DNA from: an uncultured Rikenellaceae bacterium
GTDB taxonomy: Bacteria; Bacteroidota; Bacteroidia; Bacteroidales; Rikenellaceae
Length of the DNA: 39,813 nt
Assembly: GCA_947038135.1 (NCBI GenBank)
Contig: CAMQVM010000001.1
Location: 1 to 39,813 of the forward strand
Direction of reading: 5' to 3'
The position numbers were made by a program, and so were the translations under genes. Below are positions 1-39,813 of this stretch, one piece after another. Each line of letters starts with the position of its first letter. Position 1 is the first letter of the stretch. The notes under the pieces were generated by a model that was not told where the DNA came from, searched no databases, and was given only the letters and a program-made list of their open reading frames with translations.

Positions 1-177
1 GTGGCTAGTTATATACACCTTTTGGGGGTATTGTGGCTAGTTATATACACCTTTTGGGGGTATTGTGGCTAGTTATATACACCTTTTTTTGTATTGTGGT
101 TAGTTATATACACCTTTTTTGGGGTGTTGTGGCTAGTTATATACACCTTTTGGGGAGTTTTTGGCTAATTATCTTCG
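1..177 (+). repeat. Iteron array: five ~32-bp direct repeats (GTGGCTAGTTATATACACCTTTTGGGGGTATT; units 1-32, 33-64, 65-95, 96-128, 129-160) plus a degenerate sixth (161-177)
   Basis: Head-to-tail repeats read directly. They sit next to a rep-like gene, and related units recur at the other window end. Confidence 0.85.
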
Positions 178-228
178 TTTTTTTTGTGGGGAATTTGGTA
201 ATTATATTTATTTGTTGTACTTTTGCTT

Positions 229-314
229 CTCTCACACACCCAGAATTTATTTTGGATATTAATAACGTATAATAGCAATTGATTCATTTGTATATCCAAA
301 GTGTTGTGTGAGAG
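229..314. promoter_or_regulatory. Composite inverted repeat between the iterons and rep; candidate rep operator or origin element
   Basis: Outer arms CTCTCACACA (229-238) / TGTGTGAGAG (305-314). Inner arms TTTGGATAT (251-259) / ATATCCAAA (292-300). Confidence 0.45.
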
Positions 315-372
315 CTATACTATTCAGTAATTATACTTGATGATATTGCTATTTTTATTTTATTAAAATACT

Positions 373-1581
373 ATGAACGAAGTAATCCTATTTGACAAAA
401 ATATTGCCCGCACTATTTCTCATTTTGAAAAACAATATGGTGGGGATTCTGCGCTAATGCGAGATGTGATAATGTACCTCATTGAGAAACGAAAAATATC
501 TCTATTTTCTGAAATAATATTTGATACGACAGAATTCTGCAAAATGTTCAAATATTGCAGAGCTAATCTATTTACAAATAATCCTGATGCGCTTCATATC
601 AAGCACCTAAATAAAAGTAAAGAATATGGTAAATATGAGGAAGAAGCAAAAACAAATAATGCTTATCATATTTATAATTCTTATCTTGACAACGTGCTAT
701 ATATGCTTGTCAACGAACCTTATCGTTTCCCATCAAATTTTTCAACGAAATATTACAATATAGAAGATAAGTCAAAACAAGAGTATGATGTAATTTCTCT
801 TCAGGCAGTACAAATTCTTAGAAGAGTAGATTTTATGACTAATAAATCAGCTAAAGGGCAAACTAAACATTTTTATATGTGCGAGTTCAATGGTGACTTT
901 TATAACACCCTTTTTAAATTTTTCATTCAAATTGATTATAAGCATACGGTGCTCCTCAGAAAACCTAATATGGATATGCTCTACATTAAGTTAGAAGAGC
1001 TTAAAAATACACTGCAATCCCAAGATATATATTCCATAGAAAAAACATTTGATGACATTTGCGATTGGTGTGCTATATCTACAGATGGTTCTATGACACA
1101 GAGGGAAAGAAAAAAGAAAATCAATACTAAGTTTAAAACATTTGAGGCGCTAACACAAATGGGAGTTAGAATTGAGTGGAAGAAAAGAGATAATGAGAAG
1201 TGGTACTATCGCCCTGTACTGCACTTTTCAGCTACCTCTATAAAATCTCACAATGTATCATCAGAATATATGCTATCTGAATTTTTAGATTTGTCCTTGA
1301 GATATTTGAAAACAATAAAATCTATTACTTTAGGGGTATTTTCTAATTTATCTATTGATCAAGGATATTTAGGGTTGTGTAAGTATATTGCAAATGGGTC
1401 AATTTCAGCTCCTATACTTCAATCTCTTTGGATGCAAGCAAGAAATAAAATATATCTAACTCCTCACCCAATGAGTGGAGGAAACGCCAATATTGCTAGT
1501 TCTAAATTAGCAACGATTGGAGAAAGATTATCAGAAGTGAAAGATTTAGACACATTGAAAAAAATAGTTATTAATGGTTGA
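373..1581 (+). CDS. Putative plasmid replication initiator (Rep-like), 402 aa
   Basis: First long ORF downstream of the iteron array and inverted repeat. Size is typical of iteron-type Rep proteins. No catalytic motif recognised by eye, so the call rests on context. Confidence 0.5.
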   Translation: MNEVILFDKNIARTISHFEKQYGGDSALMRDVIMYLIEKRKISLFSEIIFDTTEFCKMFKYCRANLFTNNPDALHIKHLNKSKEYGKYEEEAKTNNAYHIYNSYLDNVLYMLVNEPYRFPSNFSTKYYNIEDKSKQEYDVISLQAVQILRRVDFMTNKSAKGQTKHFYMCEFNGDFYNTLFKFFIQIDYKHTVLLRKPNMDMLYIKLEELKNTLQSQDIYSIEKTFDDICDWCAISTDGSMTQRERKKKINTKFKTFEALTQMGVRIEWKKRDNEKWYYRPVLHFSATSIKSHNVSSEYMLSEFLDLSLRYLKTIKSITLGVFSNLSIDQGYLGLCKYIANGSISAPILQSLWMQARNKIYLTPHPMSGGNANIASSKLATIGERLSEVKDLDTLKKIVING

Positions 1582-1612
1582 TACCTGTACTGTTATTTAA
1601 AATTCAAAAATA

Positions 1613-1635
1613 TATAAAGAGTCACTAAAGCGAGG
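1613..1635 (+). promoter_or_regulatory. Dispersed motif copy A (TATAAAGAGTCACTAAAGCGAGG), T3/T7-promoter-like; about 50 bp upstream of the lipoprotein-1 start
   Basis: 16/23 identity to the T3 promoter AATTAACCCTCACTAAAGGGAGA, including the full TCACTAAAG core. The predicted +1 would be G at 1630. Confidence 0.4.
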
Positions 1636-1687
1636 GTAGCTCGGTAGTAAAAACTATGCTATTTTGATAGTAAATTAAGCTAAAAAT

Positions 1688-4600
1688 ATGAGTAAAATTA
1701 GATATATATGTATGTTATTGGTTTTTATATTCTCTTCGTGTGAGGAGAATATGGAAGTGCCTAATATTCCCAATAAGCTTACAGCTAAGTTGAGTGAGTT
1801 GCCTAGTGAAGTAGTAGTAGGCAATAGCTATAATGTAAAGCTAGTTGCTACCTCTTCTGAAATTGTGTCTATCAAAGGAGGGTTTATTTTTGCTGGTGGT
1901 ACATCATCTATTGATGGTAAAGATATACCACTGGAGGAGTGGTTGCCACTTTCGAGCAACTCTGCTACTATCAGCATCAAATGTGTTAAGCAAGGGTTGC
2001 AAACTTTACTCTTTCAGTTGAAAGATGGTAAAGGGCAGTTATTCACCATAGAGCAAAAGATAACTGCCAAACCTACATCATATAGTGCTCAAATTGAGCC
2101 TCTGAAAACAGAGGTGACAAGTATAGATATACCTATTCCATTTGTCGTTACAATTGATAATAACTCTCCTAGAGATAGTTATAATATAACATCAAGCTCA
2201 CATGAGTTATCAGAAGATGTTGTGAGTGGTGATACTGTTTATATCAAGATGCCCGATTTTGGAATGAATACAATTATATGCGAAGTTACAGATGAATATG
2301 GTAGTACAGCTCAGGTAGTTGCTCGTGTTAAGATTTCTCAACTCAACCAAGATGATATTATAAAAGCTGACCTAAGCACTATCAAGGATTATAACAAAGA
2401 ATACCCTATATCTCTGTTATTTAAGGATATAAATACACCTAATGTGCATTGGTGTTACCAAAGCGATACTCCTATTGTGCTAACTTTGAAAGATGGTACA
2501 GCAATAGAGCCATCAACACCAGTACTGCTTGATAGTACAGTAGTAGATATGCTCGTAAATGTTGTGGCAACTGAAAATTTATCAAATGCCAGTACTGGTA
2601 ACATATCTATTCAACTAGATATCGTGGGCGAATTGATAACAAAAAACTTTGAATATTCTATTAGCAAAAATACACTAAGCTTTGAATTTCCAACAAAGTT
2701 AGATTTTCAGTACAATGAATATTCAGAGCTCTCAACACCATTTGAATTTACATCGCTTAGTTCTCGAAGTTCTGATTTAACAATGAAAATTGATTATGAT
2801 AACACTTTTGGCACACTCTACTATAAAGATATAGCCATTGTTGATGGTAGCTCTATTGCTCTTGACACTCTTGTTCAATCATTATCATATAAGGCAAAAA
2901 AGGAGGGTGAAACAAATTTATCTGTTGTGTTATCAGACCACAACAAACAAGCAATATCAAGTAATGCTAATATTAGCATTGAAACTAAAGAGATGCTGTT
3001 AACACTATCACCTGCACTAAATACCACCTATTACAACAACGAATTAATAGATATTAACCTATTTCTTGTTGATGGCAATTTAGACACACCCTCTCAAATA
3101 TGCACCCTCTCTAGTTCTGCAAGTGGTGAGCTGTATATCAATGGCGTTAAGCAGGTAGATAATAGCTTTTATATCGAGCCAAATAAACAAAGCATAGTAC
3201 AATTTAAACCAATTAGTTACGGTGCTTATAACATCAATTTTAAAGTTGAAGATTGGCGAGGGGCAACAGCCGTAAGCCATCATTTCAATGTGCCTTGTAA
3301 ATTAGCTCTAACAGTTGATGGCAAAGGCTACGCAACTTGGAATAGTGGTAACGGCACAGTGTACCAACAAGGTGATAAAACCACCTTATCTGCTCGTGAT
3401 GGTGTGGGTAGCTTCAATGGCTGGTATGATGAAAATGGCACTCTTTTATCTTCTGCAAGAAGCTATGAGGTTAATTTTACAACAGATAAGGATATTACAG
3501 CTAAGTTTGTCGGTAAAAATGTTGTATTGGAAATATTCAAGCAGTCAGATAGTGATGTTATCACAGGTGATGGCAATTATATCGCTGGTGACAATGTAAC
3601 AATATCGGCACACTCTAATAGTTCATTACGCTTATTTTCACATTGGGAAGATGCCTACACATTTGAAATTTTGTCTAACAAAGCTACTTATAACTTTGTT
3701 ATGCCCTCTTTTGATTTATCGCTCAGAGCTGTTTTTTCAGAGCAAGCAGATATGGTGCGTATAGAGGTTGATTATGATGGCACTCTTGGAACTGTGCAGG
3801 GTGAGGGGTTAGTCCAGCGAGGAGTAACAACACAAGTAAGCGCTATTGCTTCTAATAATGCAGAGTTTAAAGGGTGGTTTGATAGCTCAAATAGACTAGT
3901 TAGTAATAATAACCTATATCAATTTACCCCTACCTCTGACATGAGGTTAACAGCTAAATTTGAAAAACCTGAATACACACTAAAATTACAGCACAAATAT
4001 TTTTACGATACAAATTTTCACACGGAAACAGAACAGCTGTCGGAAGAAAATACAACGGTGCAAAAAGGCGATATTATAACGCTTAACACAAATATACTAA
4101 ATGCTAAAAAATATGAGTTTGTTGGCTTTTATGAAAGAGGAAAACTCATATCAACCGACGCTAATTTTAAAAGAATCATCAAAGATGAATATGCTGTAAT
4201 TAATATCGAAGCTAGATATATTTATCAAATGATAGATATAACTCTAAATGCTTATGGGGGCTTAGGAGTAGAGCTAATTTTAGAACTTGTATCTACTGAT
4301 TATCCATCAACAGTACAGGGCGAAGTACCTAAACGTATTATTGCAAATAAAGAGATAACCTTTAGAACAAAATACGGCACAAAATATAAGATGTTAGGCA
4401 ATGAAGCAACTGGCTCTAGGTGGGATAGAATTTATATTATATTAAGGGGTGATAGAACATACTTAAATCCAAATGGCAATATTCCTGAATATGAGTGGCT
4501 GGGCACCGGCGGAAACTATTATATAAACGACGATGAAAATAGCTTTGATATGCGTTTTATTGAAGATACGTATGTGAAAATTGATGCAGAAACTATATCT

Positions 4601-4834
4601 TATAGAGCAAGTTTAACGCAACACGTAGGTTATGAAATAGCAAGAGTTATTACTGGTGGTGATTTAAGCCATGGGCAAATAAAAACATTTGAAGCTGTAG
4701 TTTATGATGAAAGTTATGAGTTTATACATCACTATGACATTGGCAAAAACAAAATTATTATTGAGCCAAAATATTCTGTAATGATGCTTGGTGACGTTCA
4801 AATTGAAACTATATTTAGAAAAAAAACATTATAG
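1688..4834 (+). CDS. Giant surface lipoprotein 1 (1048 aa): Ig-like repeats, about 4 divergent InlB-B-repeat (Listeria-Bacteroides repeat-like) domains, and a C-terminal domain
   Basis: Lipobox-type signal (LVFIFSSC) followed by acidic CEEN, as in the Bacteroidetes surface-export signal. Repeated ~70-aa units of the form G.V.G.G.Y..G..V..SA....F.GW........Y.F......L.AKF. Confidence 0.8.
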   Translation: MSKIRYICMLLVFIFSSCEENMEVPNIPNKLTAKLSELPSEVVVGNSYNVKLVATSSEIVSIKGGFIFAGGTSSIDGKDIPLEEWLPLSSNSATISIKCVKQGLQTLLFQLKDGKGQLFTIEQKITAKPTSYSAQIEPLKTEVTSIDIPIPFVVTIDNNSPRDSYNITSSSHELSEDVVSGDTVYIKMPDFGMNTIICEVTDEYGSTAQVVARVKISQLNQDDIIKADLSTIKDYNKEYPISLLFKDINTPNVHWCYQSDTPIVLTLKDGTAIEPSTPVLLDSTVVDMLVNVVATENLSNASTGNISIQLDIVGELITKNFEYSISKNTLSFEFPTKLDFQYNEYSELSTPFEFTSLSSRSSDLTMKIDYDNTFGTLYYKDIAIVDGSSIALDTLVQSLSYKAKKEGETNLSVVLSDHNKQAISSNANISIETKEMLLTLSPALNTTYYNNELIDINLFLVDGNLDTPSQICTLSSSASGELYINGVKQVDNSFYIEPNKQSIVQFKPISYGAYNINFKVEDWRGATAVSHHFNVPCKLALTVDGKGYATWNSGNGTVYQQGDKTTLSARDGVGSFNGWYDENGTLLSSARSYEVNFTTDKDITAKFVGKNVVLEIFKQSDSDVITGDGNYIAGDNVTISAHSNSSLRLFSHWEDAYTFEILSNKATYNFVMPSFDLSLRAVFSEQADMVRIEVDYDGTLGTVQGEGLVQRGVTTQVSAIASNNAEFKGWFDSSNRLVSNNNLYQFTPTSDMRLTAKFEKPEYTLKLQHKYFYDTNFHTETEQLSEENTTVQKGDIITLNTNILNAKKYEFVGFYERGKLISTDANFKRIIKDEYAVINIEARYIYQMIDITLNAYGGLGVELILELVSTDYPSTVQGEVPKRIIANKEITFRTKYGTKYKMLGNEATGSRWDRIYIILRGDRTYLNPNGNIPEYEWLGTGGNYYINDDENSFDMRFIEDTYVKIDAETISYRASLTQHVGYEIARVITGGDLSHGQIKTFEAVVYDESYEFIHHYDIGKNKIIIEPKYSVMMLGDVQIETIFRKKTL

Positions 4835-4922
4835 AGATGAAAAATCACACGCAAAATATCGCCGAAAAATCGTCCCGATTTTTTTCAACAACTATGTTGT
4901 TAAGTACGTATGTACTAGCACC

Positions 4923-4979
<57 letters not shown>

Positions 4980-4981
4980 AC

Positions 4982-5008
4982 AAAATATTTGACAATTGCA
5001 AATATTTT
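4982..5008. promoter_or_regulatory. Palindrome AAAATATTTG-N7-CAAATATTTT, operator-like
   Basis: 10-bp perfect inverted arms immediately after the microsatellite. Confidence 0.3.
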
Positions 5009-5041
5009 GTAGTTTATTTTACTAATTTTTACATTTTTTTC

Positions 5042-5085
5042 GCACCGCTAAGGTTGTTTGCAAAAACAGCCTTAGCGGTGCTTTT
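5042..5085 (+). terminator. Intrinsic-terminator-like hairpin 1
   Basis: 12-bp stem GCACCGCTAAGG / CCTTAGCGGTGC followed by TTTT. Confidence 0.6.
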
Positions 5086-5109
5086 ACATTTTACACCAAA
5101 TCATTTTTT

Positions 5110-5155
5110 GCACAACCGAGGATATTTTAATCGATAGCCTCTGTTGTGCTTTTTT
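5110..5155 (+). terminator. Intrinsic-terminator-like hairpin 2
   Basis: 12-bp stem GCACAACCGAGG / CCTCTGTTGTGC (one mismatch) followed by TTTTTT. It ends only about 22 bp before the lipoprotein-2 ATG. Confidence 0.55.
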
Positions 5156-5177
5156 ATTTATTTAATTATTTTATTTT

Positions 5178-8100
5178 ATGAAAAAGCTTTTATTATTTTT
5201 ATCAATTTTCACATTAATGAGTTGTGAAAGAGAAAATCTGTTCCTTTTTGAGAACTTCACCCCTGAGCTCGTCTACAATGGCATTGCCGTGGAACAAGGC
5301 GACACCACCTATTATTCCAGTTATACTGGCAAAGAGTTAGAGATTAGAATTAATCTCAATAACACTGCATCAAAAGAAAATTCCGAAATTTACAACATCT
5401 CTGTAATTAATAGAGAGGGTGTGCAATCTTCTATGAAGTTTAAAAATACAGATTTTGAAGTTGCATATAAAGAGGTATTTGGCTATGAGTCCATAACAGC
5501 AGATGATTTTTTAACTTTTGTTCTAAAACCACTTGAAGAAGGTGAGTTCACCTATGATTTTGAAATTTCTAACTCTGTTGGAAAGCAAGTTATCAAGGCT
5601 AAATTCTCTATAGTAACACCTATCTATGACATAGATTTAGGCGAGTTGCTAGATGTTGATAGTTTGGATTTGGAGCGCCCTAAATCCTTTGATTTGAGGA
5701 TTACAGACCCTTTGTCAAAAACAAAATCATCGCAGAAGATAAAAGCTAGTTATCGCTTTATTAATGGTGGCGGTAACTTTATCAATGCTGCAACTAATGA
5801 AGAGGTTACCGAGCTTACCGAGGGTATTAACAAAATTTCTGTTAACACCTCTAGTTTTGGCGCAAATGATATTGAGTTGACAATTACAGATAGCCAAGGA
5901 AGAGAGCAAAAAGAGGTTATTAGGTTGAAAAGCAAGAAACCCGAATTTGCAGTTATCGGCAAGAATATTAAGAGCACTATAATTAATGGTACAGATGCCA
6001 CAATTCAAGTTGATATTGATAATTTCATTCATCCAACTAATAACAGCTTTAACCTTACCTATGCTATAATAGATGTAGCCACTAGAGGTGAAATTGCAGA
6101 CACGACAATTTTGTCAACGCGTAAGGTAAAAGCTAATGCTATAAGTGGCATTATTACAGATACTTTAAGTGTACCAATTGAAAAAATAGGAAACCAAGAA
6201 ATTCATGTGTTTGGCACTGATAAATTTGGCTCAACCAAAAATGATCTCGTTAGAGTTAACGCCATAGATAGCGAGCTAACTATATCAGATGCAAAAGAGC
6301 TAACAGGTGCTGTTAATACTGCTATACCTTTTGTTATTGAGGTTGAGAGTAGCAATGGAGAAAGCTCTGATATAAAAAAAATCAACATCAAATTCAGCTC
6401 ATCGCAAGAAAATGCAGGTGTTGTAAAATTGAAAGATGATGTTATTACTTCTATCGACATAAAAGTAAACACTACCAATGAGTTTACCTACCTACCAAAG
6501 GTAGCAGGAAAATCAACACTTACAGCTATTGTAACATCATATATCAAAGAAGAGATATATGAGGTAAGAGAGTTAGTTTTTCCTATCAATACTACTCTTG
6601 GAGCAATTGAATTAGTTGAAACAGGTATAGAAGAAGGTGCTATTCATGAACTTAACAACCCAATAAACTTTACTCATGTATTAACAGAGATAGGTTACAC
6701 AGGTGATTTCAAAGTTCAATTTAACAGAATTGCAGGCAAGGGCACACTATCTACACCTACTATCAATGATATTGCTCACGCTACTACAATTGATATCGCA
6801 AGTGGCGTTAATACCAATTACACCTATCTGCCTACTACCGCTGGTAAGCATGAATTACATTTTATCATCACAGATAGCAATTTGCAAACTATTACACACA
6901 AAATCACTTTTGTTGTAACAGATAGCGATATAGAGGTAATAACAACAGATAGAGCGACACCGACAAAAGGCAAAACCAGCAGCTGGTTTTTAACTTTTTC
7001 AAAAGAGCACTACCAAGCTAGCAACTTCAATGTTGTGATGTCGCAAACAGTTGGCACTGGTGAATTTAAATTTGGCTCAAAAACAATATCTGCAAATGCT
7101 ACTTTTGATGTACAAAAAGATATTGCCTTTGCCTTTAGCTATACTCCATCTAGCCATGGCGATCACACTATTACGCTCAATATCCAAGCACAAAATAGCT
7201 CTACAATCACACCTTACATAATTACCTTTAATGTGCCTGTTGTACTAGCTGGAGAAGTTGATTTATTTGGCACAGCAGAGCTTCAAGGCTATGGACTTTA
7301 TAATGTAGGCACAGCAGTTACACTGTCATCAACTCCAGCAGTAGGCTATTCAATTGCAAGTATTAGCACCAAAAATAGCACTGGAGAGTTAACGCAAGTT
7401 GTTGGGGCTGGTGAAAAATCGCAAGTCGTTGAATATAAACTCGAAGCATTAGATGATTTAAATTTTGTTACGAAAACAAAAATAAATGATTATGCAATAG
7501 ATGTAAATGCTAACCCTATTGAGGGTGGCACTGTTACAGGTGGCGGTATCTATCCCTATAACACTGCTATCAATATATCATCTACACCTGCTAGAGGATG
7601 GTTGTTTAAGGGCTTATTTGATGGCACACACAAACTGTCAGATGCAGCACTATATAACTACACAATTCCTGCAAGCGATAAATCATTAGTTGCGAATTTT
7701 GAGAAGCAAAAACACCAAGTTAGCTTTATTAGCAATAATGTAGCCTTTGGTACTGTTATAGGTGGCGGAATCTACGAATATGGTGCTACTGTTAACCTTG
7801 TTGCAACGGCTACTTTAAATTATCGTTGCACTGGTATATGGGAGGGCGACACACAGGTTAGTGAAGATAATACATATACATTCACAGCAGGTGAAACACC
7901 AAGAAGTTTCAGAGCAGTTTTTGGACCAGTGCAACATACTGTTACTATTACACAGAGTGGCGATGGTGATTTTACACCACTTACAGGAAGTGTTGTTAAT
8001 CATGGCGAAGACCTCCTATTAATGTTAGTATCACACAATAAGATTTCAACTAATTTTGATGGGTGGTATATTAATAATGAATTAATATCACTTGATAATG

Positions 8101-8633
8101 CTTACCGATACAAAGTAACATCAACTATAACTATTGAGGCACGTGCAACTTTAAAACAATATTCAATTGGTATTAATAATCGTTATTTAACCTATAAATG
8201 GGGTGAGCAAGTAAATTTATCTCATGGGCAGGATTTCCCAAGTGATATACCTACTAATAGATTTATTAAGTGGCTGAAAAACAGCGAGGAGTTCAGCACT
8301 CAACGAAATATATCCTTTCTTGCGCAAGAGCAAGGAACAGAGCTATTAAATGGATCTTTATTGGCACCAAAAACAGAATTTGTAGCTGAAGTAGCTGAAA
8401 TCTATATATCACATGTAGATGCAAGCGGTTACTATGTCCTTGCAATCGGGAAGCCTGTATCAGTTCATGTTCATGCAAAAATGAGGTTTCCTACACAGGT
8501 CAATAATGGCAGTCTAGTCCAATGGCTTGAACACGCCTACACAATTCCAGCTGGAAAAACATCGGTTCGAGTTTCGAAAAGGATAGGAGATTTAAGATGT
8601 ACATTTATTTCTACTAATATTACCAACCCTTAA
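5178..8633 (+). CDS. Giant surface lipoprotein 2 (1151 aa): Ig-like repeats, about 4-5 divergent InlB-B-repeat domains, and a C-terminal domain
   Basis: Signal peptide with lipobox (FTLMSC) followed by CERE. Same architecture as lipoprotein 1, for example GGTVTGGGIYPYNTAINISSTPARGWLFKGLFDG...LVANF. Confidence 0.8.
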   Translation: MKKLLLFLSIFTLMSCERENLFLFENFTPELVYNGIAVEQGDTTYYSSYTGKELEIRINLNNTASKENSEIYNISVINREGVQSSMKFKNTDFEVAYKEVFGYESITADDFLTFVLKPLEEGEFTYDFEISNSVGKQVIKAKFSIVTPIYDIDLGELLDVDSLDLERPKSFDLRITDPLSKTKSSQKIKASYRFINGGGNFINAATNEEVTELTEGINKISVNTSSFGANDIELTITDSQGREQKEVIRLKSKKPEFAVIGKNIKSTIINGTDATIQVDIDNFIHPTNNSFNLTYAIIDVATRGEIADTTILSTRKVKANAISGIITDTLSVPIEKIGNQEIHVFGTDKFGSTKNDLVRVNAIDSELTISDAKELTGAVNTAIPFVIEVESSNGESSDIKKINIKFSSSQENAGVVKLKDDVITSIDIKVNTTNEFTYLPKVAGKSTLTAIVTSYIKEEIYEVRELVFPINTTLGAIELVETGIEEGAIHELNNPINFTHVLTEIGYTGDFKVQFNRIAGKGTLSTPTINDIAHATTIDIASGVNTNYTYLPTTAGKHELHFIITDSNLQTITHKITFVVTDSDIEVITTDRATPTKGKTSSWFLTFSKEHYQASNFNVVMSQTVGTGEFKFGSKTISANATFDVQKDIAFAFSYTPSSHGDHTITLNIQAQNSSTITPYIITFNVPVVLAGEVDLFGTAELQGYGLYNVGTAVTLSSTPAVGYSIASISTKNSTGELTQVVGAGEKSQVVEYKLEALDDLNFVTKTKINDYAIDVNANPIEGGTVTGGGIYPYNTAINISSTPARGWLFKGLFDGTHKLSDAALYNYTIPASDKSLVANFEKQKHQVSFISNNVAFGTVIGGGIYEYGATVNLVATATLNYRCTGIWEGDTQVSEDNTYTFTAGETPRSFRAVFGPVQHTVTITQSGDGDFTPLTGSVVNHGEDLLLMLVSHNKISTNFDGWYINNELISLDNAYRYKVTSTITIEARATLKQYSIGINNRYLTYKWGEQVNLSHGQDFPSDIPTNRFIKWLKNSEEFSTQRNISFLAQEQGTELLNGSLLAPKTEFVAEVAEIYISHVDASGYYVLAIGKPVSVHVHAKMRFPTQVNNGSLVQWLEHAYTIPAGKTSVRVSKRIGDLRCTFISTNITNP

Positions 8634-8649
8634 TTTCATAGGTTTCACC

Positions 8650-8677
8650 ACTCCTCTTGTTATACCACAAGAGGAGT
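8650..8677 (+). terminator. Hairpin after lipoprotein 2
   Basis: 11-bp stem ACTCCTCTTGT / ACAAGAGGAGT with a 6-nt loop. No strong T-tract follows. Confidence 0.4.
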
Positions 8678-8705
8678 AACTTAAAAATCACATAAAAACA
8701 ATTTC

Positions 8706-9248
8706 ATGAAAAAAATATTCTTATTACTGCTCCTAACAACAGGAGCAAACACATTATTAATAGCCCAAAAAAGGGTAAGCAATGGATTTATATTAGATGT
8801 AGCTAGTGGTATATCTTACACTGACAACATTGGCTCTGCTAGCACTATTGGGGTAGAGAAGATATTTAAAAATGCTTTGCACTCAATACAGATAGATATG
8901 TTATATGTCAATCAAAATTTTAATACACCTTATGATAATGTTAAGGTGAAATCTCAGAGTATTGAACTAGTTGCATATTATAGCTATAATGTATATAGCA
9001 ATAGATATCTCACCGCCAATCTTAATATTGGTGGTTTTGTAGGATATCGCTTTAATCACTCACCAAACCAAGGATATTATTTACAAAAGACAGATTACCT
9101 ATCTAGTGGAGTAGCCATTGCTGCACAGGTGAACTTTCCAATCAATAATAAACTAGGGGTGTTTATTGAGCCTACTGCAATGTATAATTTTTCAATCGCT
9201 GAAAAGATGAGGTTTTCAACCCAGCTCGGAATAAGGGTTAAACTTTAA
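8706..9248 (+). CDS. Small outer-membrane beta-barrel protein (porin/OmpA-like barrel family), 180 aa
   Basis: Signal peptide ending LLIAQ. Alternating hydrophobic beta-strand pattern with aromatic-rich strands. Size fits an 8-stranded barrel. Confidence 0.6.
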   Translation: MKKIFLLLLLTTGANTLLIAQKRVSNGFILDVASGISYTDNIGSASTIGVEKIFKNALHSIQIDMLYVNQNFNTPYDNVKVKSQSIELVAYYSYNVYSNRYLTANLNIGGFVGYRFNHSPNQGYYLQKTDYLSSGVAIAAQVNFPINNKLGVFIEPTAMYNFSIAEKMRFSTQLGIRVKL

Positions 9249-9271
9249 TATAAAGAGTCACTAAAGCGAAA
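9249..9271 (+). promoter_or_regulatory. Dispersed motif copy B (TATAAAGAGTCACTAAAGCGAAA); about 40 bp upstream of the coupling-protein gene
   Basis: Identical to copy A through position +4. It starts directly after the stop codon of the barrel gene. Confidence 0.4.
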
Positions 9272-9313
9272 CACAAACAAGTAAATCATTTTAATTACAA
9301 GTAAATATTTATT

Positions 9314-10957
9314 ATGAATGAAATTATAAGTATATTGATAGGCGTAGGGGGCGCATTGTTGTTTGAACAAAACAAATTATTGTTTGCATTTGGCGTACTG
9401 CTACTTACTGCAATACTGGTGTTATTTGATATCACTGGTGTTTTATTTTTGCTTGCAATATTTTGCATATCTGCTTTTTTCACTCTGTTTATAAAATCTT
9501 ACTTGATGGGTAAGAGATTCACAAAAACACCTGAGGAGCGTTTAGAAGCCTCAAAATATCAAGTAGAGATACCTGTAAAAGGTGGCAGTAATGTGTATAT
9601 TAAAAATCTCAGACAAGGCATTGTTGGTTATGGAGCTTCGGGAAGTGGAAAATCAGAATCATTAGGATGTACACTTTTGGAGCACTTTAATAAGTATAAT
9701 TTTGCGCTAGTATTATATGACCACAAAAATTTTGAGCTAACTCAATTTGCATATAATATCTATAGAAATAATACTAATGTATCATTTCACAGTTTCGCAA
9801 TTCAATCTCCTGAACATTCGGTGCGGTTAAACCCACTCGACCCTTTATATATCAAAGATGAAGCTTCTCTTAATGCCATTCTTAATGGTATCATAATAGG
9901 ATTTACTGGAAAAGAACCTACCGATGACACATCTAGGTACTTTCATAATGGTGCATTAAGTTTGCTAGCTGGCGTAACTTGGCGGTTAAAAACAGAGTTT
10001 CCCGACAAATGCAACTTACCTTATCTCGCTGCATTTATTCTCATGGCTGACCACGACGGTATAGAATATGATGCTAAAGGCAATGAATATAAGATACCTC
10101 TGCAACTACTTAAAGAATTTATAGAGGTAGATGATAGAGCTTCAATGCTAGCTAGTGTTTTTATGAAAATAAGTAACCCTAAAGAGCAAAGCTCATTGCT
10201 TGGTACTGTCGCATCTTATATGCGTACGATCTCTGACCCTGCGGTATTCTACCTGCTAAGTGCTAATGATTTTTTTCTTGACATAAATAAGAAAAACAAT
10301 AGAAAAGTATTATCATTAATTAATACTACTGGAACGCTAGGAAGTGTAATAACTCCTATCATATCTATGGTTGTGGAAACTATTTTTCAGAAAATTTCAG
10401 AATCATCAAATGAAGATGATATAGCATTTGTTCTTGATGAAGCGCCTCGACTACGAGCACAAAACTTAGGCGCACGAGTATCTACATTACGTGCCTTAGG
10501 AGTATCGTTTGTTTACTTGATGCAAGATAGAGTGCAGGCGAAAGTTGCAACAGATGGCAAGGAATATCTGATAGATGAAGTACTGGCTAACCTATCTACT
10601 AAATTTCTAGGCAAAGCCAATGACCCAAAAAGTGCTAAGAACTATGAGGGTTATTTCGAGGAGATAAAAGAAACACAAAAATCTATAACATCAGGCGGTT
10701 TTTTCTCGAAAGGTGGCAATAGAACTACCACATCTAAGAAAGATAGGCGTGAGGTAAAAGACTATGAATTTCAAAGGTTAAAACCTGGGGTGTTCTATTT
10801 TTTGTCAAATGAAGTTTCAAAAAAAATCACTTTTGCATACAACAAAATTAAGCATGACAAGGTGATGCCTCCGAAAGTTAGAAACATAACAATCGAAGAA
10901 TTAGAAGCAAACTATTTGCACATAATAAATGATGCAAAAACTTGCTTCTACAATTAA
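9314..10957 (+). CDS. Type IV coupling protein (TraG/TraD/VirD4 family), 547 aa
   Basis: Two N-terminal TM helices. Walker A GASGSGKSES. Walker-B-like FVLDEAPRL. Located at the head of the tra cluster. Confidence 0.85.
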   Translation: MNEIISILIGVGGALLFEQNKLLFAFGVLLLTAILVLFDITGVLFLLAIFCISAFFTLFIKSYLMGKRFTKTPEERLEASKYQVEIPVKGGSNVYIKNLRQGIVGYGASGSGKSESLGCTLLEHFNKYNFALVLYDHKNFELTQFAYNIYRNNTNVSFHSFAIQSPEHSVRLNPLDPLYIKDEASLNAILNGIIIGFTGKEPTDDTSRYFHNGALSLLAGVTWRLKTEFPDKCNLPYLAAFILMADHDGIEYDAKGNEYKIPLQLLKEFIEVDDRASMLASVFMKISNPKEQSSLLGTVASYMRTISDPAVFYLLSANDFFLDINKKNNRKVLSLINTTGTLGSVITPIISMVVETIFQKISESSNEDDIAFVLDEAPRLRAQNLGARVSTLRALGVSFVYLMQDRVQAKVATDGKEYLIDEVLANLSTKFLGKANDPKSAKNYEGYFEEIKETQKSITSGGFFSKGGNRTTTSKKDRREVKDYEFQRLKPGVFYFLSNEVSKKITFAYNKIKHDKVMPPKVRNITIEELEANYLHIINDAKTCFYN

Positions 10958-10965
10958 TTAAAACT

Positions 10966-11085
10966 ATGAAAATATCAAATTCAACAGAGCAAAAGATTAT
11001 GATGGTATTCATGTCACTAATAGCATTTATCTCTATTATGTGCTGCCTTGGTATATTTTGCTATTGTCTAATCACTTACAACTAA
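10966..11085 (+). CDS. Small hydrophobic protein (39 aa), possibly traD-like
   Basis: ATG ORF MKISNSTEQKIMMVFMSLIAFISIMCCLGIFCYCLITYN with a single TM segment, fitting the gap between the coupling-protein gene and traE. Below the ORF-track size cutoff. Confidence 0.35.
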   Translation: MKISNSTEQKIMMVFMSLIAFISIMCCLGIFCYCLITYN

Positions 11086-11102
11086 TTATAAAAATTTAAA
11101 TT

Positions 11103-11393
11103 ATGAAAACGAACAAAAAAAGAATCTGCGCAATTGCAACAGCTGTAACATTACTACCTCTAACAACTTATGCTAATATATTTGGTAATAATATAGAATC
11201 TATCAATGATGATGTAATGGAGATATTACCTTATGTATTAGTTATAATATTTATTGTTGGCGCAGTGATGGGAATTGCCAAAATTGGAGATAAAGGAGTA
11301 GGGCATCTAGTGGGATATATGATAAGCTACATATTAATACTAAGCGTATTTTATTCTATTGTTAGCTATATACTAACAGGTTCATTTGTATAA
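11103..11393 (+). CDS. traE: Conjugative transfer protein TraE-like (VirB2-type pilin-like, DUF4134-like)
   Basis: 96 aa with a signal peptide and two hydrophobic helices. Lies immediately upstream of traF/traG, as in CTnDOT-type clusters. Confidence 0.6.
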   Translation: MKTNKKRICAIATAVTLLPLTTYANIFGNNIESINDDVMEILPYVLVIIFIVGAVMGIAKIGDKGVGHLVGYMISYILILSVFYSIVSYILTGSFV

Positions 11394-11394
11394 C

Positions 11395-11676
11395 ATGAAC
11401 GCTATTAAAACACATAAACATTTGCGCAGAAAAGTCAGCTATTGGGGCTTGTCGGGTATATCCTTTATAATACTTGCTACTGTGTTTACAACAGGTGCTT
11501 TTTTACTCACTTTTACTGGATTCAGCAAGTTCAATTTAACTATATACCTAATAGCATTATTAGGTATATACACAACCCTTATGCTCGTAAAAAGTGACCT
11601 TATCGAAAATTACTATTTAAACAAAATCAAATTACCAACTAAAATTACAACCAATGCACGAGAACGATACAAGTAG
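11395..11676 (+). CDS. traF: Conjugative transfer protein TraF-like (VirB3-like, DUF4133-like)
   Basis: About 93 aa counted from the ATG at 11395 (the track ORF starts at a TTG at 11386). Two TM helices. Overlaps the traG start. Confidence 0.6.
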   Translation: MNAIKTHKHLRRKVSYWGLSGISFIILATVFTTGAFLLTFTGFSKFNLTIYLIALLGIYTTLMLVKSDLIENYYLNKIKLPTKITTNARERYK

Positions 11677-14164
11677 CTTTATCTTATCTCTATCTAACAA
11701 TGAAATTTGTTCAGCAAATGGGGATTATATTTTGGGGTATAAAATAAATTACCCCTCCAAACATACGCAAACAAAAGAAGACTTTGAGGAGTTAAACAAA
11801 TGCTGGGTAGATGTGTGTACACATCTACCAACTGGCACAATAGTTTTGAAATCTGATCTATACGAATTGAAAGAGTACGACTCTTCAAGCATGCAGGGCG
11901 GTGAGTTTCTTGATGTTGCAATGGCAAAACATTTTGAAGACCGTAAGTATATAGAGCATATAGGGTTTATATTCTTCATTGAGCCATCAAAACAGCAGTT
12001 TTCTAAGTCTATTCAGAATCCTTTTAACTTAATTAAGTTAGATGACAATTCTAGTGATCGAGAGGAGTTTAATAACGCTGTGGCAGAAGCTGCTGCACTA
12101 TTTCCTAAATCTCACAAACTGGAGGTGATGACAGAAGTAGAGTTTGACAACTACCAAAAATTTTACTTCAATGGGTTGCAGAAATCTCATTACACTGATA
12201 GCACCATCAATAAAGATAGTATCGAGGTTGACGATAAACAACTTGGTGTATTTGCTATTGTCAATGAGCAGAGCTTGCCCGATGAAACCAGCGTGTATAA
12301 AAAAGATAAGGGTTACAGCTCACTCGACAATGAGTATATATGTGGCTATATGGACGATTTTGGCACTGAGCTCAGGTGTTCTCATATACTCAACCAAATT
12401 ATAATTATCGACTCTCACCAAAGCCATATCAACAACATAAATACAACTATATCAAATTTAAAACATGCTGAATTGATATCTCCTGCTAACAAGATGAACA
12501 AGGAGCTATTAAGCGAGGTAATTGAGGAAGACACAAAATCATCTTCACTAAAATTTGTAAGAGGATCTATAAGTTTGATATTTGCAGGTAATACACCTAG
12601 CGAATTTAAAAGAATAAAATCTAACATTTCAGCGATTTTTAAAAGCAATGACATCAATGTAACCTATGCTAGAGGGGCTAGGCTGCAAGATATCTACCTT
12701 AACAGCTTTGTTACCAATGTAAGTAACCTATCGTCTTTTAACCTCTATATTGTTAATCTTCCTACTGCTATATCTTTATTTGTTTTGAACACAACATATA
12801 AAGATGATAAAGAGGGTGTGATACTTATGGATAGAGATAATACACCTACGGTATACGATTTTTGGGATACAAGCCATATCCGCAAAAATGAAAGAAACTT
12901 TGCAATTATTGCAGAACCTGGTTCGGGAAAATCTGTGGTGTGTCAATATCTTTTTTATCAGCTTCTGACTCGTCAAAATGTTAAAAATATTATTATTGAT
13001 GTGGGTAAGTCATATGAGCGATATGCACAAACTTTTGATAAAGAAAGGGTGCATATAATAAACTTTAAAGCAGATACGCCTATTGGTATCAATCCCTTTA
13101 GACTTTATGCGAATGATACCGACAAATTAGGTAAAATTGAATCTATTGAGCAGTTTGTTTGGGGAATCGTAAAGAGAAATGACAATCCTATTACAGGAGA
13201 AGAGAGCACCTCTATGCGTAATATAATTAATAGGTTTTATCAATCTGTAACAGAAACCAGCAAGCATAATTTTGAAGCTTTTTACAATTACATTGACAAC
13301 AATAAAGATACTATTCACAAAAAGGCAGGCATTGAGAATGAAGAGTATTTTAACGTATCTGAATTTTTGCATAATGGCGGTGAATTTTCGGGTAGTGGTA
13401 CTTATGCCCCAATGATAAGAGATATTGCAGGAGCTGAGGAAGATATAATATCGGCAATCGAGAAAAAGGATCTTGTGTTTATAGAGCTTGATGAGATAAA
13501 AGATAACCCTCTAATCCTTAACATTGCTATCATGGCTATAAAAGATACTATCCGTAGAGTTGTTTGGAAAGATCGCCTAACGAAAGCTATTGTGGTATTT
13601 GAGGAGTTTGCAAAATTGCTTGAGATAAGTAAAATTCGTAAATCAGTTGAATATTATATGCAGACAGCTCGAAAGTACCATGGGTCGATAGGTCTAGTGC
13701 TTCAAAATGTTAACCAGCTAACGTTTGAAACGCAGGGTACAATTGATAATATTGGAACTTTTGTCTTTCTCAAAGGTACTAAGATAGAATCAACAAGGCA
13801 GAAGCTTAACCTAAGCGACCATGTTGTCACTCAGCTTAAAAGTTTAAGTAATAATTTTGGTAACGAGGGTGATTATAAGTATTCAGAGGTGTTATTTTAT
13901 AACAATAATTCAATTTGTCAACCATATAGGATAGAGTTACCCTATGAGATGTTTTTAACATTTCAAACAGAGGGCGATTTATACGAGATTATAAATGCCC
14001 TATATGAGAGATATGGAACTATCAAAGCCGCTGTCGATACTTATATTAAGATGGAAAAGAGGAATCCTCATATAAGAGAGGAGATAAACAATAGCTTCAT
14101 AAAAGAAAAAGCTATAAATCCACTATGCACAATTAACGATATATTAACACTTAAATTACTTTAA
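11654..14164 (+). CDS. traG: T4SS ATPase TraG (VirB4 family), 836 aa
   Basis: Walker A AEPGSGKSV. Walker-B-like VVFEEFAKL. Size and position match Bacteroidetes TraG. Confidence 0.9.
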   Translation: MHENDTSSFILSLSNNEICSANGDYILGYKINYPSKHTQTKEDFEELNKCWVDVCTHLPTGTIVLKSDLYELKEYDSSSMQGGEFLDVAMAKHFEDRKYIEHIGFIFFIEPSKQQFSKSIQNPFNLIKLDDNSSDREEFNNAVAEAAALFPKSHKLEVMTEVEFDNYQKFYFNGLQKSHYTDSTINKDSIEVDDKQLGVFAIVNEQSLPDETSVYKKDKGYSSLDNEYICGYMDDFGTELRCSHILNQIIIIDSHQSHINNINTTISNLKHAELISPANKMNKELLSEVIEEDTKSSSLKFVRGSISLIFAGNTPSEFKRIKSNISAIFKSNDINVTYARGARLQDIYLNSFVTNVSNLSSFNLYIVNLPTAISLFVLNTTYKDDKEGVILMDRDNTPTVYDFWDTSHIRKNERNFAIIAEPGSGKSVVCQYLFYQLLTRQNVKNIIIDVGKSYERYAQTFDKERVHIINFKADTPIGINPFRLYANDTDKLGKIESIEQFVWGIVKRNDNPITGEESTSMRNIINRFYQSVTETSKHNFEAFYNYIDNNKDTIHKKAGIENEEYFNVSEFLHNGGEFSGSGTYAPMIRDIAGAEEDIISAIEKKDLVFIELDEIKDNPLILNIAIMAIKDTIRRVVWKDRLTKAIVVFEEFAKLLEISKIRKSVEYYMQTARKYHGSIGLVLQNVNQLTFETQGTIDNIGTFVFLKGTKIESTRQKLNLSDHVVTQLKSLSNNFGNEGDYKYSEVLFYNNNSICQPYRIELPYEMFLTFQTEGDLYEIINALYERYGTIKAAVDTYIKMEKRNPHIREEINNSFIKEKAINPLCTINDILTLKLL

Positions 14165-14165
14165 T

Positions 14166-14711
14166 ATGAAAACAATAATTTTGACACTAGTATTATTCGC
14201 CAGTGGTATAATGACAAATGCACAGGTGGTAGTCAATGACCCTGTTAATACAGCTCTCCTTAATTCTATATTGATCGAGTCCGCCACTTCATCTGCCTTA
14301 TCAGCTGACCATTTATCACTATTTAGCAAAATCTACCAAAAGGCTAGTAATGCGGTGAAAATCACATCATCTATTAACAGGATAATCACTCAGTCAAAGA
14401 GAACTTATCAGTCAATAAATAGAGTAGGAAAGCAGATTAAAAGCTTAGAAAACAAGGTATCTGCTAGGCAATTATCTCTTATAACTTCATCACTAGATAA
14501 TGGGCTAAGACAGTGCGAAAATTTAGTCGAAGACGTTTTGCAAATCCTATCTTCAGATGCCAGTGTCGGATTTAAGATGAGTGATTATGAGAGATATGAT
14601 ATTTTGCGAAAACGACTTGATGAACTTGATGATATTTTTGATGAAACAAATAAATTATCAAGAGAATTAAGCCAGTTAGATTCGAGTACACAGTTACTTA
14701 ATGAATTTTAA
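14166..14711 (+). CDS. Secreted coiled-coil protein, TraI-like (DUF4141-like)
   Basis: Signal peptide ending TNAQ, then VVVNDPVNTALLNSI, which resembles the TraI N-terminal VVTDPGNLAQ motif. Lies between traG and traJ. Confidence 0.45.
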   Translation: MKTIILTLVLFASGIMTNAQVVVNDPVNTALLNSILIESATSSALSADHLSLFSKIYQKASNAVKITSSINRIITQSKRTYQSINRVGKQIKSLENKVSARQLSLITSSLDNGLRQCENLVEDVLQILSSDASVGFKMSDYERYDILRKRLDELDDIFDETNKLSRELSQLDSSTQLLNEF

Positions 14712-14713
14712 AG

Positions 14714-15520
14714 ATGATTGAATTAGACACAATAACTAATATTTTCAACGAATTAACCAATAAGATTGGTTTTTTCAGCTCAGTAAGTTATGGCATTAAA
14801 ATACTAATGAGTATTTTTATCATTAGAAATTTTATTAATATATATCAGAACTCAATTAAACAAGGTGAGTTTGATTTTCAAGCGATACTTAGAGAGCTCT
14901 TTTATATCGCCCTAATTTTCTCTTTTCAACCGATTATCTCATCAGTAGATGCAATAGTGTCTGAGTATGGAAAATTAATGGTGGCGAGTATAGAGGGTAG
15001 TAGTAGTCCCTATGAAGATGCGTTATCAAATGCACTTAAAGATAGTTTTGGAGGGCTCGATGGTAGCGATGGAGTTATCGGATTATTGACTTCTATCAAT
15101 GATCTATACTCTGGTGTGATTATATACCCCATTGTTGCTATTCTACTCGGTATAGCATGGGTGATAAATACGGTGGTGCTTAATACATTTATTGTTGAGC
15201 GTGGTTTCTTGATGTTTCTCTTTAATCTTATACTACCAATCATTATAGGACTATCAGCAATTGATTCGCACAAGGAAGAAAAAAATGCAGACCTACACAG
15301 AATAATCCGTTACTATTGTGTAATAATACTTAGCGGTTACTGTTTTGTTGTAGCATCATTTGCTATGGATTATTTGTTTGTTGAGCTAACAGATTATGCA
15401 CCTGACTCTATAATTTCAAAACCTCTATCACTGCTAGTATATGCTGTGATATGTGTGTTTTCAAAAGTAAAACTATTTGGAAGCTCTATTCAATTATTGA
15501 ACAAAATGTTCGGAATTTAA
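14714..15520 (+). CDS. traJ: Polytopic membrane protein TraJ-like (VirB6-like)
   Basis: 268 aa with multiple TM helices, in the conserved position before traK. Confidence 0.6.
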   Translation: MIELDTITNIFNELTNKIGFFSSVSYGIKILMSIFIIRNFINIYQNSIKQGEFDFQAILRELFYIALIFSFQPIISSVDAIVSEYGKLMVASIEGSSSPYEDALSNALKDSFGGLDGSDGVIGLLTSINDLYSGVIIYPIVAILLGIAWVINTVVLNTFIVERGFLMFLFNLILPIIIGLSAIDSHKEEKNADLHRIIRYYCVIILSGYCFVVASFAMDYLFVELTDYAPDSIISKPLSLLVYAVICVFSKVKLFGSSIQLLNKMFGI

Positions 15521-15531
15521 AAAAACTTATT

Positions 15532-16149
15532 ATGCAAATAAATGACATCTCAAAATTTTTAATAAGAAACACTATTGTAGTATATGCAATGACTACGCTA
15601 GCAATTGTATCTAGTATTATGACTTACATAGCCTTTCAAAAATCATTAGAAGAGAGCAGAAAGTATATCTATGTATATCAAGCTGGCACTACTGGGGAGA
15701 TTGTGCCTATGCACGTCACCGCTCGAAGAGATAATCTAGAAATAGAATGTAAAGGGCATCTCGTAAATTTTGCTACCTTGTATTATGGAGCAAGCCATGA
15801 CAACTATGATATTAGCAAAGAGAAAGCAGTTTGGCTTGGTGATTTTCTTGAATTGTACAAAGCTAGTAGGCGAGTGAAATTAAAAGAGAGTATTATCACT
15901 TACGGAATAAAAAATGTTGCTTATATTCTACCTGAGAATTTTGTTATCACCAAAGTTTCAGATGACTTATTTAAGTTCAATATTATGATTAACCTCGATA
16001 CGAAAATTGGCAACTCTATCAAACGAAGCGTAATCGTAGCCAGTGGCGATATAGAAGTTGTTGAAAGAAATTTCCCTCACAATCCTCACGGATTATTCAT
16101 AAAAAACTATAATGAAGAACGAACTATTGAATTAACTGAAAATGAATAA
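15532..16149 (+). CDS. traK: TraK-like protein (VirB8-like)
   Basis: Start reassigned to the ATG at 15532 (MQINDISKF...), just after the traJ stop. One N-terminal TM helix, about 205 aa, in the conserved order. Confidence 0.6.
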   Translation: MQINDISKFLIRNTIVVYAMTTLAIVSSIMTYIAFQKSLEESRKYIYVYQAGTTGEIVPMHVTARRDNLEIECKGHLVNFATLYYGASHDNYDISKEKAVWLGDFLELYKASRRVKLKESIITYGIKNVAYILPENFVITKVSDDLFKFNIMINLDTKIGNSIKRSVIVASGDIEVVERNFPHNPHGLFIKNYNEERTIELTENE

Positions 16150-17212
16150 ATTATTTGAAACACTCGAAAAATTGGGGATATCCAAAACGATGTTTTGCTT
16201 CCTCGTCCTTGCACTGATTTTTTTAATTAGCGTAGGTATTTACCAATTTAACTCGTCCAGTGGTCCGAAAACCACTATCAAAAAAGAGTCACAAATACTT
16301 GATAGTCTATATAGTCAAGAGCATAAGTTATCTGTTTTTCACAAAAAAATAGAAATGTATGAGAATGCTTATCAAGAAGAGAACAAAGGAGCCGATGATA
16401 AAGCTATGCCAAACATCAATCGTATTACTTTATCAGGAGCAATTGAAGAGAAAAAGAAGCAAGATAAAATTGACAATTTAGAAAAACAAGAGTATAGCGA
16501 TCGTCTTGAAAGAATTTCTACAAATAACAATGCTTATAGCAGTAGAATCGATGAGATAGGCGCAAATAATCGTGTTACTCCTAGCAGAGTTGCAGCACCT
16601 AGTAATCCTCAATATGAAGAGCTAGAACGCAAGATTAACAGTAGAAACAATCAAGAGCAGAAGCAAGAGAAGACACCTGCTGCAGCTCCAGTTGCTGCAA
16701 ATAATTTAACTACCAATTTTGCTGCTTCATCTAACAATGCTAACAGCACAGGTAATCTTATTAAGGCTACAATTCACAAAACACAAGTAGTCAAAAATAA
16801 TCAACCTGTTGTAATTAGAACGACTGAAACTCTTAAAATAAACAACATATCTATACCTCGAAATTCTTTATTGATTGGTTTAAGCTCCTTTGGCGCAAAT
16901 CGTTTGCAAATTAAAATATCAACTATAAAGTATGCAAATAATCTCATACCTGTTAACATAACCATATACGGTAGTGATGGTATAGCTGGGTTACCAATTC
17001 AAAATAATGAGATAATACAAGAAGTAGGAAATGATGCAGTAGATGACGTAGTAAATGAAGTCGACAATGAACTAAGCCAATTAGGAATATTAGGTAAGGT
17101 TACTGGAGGTATTATCAAACAAGGCTCTCGCTTAACTGCCAATGCGGAGAACAAAGAGGTGAAATTAATAGACAATCAACAAATATTTATCAAAATCAAT
17201 AATAATAATTAA
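16142..17212 (+). CDS. traM: TraM-like protein (VirB10-like)
   Basis: N-terminal TM helix, Q/N/E-rich low-complexity linker, beta-rich C-terminus. Overlaps the traK stop and precedes traN. Confidence 0.6.
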   Translation: MNKLFETLEKLGISKTMFCFLVLALIFLISVGIYQFNSSSGPKTTIKKESQILDSLYSQEHKLSVFHKKIEMYENAYQEENKGADDKAMPNINRITLSGAIEEKKKQDKIDNLEKQEYSDRLERISTNNNAYSSRIDEIGANNRVTPSRVAAPSNPQYEELERKINSRNNQEQKQEKTPAAAPVAANNLTTNFAASSNNANSTGNLIKATIHKTQVVKNNQPVVIRTTETLKINNISIPRNSLLIGLSSFGANRLQIKISTIKYANNLIPVNITIYGSDGIAGLPIQNNEIIQEVGNDAVDDVVNEVDNELSQLGILGKVTGGIIKQGSRLTANAENKEVKLIDNQQIFIKINNNN

Positions 17213-17213
17213 A

Positions 17214-18059
17214 ATGAAAACAAAAATGAAAACACTTATGACATTAATACTAGTATTAGTAGTATCTACCTCTAGCGCACAATCTATCAAAGATTTAAGA
17301 TTAAAAAATGATAAGATAATGCAACTTGTATTTACAAATGATATATCTTCTGCTAAGATATCCCGACCCGATATAATAAATATATCCGTAGAGAAAAATG
17401 TTGCATACCTTATGCCTGTATTAGATTTTGAAAATAGCTGTAACCTTACAATCATTACAGATAGCTTATACTATGAATTTAATGTAAACTATGATTCTCT
17501 AGCATCTCAATTTACATACTTGATTACCGAGGACGAAGCAACATTTAATATTAAATATAAAGGGTCACTAAAGCGAGATATTGTTGCATCAACACCAGTT
17601 CCGACAATAGCAGTTCCAAAACACTCCTCAGAATTTACATCAATTATAAGAAGCGGTGGGTACTTATTCAATAACAATGTTGTTGTTAATGATGTATATT
17701 TATCGCTCAATGGTATATATACAAGAGAAGAATTTATATATATGTCTGTGACAATAGATAATGATTCAGATATAGATTACGATCTCGAGAATTTCACCTT
17801 TCTTATTTCGGCAAAAGAGAAAAAAACTATCACAACAGACGAATTTAATCAGGTTCAAATATTGGGTCAATCACGCAAACCTGCTGTGATCGCAAAAAAA
17901 TCATCCGCTAAAATTGTATTTGCATTGCAGAAATTTAACCTTAACAAAGATAAAGTACTTACTATTGATATGATTGAGAAGAATGGAGAGCGCAATATCA
18001 CTTTGACTGTTAAACCTCACACTATTGCAAAATCTCAATCTGTTAAACATGAAAATTAG
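17214..18059 (+). CDS. traN: TraN-like protein (VirB9-like, DUF4138-like)
   Basis: Signal peptide ending SSAQ, 281 aa, last gene of the traK-M-N string. Confidence 0.6.
   Translation: MKTKMKTLMTLILVLVVSTSSAQSIKDLRLKNDKIMQLVFTNDISSAKISRPDIINISVEKNVAYLMPVLDFENSCNLTIITDSLYYEFNVNYDSLASQFTYLITEDEATFNIKYKGSLKRDIVASTPVPTIAVPKHSSEFTSIIRSGGYLFNNNVVVNDVYLSLNGIYTREEFIYMSVTIDNDSDIDYDLENFTFLISAKEKKTITTDEFNQVQILGQSRKPAVIAKKSSAKIVFALQKFNLNKDKVLTIDMIEKNGERNITLTVKPHTIAKSQSVKHEN
17556..17578 (+). promoter_or_regulatory. Dispersed motif copy C (TATAAAGGGTCACTAAAGCGAGA), embedded in frame within traN
   Basis: Same 22/23-nt motif. Here it encodes YKGSLKRD. Confidence 0.25.
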
Positions 18060-18110
18060 ACCTACATTTAATACTAATACTAGTATTCTTTTGTCTATAT
18101 TAAAATTGAT

Positions 18111-18146
18111 AAAGAGGCTCTTTCAGAATTAAAAGCCTCTTTATTT
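18111..18146 (+). terminator. Intrinsic terminator after traN
   Basis: Stem AAAGAGGCT / AGCCTCTTT followed by a T-rich tail. Confidence 0.6.
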
Positions 18147-18199
18147 ACATAATATAACATTAAGTTTTTTGACAGAGAAAGATAATTACTAATAAAAAA

Positions 18200-18232
18200 A
18201 TAGGGGTAAAGCATAACGCTCGACCCCTATTT
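18200..18232. terminator. Bidirectional terminator hairpin
   Basis: Stem ATAGGGGT / ACCCCTAT flanked by A7 on the left and TT on the right. It serves the convergent minus-strand mob operon. Confidence 0.6.
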
Positions 18233-18254
18233 AATTGATTGAGGTTCGCACCTC

Positions 18255-18277
18255 TCTCGCTTTAGTTGCTACAAAGA
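18255..18277 (-). promoter_or_regulatory. Degenerate motif copy G (core CAACTAAAGCGAGA) overlapping a host-type TATCTTTG box (18272-18279, minus)
   Basis: The ACTAAAGCGAG core is shared with the other copies, but the upstream half diverges. Confidence 0.2.
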
Positions 18278-18316
18278 TAATACAACTATTTTAATTTGCA
18301 AATAATTACACTTTCT

Positions 18317-18640
18317 TTATTGCAAAAAATGACGAAGCCTTATGTAAATCTCTATAAGCTTACACCAATTAATTATCTTCATACTTACCGCTAGATTCTT
18401 TGCAGGTGCTATATCTTCTACACTTTTATCAAGAGAAACAGACTTTTTTTCTTCTAATTTAGTTACACTTGTTACTTCATTATAAGTATAACTTGTTACT
18501 TCATTATAAGTATAACGTGTAATACTTTTTTTAATATTATTCATAACATTTATTTCATTTATATATCTAACATTTCTTGTTAAATACTTGTCAAGCAATA
18601 TATAACATAAATTTGATTTATCCAAATTTAATTTTAACAA
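18317..18640 (-). CDS. Hypothetical protein (up to 107 aa) at the distal end of the mob operon
   Basis: ORF starts 5 nt after the M23 gene stop on the same strand. It contains a perfect 24-bp tandem duplication (18467-18514). No recognisable motif. Confidence 0.3.
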   Translation of the reverse strand: MLKLNLDKSNLCYILLDKYLTRNVRYINEINVMNNIKKSITRYTYNEVTSYTYNEVTSVTKLEEKKSVSLDKSVEDIAPAKNLAVSMKIINWCKLIEIYIRLRHFLQ

Positions 18641-18645
18641 GCCAT

Positions 18646-19254
18646 CTATTTTTGCATTTCAAACAGTAGCTCACAATAATCAAGAGGGTTGATAAATACA
18701 CCATTTTTCTTAATTCCATAGTGCACGTGTGGACCTGTACTATCTCCTGTGCTACCGCATAAACCTATCGGTTTTGAAATCTTGACAACTTCACCTGTAA
18801 CCACTAATATCTTAGATAGATGACCATATACTGTTTCAAAACCGCATATATGGCGAACTTTGACAAAATTACCTAATCTTCTATCATACCCTTGACTAGT
18901 CACCTTACCATCTGCTGACACTACAACTGTATCACCATGGCTCAATGGCAGATCTATGCCATTATGATGCTTAACATTACCATGTATCGGATGAACTCGG
19001 CGACCATAATGTGAACTAACACGTAACTGGTGGTAAACAAAAGTAGGAGGTATACAAGGTATTTGATAGATTAAATCACTCTCCCACTCTATTAATTTCA
19101 ATAGTGATATAATACTATCACTACTATTCATTGATGTTATTAGCGCCTTGATATCCCGCTCTATTTTTTCATCATTGCTGATAGTAGCATTAGATGAACA
19201 TACAGCAATAACGATTATCATAACTAAGACTTTACATTTCATTTGTATTTTCAT
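18646..19254 (-). CDS. M23-family metallopeptidase (peptidoglycan hydrolase) with signal peptide
   Basis: Motifs HNGIDLP and GSTGDSTGPHVHYGIKKNG (HxxxD / HxH of M23). Overlaps the relaxase stop. Confidence 0.85.
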   Translation of the reverse strand: MKIQMKCKVLVMIIVIAVCSSNATISNDEKIERDIKALITSMNSSDSIISLLKLIEWESDLIYQIPCIPPTFVYHQLRVSSHYGRRVHPIHGNVKHHNGIDLPLSHGDTVVVSADGKVTSQGYDRRLGNFVKVRHICGFETVYGHLSKILVVTGEVVKISKPIGLCGSTGDSTGPHVHYGIKKNGVFINPLDYCELLFEMQK

Positions 19255-22200
19255 TTTTAAGTACTGTTTTTGTGATATCTACACCCAATGCGACAACATT
19301 AGCATAAGGAACTGCCTTAGAGATTAAAGACATTGCCGACCTACTCGCAACACCCTTAGCAGTCGATACAGCAATTTGTTTGATTCTTTCGTTTTGAATG
19401 CCTTTAACATTTTTGTACATTTTTATGCTCTTAATAGTTGTTTGATATGCTTTTTTATGCCCTTGTAATTCTGTATCAGTGGTCGAATATATAGCAGTTA
19501 TTGCCGCTCTCTTTAAATTATACCCCAATGCCTGTGCCATTGTTCTTTGCTCCAACATAACAAATTTATCCTCATTGAGATTATTATACTCTTTTGTTTT
19601 AGGAACAAACATTTTTCCACTCATGTAGTACGAATATTCTAATTTCGATATCTCTCGCTCTACGTCTTTGGCTCGCTTTTCATCTAGAGTAGGGTCAAAA
19701 GCTTTTTTACCTTCTTTTATATACACCTGTTCAACTTTATTTTTAGCCGCAATCTCAATGTTTTTGTAATCGTCCCTATTCAGAGTTTCAAAGTTATTGC
19801 GAGCGAATTTATTTTTATCAATATTTGCATAATCAATTCCTTGAATTTTAGGAACATTAATTATACCCTCTCGGTAGTAGAGGTTCTCCATCCTATTACT
19901 CTCAGTTCTTGTTCTCTCTTCAATCTCTTTTGGTGTTAGATTTTCGTATTTATTGTTGATTTTATCTTCTACAATTTTCTTGATAACATCTATGTCAATG
20001 CAGTTCAAAGGTTCAATATTTGACGTTTTGAATTTTGATAAATCTACATCTTGATAATCTCCTTTTGGGAGTAAAAATTCTACTCTACTTTTGATCGTTT
20101 TTCTCGTGACACCGAATAGAAATTTTTTTTCTGTTATTTTGGGGCTTCTATCCTTGGCGTAATATTTATACTCCAGCTTATTATACTCTCTTTCAATTAG
20201 CTTTGTTTTCTCCTCAATAGGCATATCACTTGGTGATTTTGCATTAACAATATGAGTAGCAACATCATGCAAAACTCTGTAATCGGCTTTATCCAAAGTT
20301 TGACCAGTCGACACGAGAAATTTTTCCTTGTCACAAGTAAGACCAAGATTTGGAATTGCTAGTTCTGAACGTAGGTAGTATGTATTTTCTAATACTTTCA
20401 TCTCTTTGTTAATCAATTCAATCCTATCAGCTTTATCAATATTAGGATTTAGTTCTGAAATTTTATACTCTGCCACCTCGCTTAGCACTTTGATATCCTT
20501 TGCAGTGAGCATTTTGGCTTCTGAAAATACCGCTTTATCAAACGTCACATCAACATCTTTAGGCACAGATATATTACCGTTATTCATATATTGATACCGC
20601 ATTTTTTCAACATCACTATATATTTGACGACTACGTTCCTTTTCCTCCAAGTCTAATTCCTTTGCATCTATCTTAATAGTTGCAATTTCTTTCATTTTGC
20701 CATAATCTGCACTTGTCAATGGCTTGTGTTCAGATATCTTAAACTTACTGTTTAATTCTACATCTGTATTGTACACGTACATCTCTCCAGTAGCAGCATA
20801 ATTTTTTTCCATCGACACAATTTCACTATATATCAACCTCTCTTTTTCCAAATCTTCTAACAATACATTATCATATCTAGCCTCTATTTTCTGCTCTGCC
20901 ACTGCAAACATAAGCTTATAATCAGCACTATTCAAATCAATTGCTCTACTGCTATCATCAATTACTCCAGTGTTATAATATACCCCCTCTAATGTTCTAA
21001 CTCCTCTCTCTATATAATAGTCACCTTTAAATTCCTTAAAGTTATCTCCAAGTCGCATATTAACCTGCGAAGAGGCTATATCATTGATTAAAGCATAATC
21101 TTCCTTTGTCAACGAGCGATACTCGGAGATAGCGAATTTAGTAGCATCACAATCAACACCTATATTAGGAATGATTAATCTATCATCTGCATTGTCGTAA
21201 GCATTTTTAATCTGCCATTTTTCTTTATTAATAAGATTGTATTTTTCCTTGTTTGTAAGATTTTCAGCGTAGGTATTAACCTTATAAATTGCTAATGCTT
21301 CAACGAAATCATTATCTAATTTAGTAAATGCCCTCTTTTCAGTAACATGAAAAATTTCTTTTTCATTAATATCAAAATCAACCTTATTGATAGATATATC
21401 CCCCCTATTGTAATATTGAGATTCTAAACGGTTATACTCTTTTTTGCACTCTTTGTCAAACCTATTTTTGTCAATAGTCATTGTATTAGTTGAATCGACA
21501 TGATAATTAGTTACATTGAAATGTGCTATTTTCTTAATTGTAATTATTTCTTTTTCTGATAAGATTCTATAATTAGTGAACACAAATTTACTTTTGTCAA
21601 TTGTTTCTGGTATTATTAAATCTTTAATCGCTGGTACATTAATAATACCTGTGCTATAATAGCTCATTTTCATTCTTCTAATACCTGTTAATACATCATT
21701 TTTATTATGTTTAGCCTCTGCAATAGTCTTAATAAAATCTAATTCTATACCAGTTATAGCATTGTAATTAACAACCTTGTAAACATCACTTAATGGTGGC
21801 ATTTCTTGCGAAAATCCTAAATCTTTTATCGCCTGAGGCAATGTTATCTCCCCAGTGCTACAGTAGCATTTTAACAATTCTTCTACATCCTTAGGTATGA
21901 TTATAGTTCCAGTGGTATAATAGCCAAACTCTATACTTTCATAACTGGTTAAAGCGTATTTGGGTGCGACACTCCCCTCTTCTATGCTCTTATAAATCTC
22001 GGCTAGCGCAATCATTTCATTTCTCAGCTCTGCATCTACATACTGAATTGGCACATGATTAAATATGTGATTACTTGGTATGCTCTCTTCGTTAATCGTC
22101 ACTAAACAATCAGTTGATTTATTAACATAAACATTTATCTTACCTGTTGATAAAAATTCATCGAATATTTTTTTGATGTTGTTTTCGATATCATTAGTAA

Positions 22201-24928
22201 TATCTGTGTACATTTCTCTTTTTAAATCAACATTAGCAACACTAATGTACCTCTCTTCTCGAGCTTTAGCATATGCCAAAGTAATTATTTCCGTACTATA
22301 TTCCTGTCCTAACACTGTTAATTCTGCTTGTCGACTATGATTCGACAGTACTTTATTAAGTAACGAATTACTATTAATATATTTAGTTTCTTTAATTTTA
22401 ATCATCTCATTGCGCATATCTACGAGTTGATCATGAACAAGTCGAATATCTTGCGGTCTATTGATATTGGTGTGTGTCCAATTTCTAAAGTTTAATTCAT
22501 GTATTTTATCATCGCTAATACTCGAGAGATAATTGTTATTTAACTGACTGGTTGATATAGAATCAACAGTTCTGAATATATTACTACCTGTACTTGCTTC
22601 TAGTGTTTCAATATACCCATCTTTATAATATGACAATTCCATTCGCTTTGCCTCTCTGAACAAAGCTGCTTGGTCACCACAATATTGCTTAGCATGGTTA
22701 TATATCTTCTCTATTTCTATTGCACTTAGGGGTCTATTTGCAGAAAGCAAAATAGCATCTTTCAAACAAACCCCACTATTTAATTCCTCTCCACCTAGTA
22801 ATTTTAGTGACATATCTATATAAGCATCATCTATTTTTGGAATATATATTGTACCTGTAGCCATATATTGCAGATACATCATTTCTCTATCAAGCTGAGA
22901 ATACCTGTCTAACTGAGCGGATGACAATTGTAAATGTGAATCTCTTATGATTTTATCTGTTGCAACCTTAATTGCTATATCTACTGTATTAGAATACTCT
23001 TCATTCTTTATTTCCATTGATTTTAGAGCATCATCATAAAATTTATGGTACATTACAACACCCTCTCTGTTAAAGCTGTATTTGTCTCTATCTTGAAATT
23101 CAAAATCATCTCTTTTTAAATTAACAGAATCGAAAGTTACACCCTCACTATTTAAATCGTTCATGCGCTCATTTCTTGATATATATAAGTTGTTGTCAAT
23201 ATGAAATAATTTTGATATTTTTTCATATTCATATAACCATTTATTTTCTATATCAGATATATTTTCCTTGATTGCCATATCGAGCCTAAGGCTGTCAATT
23301 ACTGAATCATTTGCTTTTTCTAAATAACCATTGGCTAACTGACTTGTAGATATAGCATTAACTTTTTTAAAGAGCTCTGCATTATCATCATTATATAATG
23401 TTTCAATATACCCATCTTTATAATATGACAACTCCATTCGCTTTGCCTCCTTGAATATAGATATTTCATCTTTACAATATAATTTTGCATGATTATTAAT
23501 GTGCAACATCTCTATATCAGACAACCACTTTTTTTCAGAAAATACAAATTTATCCTGATCACATTCTACTATCTCAAAATACTTGCGTGTCGCAATATTT
23601 ATCTTAGAAAATCGAGGAATCACAATAACACCATTAGCAGCATATTGGTTAATCATTAAAGCTATTTCTGCATCATTTTTATGAATATCTAAATTTAATC
23701 CACGTTCAACAAACAAGTAATTTTCTATTGCTTTTATATTTGTTCCATCTAATATATCTTGATTTGCGATAAACTCATTAGATGAATCAATTGGGTTATA
23801 TTCATCAAAAGATAACCTCGCATATCCATCTGCAAATGCTTCTATTTGACTATCACGGATTGAAAATACAGGTGATATCTCCCTCCATTCTCTGAGCTCT
23901 GCATCCCTCAATTCTCTGAGGTCTGTATCACTATGCGAAACCTCTTCTGAATATCTTGAACTTCTTTTTATTCTCTCTTCATTAATGCTTAACTCTCTAC
24001 CTTGACTTATCTTTTTTTGCTCTTTAAAATAACTATATGTTTCCTCGAATTTACGAGTAAAAAGAAAGTAATTATCAAAAGTATCTTCACACTGCTGATA
24101 CCATTTATCCCTATCAAACCCTACTTTAAAACTATTCTTACCAACTTTACCTGCGTGTCCTTTAGAATTTGCCATTGGACTTAATTTGGACTTACCCGAC
24201 TTACTTTTACGTGATACAATAATATGCACATGATAATTCTGATATGTAGATGGCTTAGGCATCATGTCCCTAATTGGTATATCTCGCCCTCCACTTATTA
24301 CTGTACTTTCCAATATTAACTGCTCATTGAGCTTTGTAATCCGATCGCTGTTAACCTCACCATTTGCGGCTAACTTCTCTATTTTTGAGTATATGACTTC
24401 ATTTTTTCTTACATCTTGACTGTCCTTTGACTTCCAATATCTTTCCCTCTCCGCTCTACCATACCACATTAAATCACTAGCATCATTGATGTTTTCACGC
24501 CCAAATGCTTTAGCGTAATTATCCATACTTTTGATAGTGTATTCTTTCATCAAAGTTTTCATGATTATCTCTTTTAGCTCATCATCGCTGAGTGACAAAT
24601 CATGTTCAATATCATTGTCTTTAATCTTCGCAAGCAGATTATCAGAAATATCGTTAAGATGCTCCAATTCTTTAGCAGATGGTGCTATCAGAATTGGGTA
24701 AAATCGGGCTTCTTCTTTCCCTATTCCTTGACAATTTCCATCGATATTTTGGTACACCTCCTCTGACTCAATTTTGATAGAAGAGTCGTTAAAAAAACAA
24801 TCTGCATCACTAACTACCTCCTTATCTAGGTAGTCAATGAATTGTTTCGACAATCTGTTTTCCTTGTCTAAATACTCTACTAATTCCTTTGCTTTTTCTG
24901 TTGTTGGAGCGATTATATTAACGTACAT
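19232..24928 (-). CDS. mobB: Giant relaxase fusion (1898 aa): N-terminal Bacteroidetes MobB-type relaxase domain (about aa 1-300) plus a ~1500-aa repeat array
   Basis: N-terminus MYVNIIAP...YLDKEN...ARFYPILIAPSAKELEHL...YHVHIIVSRKSKSGKSKLSP...FDRDKW matches the Bacteroidetes MobB/DUF5712-type relaxase pattern. The remainder is about 15 modules with an E...YY..G.I.VP signature. Confidence 0.8.
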   Translation of the reverse strand: MYVNIIAPTTEKAKELVEYLDKENRLSKQFIDYLDKEVVSDADCFFNDSSIKIESEEVYQNIDGNCQGIGKEEARFYPILIAPSAKELEHLNDISDNLLAKIKDNDIEHDLSLSDDELKEIIMKTLMKEYTIKSMDNYAKAFGRENINDASDLMWYGRAERERYWKSKDSQDVRKNEVIYSKIEKLAANGEVNSDRITKLNEQLILESTVISGGRDIPIRDMMPKPSTYQNYHVHIIVSRKSKSGKSKLSPMANSKGHAGKVGKNSFKVGFDRDKWYQQCEDTFDNYFLFTRKFEETYSYFKEQKKISQGRELSINEERIKRSSRYSEEVSHSDTDLRELRDAELREWREISPVFSIRDSQIEAFADGYARLSFDEYNPIDSSNEFIANQDILDGTNIKAIENYLFVERGLNLDIHKNDAEIALMINQYAANGVIVIPRFSKINIATRKYFEIVECDQDKFVFSEKKWLSDIEMLHINNHAKLYCKDEISIFKEAKRMELSYYKDGYIETLYNDDNAELFKKVNAISTSQLANGYLEKANDSVIDSLRLDMAIKENISDIENKWLYEYEKISKLFHIDNNLYISRNERMNDLNSEGVTFDSVNLKRDDFEFQDRDKYSFNREGVVMYHKFYDDALKSMEIKNEEYSNTVDIAIKVATDKIIRDSHLQLSSAQLDRYSQLDREMMYLQYMATGTIYIPKIDDAYIDMSLKLLGGEELNSGVCLKDAILLSANRPLSAIEIEKIYNHAKQYCGDQAALFREAKRMELSYYKDGYIETLEASTGSNIFRTVDSISTSQLNNNYLSSISDDKIHELNFRNWTHTNINRPQDIRLVHDQLVDMRNEMIKIKETKYINSNSLLNKVLSNHSRQAELTVLGQEYSTEIITLAYAKAREERYISVANVDLKREMYTDITNDIENNIKKIFDEFLSTGKINVYVNKSTDCLVTINEESIPSNHIFNHVPIQYVDAELRNEMIALAEIYKSIEEGSVAPKYALTSYESIEFGYYTTGTIIIPKDVEELLKCYCSTGEITLPQAIKDLGFSQEMPPLSDVYKVVNYNAITGIELDFIKTIAEAKHNKNDVLTGIRRMKMSYYSTGIINVPAIKDLIIPETIDKSKFVFTNYRILSEKEIITIKKIAHFNVTNYHVDSTNTMTIDKNRFDKECKKEYNRLESQYYNRGDISINKVDFDINEKEIFHVTEKRAFTKLDNDFVEALAIYKVNTYAENLTNKEKYNLINKEKWQIKNAYDNADDRLIIPNIGVDCDATKFAISEYRSLTKEDYALINDIASSQVNMRLGDNFKEFKGDYYIERGVRTLEGVYYNTGVIDDSSRAIDLNSADYKLMFAVAEQKIEARYDNVLLEDLEKERLIYSEIVSMEKNYAATGEMYVYNTDVELNSKFKISEHKPLTSADYGKMKEIATIKIDAKELDLEEKERSRQIYSDVEKMRYQYMNNGNISVPKDVDVTFDKAVFSEAKMLTAKDIKVLSEVAEYKISELNPNIDKADRIELINKEMKVLENTYYLRSELAIPNLGLTCDKEKFLVSTGQTLDKADYRVLHDVATHIVNAKSPSDMPIEEKTKLIEREYNKLEYKYYAKDRSPKITEKKFLFGVTRKTIKSRVEFLLPKGDYQDVDLSKFKTSNIEPLNCIDIDVIKKIVEDKINNKYENLTPKEIEERTRTESNRMENLYYREGIINVPKIQGIDYANIDKNKFARNNFETLNRDDYKNIEIAAKNKVEQVYIKEGKKAFDPTLDEKRAKDVEREISKLEYSYYMSGKMFVPKTKEYNNLNEDKFVMLEQRTMAQALGYNLKRAAITAIYSTTDTELQGHKKAYQTTIKSIKMYKNVKGIQNERIKQIAVSTAKGVASRSAMSLISKAVPYANVVALGVDITKTVLKNENTNEM

Positions 24929-24938
24929 TGATATTGAA

Positions 24939-25337
24939 TTACTTGTTATTGATGGCTTCTACAAACTTTTTTTTGCTACTCATATAATGGTATATGATCT
25001 GTCTTTTTGGGTGAAGTTTATTTATTTCGGACTCAATACTCTCTATGGATTCAAATAAAGGTGTACCGTATTTGACTATATCATCGGCATAATCTAACAT
25101 AATTTTCTTGCTCGTACAGTTATCACCACCCCACTCATTTTTTGCTATCAACACAGCTTCACACCTACTTGTAAATCGCCTTAATTGATGGATAGGAACA
25201 CAGGTGGGAGCATCATTATTTACTACAAACATCTCATTTTTAATCACCTGCTTTTGTATCTCTTCATCTGTTGAGTGAATCCAATTAACAAGCATCACGC
25301 CATCTAAATTTATTATGTTTACCTCTATCATAATCAC
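24939..25337 (-). CDS. Hypothetical protein, 132 aa, between the accessory gene and the relaxase
   Basis: Tightly packed in the mob operon (10-nt and 6-nt gaps). No motif recognised. Confidence 0.5.
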   Translation of the reverse strand: MIMIEVNIINLDGVMLVNWIHSTDEEIQKQVIKNEMFVVNNDAPTCVPIHQLRRFTSRCEAVLIAKNEWGGDNCTSKKIMLDYADDIVKYGTPLFESIESIESEINKLHPKRQIIYHYMSSKKKFVEAINNK

Positions 25338-25343
25338 TATTAA

Positions 25344-25946
25344 TTATTTTAACAACTCACTTATTCTTGACCTTAAATCACCCAATTCAGCCTCAGTAAA
25401 GGACCTCTTATAAACATGTACTTTACTCAATGTATCAAACTCCTTATCAAAAAGTGCTTCGTCCAGGACTGAATTTAAAATTATCTTTTTCAACTCACTT
25501 TTTACCGAACTATTCACATCATCAACAGGAGCTGACTTTGCCTGAGGTGTAAACTCATTTTCATCCTCATTCAAATATCCATCAATCTCTGCTTGTCTTT
25601 CTTCGTGAATTTTCTCTTCTTCTGACTGCCTATGTTTCTCTTGGTGATTTTCGGGGAACAAAGTAATCACTTTGGTTTTAATTTCTTTTACCTGTTCTTC
25701 AATAGGGCGAAAATACTGCTTACTTTGTCGCTTCATTTCCTTTAGAATTTCTCTGTTCCCCTCGTCTATTTTATTCTTGATTATTGCTAAACTCGTTGCT
25801 CCCTTATCATCCAAACGTATATCATTATCTATAAAAAAACTAATTGCTTTATCAACGGTTTGCAACATCGACCTATGTTCTCGAGAAGCTAAAGACTTAA
25901 TTTTATCCCTAGTGAGAGCTTCTACTCTAATCATCACATTTTCCAT
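25344..25946 (-). CDS. Putative relaxosome accessory protein with an RHH-like N-terminus (MobA/MobC-analogue)
   Basis: Start reassigned to MENVMIRVEALTRDKIKSLA... (beta strand then two helices). Acidic, coiled C-terminus. First gene of the mob operon. Confidence 0.5.
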   Translation of the reverse strand: MENVMIRVEALTRDKIKSLASREHRSMLQTVDKAISFFIDNDIRLDDKGATSLAIIKNKIDEGNREILKEMKRQSKQYFRPIEEQVKEIKTKVITLFPENHQEKHRQSEEEKIHEERQAEIDGYLNEDENEFTPQAKSAPVDDVNSSVKSELKKIILNSVLDEALFDKEFDTLSKVHVYKRSFTEAELGDLRSRISELLK

Positions 25947-26109
25947 TATTTTATCTTTTATTATACTAAAGTTATACATATTTTGACTGTAAATTAAGCA
26001 CTTATATTTCACATTTCAAAATTTGTATACATTTTATTTTTTTTGTATAACTATTCAATTTACCTATTATACTAATTTACACCTATTTAGCATTGTTCTA
26101 TGCTTTGTA

Positions 26110-26130
26110 GAATCGGACTTTGTCCGATTC
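26110..26130. promoter_or_regulatory. 9-bp inverted repeat GAATCGGAC-TTT-GTCCGATTC; candidate oriT hairpin or terminator
   Basis: Perfect hairpin in the gap upstream of the mob operon, abutting the G-rich repeats. Confidence 0.35.
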
Positions 26131-26133
26131 CCT

Positions 26134-26420
26134 CTTGATCTTTTTTTTGTCTTCAGGGTGGGATGTCTTGGATAGCTCAGATGGGTGGTGGGATGTCTTG
26201 GATGGCTCGGATGGGTGGGGGCTCGGATGGGTGGTGGGATGTCTTGATCTTTTTTTTGTCTTCAGGGTGGGATGTCTTGGATAGCTCAGATGGGTGGTGG
26301 GATGTCTTGGATGGCTCGGATGGGTGGGGGGATGTCTTGGATGGCTCGGATGGGTGGGGGGCTTGGATGGCTCGGATGGGCGGAACTGGTGGAGCTGGTG
26401 GATCTGGTGGAACTGCTGGT
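26134..26420 (+). repeat. G-rich nested tandem repeats: 109-bp unit x2 (26134-26242, 26243-26351) containing ~30-bp subrepeats GGGATGTCTTGGATRGCTCRGATGGGTGGKG, then 9-nt repeats GANCTGGTG x4
   Basis: Periodicity read directly. The strong G skew on the plus strand contrasts with the AT-rich surroundings. A canonical G4 motif is at 26213-26238. Confidence 0.9.
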
Positions 26421-26433
26421 TTTTCCTCTGAAA

Positions 26434-26538
26434 AAATACTTGTTTTTTTAAGTATTTACTTGTTTTATTCAAAATTTTTTTGTACCTTTGTAGGGATAAT
26501 TAACACTAACAAAAACACTAAAACTGTTTTGCTGACAG
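26434..26538 (+). promoter_or_regulatory. Promoter/leader cassette copy 1, with Bacteroidetes -7 box TACCTTTG at 26483-26490
   Basis: About 85 nt nearly identical to 26953-27037. The TAnnTTTG box is preceded by CTTG about 20 nt upstream. Ends 24 nt before the DUF2958 ATG. Confidence 0.6.
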
Positions 26539-26561
26539 CCTAAACAAAAGCAAAAAATATT

Positions 26562-26882
26562 ATGAAATTATTAACAGAAGAGTTAAAAACGAAGTTACAA
26601 AATTTTCCGCTTTATTCACAAGACAAAAAAGCAGATGAAGCAAAAGTGATTTGTAAATTTTTTACGCCTGTTGGCGAATTTAGATGGTATGTCATTGAGG
26701 GCGAATTTCAAGAAAACGACTGGATTTTTTTTGGTTTAGTTTTCAACGGTGATGATTCCGAATATGGATATTTTTCTTTAAACGAATTAACCGCTATCAA
26801 ACTCCCCTTTGGGCTTACAATTGAACGAGATTTATACTTTAGTGATAAAACTATAAGCGAAGTAAAGAAGTTACACAGGTAA
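26562..26882 (+). CDS. DUF2958-family protein, 106 aa
   Basis: KFFTPVGEFRWYVIEGE...FFGLV...EYGYFSLNEL...LPFGLTIERDLYF matches the DUF2958 signature common in conjugative-element leading regions. Confidence 0.8.
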   Translation: MKLLTEELKTKLQNFPLYSQDKKADEAKVICKFFTPVGEFRWYVIEGEFQENDWIFFGLVFNGDDSEYGYFSLNELTAIKLPFGLTIERDLYFSDKTISEVKKLHR

Positions 26883-26890
26883 TCAAAAAA

Positions 26891-26927
26891 TTAAAGAGAG
26901 TGTTTGAAAACACTCTCTTTAATTTTT
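26891..26927 (+). terminator. Intrinsic terminator after the DUF2958 gene
   Basis: 14-bp stem TTAAAGAGAGTGTT / AACACTCTCTTTAA plus TTTTT. Confidence 0.8.
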
Positions 26928-26929
26928 AT

Positions 26930-27037
26930 AAATACTTACTTGTTTTTATAAATATTTACTTGTTTTATTCGGTTTTTTTTTGTACCTTTGTAGGGATAAT
27001 TAACACTACAAAAACACTAAAACTGTTTTGCTGACAG
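26930..27037 (+). promoter_or_regulatory. Promoter/leader cassette copy 2, with -7 box TACCTTTG at 26983-26990
   Basis: Near-identical repeat of 26434-26538, followed by a 96-nt leader to the ATG at 27133. Confidence 0.6.
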
Positions 27038-27132
27038 AATAAACTTTCATCGTTAGCAACTTTAATTCAAAGTTAAAACCCAACCCAAGTTGGAAATACA
27101 CTAGAGAGCAAAATTTAGAATTTCATGATTGC

Positions 27133-27744
27133 ATGATTATGTGGTTGGAACTTATGGCAAAAAAAATCATGTATCAAAATTGGTGGGATGCTCTTGGCGA
27201 GATTTACGAAAACTGTGTAGTTTCCAAAAGTAAGGCAACCAGCACAGGGCAATTCTTTACACCTCCAACCGTATGTGATATGATGGCGCAAGTAATTAAC
27301 GGTACTGAGCCTATTTTTAACAAAGATATTTCTGACCCTACCTGTGGCAGTGGTCGCAATTTACTTGCCTTTAATGCTATTAATCCAGGTAATAACTTAT
27401 ATGCTGAGGATATCGACAAAACAAGCTGTTTAATGACAGTTGCCAACTTTCTAGTTCATGGCATTAAGGGGGAGGTTGTTTGGCATGATTCTTTGGCGGC
27501 TACTTCGTGGTTTGGCGGCTGGAAAGTGAACGAGTTTTTTCATAATCCATTCTCTGAACTGTGTAACTTTCCCCATATGCGCCCAATAGAGCAATGTGAT
27601 AGTTATATAATGGCTATGCGTACCGCTGACAAAGTTACCCTATCAGGAGAGGAGAAAGAGATAAAAAAACCTATATCTGAAACAATAAACAAAGTTGTGC
27701 AAGTTCCAAATGTTCAGTTATCATTTTGGGATTTAGACTACTAA
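27133..27744 (+). CDS. N6-adenine methyltransferase-like protein (203 aa) lacking the catalytic (N/D)PP(F/Y) motif
   Basis: Motif X GQFFTPPTV, motif I DPTCGSGRNLL and motif II-like YAEDID are present. VVWHDSL sits where NPPF/Y is expected. Alternative ATGs lie close to 27133. Confidence 0.65.
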   Translation: MIMWLELMAKKIMYQNWWDALGEIYENCVVSKSKATSTGQFFTPPTVCDMMAQVINGTEPIFNKDISDPTCGSGRNLLAFNAINPGNNLYAEDIDKTSCLMTVANFLVHGIKGEVVWHDSLAATSWFGGWKVNEFFHNPFSELCNFPHMRPIEQCDSYIMAMRTADKVTLSGEEKEIKKPISETINKVVQVPNVQLSFWDLDY

Positions 27745-27757
27745 AAATAAAAAAACC

Positions 27758-27787
27758 GCCTAACTACTTAACAGTAGTTAGGCTTTA
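27758..27787 (+). terminator. Intrinsic terminator
   Basis: 11-bp stem GCCTAACTACT / AGTAGTTAGGC followed by TTT. Confidence 0.7.
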
Positions 27788-27799
27788 AAATTAAAAATT

Positions 27800-28267
27800 A
27801 TGATTATTAAATGCTTTGTGTACCGCAAGAAAAATAGTAAATTGCCTGTAATTTCTTTCGATAAATTACCTCTTGAACAAGTGTCTTCAAAACGTGCTTT
27901 TACTGGCACAAAAGTAAAAATTGAAACTTTAAAAAGAGCCTTTGGCATTGAGCTTGCCACCAGCTCCAGCACCAAAGATGTAAATGATTATATAACTGAC
28001 AATATATATAATACTCCTAAATGGGGTAAGTATCACACAATCTATAAGATTGTGCATAGTGAGATAATCCCAAATATTGAATATCTAGCTTACCAGTATT
28101 ATTTGGAAGTAGATTTGCATGGCACAATAGATTTTGAAATTGAAAAAAGTAATATTATATATTTCATCATGTCCGAGCTAACTGGCAAGCAAGTACAAAC
28201 ATATAACGGTTTAAATAATCCTATTGTTGAAATGAAAAAAATATACCCCAATGCCTGTGCGATATAA
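27800..28267 (+). CDS. Hypothetical protein, 155 aa (leading-region orphan)
   Basis: Clean ORF between two terminators. No motif recognised. Confidence 0.5.
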   Translation: MIIKCFVYRKKNSKLPVISFDKLPLEQVSSKRAFTGTKVKIETLKRAFGIELATSSSTKDVNDYITDNIYNTPKWGKYHTIYKIVHSEIIPNIEYLAYQYYLEVDLHGTIDFEIEKSNIIYFIMSELTGKQVQTYNGLNNPIVEMKKIYPNACAI

Positions 28268-28285
28268 AGGGTCACTAAAGCGAGG
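28263..28285 (+). promoter_or_regulatory. Dispersed motif copy D (TATAAAGGGTCACTAAAGCGAGG)
   Basis: A full motif copy of the G-variant at motif position 8. It overlaps the stop codon of ORF 27800-28267. Confidence 0.35.
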
Positions 28286-28320
28286 GCGAATTGGTGACGA
28301 TATCCGCAATGCCTGTGCGA

Positions 28321-28343
28321 TATGAAGAGTCACTAAAGCGAGG
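28321..28343 (+). promoter_or_regulatory. Dispersed motif copy E (TATGAAGAGTCACTAAAGCGAGG)
   Basis: One mismatch to the consensus. A strong hairpin plus T-tract follows about 35 nt downstream. Confidence 0.35.
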
Positions 28344-28374
28344 GCGGTTCGGTGGTGATGTTTCCTACAAAAAA

Positions 28375-28412
28375 AGAAAGCAAATACTTTCTTTTTAAAG
28401 TATTTGCTTTCT
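28375..28412. terminator. Bidirectional intrinsic terminator
   Basis: 16-bp stem AGAAAGCAAATACTTT / AAAGTATTTGCTTTCT flanked by an A-run and a T-run. Confidence 0.8.
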
Positions 28413-28427
28413 TTTATTTACTCTTTT

Positions 28428-28626
28428 AGTTTTAGTTCAATTTCAAGACCTAAAACATCAAGGTACTTAAGAAGTGAATTAATAGTGTAATTAGTCCTTC
28501 CCTCCTCCATGGCGATTATCGGAGTGGCGAAGTAAGGTTAAGTTGTTGCTTAACCTTACTTCTGCTTATCCCCTGTTCGAGGCGCAGGTTTTTAATAACT
28601 GCGCCAAGCTCTTCTTTTTTCTGCAT
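28428..28626 (-). pseudogene. Frameshifted XRE-family HTH gene (about 66 codons)
   Basis: The minus strand reads MQKKEELGAVIKNLRLEQGISRSKVKQQLNLTS, then after a 1-nt shift ...IAMEEGRTNYTINSLLKYLDVLGLEIELKLKE. Total length is 199 nt, not a multiple of 3. Confidence 0.6.
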
Positions 28627-28920
28627 CCTAGATTTTTTTAGAGAAAATCATTTCCGCTGTTTCGTTACAAATGATTGTAACAGATCCGCCCTGGTAATCT
28701 TCGAAATAACTACCAGCTTTCTTTTCATTGCAGTAGTCCATATGTTGCTCTGAAACCCATGTTATTAGAATTTTTATCATCTTGAAAATATACATCATAA
28801 GTGAGATTTTCGTTGCAAAACTCGATTTACGAAACCTAAGCCAAGTTTTCTATCTATATGGTCGTAAGCTCTCGCTGACAAAACTTCTGACCAGAGTATT
28901 AACTTCGACTCTGTGACATT
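28627..28920 (-). pseudogene. Decayed ORF remnants upstream of the XRE pseudogene (possible former toxin partner)
   Basis: Two ORF fragments in different frames, one with no ATG start (...ILWSEVLSARAYDHIDRKLGLGFVNRVLQ...; ...ITWVSEQHMDYCNEKKAGSYFEDYQGGSVTIICNE...). Family not recognised. Confidence 0.25.
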
Positions 28921-29010
28921 TGTGTGTATTTTAAAACAATCTCTGACAAAGAGAAGATGAGAAATAAGATGAATGAGGGGTTTTAATATTGATATATCAA
29001 AAATTATTTG

Positions 29011-29038
29011 TATCTTTGTATCTTGGGATAGGTATCCC
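29011..29038 (+). promoter_or_regulatory. Host-type -7 box TATCTTTG (29011-29018) followed by palindrome GGGATA-GG-TATCCC (29025-29038)
   Basis: Matches TAnnTTTG about 40 nt upstream of the methyltransferase ATG. The palindrome sits where an operator would. Confidence 0.5.
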
Positions 29039-29057
29039 TAATTTTAACATATGAATT

Positions 29058-31409
29058 ATGGACATCTCAGATATAAACACATGGTATAAAGAGTTTGGGT
29101 TACTTCCAGTACATCTAACACACAAAGGCATTAATAATAAATATTTGATGCTGAATGGTGGTATAGGTGATTTTTGTCTTCATCTTTCAATGCAAGGAGA
29201 TCTAGCGAATGCTATTTCATATAACTCAGATTCATGGTCAGCAAATACAAAAAATTTTGTTGTAATAGACAATGACAAAGTAACAATACACAACTGGCTA
29301 AAACAAGATCCTGAAGAAATAAAAATTAATGCTGTCTTAGGCAATTTAGATAAATTTTATTCATATTTATTATCTAAGTCGTATAGGACGGAGAATGATA
29401 TAATCCCATTTGTTATAGAGACATTTAGACAACTTAGGAATATTACACAAGAATCAAAGTCTCCTGCTATAGCTTTGAATTTATTATACAGATTGCTAAT
29501 TTCTTTAAATGAGGACTATTCAACTATTGACAGTGACAAATGGGGTATAGATAATGTTCCCATACCTAATCAATTCGATTTTTTTGTTGATAAAATAAAA
29601 AGTGGCATTAATTCAAAAGTCCCAAATATGGATATAATATTAAGACATACAGCTGGCGCCCTATTCCAAGAAGCTCATAGAGATGCATTATACTTCAATC
29701 CTCAAAGAGATTTATTTGGAGGTGTATCAAGTGATTTAATTACTAAACGAGACCTTTATACGAGTGCTCATTATACACCTCAGTATGTTGCAAGAACTAT
29801 TGTAGAGCAAAGTTTAGAGAAGGTTGATCTAACAAGCCTAACTTTAAAAATTTTAGATCCGGCTTGCGGTTCTTCAGAATTTTTAATGGAAGCTCTGAAA
29901 CAATTAAAAAACAAAAACTATATTGGCATTATTACTATACATGGCTGGGATATCTCTGATATAGCTATAAATACATCCCGCTTCTTACTGCAATACGAAA
30001 AAGAAACCATTTGGAAAGAGAAATTAAATTTTCAAATTGAGATTGTAACTGATTCCTTAAGAAAGGACTGGGATAATGATTATGATGTAATTTTAATGAA
30101 TCCACCATTTATTTCATGGGAACTTCTTGGCAAGGAATCAAAAGAATCTGTTATAGAAACCTTACAAGATGTAAATTTATCACTAAAGAAACCAAATCTG
30201 GCAAGTGCATTTTTTCACAAGGCGGCTAAATCTATTAATGCAAAAGGGGTATTAGGTTGTGTTTTACCAACCTCACTATTTATATTTGATAGCTATTCAA
30301 ATCTAAGAACCTCAATTAGTGATAGTCTAACATTATCATTAATAGCAAAACTTGGAGATTTTGTTTTTGAGGGAGCTTTAACAGATGTCAGCTTGTTTAT
30401 TGGGCATAGACCTCAAAATTCATTAGTAATGCCAAAATTAATTTGGTGTAATAATGAAAAAGGAGTGGTGGGTGCAGCTTTAAGAGACTTAAGAAAGATG
30501 TCAGCAAATAATAATGAATCGTTCATTGTAAGTGAAAAAAAATATAGCATTTATACTCCTGCTCAGTTCCCAATACTGAAAGATAATTGGAAGGTTGTAT
30601 CACATAACGAAAATAAATTCGTGATTGATTTAGATATTGCATTAAATCAACAGAGGTTAACAGAGCTTAATAATATATTTACAGTAAAACAAGGTATAAG
30701 ATCGGGGAGTAATACAGCATTTGTAATAAGTATAAGCGACTATGATAATTTACCTAACGAAGAAAAATATTTGTATCGCAAATCAATAAATAATGACAGC
30801 ATTAAAGGAGGTAAGCTAAATCTAACCAATTATATTTGGTATCCTTATAATACTGATGGATTGATCTTTAATAACGAAAAAAAATTACAACAGAGTGCGC
30901 CTAAGTCATATGATAGATTAAAGCCGTATATCGACTCTCTATCATCAAGAAAGAGTATCAGTCCAGGGTCATGGTGGAGCTTGAGTAGGCATAGAGTATG
31001 GGTAACAAAAGCTGAGCCACGTTTATTTTCAAATGAATTTGGTAATTCAAACTCATTTGCATTTGACAAGAAAGGTGACTATGTTGTTGAAAGAGGAAAT
31101 GCTTGGATACCTAAGAAGAAATTTAAAAATGAAGATTACTATTTTTACTTGGCATTTTTTGCTAGTGATATTTTTGACAAATTACTTTCTATATACAATA
31201 AGCAGTTGTCAGGAGGAAATAGTTATGATCTAAGTGCTAAATATTCAAAAAAGATTCCTATTCCAGATGTTCATAAATGTCGTGATAGTGCCGCATATAA
31301 TGACCTATCTCAGCTAGGACAGCTAATAATTGAAGATGGGAACAAATTTTATAAGAATAAAATAGATTATATATTAACTCAATATTTTTATATGGAATAC
31401 AATGGTTAA
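29058..31409 (+). CDS. Eco57I/type IIG-like gamma-class N6-adenine DNA methyltransferase, 783 aa
   Basis: YTPQYVARTIVEQSL (motif X), ILDPACGSSEFL (motif I, about 29857) and VILMNPPFISW (motif IV, NPPF at 30098-30109). Large N-terminal (~230 aa) and C-terminal (~400 aa) extensions. Confidence 0.85.
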   Translation: MDISDINTWYKEFGLLPVHLTHKGINNKYLMLNGGIGDFCLHLSMQGDLANAISYNSDSWSANTKNFVVIDNDKVTIHNWLKQDPEEIKINAVLGNLDKFYSYLLSKSYRTENDIIPFVIETFRQLRNITQESKSPAIALNLLYRLLISLNEDYSTIDSDKWGIDNVPIPNQFDFFVDKIKSGINSKVPNMDIILRHTAGALFQEAHRDALYFNPQRDLFGGVSSDLITKRDLYTSAHYTPQYVARTIVEQSLEKVDLTSLTLKILDPACGSSEFLMEALKQLKNKNYIGIITIHGWDISDIAINTSRFLLQYEKETIWKEKLNFQIEIVTDSLRKDWDNDYDVILMNPPFISWELLGKESKESVIETLQDVNLSLKKPNLASAFFHKAAKSINAKGVLGCVLPTSLFIFDSYSNLRTSISDSLTLSLIAKLGDFVFEGALTDVSLFIGHRPQNSLVMPKLIWCNNEKGVVGAALRDLRKMSANNNESFIVSEKKYSIYTPAQFPILKDNWKVVSHNENKFVIDLDIALNQQRLTELNNIFTVKQGIRSGSNTAFVISISDYDNLPNEEKYLYRKSINNDSIKGGKLNLTNYIWYPYNTDGLIFNNEKKLQQSAPKSYDRLKPYIDSLSSRKSISPGSWWSLSRHRVWVTKAEPRLFSNEFGNSNSFAFDKKGDYVVERGNAWIPKKKFKNEDYYFYLAFFASDIFDKLLSIYNKQLSGGNSYDLSAKYSKKIPIPDVHKCRDSAAYNDLSQLGQLIIEDGNKFYKNKIDYILTQYFYMEYNG

Positions 31410-32040
31410 AAATCATGAAGAATTAATAAAAGACTTGACTAAACGATGCAAAGTTATTATAGGACAAAGTTTTGATCTTAAATGCAGCGGATCTAATTCA
31501 ATGTTTCACTATACAAGCAATGGTACAGAAGAGGCTAAAAATTACAAAAAAGATTCTCCTAATCTTGTGAAAGTTTTACATTGGTTTGGTTCATTCTGGA
31601 TTTTTATGGAGGTTAGATTTTATGCTGGTGCAACTGCTCCATCACGCAAATCAAAACGTATAGTCGTACAAACATCTATTTCAATTTCAATATTTCAAGA
31701 TGAAAATGGGGCTAAGACTCAATTATTTAGGGCTGAATGGGATGACTTCTCAGAAAATAAAGGAAGTCATCCACAACCACATTGGCATATTGTATTAGAT
31801 AACCAAAATTACACCTCCTTCTTAGACTTAGTAGAAGAATACATAGGTGATGATTTTACATCTTTGCTAAAATTGCAGAATAAGCCTCTATTAAATATAA
31901 AGAATATGCACTTTGCAATGATGGAGAGTTGGCATCTAGAATCAAGTCATGCTAAAATTGAAAATAATGCTAACGTCGTAAGCTGGGTGATTGGTTTATT
32001 AGATCATATTAAAACCGAATTGATATATATAACCAATTGA
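31402..32040 (+). CDS. Hypothetical protein, 212 aa, translationally coupled to the methyltransferase
   Basis: The ATG overlaps the methyltransferase stop (ATGGTTAA). His-rich segment GSHPQPHWH. No known family recognised. Confidence 0.6.
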   Translation: MVKNHEELIKDLTKRCKVIIGQSFDLKCSGSNSMFHYTSNGTEEAKNYKKDSPNLVKVLHWFGSFWIFMEVRFYAGATAPSRKSKRIVVQTSISISIFQDENGAKTQLFRAEWDDFSENKGSHPQPHWHIVLDNQNYTSFLDLVEEYIGDDFTSLLKLQNKPLLNIKNMHFAMMESWHLESSHAKIENNANVVSWVIGLLDHIKTELIYITN

Positions 32041-32099
32041 CACTATCCGTTATGTGTAATTTAATCTAAATTACGTAATACACAAAGCGAATTTTTGTT

Positions 32100-32558
32100 T
32101 TACACGTCATCTTTACGTTTGAAATACTTAATACCATGTTCACGCATATACTTATCGATAATCTCATTGACTATAATTTTATAAAATTGCTTATTTTCTT
32201 TGCCATATTTTTTTAATAAATCTAGCTCAGGTATTTTCAGAATATGTTGATTAATCAAATCCTTTGTAATAACAATGTAATTATTAGTTACCCCCCTGTT
32301 GGGCAAGTCATTCTTCACATAGTCCTGAATTGTTTCCGTGAACGCATTGAAAAACCTAATATCATTATCAAGCAGGTATCTCTTAATCAACAACAATTTA
32401 TCTTTATGTACATAGATTGATGATTTAACCCTTATTTTTGTATCGTCTTCGTTTTGTATGCCAACAGATGGAGGTGCAACTGGTGGAGTTATAGGTTTAC
32501 GCTCTCCGAACATCGCACCTAAATTCTGCTTCATCTCGTCTTTTTTATTTTTGCTCAT
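32100..32558 (-). CDS. ParA-partner protein (putative centromere-binding / TraB-like), 152 aa
   Basis: Overlaps the parA stop by 14 nt. Basic N-terminus. Family not recognised by eye. Confidence 0.45.
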   Translation of the reverse strand: MSKNKKDEMKQNLGAMFGERKPITPPVAPPSVGIQNEDDTKIRVKSSIYVHKDKLLLIKRYLLDNDIRFFNAFTETIQDYVKNDLPNRGVTNNYIVITKDLINQHILKIPELDLLKKYGKENKQFYKIIVNEIIDKYMREHGIKYFKRKDDV

Positions 32559-33318
32559 AACCTAATTTAGTTAGAATTTCATTAGTTAACGATAAATAAT
32601 CTTGTGCACCATTTGACTGAGGTTTATACTCGAGTACTGGTTTTTTATAAATAACTGAATCAGCAACATCTACATTATCTCTTATTACACTTTTCAGCAC
32701 CACGCCTTGGTAATTGCTAATCAGGTATTCTTGAATTTGTTGTGTCGAGCTCTTTCGCTTATCATATTTTGTAATCAATATACCCAGCAGATTTAACAGC
32801 TCGTTTGTATTACACTTAACCTGTTCGATATACTCCTCCATCTCACGCAATCCATTAATTGACATCGCTTCTGTTTCTACAGGAATTATTAAGTCAGTAG
32901 CGGCAGTAAGAGCATTAATAGTTAACTTATTGATTGATGGCGGACAATCAATAATAATAAAATCATACACATCAGCAACCGAAGCTAATGCAGTTTTTAA
33001 AACATTATCGCTACCAACTCTTGACATTAGATTTAAGCAAGTTACACTAAGCGTTAAATTTGCAGGAATTACGTCTATCTTCTCAGAATAGGTATATATT
33101 GGCAATTTAACATCTTTGACTTTCTTAGCACTATAAACATCAACTAAAGTACCTCTATCATCTTCTATAATGCCTAATGCAAATGTAGCACTAGCTTGTG
33201 GATCTGTATCGACAATTAACACTTTGTAGCCTTTATCCGCCATGCCCGCAGATAAATTAATAGCAGTTGTTGTTTTTGCAACACCGCCTTTTTGATTAAT
33301 TAAAGCAATTATTTTCAT
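32545..33318 (-). CDS. parA: ParA/Soj-family partition ATPase
   Basis: Deviant Walker A NQKGGVAKTTTAINLS. VLIVDTDPQASAT. IIIDCPPS. Confidence 0.9.
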   Translation of the reverse strand: MKIIALINQKGGVAKTTTAINLSAGMADKGYKVLIVDTDPQASATFALGIIEDDRGTLVDVYSAKKVKDVKLPIYTYSEKIDVIPANLTLSVTCLNLMSRVGSDNVLKTALASVADVYDFIIIDCPPSINKLTINALTAATDLIIPVETEAMSINGLREMEEYIEQVKCNTNELLNLLGILITKYDKRKSSTQQIQEYLISNYQGVVLKSVIRDNVDVADSVIYKKPVLEYKPQSNGAQDYLSLTNEILTKLGYEQK

Positions 33319-33378
33319 ATCATTTTTTTATAATTAATAAGTAAACTATTTTTTAAATATTCTTTTACTTGTTTTGTA

Positions 33379-33711
33379 TTAAAATACATCTTTACTATTG
33401 GGAATATCTGAACTCTCGCCTTTGTTCACCCACCTACCATCGTATTTTTCCCACAGTATATGAGTATTTTTGTATTTATACAACAAATCTGTAATTGTCC
33501 CAGCTCTCGACCATAGATATACATTTATATATATCCAATTGGGGTGATTTTTCTCGATGATACTCTGATAGTATTTTAAAATGTTAGATATTTTACGGTG
33601 TTTAACAAAGCTACACGATGTGCAATTGTGTATTACTGCCATTTGGGCTTGCTTATTTCCTGCACAGGTATCACAGTAAACCTTAGTGATACAATTATAG
33701 TATCTTGCCAT
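33379..33711 (-). CDS. Cys-rich hypothetical protein, 110 aa (possible zinc ribbon)
   Basis: CITKVYCDTC...CTSC near the N-terminus. A TATCTTTG box lies at 33754-33761 (minus), upstream. About 60 bp upstream of parA on the same strand. Confidence 0.5.
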   Translation of the reverse strand: MARYYNCITKVYCDTCAGNKQAQMAVIHNCTSCSFVKHRKISNILKYYQSIIEKNHPNWIYINVYLWSRAGTITDLLYKYKNTHILWEKYDGRWVNKGESSDIPNSKDVF

Positions 33712-33776
33712 ACTTACTTATATTAGTGTTATTAGTAATTATTTATATCTCTGCAAAGATACAAATAAATTATTAT

Positions 33777-33820
33777 AAAAACAAGTAAAAAACTTTTTTT
33801 ACAGTTTTTTACTTGTTTTT
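33777..33820. terminator. 18-bp perfect inverted repeat AAAAACAAGTAAAAAACT-N8-AGTTTTTTACTTGTTTTT
   Basis: Read directly. Located downstream of the minus-strand higBA-1 operon. Confidence 0.5.
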
Positions 33821-33879
33821 ATAATACGCAATATTCTACGATTGATGTACTCAGATGTATTTTAAACCATTTGAGTGCG

Positions 33880-34245
33880 TCAAACTCCTAAAACAGTCGC
33901 TGCATCTACAGATAACTTTACACAAATTTGACGTGCTACTTTTAAAGTTGGTTCATGTTTACCTGTGATATACTCGCTTACTCTTGATGGGCTGACTCCT
34001 AGAAGTTCGGCGATATTTTTCTGTGTTAACTTCATCTCATACATTCTTAACTTTAGGATATCCTGTAATGTTGGTTGGCTGACTGGATGATGCTTCTCAT
34101 CATAGTCAGCAACTAAATTTGATAATAACACTAATTCTATTGAATTTACATCATTTTCAGGCGTGCCCTCTTCAACTATTAATAAAAGCTCATCTATGCG
34201 TTGCATCATGGCTTTGTACTCTGTTTCAGTTCTTATACTTGTCAT
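33880..34245 (-). CDS. higA: HigA-type antitoxin, copy 1 (XRE HTH), 121 aa
   Basis: Start reassigned to MTSIRTETEYKAMMQRIDELL. C-terminal HTH LTQKNIAELLGVSPSRVSEYITGKHEP. Immediately follows higB. Confidence 0.8.
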   Translation of the reverse strand: MTSIRTETEYKAMMQRIDELLLIVEEGTPENDVNSIELVLLSNLVADYDEKHHPVSQPTLQDILKLRMYEMKLTQKNIAELLGVSPSRVSEYITGKHEPTLKVARQICVKLSVDAATVLGV

Positions 34246-34249
34246 AATT

Positions 34250-34543
34250 TTATATGTTTTTGCAGTCCGTTTTGTCATACTCCTTATGTGTTCCAACAAA
34301 TCGTATATATACAATCTTTATTTTAAACTTAACGATAGCGACTAACCGATAGTCATTACCTTTAATGTTGAATACGAATCGCTGATTTCCCACACTATCA
34401 ACACTATTAAAGTCTTTTTTTATATCTGCAAAATTAGACCAATCAGATTTAGATACTTTCGTATACCATTCTTCCAATGCTGTTTTTGCTGATGCGTACT
34501 GTGTGTAGAAAAGTACTAATGTTCGCTGTGATACAATTCTCAT
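34250..34543 (-). CDS. higB: HigB-type (RelE-fold, mRNA interferase) toxin, copy 1, 97 aa
   Basis: Start reassigned to MRIVSQRTL...; the pattern ...DWSNFADIKKDFNSVDSVGNQRFVFNIKGNDYRLVAIVKFK...YIRFVGTHKEYDK is typical of HigB. TATCTTTG box at 34563-34570 (minus). Confidence 0.8.
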   Translation of the reverse strand: MRIVSQRTLVLFYTQYASAKTALEEWYTKVSKSDWSNFADIKKDFNSVDSVGNQRFVFNIKGNDYRLVAIVKFKIKIVYIRFVGTHKEYDKTDCKNI

Positions 34544-34699
34544 TATATTAATATTATAGCTCAAAGATACAAACAATATTCCACAAAACAAAATAATATT
34601 CTATAAAATAGAAATTATGGGTTATGGTTAACGCACTCCATATATTAGTACGTCAACTAGCAATTGTTATTATTACTGCAAAGATATAAATAAATCCTT

Positions 34700-34740
34700 G
34701 TAAAAATAAGTAAATAGGTGTTTTTATGTCTATTTACTTA
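34700..34740 (-). terminator. Terminator hairpin at the end of the recombinase gene
   Basis: 11-bp arms TAAGTAAATAG / CTATTTACTTA (34707-34717 / 34730-34740), followed on the minus strand by TTTTT. Confidence 0.5.
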
Positions 34741-35422
34741 TTTTTACAAATTCTTTCTTTATTCTCTGTACTGTGCTCACCCCTATCTTACAAGCCTTTG
34801 CAATACCTCTGATAGTGAAATGCACAGGCATTGTTACATTATGAGCTTGGAGTTTATGAGCTGTTCTAAGCATATCTATTACTTCGCTGTACTGTTGCTG
34901 TTTTTGTTCTCTCGACTTGTTAGACCCTTTTTTTCGTCCTAATTTACCACCTTGTTCTATATATAGTTTTCGACCACTATTCAAGCGGTATTGCGTATTA
35001 TCTCTTTCTATCTCTGCACAGGCACCAAGCACGGCAATCATTATATTAAGATATGGGTTATCTCTGCTGTCACCTTGAAATATACTTAAATTCTCTTTTT
35101 GGAAATATATATTTAGCTTGTTATCTTTGCACAATCTTATATTAGATAATATATCTTCTACCTTACGCCCTAGTCGTGACAATTCCGAAATAAGGAGTAT
35201 ATCTATATTTTTAGCAAAACAATAATCAATGCACTCGTTTAATACTATTTTATTTTTGTTCGGAACTGCTCCTGATAGATGTTCTGTAAAAATATTATCC
35301 ACCATGTAATTATTAGCAGCTGCATAGGTTGTTAAATCGACCACTTGGCGATCTGTGTTCTGCCTGTTCATGGCAGAAGATGAAGATACACGTGCGTATA
35401 TACATACTTTTATTTTTGTCAT
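34730..35422 (-). CDS. Serine recombinase (resolvase/invertase family), 230 aa
   Basis: N-terminal VCIYARVSS catalytic-serine motif, ...DRQ..., and C-terminal HTH IRGIAKACKIGVSTVQRI. Confidence 0.85.
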   Translation of the reverse strand: MTKIKVCIYARVSSSSAMNRQNTDRQVVDLTTYAAANNYMVDNIFTEHLSGAVPNKNKIVLNECIDYCFAKNIDILLISELSRLGRKVEDILSNIRLCKDNKLNIYFQKENLSIFQGDSRDNPYLNIMIAVLGACAEIERDNTQYRLNSGRKLYIEQGGKLGRKKGSNKSREQKQQQYSEVIDMLRTAHKLQAHNVTMPVHFTIRGIAKACKIGVSTVQRIKKEFVKISK

Positions 35423-35475
35423 ACTACATCATTTAATCTATTGCAGCTGCATAATATATCTTTAATAGGACAGGC

Positions 35476-36414
35476 TTATTTCCAAAGTGGCTCTTGAAGC
35501 CATTCATCTTGAAATCCCATAGCCTTTATATCTATGGATGGAAACTCATTTAACAACTCTACTAATTTCACTTTGAAGTTATTATTGGGTGATATTGATA
35601 ATAATAGATAGTTAATTATACATAGTCTGAGGTACAAATGTTTATTATCCACATATTTATCTAGCCATGGATATAGTGTTTTTATAGGAAGCGTAACAGA
35701 AAAAGGTAGCACCTTATTCCAAAGTCTACCATGATGGCAACAAATATTCCTCAAAGTAGAAAGAGAGAGCATCCAACTCTCTAAAACATCCATTTCAAGC
35801 CCTATTTTATTAGCAATTTTCTTTTTCAGTGAAGCACGTTTAATACCTTTGTAGATACGACTTAGGTCTCCAAATGTAAGAGTTTCTACTATCATCCATG
35901 ACGGTGGGTATTTATCTGAGTATTTAAGTTTGAAATGTTTTATAAAATCATCTGTACTCCTTTTAATACATTTGTCAATATTGCCAATAAATTCATCATA
36001 GCAATTTATTTCTATATGCTTAGACAAGCGCTTATCATAGTATTTTATAGTTTTGAAATTATCTTGATTAGTTATCCAAAATGGACTATTATAAAACTCA
36101 CTGGCTGTATTAACTATTATGCTTCTTATAGCTACTTCTATCTTCTCAATCTGATCGAAGCATATAACTCTTAGCTTCCTGTCAAAACGATACATATTCA
36201 GTGCTTGCTTAAAGCTAGAATCAGTTTTAAATATATGTTTTTGTTTGGGTTTTTCTAATAGCGGATAGAAATATGCGCTAAGTCTATAATAACCAATATT
36301 GTGAAGATACGCCCTAGTCTTATCTTCATTGTCTACCTGCATTCCTCGTTCTTGTAATAGAGAAACAAGCTGAGTAGGAGATCTATAAGTCTTTGTAAAT
36401 AGAGATTTTGCCAT
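35476..36414 (-). CDS. Abi_2 (AbiD/AbiF-like) abortive-infection family protein, 312 aa
   Basis: LHNIGYYRLSAYFYPL and ...LRNICCHHGRLWN are hallmark Abi_2 motifs. TATCTTTG box at 36480-36487 (minus). Confidence 0.8.
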   Translation of the reverse strand: MAKSLFTKTYRSPTQLVSLLQERGMQVDNEDKTRAYLHNIGYYRLSAYFYPLLEKPKQKHIFKTDSSFKQALNMYRFDRKLRVICFDQIEKIEVAIRSIIVNTASEFYNSPFWITNQDNFKTIKYYDKRLSKHIEINCYDEFIGNIDKCIKRSTDDFIKHFKLKYSDKYPPSWMIVETLTFGDLSRIYKGIKRASLKKKIANKIGLEMDVLESWMLSLSTLRNICCHHGRLWNKVLPFSVTLPIKTLYPWLDKYVDNKHLYLRLCIINYLLLSISPNNNFKVKLVELLNEFPSIDIKAMGFQDEWLQEPLWK

Positions 36415-36820
36415 GATATAAAATAAAACGACCCGCCGATTTGAGCATTGTAAAGAGGCTTGGCAGGTACTGTTGCCTGCAAAGATAATACATTATTTAG
36501 TAAATTACAACTTTCCTCACCTTTTTTTACCTTTTTTCACAATATATAAGTATTTCTATATCTTTTATTTTATCTACATTAGTATCTACATTAAGTCAAA
36601 TAAATCAAAGATTAAAATAAATACAAATATTACCTAATTTCATATTCAAAATAAGATGTTTTACATTTATTTGAACACGCTAGTTAAATGAATACAAAAA
36701 CTATTATGATATAATAATTTGTTTTGCTCTTGTATTTCATCACATAAATCTTTTGTTTTGTAAAATATTATTTTGTTTTATAAAATATTAATTATACCTT
36801 TGGTCTATAATAATATAACA

Positions 36821-37114
36821 ATGAGAATAGTATCACAGCGAACATTAGTACTTTTCTACACACAATATGCATCAGCAAAAACAGCATTAGAAGAATGGTA
36901 TACGAAAGTATCTAAATCTGACTGGTCTAATTTTGCAGATATAAAAAATGACTTTAATAGTGTTGATAGTGTAGGTAATCAACGATTTGTATTTAACATT
37001 AAAGGTAATGACTATCGGTTAGTTGCTATCGTTAAATTCAAAATAAAAATTGTATATATAAGGTTTGTTGGGACACATAAGGAATACGACAAAACGGACT
37101 GCAAAAACATATAA
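36821..37114 (+). CDS. higB: HigB-type toxin, copy 2, 97 aa
   Basis: Differs from copy 1 by a single amino acid (K/N), while the DNA is only roughly 90 percent identical by eye. TACCTTTG box at 36795-36802. Confidence 0.8.
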   Translation: MRIVSQRTLVLFYTQYASAKTALEEWYTKVSKSDWSNFADIKNDFNSVDSVGNQRFVFNIKGNDYRLVAIVKFKIKIVYIRFVGTHKEYDKTDCKNI

Positions 37115-37117
37115 ATT

Positions 37118-37483
37118 ATGACTGCAATAAATAATGAATCACAATACAAAGCCATGATGCAACGCATAGATGAGCTCTTGATAATAGTGGATGATAACAC
37201 GCCAGAAAATGATGTAAATTCAGTAGAGTTAGTCTTATTATCTAATTTAGTTGCCGACTATGATAACAAGTATTACCCAGTAGGTAAACCAACATTACAA
37301 GATATTCTGAAATTAAGAATGTATGAGATGAAGTTAACTCAGAAGAACATTGCTGAACTCCTAGGAGTCAGCCCATCAAGAGTAAGCGAGTATATCACAG
37401 GTAAGAATGAACCAACCTTAAAAGTAGCTCGTCAAATTTGCGTTAAGTTATCTGTAGATGCAACTATTGTTTTAGGACTCTAA
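37118..37483 (+). CDS. higA: HigA-type antitoxin, copy 2, 121 aa
   Basis: Paralogue of 33880-34245 with the same HTH segment. Confidence 0.8.
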   Translation: MTAINNESQYKAMMQRIDELLIIVDDNTPENDVNSVELVLLSNLVADYDNKYYPVGKPTLQDILKLRMYEMKLTQKNIAELLGVSPSRVSEYITGKNEPTLKVARQICVKLSVDATIVLGL

Positions 37484-37524
37484 ATTAACGATTGAAAAAA
37501 GTTTATATTAATAATTCTAATATT

Positions 37525-37785
37525 ATGGCAACACAAATAATGGCGAGAGAATTTAGAGATAAGCAAAAAAGTATATTTGATTGCGCAGATAATGGCGAGA
37601 AAATTATCATTCGTAGAGGAAAGAAAAAAGCATATCTTTTAGTACCACTAGAAGAGGAAGCTGATTTATTCTTCACTCCTCAGATGTATGCAAAAATAGA
37701 TAAGTCAATTGAAGAAGTAAACAATGGCGAGTGCGTGAAGCTTCAATCTAAAGAAGATCTTGCAAAATTTTTAGAGAAACTTTGA
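37525..37785 (+). CDS. Phd/YefM-like small protein (putative antitoxin), 86 aa
   Basis: Start reassigned to the ATG at 37525 (MATQIMAREFRDKQKSIFDCADNGEKIIIRRGKK.AYLLVPLEE), a typical Phd/YefM-type N-terminal fold pattern. Confidence 0.55.
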   Translation: MATQIMAREFRDKQKSIFDCADNGEKIIIRRGKKKAYLLVPLEEEADLFFTPQMYAKIDKSIEEVNNGECVKLQSKEDLAKFLEKL

Positions 37786-37829
37786 GTATGTATGGATAGT
37801 TCCTAATTTACAACCTAAATATATTAAAT

Positions 37830-38885
37830 ATGAGAGCATTTAAATTTAGAACAGATATAAAAAGAGATATCGATGATGGTATAGCTATTAATAAATTATA
37901 TGCATCTGACAGAGACAATCTAAATGACCCGTCAGAAATGAATTTTGATGATTCAGAGTTTATTGATTTTTTAGAATTACACAATAATTTCTCTGTAGAG
38001 GTGAAAAAAGAGTATGAATTACTACGTGATTTCATGTTTAAAAAATGTGGTATTTTATCATTGTCTAAGAATGTTTACAATGAATTATTATGGGCATATT
38101 ATGCAGATGGGCATAAAGGCTTCTGTATCGAATATGATACTGATGTGATAATGGAGTGTTATAATTATGGTTTAAGAAAGAAAAATGGCAGATTTGTGGA
38201 TTTAAATGGCAGACCCCAACAAGAGCCAATGGTGTCTGAATTAGATATTGTTTATCAAAAAACATTTCCTAAATTTGATACCAATGTTATGAAAAGATTA
38301 TCTGACACAAAAGATCATAAAGAAATCTTAACTTGCACCATTGGAACTAAATCTAAAAGCTGGAAACACGAAGATGAGGTGAGATTAATTTTCAGTAAAA
38401 ATAGACTTTGTGAATTTGATTATAGAGCTGTAAAGGGGATATATTTTGGATGTCGTTTTGATGACACAAATAATGAAATCAATCGTATTATGGAGCTTTT
38501 GAAAGGACGAAATATAAAATATTATAAAATGAAATTTAATCCTAAAAGTTATACTTTAACTTACGATGAACTTCCTGACAACTATATTTCTGCTCCCGAG
38601 TATGTAGCCAATAATTTACCTAATGACAATGTTAACATTCATTCAACACATGAACATACAGATCCCTATGAGGATATGCTACATAAGGCATTGGAAATAG
38701 TAAGTAAAGAGCCATGTATCAATTCTATAAAATATGCGAGCGTTTGTACTCCTGAAAATCCGATGATATCTGTTGTCACATCTGTAAATGATGATTTTAA
38801 AATTTTTCCTGAAAAAATCTTTCGATTTGATATGGATATAAAAAAAAGGGACGTACGACTTAGACGGTTTCAATTTGAAGATTGA
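37830..38885 (+). CDS. DUF2971-family protein, 351 aa
   Basis: LNDPSEMNF, ILSLSKNVYNELLWAYYADGHKGFCIEYD and WKHEDEVRLI match the DUF2971 signature. Confidence 0.7.
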   Translation: MRAFKFRTDIKRDIDDGIAINKLYASDRDNLNDPSEMNFDDSEFIDFLELHNNFSVEVKKEYELLRDFMFKKCGILSLSKNVYNELLWAYYADGHKGFCIEYDTDVIMECYNYGLRKKNGRFVDLNGRPQQEPMVSELDIVYQKTFPKFDTNVMKRLSDTKDHKEILTCTIGTKSKSWKHEDEVRLIFSKNRLCEFDYRAVKGIYFGCRFDDTNNEINRIMELLKGRNIKYYKMKFNPKSYTLTYDELPDNYISAPEYVANNLPNDNVNIHSTHEHTDPYEDMLHKALEIVSKEPCINSIKYASVCTPENPMISVVTSVNDDFKIFPEKIFRFDMDIKKRDVRLRRFQFED

Positions 38886-38928
38886 TGTACATTTGCAAAA
38901 CAAATAATTAACAACTAATAAAAAAAAC

Positions 38929-39447
38929 ATGAAAAAAGTATTTCCCTCTGAAAGTTCCTCTGTTGCTCCTGCTGATTTGATTAAATCTACTTATGAAGAA
39001 TTAGCTCCTTTTGTGATAGATATATTTAACTATATATCACACTTATCTTATACTCATAATAAGACACCATTTTCTAAACCATTCTTTCCTATAGCTTTAA
39101 AGGATTTTGCAGAATTAATGGATTATTCTTATGATGAATTAATGCAACCATCTCCACTTATAAATGTAGATATTCTCTCTATCGAGTCTATTTTTAATCC
39201 CTCCAAAGCACCCCAAGCAAAACAATACAGAGATTATTTTGAATTTATATTAACGGTGTGTTTATCAAAAGCTATTTGTTTAAATATAGAAACTTCTACG
39301 CGTTCTACACTTATTAGCACTCAGCTATTTACCGAATTTAAGTACATAGATAATAGTGAAGATCCTATCTATCAAGTGCGTTTGGGTGAGTTTTTCTTTC
39401 TACAGATGAATAAAGATACTTATCTTATAGAGTCTTTGGTTAAATAA
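38929..39447 (+). CDS. Hypothetical protein, 172 aa; possibly a truncated Rep-N-terminal-like paralogue
   Basis: Clean ORF next to the origin. There is weak pattern similarity to the N-terminal third of ORF 373-1581 (ALKDFAELMDYS versus DTTEFCKMFKYC). Confidence 0.4.
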   Translation: MKKVFPSESSSVAPADLIKSTYEELAPFVIDIFNYISHLSYTHNKTPFSKPFFPIALKDFAELMDYSYDELMQPSPLINVDILSIESIFNPSKAPQAKQYRDYFEFILTVCLSKAICLNIETSTRSTLISTQLFTEFKYIDNSEDPIYQVRLGEFFFLQMNKDTYLIESLVK

Positions 39448-39590
39448 AAAAAAATGACAAATTGTAGAGTTTAAAGCGGTGTGACTCCGAGTAGACAGCG
39501 TAAATATAGCCCTAAAAGCTGCATAGGGTAGCCGTAAATGAAATTAATCCCTCTTTAGGTAGTTTGGTATACCCCGACTGGCGACCTCGC
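39446..39590 (-). ncRNA. Candidate ~140-nt structured RNA between motif copy F and a U9 tract
   Basis: Relatively GC-rich, non-coding stretch with local stems (CCCTA..TAGGG; GGTATACC palindrome) and a long-range TAAAGCG/CGCTTTA pairing. Bounded by a promoter-like motif and A9 (39446-39454 on plus). Confidence 0.3.
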
Positions 39591-39607
39591 TTTAGTGACC
39601 CTTTATA
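39585..39607 (-). promoter_or_regulatory. Dispersed motif copy F (reverse complement TATAAAGGGTCACTAAAGCGAGG)
   Basis: Perfect consensus on the minus strand. The predicted +1 is at 39590. Confidence 0.35.
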
Positions 39608-39618
39608 TTGTCTTAGCT

Positions 39619-39660
39619 GGATAAGCAGTTATCTTCATAAATGAAGATAACTGCTTATCC
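39619..39660. repeat. 19-bp perfect inverted repeat GGATAAGCAGTTATCTTCA-TAAA-TGAAGATAACTGCTTATCC
   Basis: Read directly. Lies between motif F and the AT-rich tract and iterons. Confidence 0.85.
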
Positions 39661-39692
39661 GTATTCGTGAGCAAAGCGAACAATACACAAGT

Positions 39693-39736
39693 TCCTTTTT
39701 TCCTTTTATTTAATTTAATTAATTTTATTTATATAT
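39693..39736. other. AT-rich tract, candidate DNA-unwinding element of the origin
   Basis: TTCCTTTTTTCCTTTTATTTAATTTAATTAATTTTATTTATATAT immediately precedes the iteron-like units. Confidence 0.4.
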
Positions 39737-39737
39737 G

Positions 39738-39813
39738 GTGTCTAGTTATATACACCTTTTTTTGTATAGAAGTAGCCTAACCCCATTTCACTGTGTCTAG
39801 TTATATACACCTT
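39738..39813 (+). repeat. Two iteron-like units (GTGTCTAGTTATATACACCTT...) at 39738 and 39793; the last is cut by the window end
   Basis: Same 19-nt core as the units at 1-160 with one substitution (GTGTC versus GTGGC). Confidence 0.8.

Follow-up and report, generated by a model that had tools for sequence, protein, structure and literature searches.

Near-identical promoter or regulatory modules at several operon heads are common in plasmids related to the one described here. A canonical promoter module of ~50 nt occurs five times in the Capnocytophaga plasmid NZ_CP027230, and the Chryseobacterium plasmids NZ_MN657149 and NZ_CP034172 carry 4-5 copies of a 22-nt non-canonical motif, AAATGTTTTTTCCGACTATAAAA. 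Plasmid-wide operator sets are likewise classical, as with KorA/KorB of IncP plasmids, and the sites of KorA/KorB, omega (inc18) and StbA/ArdK (IncW) are palindromes or short-repeat arrays bound by identified plasmid proteins. Two further systems act on transfer genes: FinP, a small plasmid-borne antisense RNA against the traJ leader, is encoded opposite its single target, and JUMPStart/ops elements recruit RfaH, a proteobacterial factor, before long operons, F-like tra operons included. The promoters of T3, T7, SP6 and K11 (Autographiviridae) share the core CACTA[T/A]AG with G at +1, and positions -12..-9 form the specificity region of T7 polymerase promoters.

The DNA studied here is a stretch of 39,813 nt, called the window below, from a conjugative plasmid of Bacteroidota type recovered from a metagenome. 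A motif scan of the window placed TATAAAGRGTCACTAAAGCGAGG at six sites with 0-2 mismatches each (Table 1), against an expectation of 0.00 copies in 100 shuffles, and thereby confirmed that the six copies listed in an earlier note on this DNA are real. An nhmmer profile built from them returned no further match in the window above an E-value of about 0.5, and the stretch 39462-39485(+), considered as an eighth, partial copy, was set aside for want of nhmmer support. Because the base preceding the 23-mer is A in 6/6 copies, the conserved block is 24 nt long, ATATAAAGRGTCACTAAAGCGAGG, and similarity ends abruptly at both of its edges. The conserved length had been given as 23, equal to a -17..+6 promoter footprint; those positions are indeed conserved, but the block actually covers -18..+6. 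Variation among copies falls at -14, -10, +5 and +6 in T7 numbering, and block position 8 is the only one that varies freely. Coding sequence makes up 89% of the plasmid, yet five of the six independent loci are intergenic (P about 8e-5). Five of the six also have the orientation of the local genes, a bias that is not significant alone (P = 0.11).

Table 1. Copies of the 24-nt block and associated features in the window
Feature	Position	Strand	Context
Copy A	1613..1635	+	31 nt past rep stop; 52 nt 5' of the ATG of lipoprotein gene 1688-4834
Small stem at copy A, CGAG/CUCG	1631-1643	+	directly after the motif
Copy B	9249..9271	+	immediately 3' of the TAA stop of OMP gene 8706-9248
Coupling-protein gene	9314-10957	+	end of copy B 42 nt 5' of its ATG
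Two inverted ACAAGTAAA boxes	9277-9305		downstream of copy B; without hairpin
Copy C	17556..17578	+	in frame within traN (DUF4138, 17214-18059); codes for YKGSLKR
Copy D	28263..28285	+	ORF 27800-28267 ends on the TAA of this copy
D/E tandem duplication, 58 bp	28246-28303 (unit with D) and 28304-28361 (unit with E)	+	
Copy E	28321..28343	+	in second tandem unit; followed by small hairpin 28329-28359 and a 28-nt linker
Terminator hairpin, 19 bp, T-rich tail	28372..28415	+	closes the D/E unit; z = -4.5
Copy F	39585..39607	-	sole full minus-strand copy
Perfect 19-bp hairpin	39619..39660		11 nt from copy F
Half copy at locus G, AACTAAAGCGAGA	18255..18267	-	only the motif's 3' half is matched
Canonical Bacteroidetes promoter, TTG-N19-TATCTTTG	18272..18301	-	directly upstream of half copy G
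Putative small RNA body, locus G	18194..18254	-	RNA of ~72 nt; z = -4.3
Putative parts of the G RNA	18254-18241; 18228-18194	-	hairpin GAGGU/ACCUC; A/U-rich linker; terminator hairpin and U7

The block resembles the Capnocytophaga and Chryseobacterium modules in format, those being near-identical short units at 4-5 intergenic sites per plasmid, mostly before operons. Like the block, AAATGTTTTTTCCGACTATAAAA of Chryseobacterium is short (about 22 nt), non-palindromic and without TAnnTTTG. The block has no sequence similarity to either module, however, and the Capnocytophaga units are canonical TTTG/TAnnTTTG promoters, unlike the present block. The Chryseobacterium motif is common to two plasmids, whereas the present block was found in no other sequence searched, and no module of either kind is known within a gene, as copy C is here.

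The earlier statements that copies B and D abut or overlap stop codons and that the traN copy is read in frame both hold (Table 1). Hairpins or U-tracts had been noted after copies E and F. For E this is borne out by the 19-bp terminator hairpin and its T-run, 28 nt on, and an RNA that began within copy E and ended at this terminator would be ~80-90 nt long; for F a U-run does lie about 130 nt downstream (39454-39446), but no convincing hairpin precedes it. Similarly, the G-rich extension ascribed to A, D, E and more loosely F is common to A, D and E while F fits poorly, and copies B and C lack it. In A, D and E this extension forms two nested stems, with 78% of cells paired in register as against 25-56% when slid. 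Folding z-scores of the motif with its flanks were not significant and copies B and C are unstructured, so we rejected a conserved structured RNA as a general explanation; the only Rfam match in the window is an abiF RNA, with none at the motif.

Copy F stands apart in its surroundings. ORF 38929-39447 and the iterons are separated by 370 nt of non-coding DNA, and within it F runs opposite to the local plus-strand transcription and is directed into the ends of converging genes. Copies A and F bracket the ori-rep module, and both point outward. Read on the minus strand, the perfect hairpin beside F precedes this copy; read on the plus strand, it comes after the anti-motif. Neither strand has a U-tract following the hairpin. 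The ORFs adjoining D and F gave no usable predicted structure (AlphaFold pLDDT 40 and 29).

The most informative site is locus G, which the earlier note had taken for a degenerate minus-strand copy at 18255-18277. Only its 3' half is a match, with 11 contiguous identical bases where about 0.01 would be expected (an estimate from base composition), while a canonical Bacteroidetes promoter has its -7 box where the motif's 5' half would stand. From the published consensus and its position relative to transcription starts (PMC7366714), transcription at G should begin on the AAC just 5' of TAAAGCGAG, as judged from consensus spacing. The putative RNA downstream has the layout of the unit at copy E, in that both run from ACTAAAGCGAG through a small hairpin and a linker to a strong terminator, with the host's canonical promoter in G occupying the place of the motif's 5' half in E.

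Because of this half copy, with its E-like layout behind a host promoter, we read the 24-nt block as a copied promoter-plus-leader module with a reader other than the host primary sigma factor, an interpretation to which we assign a probability of about 0.45. The 5' half, ATATAAAGRGTC, would be recognised by an enzyme or factor distinct from that sigma factor, and the 3' half, ACTAAAGCGAGG, would contain the start site and the conserved initial segment of the transcript, which in A, D and E may fold with the ~15 nt that follow, giving a small hairpin close to the 5' end. On this scheme the lipoprotein module would be driven or boosted by copy A and the coupling-protein/type IV secretion operon by copy B; short RNAs from D and E would end at terminator 28372-28415, a short non-coding RNA next to the origin would come from F, and C would provide an internal start within traN. 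A T7-class single-subunit polymerase supplied in trans, if it is the reader, would be predicted to start at the G of AAAG, at 1630, 9266, 17573, 28280 and 28338 on the plus strand and 39590 on the minus strand. The host enzyme, guided by an alternative sigma factor or an activator, would instead begin some 5 nt further upstream, near 1624-1626 in copy A, in keeping with the start predicted for locus G near 18265-18267. We infer both the fact of initiation at the copies and its exact place.

A promoter-type role is supported by independent internal evidence, namely the two operon heads, the intergenic enrichment and locus G. Copies A and B lie 52 and 42 nt before the first ATGs of the two long gene strings, and the block shares its length and core with T7-class promoters. 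Against the promoter-plus-leader module stand copies C, within traN, and F, facing converging ends, neither of which has an obvious product, and the 11 conserved transcribed bases, which exceed what a promoter needs. No terminator insulates A or B from upstream transcription, so these copies could equally be elements within longer transcripts. A search of the plasmid for a candidate sigma factor, activator or polymerase found none: at permissive thresholds Pfam, NCBIfam and PHROGs returned no sigma, NusG or regulator gene, and the only PADLOC matches were defence genes.

The distribution of host-type promoters bears on the same question. The earlier note had seen no TAnnTTTG box in the spacers before lipoprotein gene 1688 and coupling-protein gene 9314, and we find the same; nor does a canonical sigma-ABfr promoter (TAnnTTTG at -7, TTTG/TTG near -33) occur in the six full copies or their flanks. 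Eight canonical TTG-N18-21-TAnnTTTG promoters stand directly before other plasmid genes or the G RNA unit. The missing boxes are nevertheless weak evidence, because lipoprotein gene 2 (5178) has neither a canonical promoter nor the motif. In a related plasmid, L033, the spacer before the coupling-protein gene contains a canonical TATCTTTG promoter, and a promoter at this place is therefore normal for the plasmid family. Non-canonical promoters are known in Bacteroides, where motif PM2 has been described (PMC7366714). Readings of the block as a sigma-54, ECF, extended -10 or boxA element, compared by eye, did not fit.

If the promoter-plus-leader reading is right, a single copied 24-bp unit would have rewired two large operons and several small RNAs, the copying would have reached even a coding region, and the block would represent a non-canonical promoter class in a phylum with only one class well understood. 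Each of the models considered here predicts specific start sites, or none.

As far as sequence searches reach, the block is private to this plasmid, since it was matched in no other sequence searched. The 21-mer had 0 matches in genomes, viral contigs and metagenomes; relaxed 18-, 16- and 14-mers gave single matches only, and in those examined the likeness ended with the searched pattern. Four of four related plasmids examined lack the block. One of them, L032, keeps the same lipoprotein-OMP-coupling protein-tra order without the motif, and its spacer between the OMP and coupling-protein genes measures 44 nt as against 65 nt here with copy B, a gain of about 21 nt. In TraN the block is an 8-codon in-frame insertion missing from six homologues. 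The plasmid as a whole proved equally isolated: megablast of both window halves against PLSDB gave no match, the Rep protein had no homologue among 5.8 billion proteins, a protein scan of reference genomes with the TraG ATPase produced no confirmed relative, and exact look-ups of the TraG ATPase, ORF 27800-28267 and TraN returned no record.

A special case of the promoter-plus-leader explanation is that the copies are promoters of a T3/T7-class polymerase supplied by a phage or another replicon, with starts at the G of CACTAAAG; we regard this version as unlikely. On sequence the resemblance is genuine. The block is identical to annotated T3 promoters at 16-17/23 positions and to T7 promoters at 15-16/23, in line with the earlier alignment; for a random 23-mer this has P about 6e-5, a value that overstates the evidence because the motif was picked out for its resemblance. 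All positions shared by T7, T3, SP6 and K11 are matched, with CACTAAAG in 6/6 copies, and the core TCACTAAAG is identical to T3 -8..+1, with G at the aligned +1. Like promoters of this class, the block is contiguous, non-palindromic and about 23 bp long (-18..+6), with an AT-rich 5' end and a purine-rich start, and its copies are multiple, largely co-oriented and set at gene boundaries; as in T3, the AT-rich end overlaps or abuts an upstream stop codon and hairpins begin right at the promoter. The six copies are also the six best T3-matrix scores in the window, but they reach only 7-9 bits, compared with 32-40 in real T3 promoters. Mismatches to T3 gather at -12..-9, where the block differs from known promoters of the class, yet the T7/T3 specificity position -10 is itself polymorphic, being A in 3 copies and G in 3. 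Locus G also speaks against a phage-type enzyme: it retains -6..+5 behind a host promoter and loses -17..-7, the part that a T7-class enzyme must contact. Copy F, which faces converging genes, is a further departure from the class.

The search for a cognate polymerase was negative in every collection searched, and the carrier of the motif is no phage but a conjugative plasmid of Bacteroidota. As the earlier note had stated, no ORF in the window contains an RNA polymerase domain, PF00940 included. Nor does one appear to be hidden in the 1898-aa relaxase, for which PDB and Pfam matched only MobB/DUF5712; the tail of this protein is an array of ~90-aa repeats. IMG/VR held no contig with at least two copies of TAAAGRGTCACTAAAG (-15..+1) or GTCACTAAAGCGAG (-9..+5); the 30 and 58 matches to these patterns were every one single, and the 30 that we examined lay mostly in apparently coding sequence. 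Blastn against GenBank phages left the motif unmatched, and GTDB genomes and JGI metagenomes gave either no match or single chance matches. Among phages with a T3-like polymerase, neither the organism summary nor the 60 of 2739 GenBank records listed named a Bacteroidota host, and the literature held no report of T7-like promoters in Bacteroidota plasmids or satellites. Of the original proposal of a T7-class promoter, then, the resemblance and the absent polymerase stand and a promoter-type role is supported, while nothing beyond resemblance speaks for a T7-class polymerase.

Should a phage-type polymerase nevertheless be the reader, infection by an unsampled phage, or a replicon bearing the enzyme, would switch on the lipoprotein module, the type IV secretion operon and the short RNAs, and the plasmid would be a parasite of phage infection or an escape artist from it. 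The D/E tandem and its AT-rich DNA could even serve as an origin primed by the phage polymerase, by analogy with the T3 primary origin after phi1.05. T7-supergroup polymerases with a T3-like promoter core would then be at work in Bacteroidota, a natural plasmid would be wired to a phage enzyme, and plasmid-phage crosstalk in gut Bacteroidota would become testable.

More doubtful is an RNA regulon in which copies A-E and half copy G are sense targets of an RNA carrying the anti-motif of F, leading to cleavage or decay in the manner of fertility inhibition. The anti-motif would lie in the 3' untranslated region of the transcript of ORF 38929-39447, before the 19-bp hairpin, and could form duplexes of 21-23 nt with the lipoprotein and secretion leaders, traN and the D/E tail and one of 11 nt with the G RNA. 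The orientation is as such a system requires, all loci except F being sense. In addition, a strong hairpin lies 11 nt past the anti-motif, every sense copy is downstream of a canonical promoter with no terminator between, and the shared sequence in G falls in the single-stranded 5' end. One regulator with many targets would also explain the near-perfect conservation of the whole block, and the one-sided C-to-U changes in the A/D/E hairpin preserve G-U pairs, which suggests that this strand is used as RNA. The plus-strand RNA at F, however, has neither a defining promoter nor a U-tract, and its anti-motif is partly paired in the predicted fold. At position 8, moreover, three of the five targets place A opposite the anti-motif C, a mismatch and not a wobble; A and B stop 42-52 nt short of the start codons, and the T7-like core is left unexplained. 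As with FinP and traJ, a short plasmid RNA complementary to a transfer-gene leader would suit antisense copy F. Unlike FinP, this putative transcript would have to reach five identical sites in trans, and no precedent is known to us for a plasmid antisense RNA whose trans targets are five identical 23-nt sequences. A regulatory RNA made from copy F would be a new kind of fertility control, one with multiple identical trans targets.

We consider it improbable that the block is a DNA operator or roadblock, bound by a plasmid or host protein as a head-to-tail dimer that co-regulates the operon heads, with a half site at G. The block contains an internal direct repeat, TAAAGnG-N4-TAAAGnG, in 11-bp phase (5 loci versus 0.0 in shuffles), the freely varying position 8 coincides with the 'n' in the first of the two half sites, and G keeps exactly the second half site at the start of its promoter. 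Like the sites of KorA/KorB, omega and StbA/ArdK, the copies are conserved short sequences spread across replication, maintenance and transfer modules, some of them away from promoters. In contrast to those sites, the block is a single asymmetric 24-mer for which no candidate binding protein was found, all 24 positions are conserved, the spacer included, which is more than in typical operators, the sites in traN and the D/E tail have no promoter to control, and the strand bias is unexpected. A centromere or operator of ParB/KorB type was rejected on the asymmetry of the block and on the absence of any copy near parA (32545-33318) or its upstream region.

A non-regulatory repeat, whether a scar, a small selfish insertion or a copy-paste recombination or cassette junction, is highly improbable: the TraN insertion, the spacer gain relative to L032, the absence of the block from related plasmids and its sharp boundaries would suit one, but the block is non-palindromic, without terminal repeats or target duplications, and function is suggested by its marked preference for intergenic DNA and by the half copy at the start of a promoter. 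The cassette-junction alternative raised in the earlier note is not supported: L032 has the same gene order without the motif. A known REP- or MITE-type repeat spread over chromosomes was rejected as well, for the 21-mer had 0 matches in 185,579 species-representative genomes, among which the host is possibly unsampled, and the block has no dyad or terminal repeat. Between D and E the block differs at 2/24 positions and the flanks at 7/34, a difference that is not statistically significant.

Three further likenesses were considered and rejected. Like JUMPStart/ops, the block occurs in the leaders of long operons, co-oriented with transcription, and the 3' half of copy E with its extension agrees at 17/21 positions (one gap) with TAAAGCCAGGGGCGGTAGCGTG, the 3' part of the E. 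coli JUMPStart 39-mer, which was verified to be genuine. Copy E, however, has GGCGGTTC in place of the ops core GGCGGTAG, and copies B and C lack this region altogether; the plasmid has no NusG/KOW match, and what is conserved here is the block upstream and not the stretch that resembles ops. The resemblances to Ter sites and to invertase crossover sites were judged to be at chance level; for Tus-Ter (23-bp consensus, GTTGTAAC core), comparison by hand with TerA gave 12/19, with no Tus-like match. The orientation of the motif follows gene direction, not the opposed groups of Ter sites round a terminus.

Six copies of TATAAAGRGTCACTAAAGCGAGG, designated A to F, occur in the window at ≤2 mismatches, with none expected in shuffled sequence, confirming the dispersed motif described in the earlier note. 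When the six copies were aligned with 60-nt flanks, similarity was found to start one base before the original 23-mer (A in 6/6) and to stop at its final G, which defines a 24-mer with sharp boundaries. Positions 4, 8, 22 and 23 vary among the full copies, with position 8 being A in three and G in three, and a profile of the six gave no further convincing match in the window. Locus G, a half copy previously reported as a degenerate copy at 18255-18277(-), shares the 3' half AACTAAAGCGAGA (11 contiguous identical bases; ~0.01 expected, as estimated from base composition) but not the 5' half.

Positions of the motif copies, the host promoter at locus G and the comparable motif of two Chryseobacterium plasmids
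Feature	Position	Strand	Description
Motif copy A	1613	+	pattern match, ≤2 mismatches
Motif copy B	9249	+	pattern match, ≤2 mismatches
Motif copy C	17556	+	pattern match, ≤2 mismatches
Motif copy D	28263	+	pattern match, ≤2 mismatches
Motif copy E	28321	+	pattern match, ≤2 mismatches
Motif copy F	39585-39607	-	pattern match, ≤2 mismatches
Canonical promoter TTG-N19-TATCTTTG	18301-18272	-	textbook sigma-ABfr form
AAATGTTTTTTCCGACTATAAAA, L115 (NZ_MN657149)	2085, 16141, 35144(-), 42605		dispersed, intergenic
AAATGTTTTTTCCGACTATAAAA, L116 (NZ_CP034172)	3207(-), 17546(-), 20476(-), 23977, 9326		dispersed, intergenic

Of the six independent loci, five fall between genes, in a plasmid with 89% of its length coding (P about 8e-5), and five share the direction of the local genes (P = 0.11). 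Copy A lies 52 nt upstream of the ATG of the lipoprotein module and copy B 42 nt upstream of that of the coupling-protein/secretion operon. As previously noted, B directly follows a TAA stop, and a TAA inside D ends ORF 27800-28267. D and E are parts of a 58-bp tandem duplication (units 84-86% identical, with 9 differences by our own count) that has a strong terminator on its 3' side. Just downstream of this terminator, two adjoining short ORFs (28418-28626(-)) resemble a single XRE-family helix-turn-helix protein interrupted by a frameshift; ORF 27133-27744 is the N-terminal part only of an N6 DNA methylase, and the D/E neighbourhood may be degenerating. Alignment of traN with six homologues revealed that copy C, in frame as first described, encodes IKYKGSLKR (containing the reported YKGSLKR), residues inserted within a variable linker. 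Additionally, the OMP-coupling protein spacer measures 65 nt in the window versus 44 nt in the related plasmid L032. Together, the traN insertion and the longer spacer indicate that the block reached its sites by DNA-level copying, rather than forming the border of mobile cassettes as the earlier note had alternatively proposed.

We consider a promoter-type role the best reading of the motif, with a probability of roughly 0.45. At locus G a canonical host promoter (sigma-ABfr consensus from PMC7366714) should start transcription on the AAC just before TAAAGCGAG, after which a small hairpin leads via an A/U-rich linker to a terminator with U7 (z = -4.3). The unit containing copy E has the same order of parts, namely ACTAAAGCGAG, small hairpin, linker and terminator (z = -4.5), and its ATATGAAGAGTC occupies the place of the host promoter in G. 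Given this shared layout, we infer by analogy that the two halves are functionally distinct, such that promoter recognition would lie in the 5' half, and the start together with a conserved leader in the 3' half; the G/E comparison is the sole internal evidence dividing them by function. The small hairpin is weakly supported in A, D and E (78% of cells paired in register versus 25-56% when slid, with three one-sided changes giving G-U pairs), fits F poorly and is absent from B and C. With its promoter, hairpin and terminator, locus G forms a putative ~72-nt small RNA gene (18194-18301(-)) between traN and the converging relaxase operon, and a promoter-hairpin-terminator unit just after traN in the related plasmid L033 (16261-16378(+)) is built similarly, the resemblance being one of layout.

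The narrower proposal that the copies are promoters of a T7-class phage polymerase appears unlikely, although the T3 resemblance itself was verified. The copies are 16-17/23 identical to the 14 annotated T3 promoters and constitute the top six T3-matrix scores in the window, and a composition-matched random 23-mer would reach 16/23 to T3, T7, SP6 or K11 with P about 6e-5, a value weakened because the motif was selected for its likeness. Promoters in the T3 record also overlap upstream stop codons or lie inside processing hairpins, a pattern shared by B, D, A and E. However, the copies score 7-9 bits with the matrix, where genuine T3 promoters score 32-40; position -10 varies among copies, locus G keeps -6..+5 without the upstream contacts, and copy F is directed toward converging genes. 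In agreement with the earlier note, the window encodes no such polymerase; across four collections, the motif never occurs twice in one sequence, and for GenBank phages with T3-like polymerases a Bacteroidota host is absent from the organism summary and the 60 rows shown. The original interpretation is partly supported: a promoter-type role is favoured, and the phage polymerase, argued from resemblance, is less likely.

Alternatively, a putative plus-strand RNA at F could pair with all other copies as an RNA regulon; F alone runs antisense to local transcription and a perfect 19-bp hairpin lies 11 nt past it, yet position 8 would produce A-C mismatches in three targets. Binding of the block by a protein, as an operator, would suit the TAAAGnG-N4-TAAAGnG it contains (11-bp phase, variable position 8 as the 'n'), but the entire 24-mer is conserved, spacer included, and no binding protein is known. 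The insertion evidence fits a scar or selfish insertion, albeit one with neither terminal repeats nor target duplications and with 0 copies in any reference genome. An ops/JUMPStart-like loader has a confirmed reference sequence that partly resembles the 3' part and extension, but the core is not kept and a NusG paralogue is absent.

The motif 21-mer had 0 matches in 185,579 reference genomes, IMG/VR and JGI metagenomes, and GenBank phages gave no motif match. Shortened versions returned 21, 30 and 58 matches, all single; those examined, drawn from outside the set of 58, did not extend past the searched pattern, and the viral ones fell mostly in apparently coding sequence. Four plasmid relatives found via the TraG ATPase (47, 40, 37 and 38% identity) possess neither the motif nor a comparable dispersed repeat, including the closest, L032, which has the window's gene order (lipoprotein-OMP-coupling protein-tra-M23-relaxase). 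Short regulatory modules are routinely repeated in related plasmids. A Capnocytophaga plasmid carries a ~50-nt module five times, although this is a canonical promoter, unlike the signal here. Two Chryseobacterium conjugative plasmids have in common a 22-nt non-canonical motif (4-5 intergenic copies, no TAnnTTTG box) that may be a plasmid-specific promoter class; a sigma-70-family protein is encoded on one, and a protein with an RNA polymerase alpha-CTD domain on the other. The window also duplicates canonical promoter modules (26437-26514 / 26937-27014 and 33733-33824 / 34658-34749; 90% and 76% identical) with a common extended -33 element, TTTACTTGT, which occurs twice, inverted, at 9277-9305 between copy B and the coupling-protein start codon. 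As a private, copied and non-canonical transcription signal, the motif thus belongs to an already known feature type, but it stands out for its T3-like sequence, for one copy lying within a gene and for a half copy placed behind a host promoter.

The window represents a circular plasmid that is essentially complete. Both of its ends have 32-bp iterons, adjoining an orphan rep gene, and its transfer system (coupling protein, TraG ATPase, TraM, TraN/DUF4138 and MobB/DUF5712 relaxase) is of the Bacteroidetes type. Eight canonical TTG-N18-21-TAnnTTTG promoters, each placed shortly before a gene or the G RNA unit, indicate a Bacteroidota host. The contig belongs to ENA assembly ERZ28620936, and its name hints at the codfish-gut study PRJEB31095 (PMC7054092) as a possible source. 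PLSDB contained nothing similar at the DNA level, and its best TraG matches were Flavobacteriia plasmids at ~30% identity. Other genes include ParA, a resolvase, two HigBA modules, AbiD with an abiF RNA, and methyltransferases. The HigB/HigA-like toxin-antitoxin modules form a 743-bp inverted repeat (33886-34626 / 36738-37477, 86-89% complementary) flanking the resolvase gene (34730-35422) and AbiD (35476-36414), an arrangement suggestive of a composite or invertible defence cassette. The abiF RNA motif (36431-36467(-); Rfam RF03085, 57.8 bits) immediately precedes the AbiD/Abi_2 gene and lies 12 nt downstream of a canonical TATCTTTG box (36487-36480). Clustered with AbiD and HigBA, just upstream of copy F, a DUF2971 gene (37830-38885) matches PADLOC candidate defence family PDC-S31 (E = 4e-31) and PHROG 1762.

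The relaxase ORF (19232-24928(-), 1898 aa) joins a ~300-aa MobB/DUF5712 domain to ~13 repeats of ~90 aa with a recurring 'YY.tG.i.vPk' signature, which had no match in Pfam, NCBIfam or PDB sequences. G-rich ~30-bp tandem repeats (GGATGTCTTGGATGGCTCGGATGGGTGG...) at 26133-26392 separate the mobilisation operon from a divergent promoter and read on the minus strand as a Pro/His/Ser-rich ORF. Upstream of lipoprotein gene 2 (5178-8633), a (GA)27 microsatellite (4925-4977) is followed by two terminator-like hairpins (5042-5081, 5110-5149); L032 has a (GA)n tract (1-28) ~150 nt upstream of its homologous Flg_new_2 lipoprotein gene, and this conserved repeat may be a phase-variation switch.

Follow-up and report, generated by a model that had tools for sequence, protein, structure and literature searches.

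The locus analysed here raises the question of why a conjugative relaxase should be about five times the usual size for its kind, and what its additional sequence might do. The gene lies in a 39,813-nucleotide window (the whole stretch of DNA analysed) and encodes 1898 aa in a single uninterrupted frame that begins with ATG, according to the ORF list and translation. In this stretch of 32% GC DNA, the coding frame contains 0 internal stops, versus 81 to 298 in the other five frames, and the ORF list contains no overlapping ORF of at least 80 aa on the opposite (plus) strand. The motifs quoted in an earlier note on this DNA were all found in the translation, including HVHIIVSRKS...KLSP, FDRDKW, MELSYYKDGYIETL (twice), IEFGYYTTGTIIIPK, MKMSYYSTGIINVPA, MRYQYMNNGNISVPK, MENLYYREGIINVPK, and LEYSYYMSGKMFVPK. 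The strand of the ORF was missing from that description. The gene and the features of its N-terminal part are as follows:

19232..24928, minus strand: giant MobB-family relaxase gene, 1898 aa, with its stop codon at 19232-19234 (ORF list and translation)
23945..24928, minus strand: relaxase catalytic core, aa 1-328 (Pfam PF18976, NCBIfam NF041495, and invariant columns)
24872..24874, minus strand: Tyr19 in VEYLDKEN, candidate catalytic tyrosine (present, like K22 and E23, in all 16 MobB homologs compared)
24224..24232, minus strand: H233-V-H235 in YHVHIIVSR, candidate metal-binding motif (conservation in 16 MobB homologs)
23750..23944, minus strand: acidic linker, aa 329-393 (pI 4.8)

The N terminus had been described as MobB-type, and profile searches agree. 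Pfam PF18976 (DUF5712) matched aa 24-328 over profile positions 14-245 of 289 with 187.4 bits (gathering cutoff 25, E 5.7e-55). NCBIfam NF041495 (MobB_relaxase) matched aa 1-297 over its full profile (1-267) with 182.2 bits, below the equivalog cutoff of 200. Judged by these scores, the protein is a divergent MobB member and not the NCBI equivalog. All 23 columns that are invariant in 16 diverse MobB proteins are kept, including Y19, K22, E23, and H233, and H235, also present, is shared by 90% or more of the 16; by sequence conservation, aa 1-328 is an intact MobB/DUF5712 relaxase core. We presume a catalytic role for Tyr19 from its likeness to motif I of MOBQ/MOBP relaxases, and metal binding is a candidate function of H233-V-H235. 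The linker that follows the core had no module by the module HMM described below and no family match in Pfam, and it carries a tandem duplication of 24 nt at 23880-23929.

The earlier note also described ordinary MobB proteins as only a few hundred aa long, which a length survey bore out: 98 homologs of the N-terminal domain measured 182 to 469 aa, and two MobB proteins annotated on plasmids measured 381 and 383 aa. The giant shares with MobB (MOB_B, DUF5712, NF041495) of Bacteroidota plasmids and conjugative transposons a homologous N terminus of ~300 aa with every invariant residue, and differs from them in carrying an insertion of ~1450 aa with 17 modules, whereas none of the ordinary proteins carries the module. 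This insertion comprises the following:

21890..23749, minus strand: degenerate part of the array, aa 394-1013 (module-HMM matches of 10-42 bits)
19598..21787, minus strand: regular part of the array, aa 1048-1777, ten modules (module-HMM matches of 35-71 bits each)
21632-21787, minus strand: full module 1, aa 1048-1099
21389-21592, minus strand: full module 2, aa 1113-1180
21167-21358, minus strand: full module 3, aa 1191-1254
20960-21142, minus strand: full module 4, aa 1263-1323
20774-20935, minus strand: full module 5, aa 1332-1385
20561-20749, minus strand: full module 6, aa 1394-1456
20351-20539, minus strand: full module 7, aa 1464-1526
20153-20326, minus strand: full module 8, aa 1535-1592
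19850-20038, minus strand: full module 9, aa 1631-1693
19601-19813, minus strand: full module 10, aa 1706-1776
23255..23659, minus strand: super-repeat copy 1, aa 424-558 (42-55% amino acid identity to aa 683-823)
22460..22882, minus strand: super-repeat copy 2, aa 683-823 (DNA and protein self-comparison; single-copy in the related giant P0004)

The periodicity proposed for the ~1500 aa outside the N terminus is real. We built a first module HMM from seven units and used 50 shuffles of the protein as a control; units outside the seed matched at 12 to 29 bits, while the best shuffle reached 5 bits. Iteration of the HMM gave 17 to 18 copies of a module of ~63-77 aa, with 63 match positions in its core and a mean period of ~76 aa in the regular part. 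The array had thus been recognized correctly, but the earlier count of about 15 was low: between aa ~394 and 1777 we found 17 copies, ten well preserved (aa 1048-1777) and seven degenerate (aa 394-438, 459-509, 521-564, 654-697, 726-774, 909-933, and 991-1012). An internal duplication had likewise been placed correctly (22541-22720 and 23336-23515, a spacing of 795 nt or 265 aa), but the copies described as near-identical share 78% of their nucleotides and 42-55% of their amino acids, and they are part of the larger super-repeat. The degenerate part is collinear with P0004 except for the extra super-repeat, and since P0004 has one copy, the 265-aa super-repeat is a lineage-specific duplication.

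Assembly errors are common in repeat-rich genes, and the array of the related scaffold L007 includes a stretch of N, which could suggest that the ORF is a repeat mis-assembly or a relaxase gene wrongly joined to a downstream repeat-protein gene. Within the gene, DNA copies compared over 120 nt reach 78% identity at most, which is too divergent for assembly collapse or expansion, and the head-array-tail order recurs in four independent assemblies. The 1898-aa protein itself was found on four contigs, and a tail of the relaxase family follows the array in the same frame. An artefact is therefore very improbable, and the mis-assembly that the earlier note had named as a possible objection is not what we see.

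That tail bears on the architecture of the whole protein:

19235..19588, minus strand: basic C-terminal tail, aa 1781-1898 (net charge +8, pI 9.8; conserved with short MobB proteins)

An HMM built from the tails of short sister-clade MobB proteins matched the extreme C terminus in four of four giants, and profile-profile comparison (hhalign) gave a probability of 94.9% with E 4.5e-8 over 81 columns. The sister-clade proteins (429-469 aa) have the tail and the same tra backbone but lack the module. Homology to MobB is consequently not confined to the first ~300 aa, as had been thought, because the last ~100 aa are also related to the C terminus of the nearest 429-469-aa relatives; nor is the array appended at the C terminus. 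On the sequence evidence, it is an insertion of ~1450 aa between the catalytic core and a conserved tail. In three giants the tail has a net charge of +8 to +18 and a pI of 9.8 to 10.7, so that it presents the conserved, positively charged extreme C terminus that is necessary, but not sufficient, for a T4SS substrate with a C-terminal translocation signal. It also includes a moderately hydrophobic stretch, AMSLISKAVPYANVVALGV, near the end of the protein. Two 1051-aa metagenomic DUF5712 proteins (P0002 and P0003) are likewise over-long MobB relatives with internal extra sequence, but their insert of ~700 aa lies within the relaxase domain, before the HxH motif, and is a different sequence without the module.

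An exhaustive search of 1.84 billion representative proteins with the module profile returned, besides the 1898-aa protein, only three giant MobB relaxases of 1620, 1296, and at least 1351 aa, and no module outside these relaxase genes. Four giants in total, from ~15 billion proteins searched, limit the power of any comparison among them. All four are of metagenomic origin and come with the same kind of Bacteroidota-type conjugation backbone.

The earlier note did not recognize the module as a known domain, and searches of sequence and structure databases yielded nothing that matched. The module, the whole protein, and 11 multi-module segments had no recurrent match in Pfam, and the module had none in NCBIfam, PHROGs, or PADLOC; a profile search against PDB sequences gave a best E of 0.8. 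We also modelled three modules:

20123..20764, minus strand: three modules modelled by AlphaFold2, aa 1389-1602 (mean pLDDT 88.9, pTM 0.80)

Foldseek (E <= 0.001) returned no match for the three-module model (best E 0.9 in the PDB and 0.29 in BFVD, TM at most 0.23) or, in the PDB, for a one-module model (pLDDT 81; best E 2.5). We regard the module as previously undescribed, and the protein as a member of a known relaxase family that carries a new insert.

The alignments behind these models were shallow and assembled by hand, with 11-12 rows of paralogs or orthologs. In the three-module model, every module has two helices, six in all, and a beta-hairpin lies at each of the two junctions between modules (E65-67/E78-80 and E135-137/E149-151). 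Each module is therefore predicted to be a helical hairpin coupled to its neighbour through a two-stranded beta-hairpin, in which the C-terminal 'G-x-I-x-V-P' strand would pair with the 'K-F-x-V-S' strand of the next module. Since this pairing links neighbouring modules, the array is predicted to form a continuous rod-like body with rigid junctions; as a rough estimate that is independent of the model coordinates, it would measure 20-60 nm folded and ~500 nm unfolded. Spectrin repeats and the FIVAR-GA repeats of staphylococcal Ebh are rod-forming helical repeats built as three-helix bundles. The predicted array resembles them as an elongated body of small tandem helical units but differs in its helical hairpin and inter-module beta-hairpin junction. 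The conserved module positions (F3, L11, Y16, I19, I22, A23, L34, I43, I47, M50, Y54, Y55, G58, I60, V62, and P63) follow a heptad-like core pattern. Across 53 modules, they are nearly all hydrophobic or helix-capping, while surface and net charge vary, and for this reason the modules look structural and unlike repeated ligand-binding sites.

Alternatively, the array could be a duplication-prone linker between core and tail that ballooned by replication slippage or unequal recombination and is tolerated without a function of its own. Such a nearly neutral expansion would fit the variable copy number (10-17 detected per giant), the decay of core-proximal modules, the extreme rarity of the family, and the recent duplications, which include the super-repeat and modules of L007 that are up to 94% identical. 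However, the insert of ~1450 aa has stayed uninterrupted in 32% GC DNA, and it has done so in four lineages that share only 23-33% identity between their arrays. For several modules, P0004 has an ortholog in the matching position with 40-48% identity, whereas paralogs average 24%, and this orthology persists though the proteins overall are just 33% identical. Together with the fold-defining residues kept across the 53 modules, the intact insert and positional orthology point to purifying selection on a folded array. We thus consider neutral expansion improbable, and the array appears to have been kept over the long term alongside its recent duplications.

The genomic neighbourhood is that of a mobilization operon in a conjugative element:

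25344..26012, minus strand: 222-aa ORF, probable MobA/BfmA-type accessory protein and first gene of the mob operon (weak NCBIfam match and position)
24939..25337, minus strand: 132-aa ORF that follows the MobA-like gene and is separated by 10 nt from the start of the relaxase gene
18646..19254, minus strand: M23 peptidoglycan endopeptidase gene (Pfam Peptidase_M23, E 6e-27), overlapping the relaxase stop by 23 nt
9314..10957, plus strand: type IV coupling protein (Pfam T4SS-DNA_transf, TrwB_AAD_bind, and TraG-D_C)

The 222-aa ORF matched NCBIfam mob_BfmA_Nterm weakly and below cutoff (E 0.0057), and L003, L004, L007, L008, and L009 each have an ORF of 164-194 aa in the equivalent place before the relaxase gene. 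The 132-aa ORF had no family match in Pfam or NCBIfam. An M23 gene also directly follows the giant relaxase P0004 in L003, while this linkage is missing from the P0005 and L007 loci. The same element encodes a TraG/VirB4-like ATPase, TraK, TraM, and TraN besides the coupling protein, so that the mobilization context typical of MobB (a MobA-like ORF, here by its weak match, a coupling protein, and Bacteroidota-type tra genes) is found around the giant as well. From general conjugation biology, the coupling protein is the presumed docking partner of the relaxase. Inverted repeats are present near the mob operon, and the window also has cargo of the defence or counter-defence type (Abi_2 and N6-methyltransferases).

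Given these observations, we propose that the protein would be the conjugative relaxase of a Bacteroidota-type conjugative plasmid of ~40 kb, and that its large insertion would be a structural rod or leader between a DNA-linked head and a docking or translocation tail. We hold this explanation as a whole tentatively, at appreciably less than an even chance. The head would nick oriT and remain covalently attached to the 5' end via Tyr19, while the basic tail would dock on the coupling protein as a C-terminal translocation signal. Known relaxases can have internal instead of C-terminal translocation signals, and the tail of the giant may have a role other than this. TraI of F is a relaxase-helicase and MobA of RSF1010 a relaxase-primase, with translocation signals outside the catalytic domain. 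As in the giant, a long C-terminal region comes after their relaxase head, but their extensions are enzymes, whereas that of the giant consists of repeats only; no P-loop, primase, or other enzymatic signature beyond the relaxase was found in Pfam or NCBIfam. The array seems dispensable for basic transfer, since the closest short relatives apparently do without it.

Two other roles, each of which we consider rather unlikely, place the array on one side of the mating pair. On the donor side, the tail could anchor at the coupling protein or membrane and leave the array untranslocated, as a rod that keeps the head a fixed distance away or offers a multivalent platform to partners in the relaxosome or in cell-wall remodelling. 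The conserved, basic tail with its hydrophobic segment AMSLISKAVPYANVVALGV, which could be a membrane or protein anchor in the donor, fits this role, as do the predicted rigid junctions, which suit a spacer, and the overlap with the M23 peptidoglycan hydrolase gene in this subclade. Yet a folded 215-kDa rod on the T-strand would block transfer unless unfolded or cleaved, the P0005 and L007 loci lack the M23 linkage, and there are no conserved surface residues to mark a repeated partner-binding site. On the recipient side, the array could enter with the DNA and coat or protect the 5' single strand, aid recircularization, or act as a defence decoy. Relaxases are piloted into recipients, Y54 and Y55 (the two most conserved aromatics, once per module) could line a nucleic-acid-binding face, and the Abi_2 and N6-methyltransferase genes in the window would suit such a role. 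But the array pI is 5.0-5.8 in the 1898-aa protein, 5.2 in P0004, and 8.9 in P0005. Such values are not acidic enough for a DNA mimic, nor are they basic in every member as a DNA coat would require. That charge varies between family members weakens both the decoy, as a DNA mimic, and the coating variant. The conserved positions are also core-like, not surface-like, and no anti-restriction or polyvalent-protein domain was matched in PADLOC, PHROG, or Pfam.

Conjugative elements do often deliver large protective proteins (PMC5512222). Polyvalent proteins are very large products of conjugative elements and phages that are encoded beside relaxase or T4SS genes, join 2-15 different enzymatic or effector domains, and are thought to accompany DNA into the recipient (Iyer, Burroughs, Anand, de Souza and Aravind 2017, PMC5512222). 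We rejected this class for the giant, which has one catalytic domain and many copies of a single non-catalytic module; DUF5712 was the sole Pfam/NCBIfam family matched, and nothing was matched in PADLOC or PHROGs.

Within the preferred reading of a rod or leader between head and tail, the array would cross the type IV channel unfolded and before the DNA, because the signal lies on one side of it and the DNA-linked head on the other. It would then refold module by module in the recipient, leaving a long rod on the incoming 5' end, and this sequential refolding would act as a folding ratchet or leader that keeps transfer from reversing. RTX proteins of type I secretion are composed of a cargo, small tandem repeats that form a calcium-binding beta-roll, and a C-terminal signal. 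They share this order with the giant as a functional analogy only, in another secretion system and with another fold and no sequence relation, but it is an order that favours export from the C terminus onward, followed by stepwise refolding outside the cell. We infer the ratchet or leader step purely from domain order, and a leader of reversibly folding modules that thread the channel first and refold in the recipient to rectify or pull DNA transfer is unlikely enough that we offer it with reserve. If true, it would represent a folding-ratchet principle so far undescribed for conjugation, carried out by a fold without a known relative.

The relaxase gene at 19232-24928 (-) is a single open reading frame that begins with ATG and encodes 1898 aa, and its translation contains all of the peptide motifs quoted in the earlier note. 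The coding frame has only the terminal stop, against 81 to 298 stops in each of the other five frames across 5.7 kb of 32% GC DNA, and the reading frame is therefore clearly maintained. The GC content of the gene is that of the remaining window. Pfam DUF5712 matches aa 24-328 (E = 5.7e-55), and the NCBIfam MobB_relaxase model is fully covered by aa 1-297. In an alignment with 15 diverse MobB family members, the protein kept all invariant columns, including Y19 of the YLxKE motif and H233; it also has H235 of the HxH motif, which is conserved in at least 90% of the aligned sequences. By resemblance to other relaxase families, Y19 is a candidate catalytic tyrosine and the HxH histidines are candidate metal ligands. 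Based on the Pfam score, the invariant residues, and the genetic context, this protein is a member of the MobB/DUF5712 family, though its NCBIfam score of 182 bits lies just below the equivalog cutoff of 200 and its size is far beyond the family range.

The excess length comes largely from a repeat array. Comparing fragments of the protein against itself with BLAST gave plentiful off-diagonal matches across aa 390-1790. A module HMM, seeded with seven hand-picked units, recovered non-seed units at 12 to 29 bits, compared with never more than 5 bits in 50 shuffled copies of the protein. After iteration, there were 17 modules, ten of them complete (aa 1048-1777) and seven partial or degenerate (aa 394-1013). 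The module core has 63 match positions, with the consensus KFKVSEIKLLTKEDYKNIEKIAKIKIENRYGELSEKEKDKEIEKEINRMENSYYKTGKIIVP, and the period averages ~76 aa in the regular part of the array. The module was absent from every other reading frame in the window and in all fetched loci. An internal duplication had been described as near-identical from the sequence; it does exist, as part of a 265-aa super-repeat, but its copies share 78% identity in DNA and 42-55% in protein.

We searched the module profile exhaustively with HMMER against 1.84 billion representative proteins, which returned only four true matches and three spurious weak matches to other repeat proteins. The module family has four members among about 15 billion proteins, and its rarity rests on this search. 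A word-indexed search with a three-module profile returned no match at all, missing even P0004 and P0005, and its negative result has no weight; a full-length protein search, which was dominated by low-complexity words and is no guide to family size, found only the query and two unrelated long DUF5712 proteins.

Members of the module family
Window protein: 1898 aa, 17 modules
P0004 (locus L003): 1620 aa, 14 modules
P0005: 1296 aa, 12 modules
P0006: 384 aa, fragment

P0006 represents the C-terminal part of an ORF of 1351 aa at L007:1753-5808, which is broken by a run of N in the scaffold. Between 3500 and 4700 of this locus, the same stretch that holds the run of N, several consecutive tandem modules are up to 94% identical (e.g. 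LLTKEQYNEFQRIATIIESSHKGEKVTAPEIETRVNSMVARYYFSGYVSIPKDMEVVNKD), a sign that the array of the L007 relaxase has expanded recently; its module copy number may be higher than detected. All four giants are singletons from metagenome assemblies, and all four share the plan of MobB core, array, and tail. The over-long DUF5712 proteins P0002 and P0003 (1051 aa, metagenomic) are built differently: their catalytic domain is interrupted by an unrelated ~700-aa insert that separates the N-terminal motifs from the HxH motif. This relaxase family seems to have acquired large insertions on more than one occasion.

A MAFFT alignment of overlapping windows, with rows staggered by identity, revealed module-by-module collinearity among the giants. 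P0004 is collinear with the window protein (33% identity over 1245 aa), the 265-aa duplication being extra in the latter only, and a second such pair consists of P0005 and the L007 protein. Several modules are 40-53% identical to their positional counterparts in P0004, which exceeds their identity to every paralog (mean 24%). It follows that the array is old and that its modules have been retained one by one, even as duplication continues to change their number. P0005 is encoded on three contigs that do not differ in their DNA, and the other giant pairs, at 23-33% amino acid identity, are too divergent for dN/dS.

Ordinary MobB relaxases are a few hundred aa long, as the earlier note had supposed. 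In a length survey using a profile of the four N-terminal domains of the giants, all 98 DUF5712 proteins fell between 182 and 469 aa, and two annotated plasmid MobB proteins have 381 and 383 aa. The nearest clade (P0010-P0028; ~40% identity, 429-469 aa) contains no module; its last ~100 aa form a tail rich in Ala, Ser, and Lys. Searched with an HMM of this tail, each of the four giants gave the single best match at its very C-terminal end, and a profile-profile comparison of giant and short-clade tails gave a probability of 94.9% (E = 4.5e-8, 81 columns). This homology is visible only with the sister-clade tail profile, the isolated tail of the window protein having no match in Pfam. All members have a basic tail (pI 9.8-10.7), which in the window protein covers aa 1781-1898. 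Since the C-termini of the giants are homologous to the short-clade tails, the array has been inserted between the catalytic core and a tail that is conserved, and is not the C-terminal appendage that it was initially taken for. An origin of the module from the linker or tail of the short clade was rejected, as the module showed no similarity to either.

The module itself resembles nothing in the databases that we searched. Outside the relaxase core, the window protein had no match in Pfam, NCBIfam, PHROGs, or PADLOC; eleven segments of two or three modules, each scanned against Pfam at E <= 10, gave scattered single matches only, and the module profile matched no PDB sequence. AlphaFold2 modeled a single module with a pLDDT of 81 and three consecutive modules, from an alignment built of non-overlapping module triples, with a pLDDT of 88.9 and a pTM of 0.80. 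Nothing matched at E <= 0.001: the best E-value was 2.5 for the single-module model in the PDB, and 0.9 (PDB) and 0.29 (BFVD) for the three-module model, with TM-scores <= 0.23. The models point to a new fold unit, confidently predicted; with no counterpart in Pfam, PDB, or BFVD, the module merits its own family definition.

Each module is predicted to form a hairpin of two helices of ~17 and ~22 residues, and each junction a two-stranded beta-hairpin in which G-x-I-x-V-P at the end of one module pairs with K-F-x-V-S at the start of the next. The high pTM of the three-module model suggests that the modules keep a fixed relative orientation and build a continuous rod; typical helical-repeat geometries would give the folded array a length of roughly 20-60 nm. 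Conservation across 53 modules from the four proteins falls on F3, L11, a T/S-x-x-D capping box, Y16, I19, I22, A23, L34, I43, I47, M50, Y54, Y55, G58, I60, V62, and P63, a pattern that for the most part fits a buried face; K2, D15, K26, E46, and E51 are polar residues that are also conserved. Positions on the surface vary, as does the net charge, and the pI of the array is ~5-5.8 in the window protein, 5.2 in P0004, and 8.9 in P0005.

The giant relaxase gene sits in a tight five-gene operon on the minus strand:

25344-26012 (-), MobA/BfmA-like ORF
24939-25337 (-), 132-aa ORF
19232-24928 (-), relaxase
18646-19254 (-), M23 peptidoglycan endopeptidase, overlapping the relaxase stop by 23 nt
18317-18640 (-), 107-aa ORF

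An M23 gene occupies the same position after the P0004 relaxase gene (L003 5663-6274) and is absent after those of P0005 and L007. Upstream, on the plus strand, are genes for a coupling protein at 9314-10957, a VirB4-like TraG ATPase, TraK, TraM, and TraN, and further on in the window are ParA, a resolvase, Abi_2, and methyltransferases. A 32-nt tandem repeat, GTGGCTAGTTATATACACCTTTTGGGGGTATT, is present in 5.4 copies at 1-172, with matching copies at ~39735-39813, and looks like the iteron array of a replication origin. Because these iteron-like repeats lie at both ends, the contig appears to be a circular ~40-kb plasmid broken inside them. The nearest plasmid TraG and MobB homologs, at ~30-35% identity, come from Flavobacterium, Chryseobacterium, and Myroides, and would place the host lineage of the element among Bacteroidota-like bacteria. 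Scans of species-representative genomes with relaxase-core and TraG ATPase profiles gave no pattern match upheld by tblastn.

Several other features of the replicon were recorded. Just upstream of the mob operon, G-rich tandem repeats at 26133-26419 (units of ~30 nt and 109 nt, e.g. GGGATGTCTTGGATGGCTCGGATGGGTGG; the rest of the replicon has 32% GC) overlap ORFs at 26098-26472 (-) and 26163-26543 (+) and are a candidate coding repeat, oriT, or regulatory array. A DUF2958 protein gene (26562-26882, +) diverges from the operon, and just downstream of it lie the two arms of a perfect 20-nt inverted repeat, 2 nt apart (AAAAATTAAAGAGAGTGTTT / AAACACTCTCTTTAATTTTT, 26886-26927), a candidate terminator, protein-binding site, or oriT-like site. 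Two paralogous large proteins with InlB B-repeat (Flg_new_2) domains, encoded at 1688-4834 (+) (1048 aa) and 5178-8633 (+) (1151 aa), are probably surface proteins, and the perfect 54-nt (AG)27 run between their genes (4924-4977) could be a slippage-prone phase-variation tract. Two N6-adenine methyltransferase-type ORFs ~1.3 kb apart, 27133-27744 (+) (203 aa) and 29058-31409 (+) (783 aa, with Eco57I/MmeI-like signatures), may together represent a type II-G/L-like restriction-modification gene that has been split or rearranged. Directly upstream of the Abi_2 abortive-infection gene (35476-36414, -) is an abiF RNA motif (Rfam RF03085; 36431-36467, -; 57.8 bits against a gathering score of 37).

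The giant relaxase thus joins an intact relaxase core and a conserved basic tail to a novel, conserved, and structurally coherent repeat insertion. What was already known is the MobB/DUF5712 relaxase; what is new is the domain family within it. With one catalytic domain and a homorepeat, it does not qualify as a polyvalent protein as PMC5512222 uses the term.

We tentatively propose, with considerable doubt, that the tail would act as a docking or translocation signal and that the array, placed between this signal and the DNA-linked head, would serve as a structural rod or leader, being threaded and then refolded in the course of transfer. It seems unlikely that the array is instead an effector working in the recipient, and just as unlikely that it is a scaffold on the donor side. 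DNA-mimic and DNA-coat roles are weakened by the charge analysis, as the pI of the array varies from ~5 to 8.9, and a multivalent-binding role is weakened by the charge and conservation analyses together. A neutral expansion that the proteins simply tolerate strikes us as quite improbable. We give almost no credence to the architecture being an artefact, as no two DNA copies within the gene are similar enough for assembly collapse.

Bacteroidota-type conjugation systems transfer resistance genes, among others, in bacteria of the gut and of the environment. To our knowledge, relaxases are the one protein known to accompany the DNA in conjugation, and we know of little that explains how they are recognized, unfolded, threaded, and refolded, and of hardly anything for Bacteroidota-type systems. 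With four members in about 15 billion proteins, the general importance of the module is limited by its rarity; for conjugation specialists, the giant relaxase is a natural test case of relaxase recognition and transport. The family amounts to a natural experiment in which the same head and tail are separated by ~50 aa in the 429-469 aa clade and by ~1000-1500 aa in the giants; the transfer backbones of both are comparable and share the gene order MobA-like ORF, MobB, coupling protein, TraG ATPase, TraM, and TraN. Three questions can therefore be tested directly: does the tail serve as the translocation signal, does the channel admit long folded cargo, and do inserted repeat modules promote transfer or impede it?
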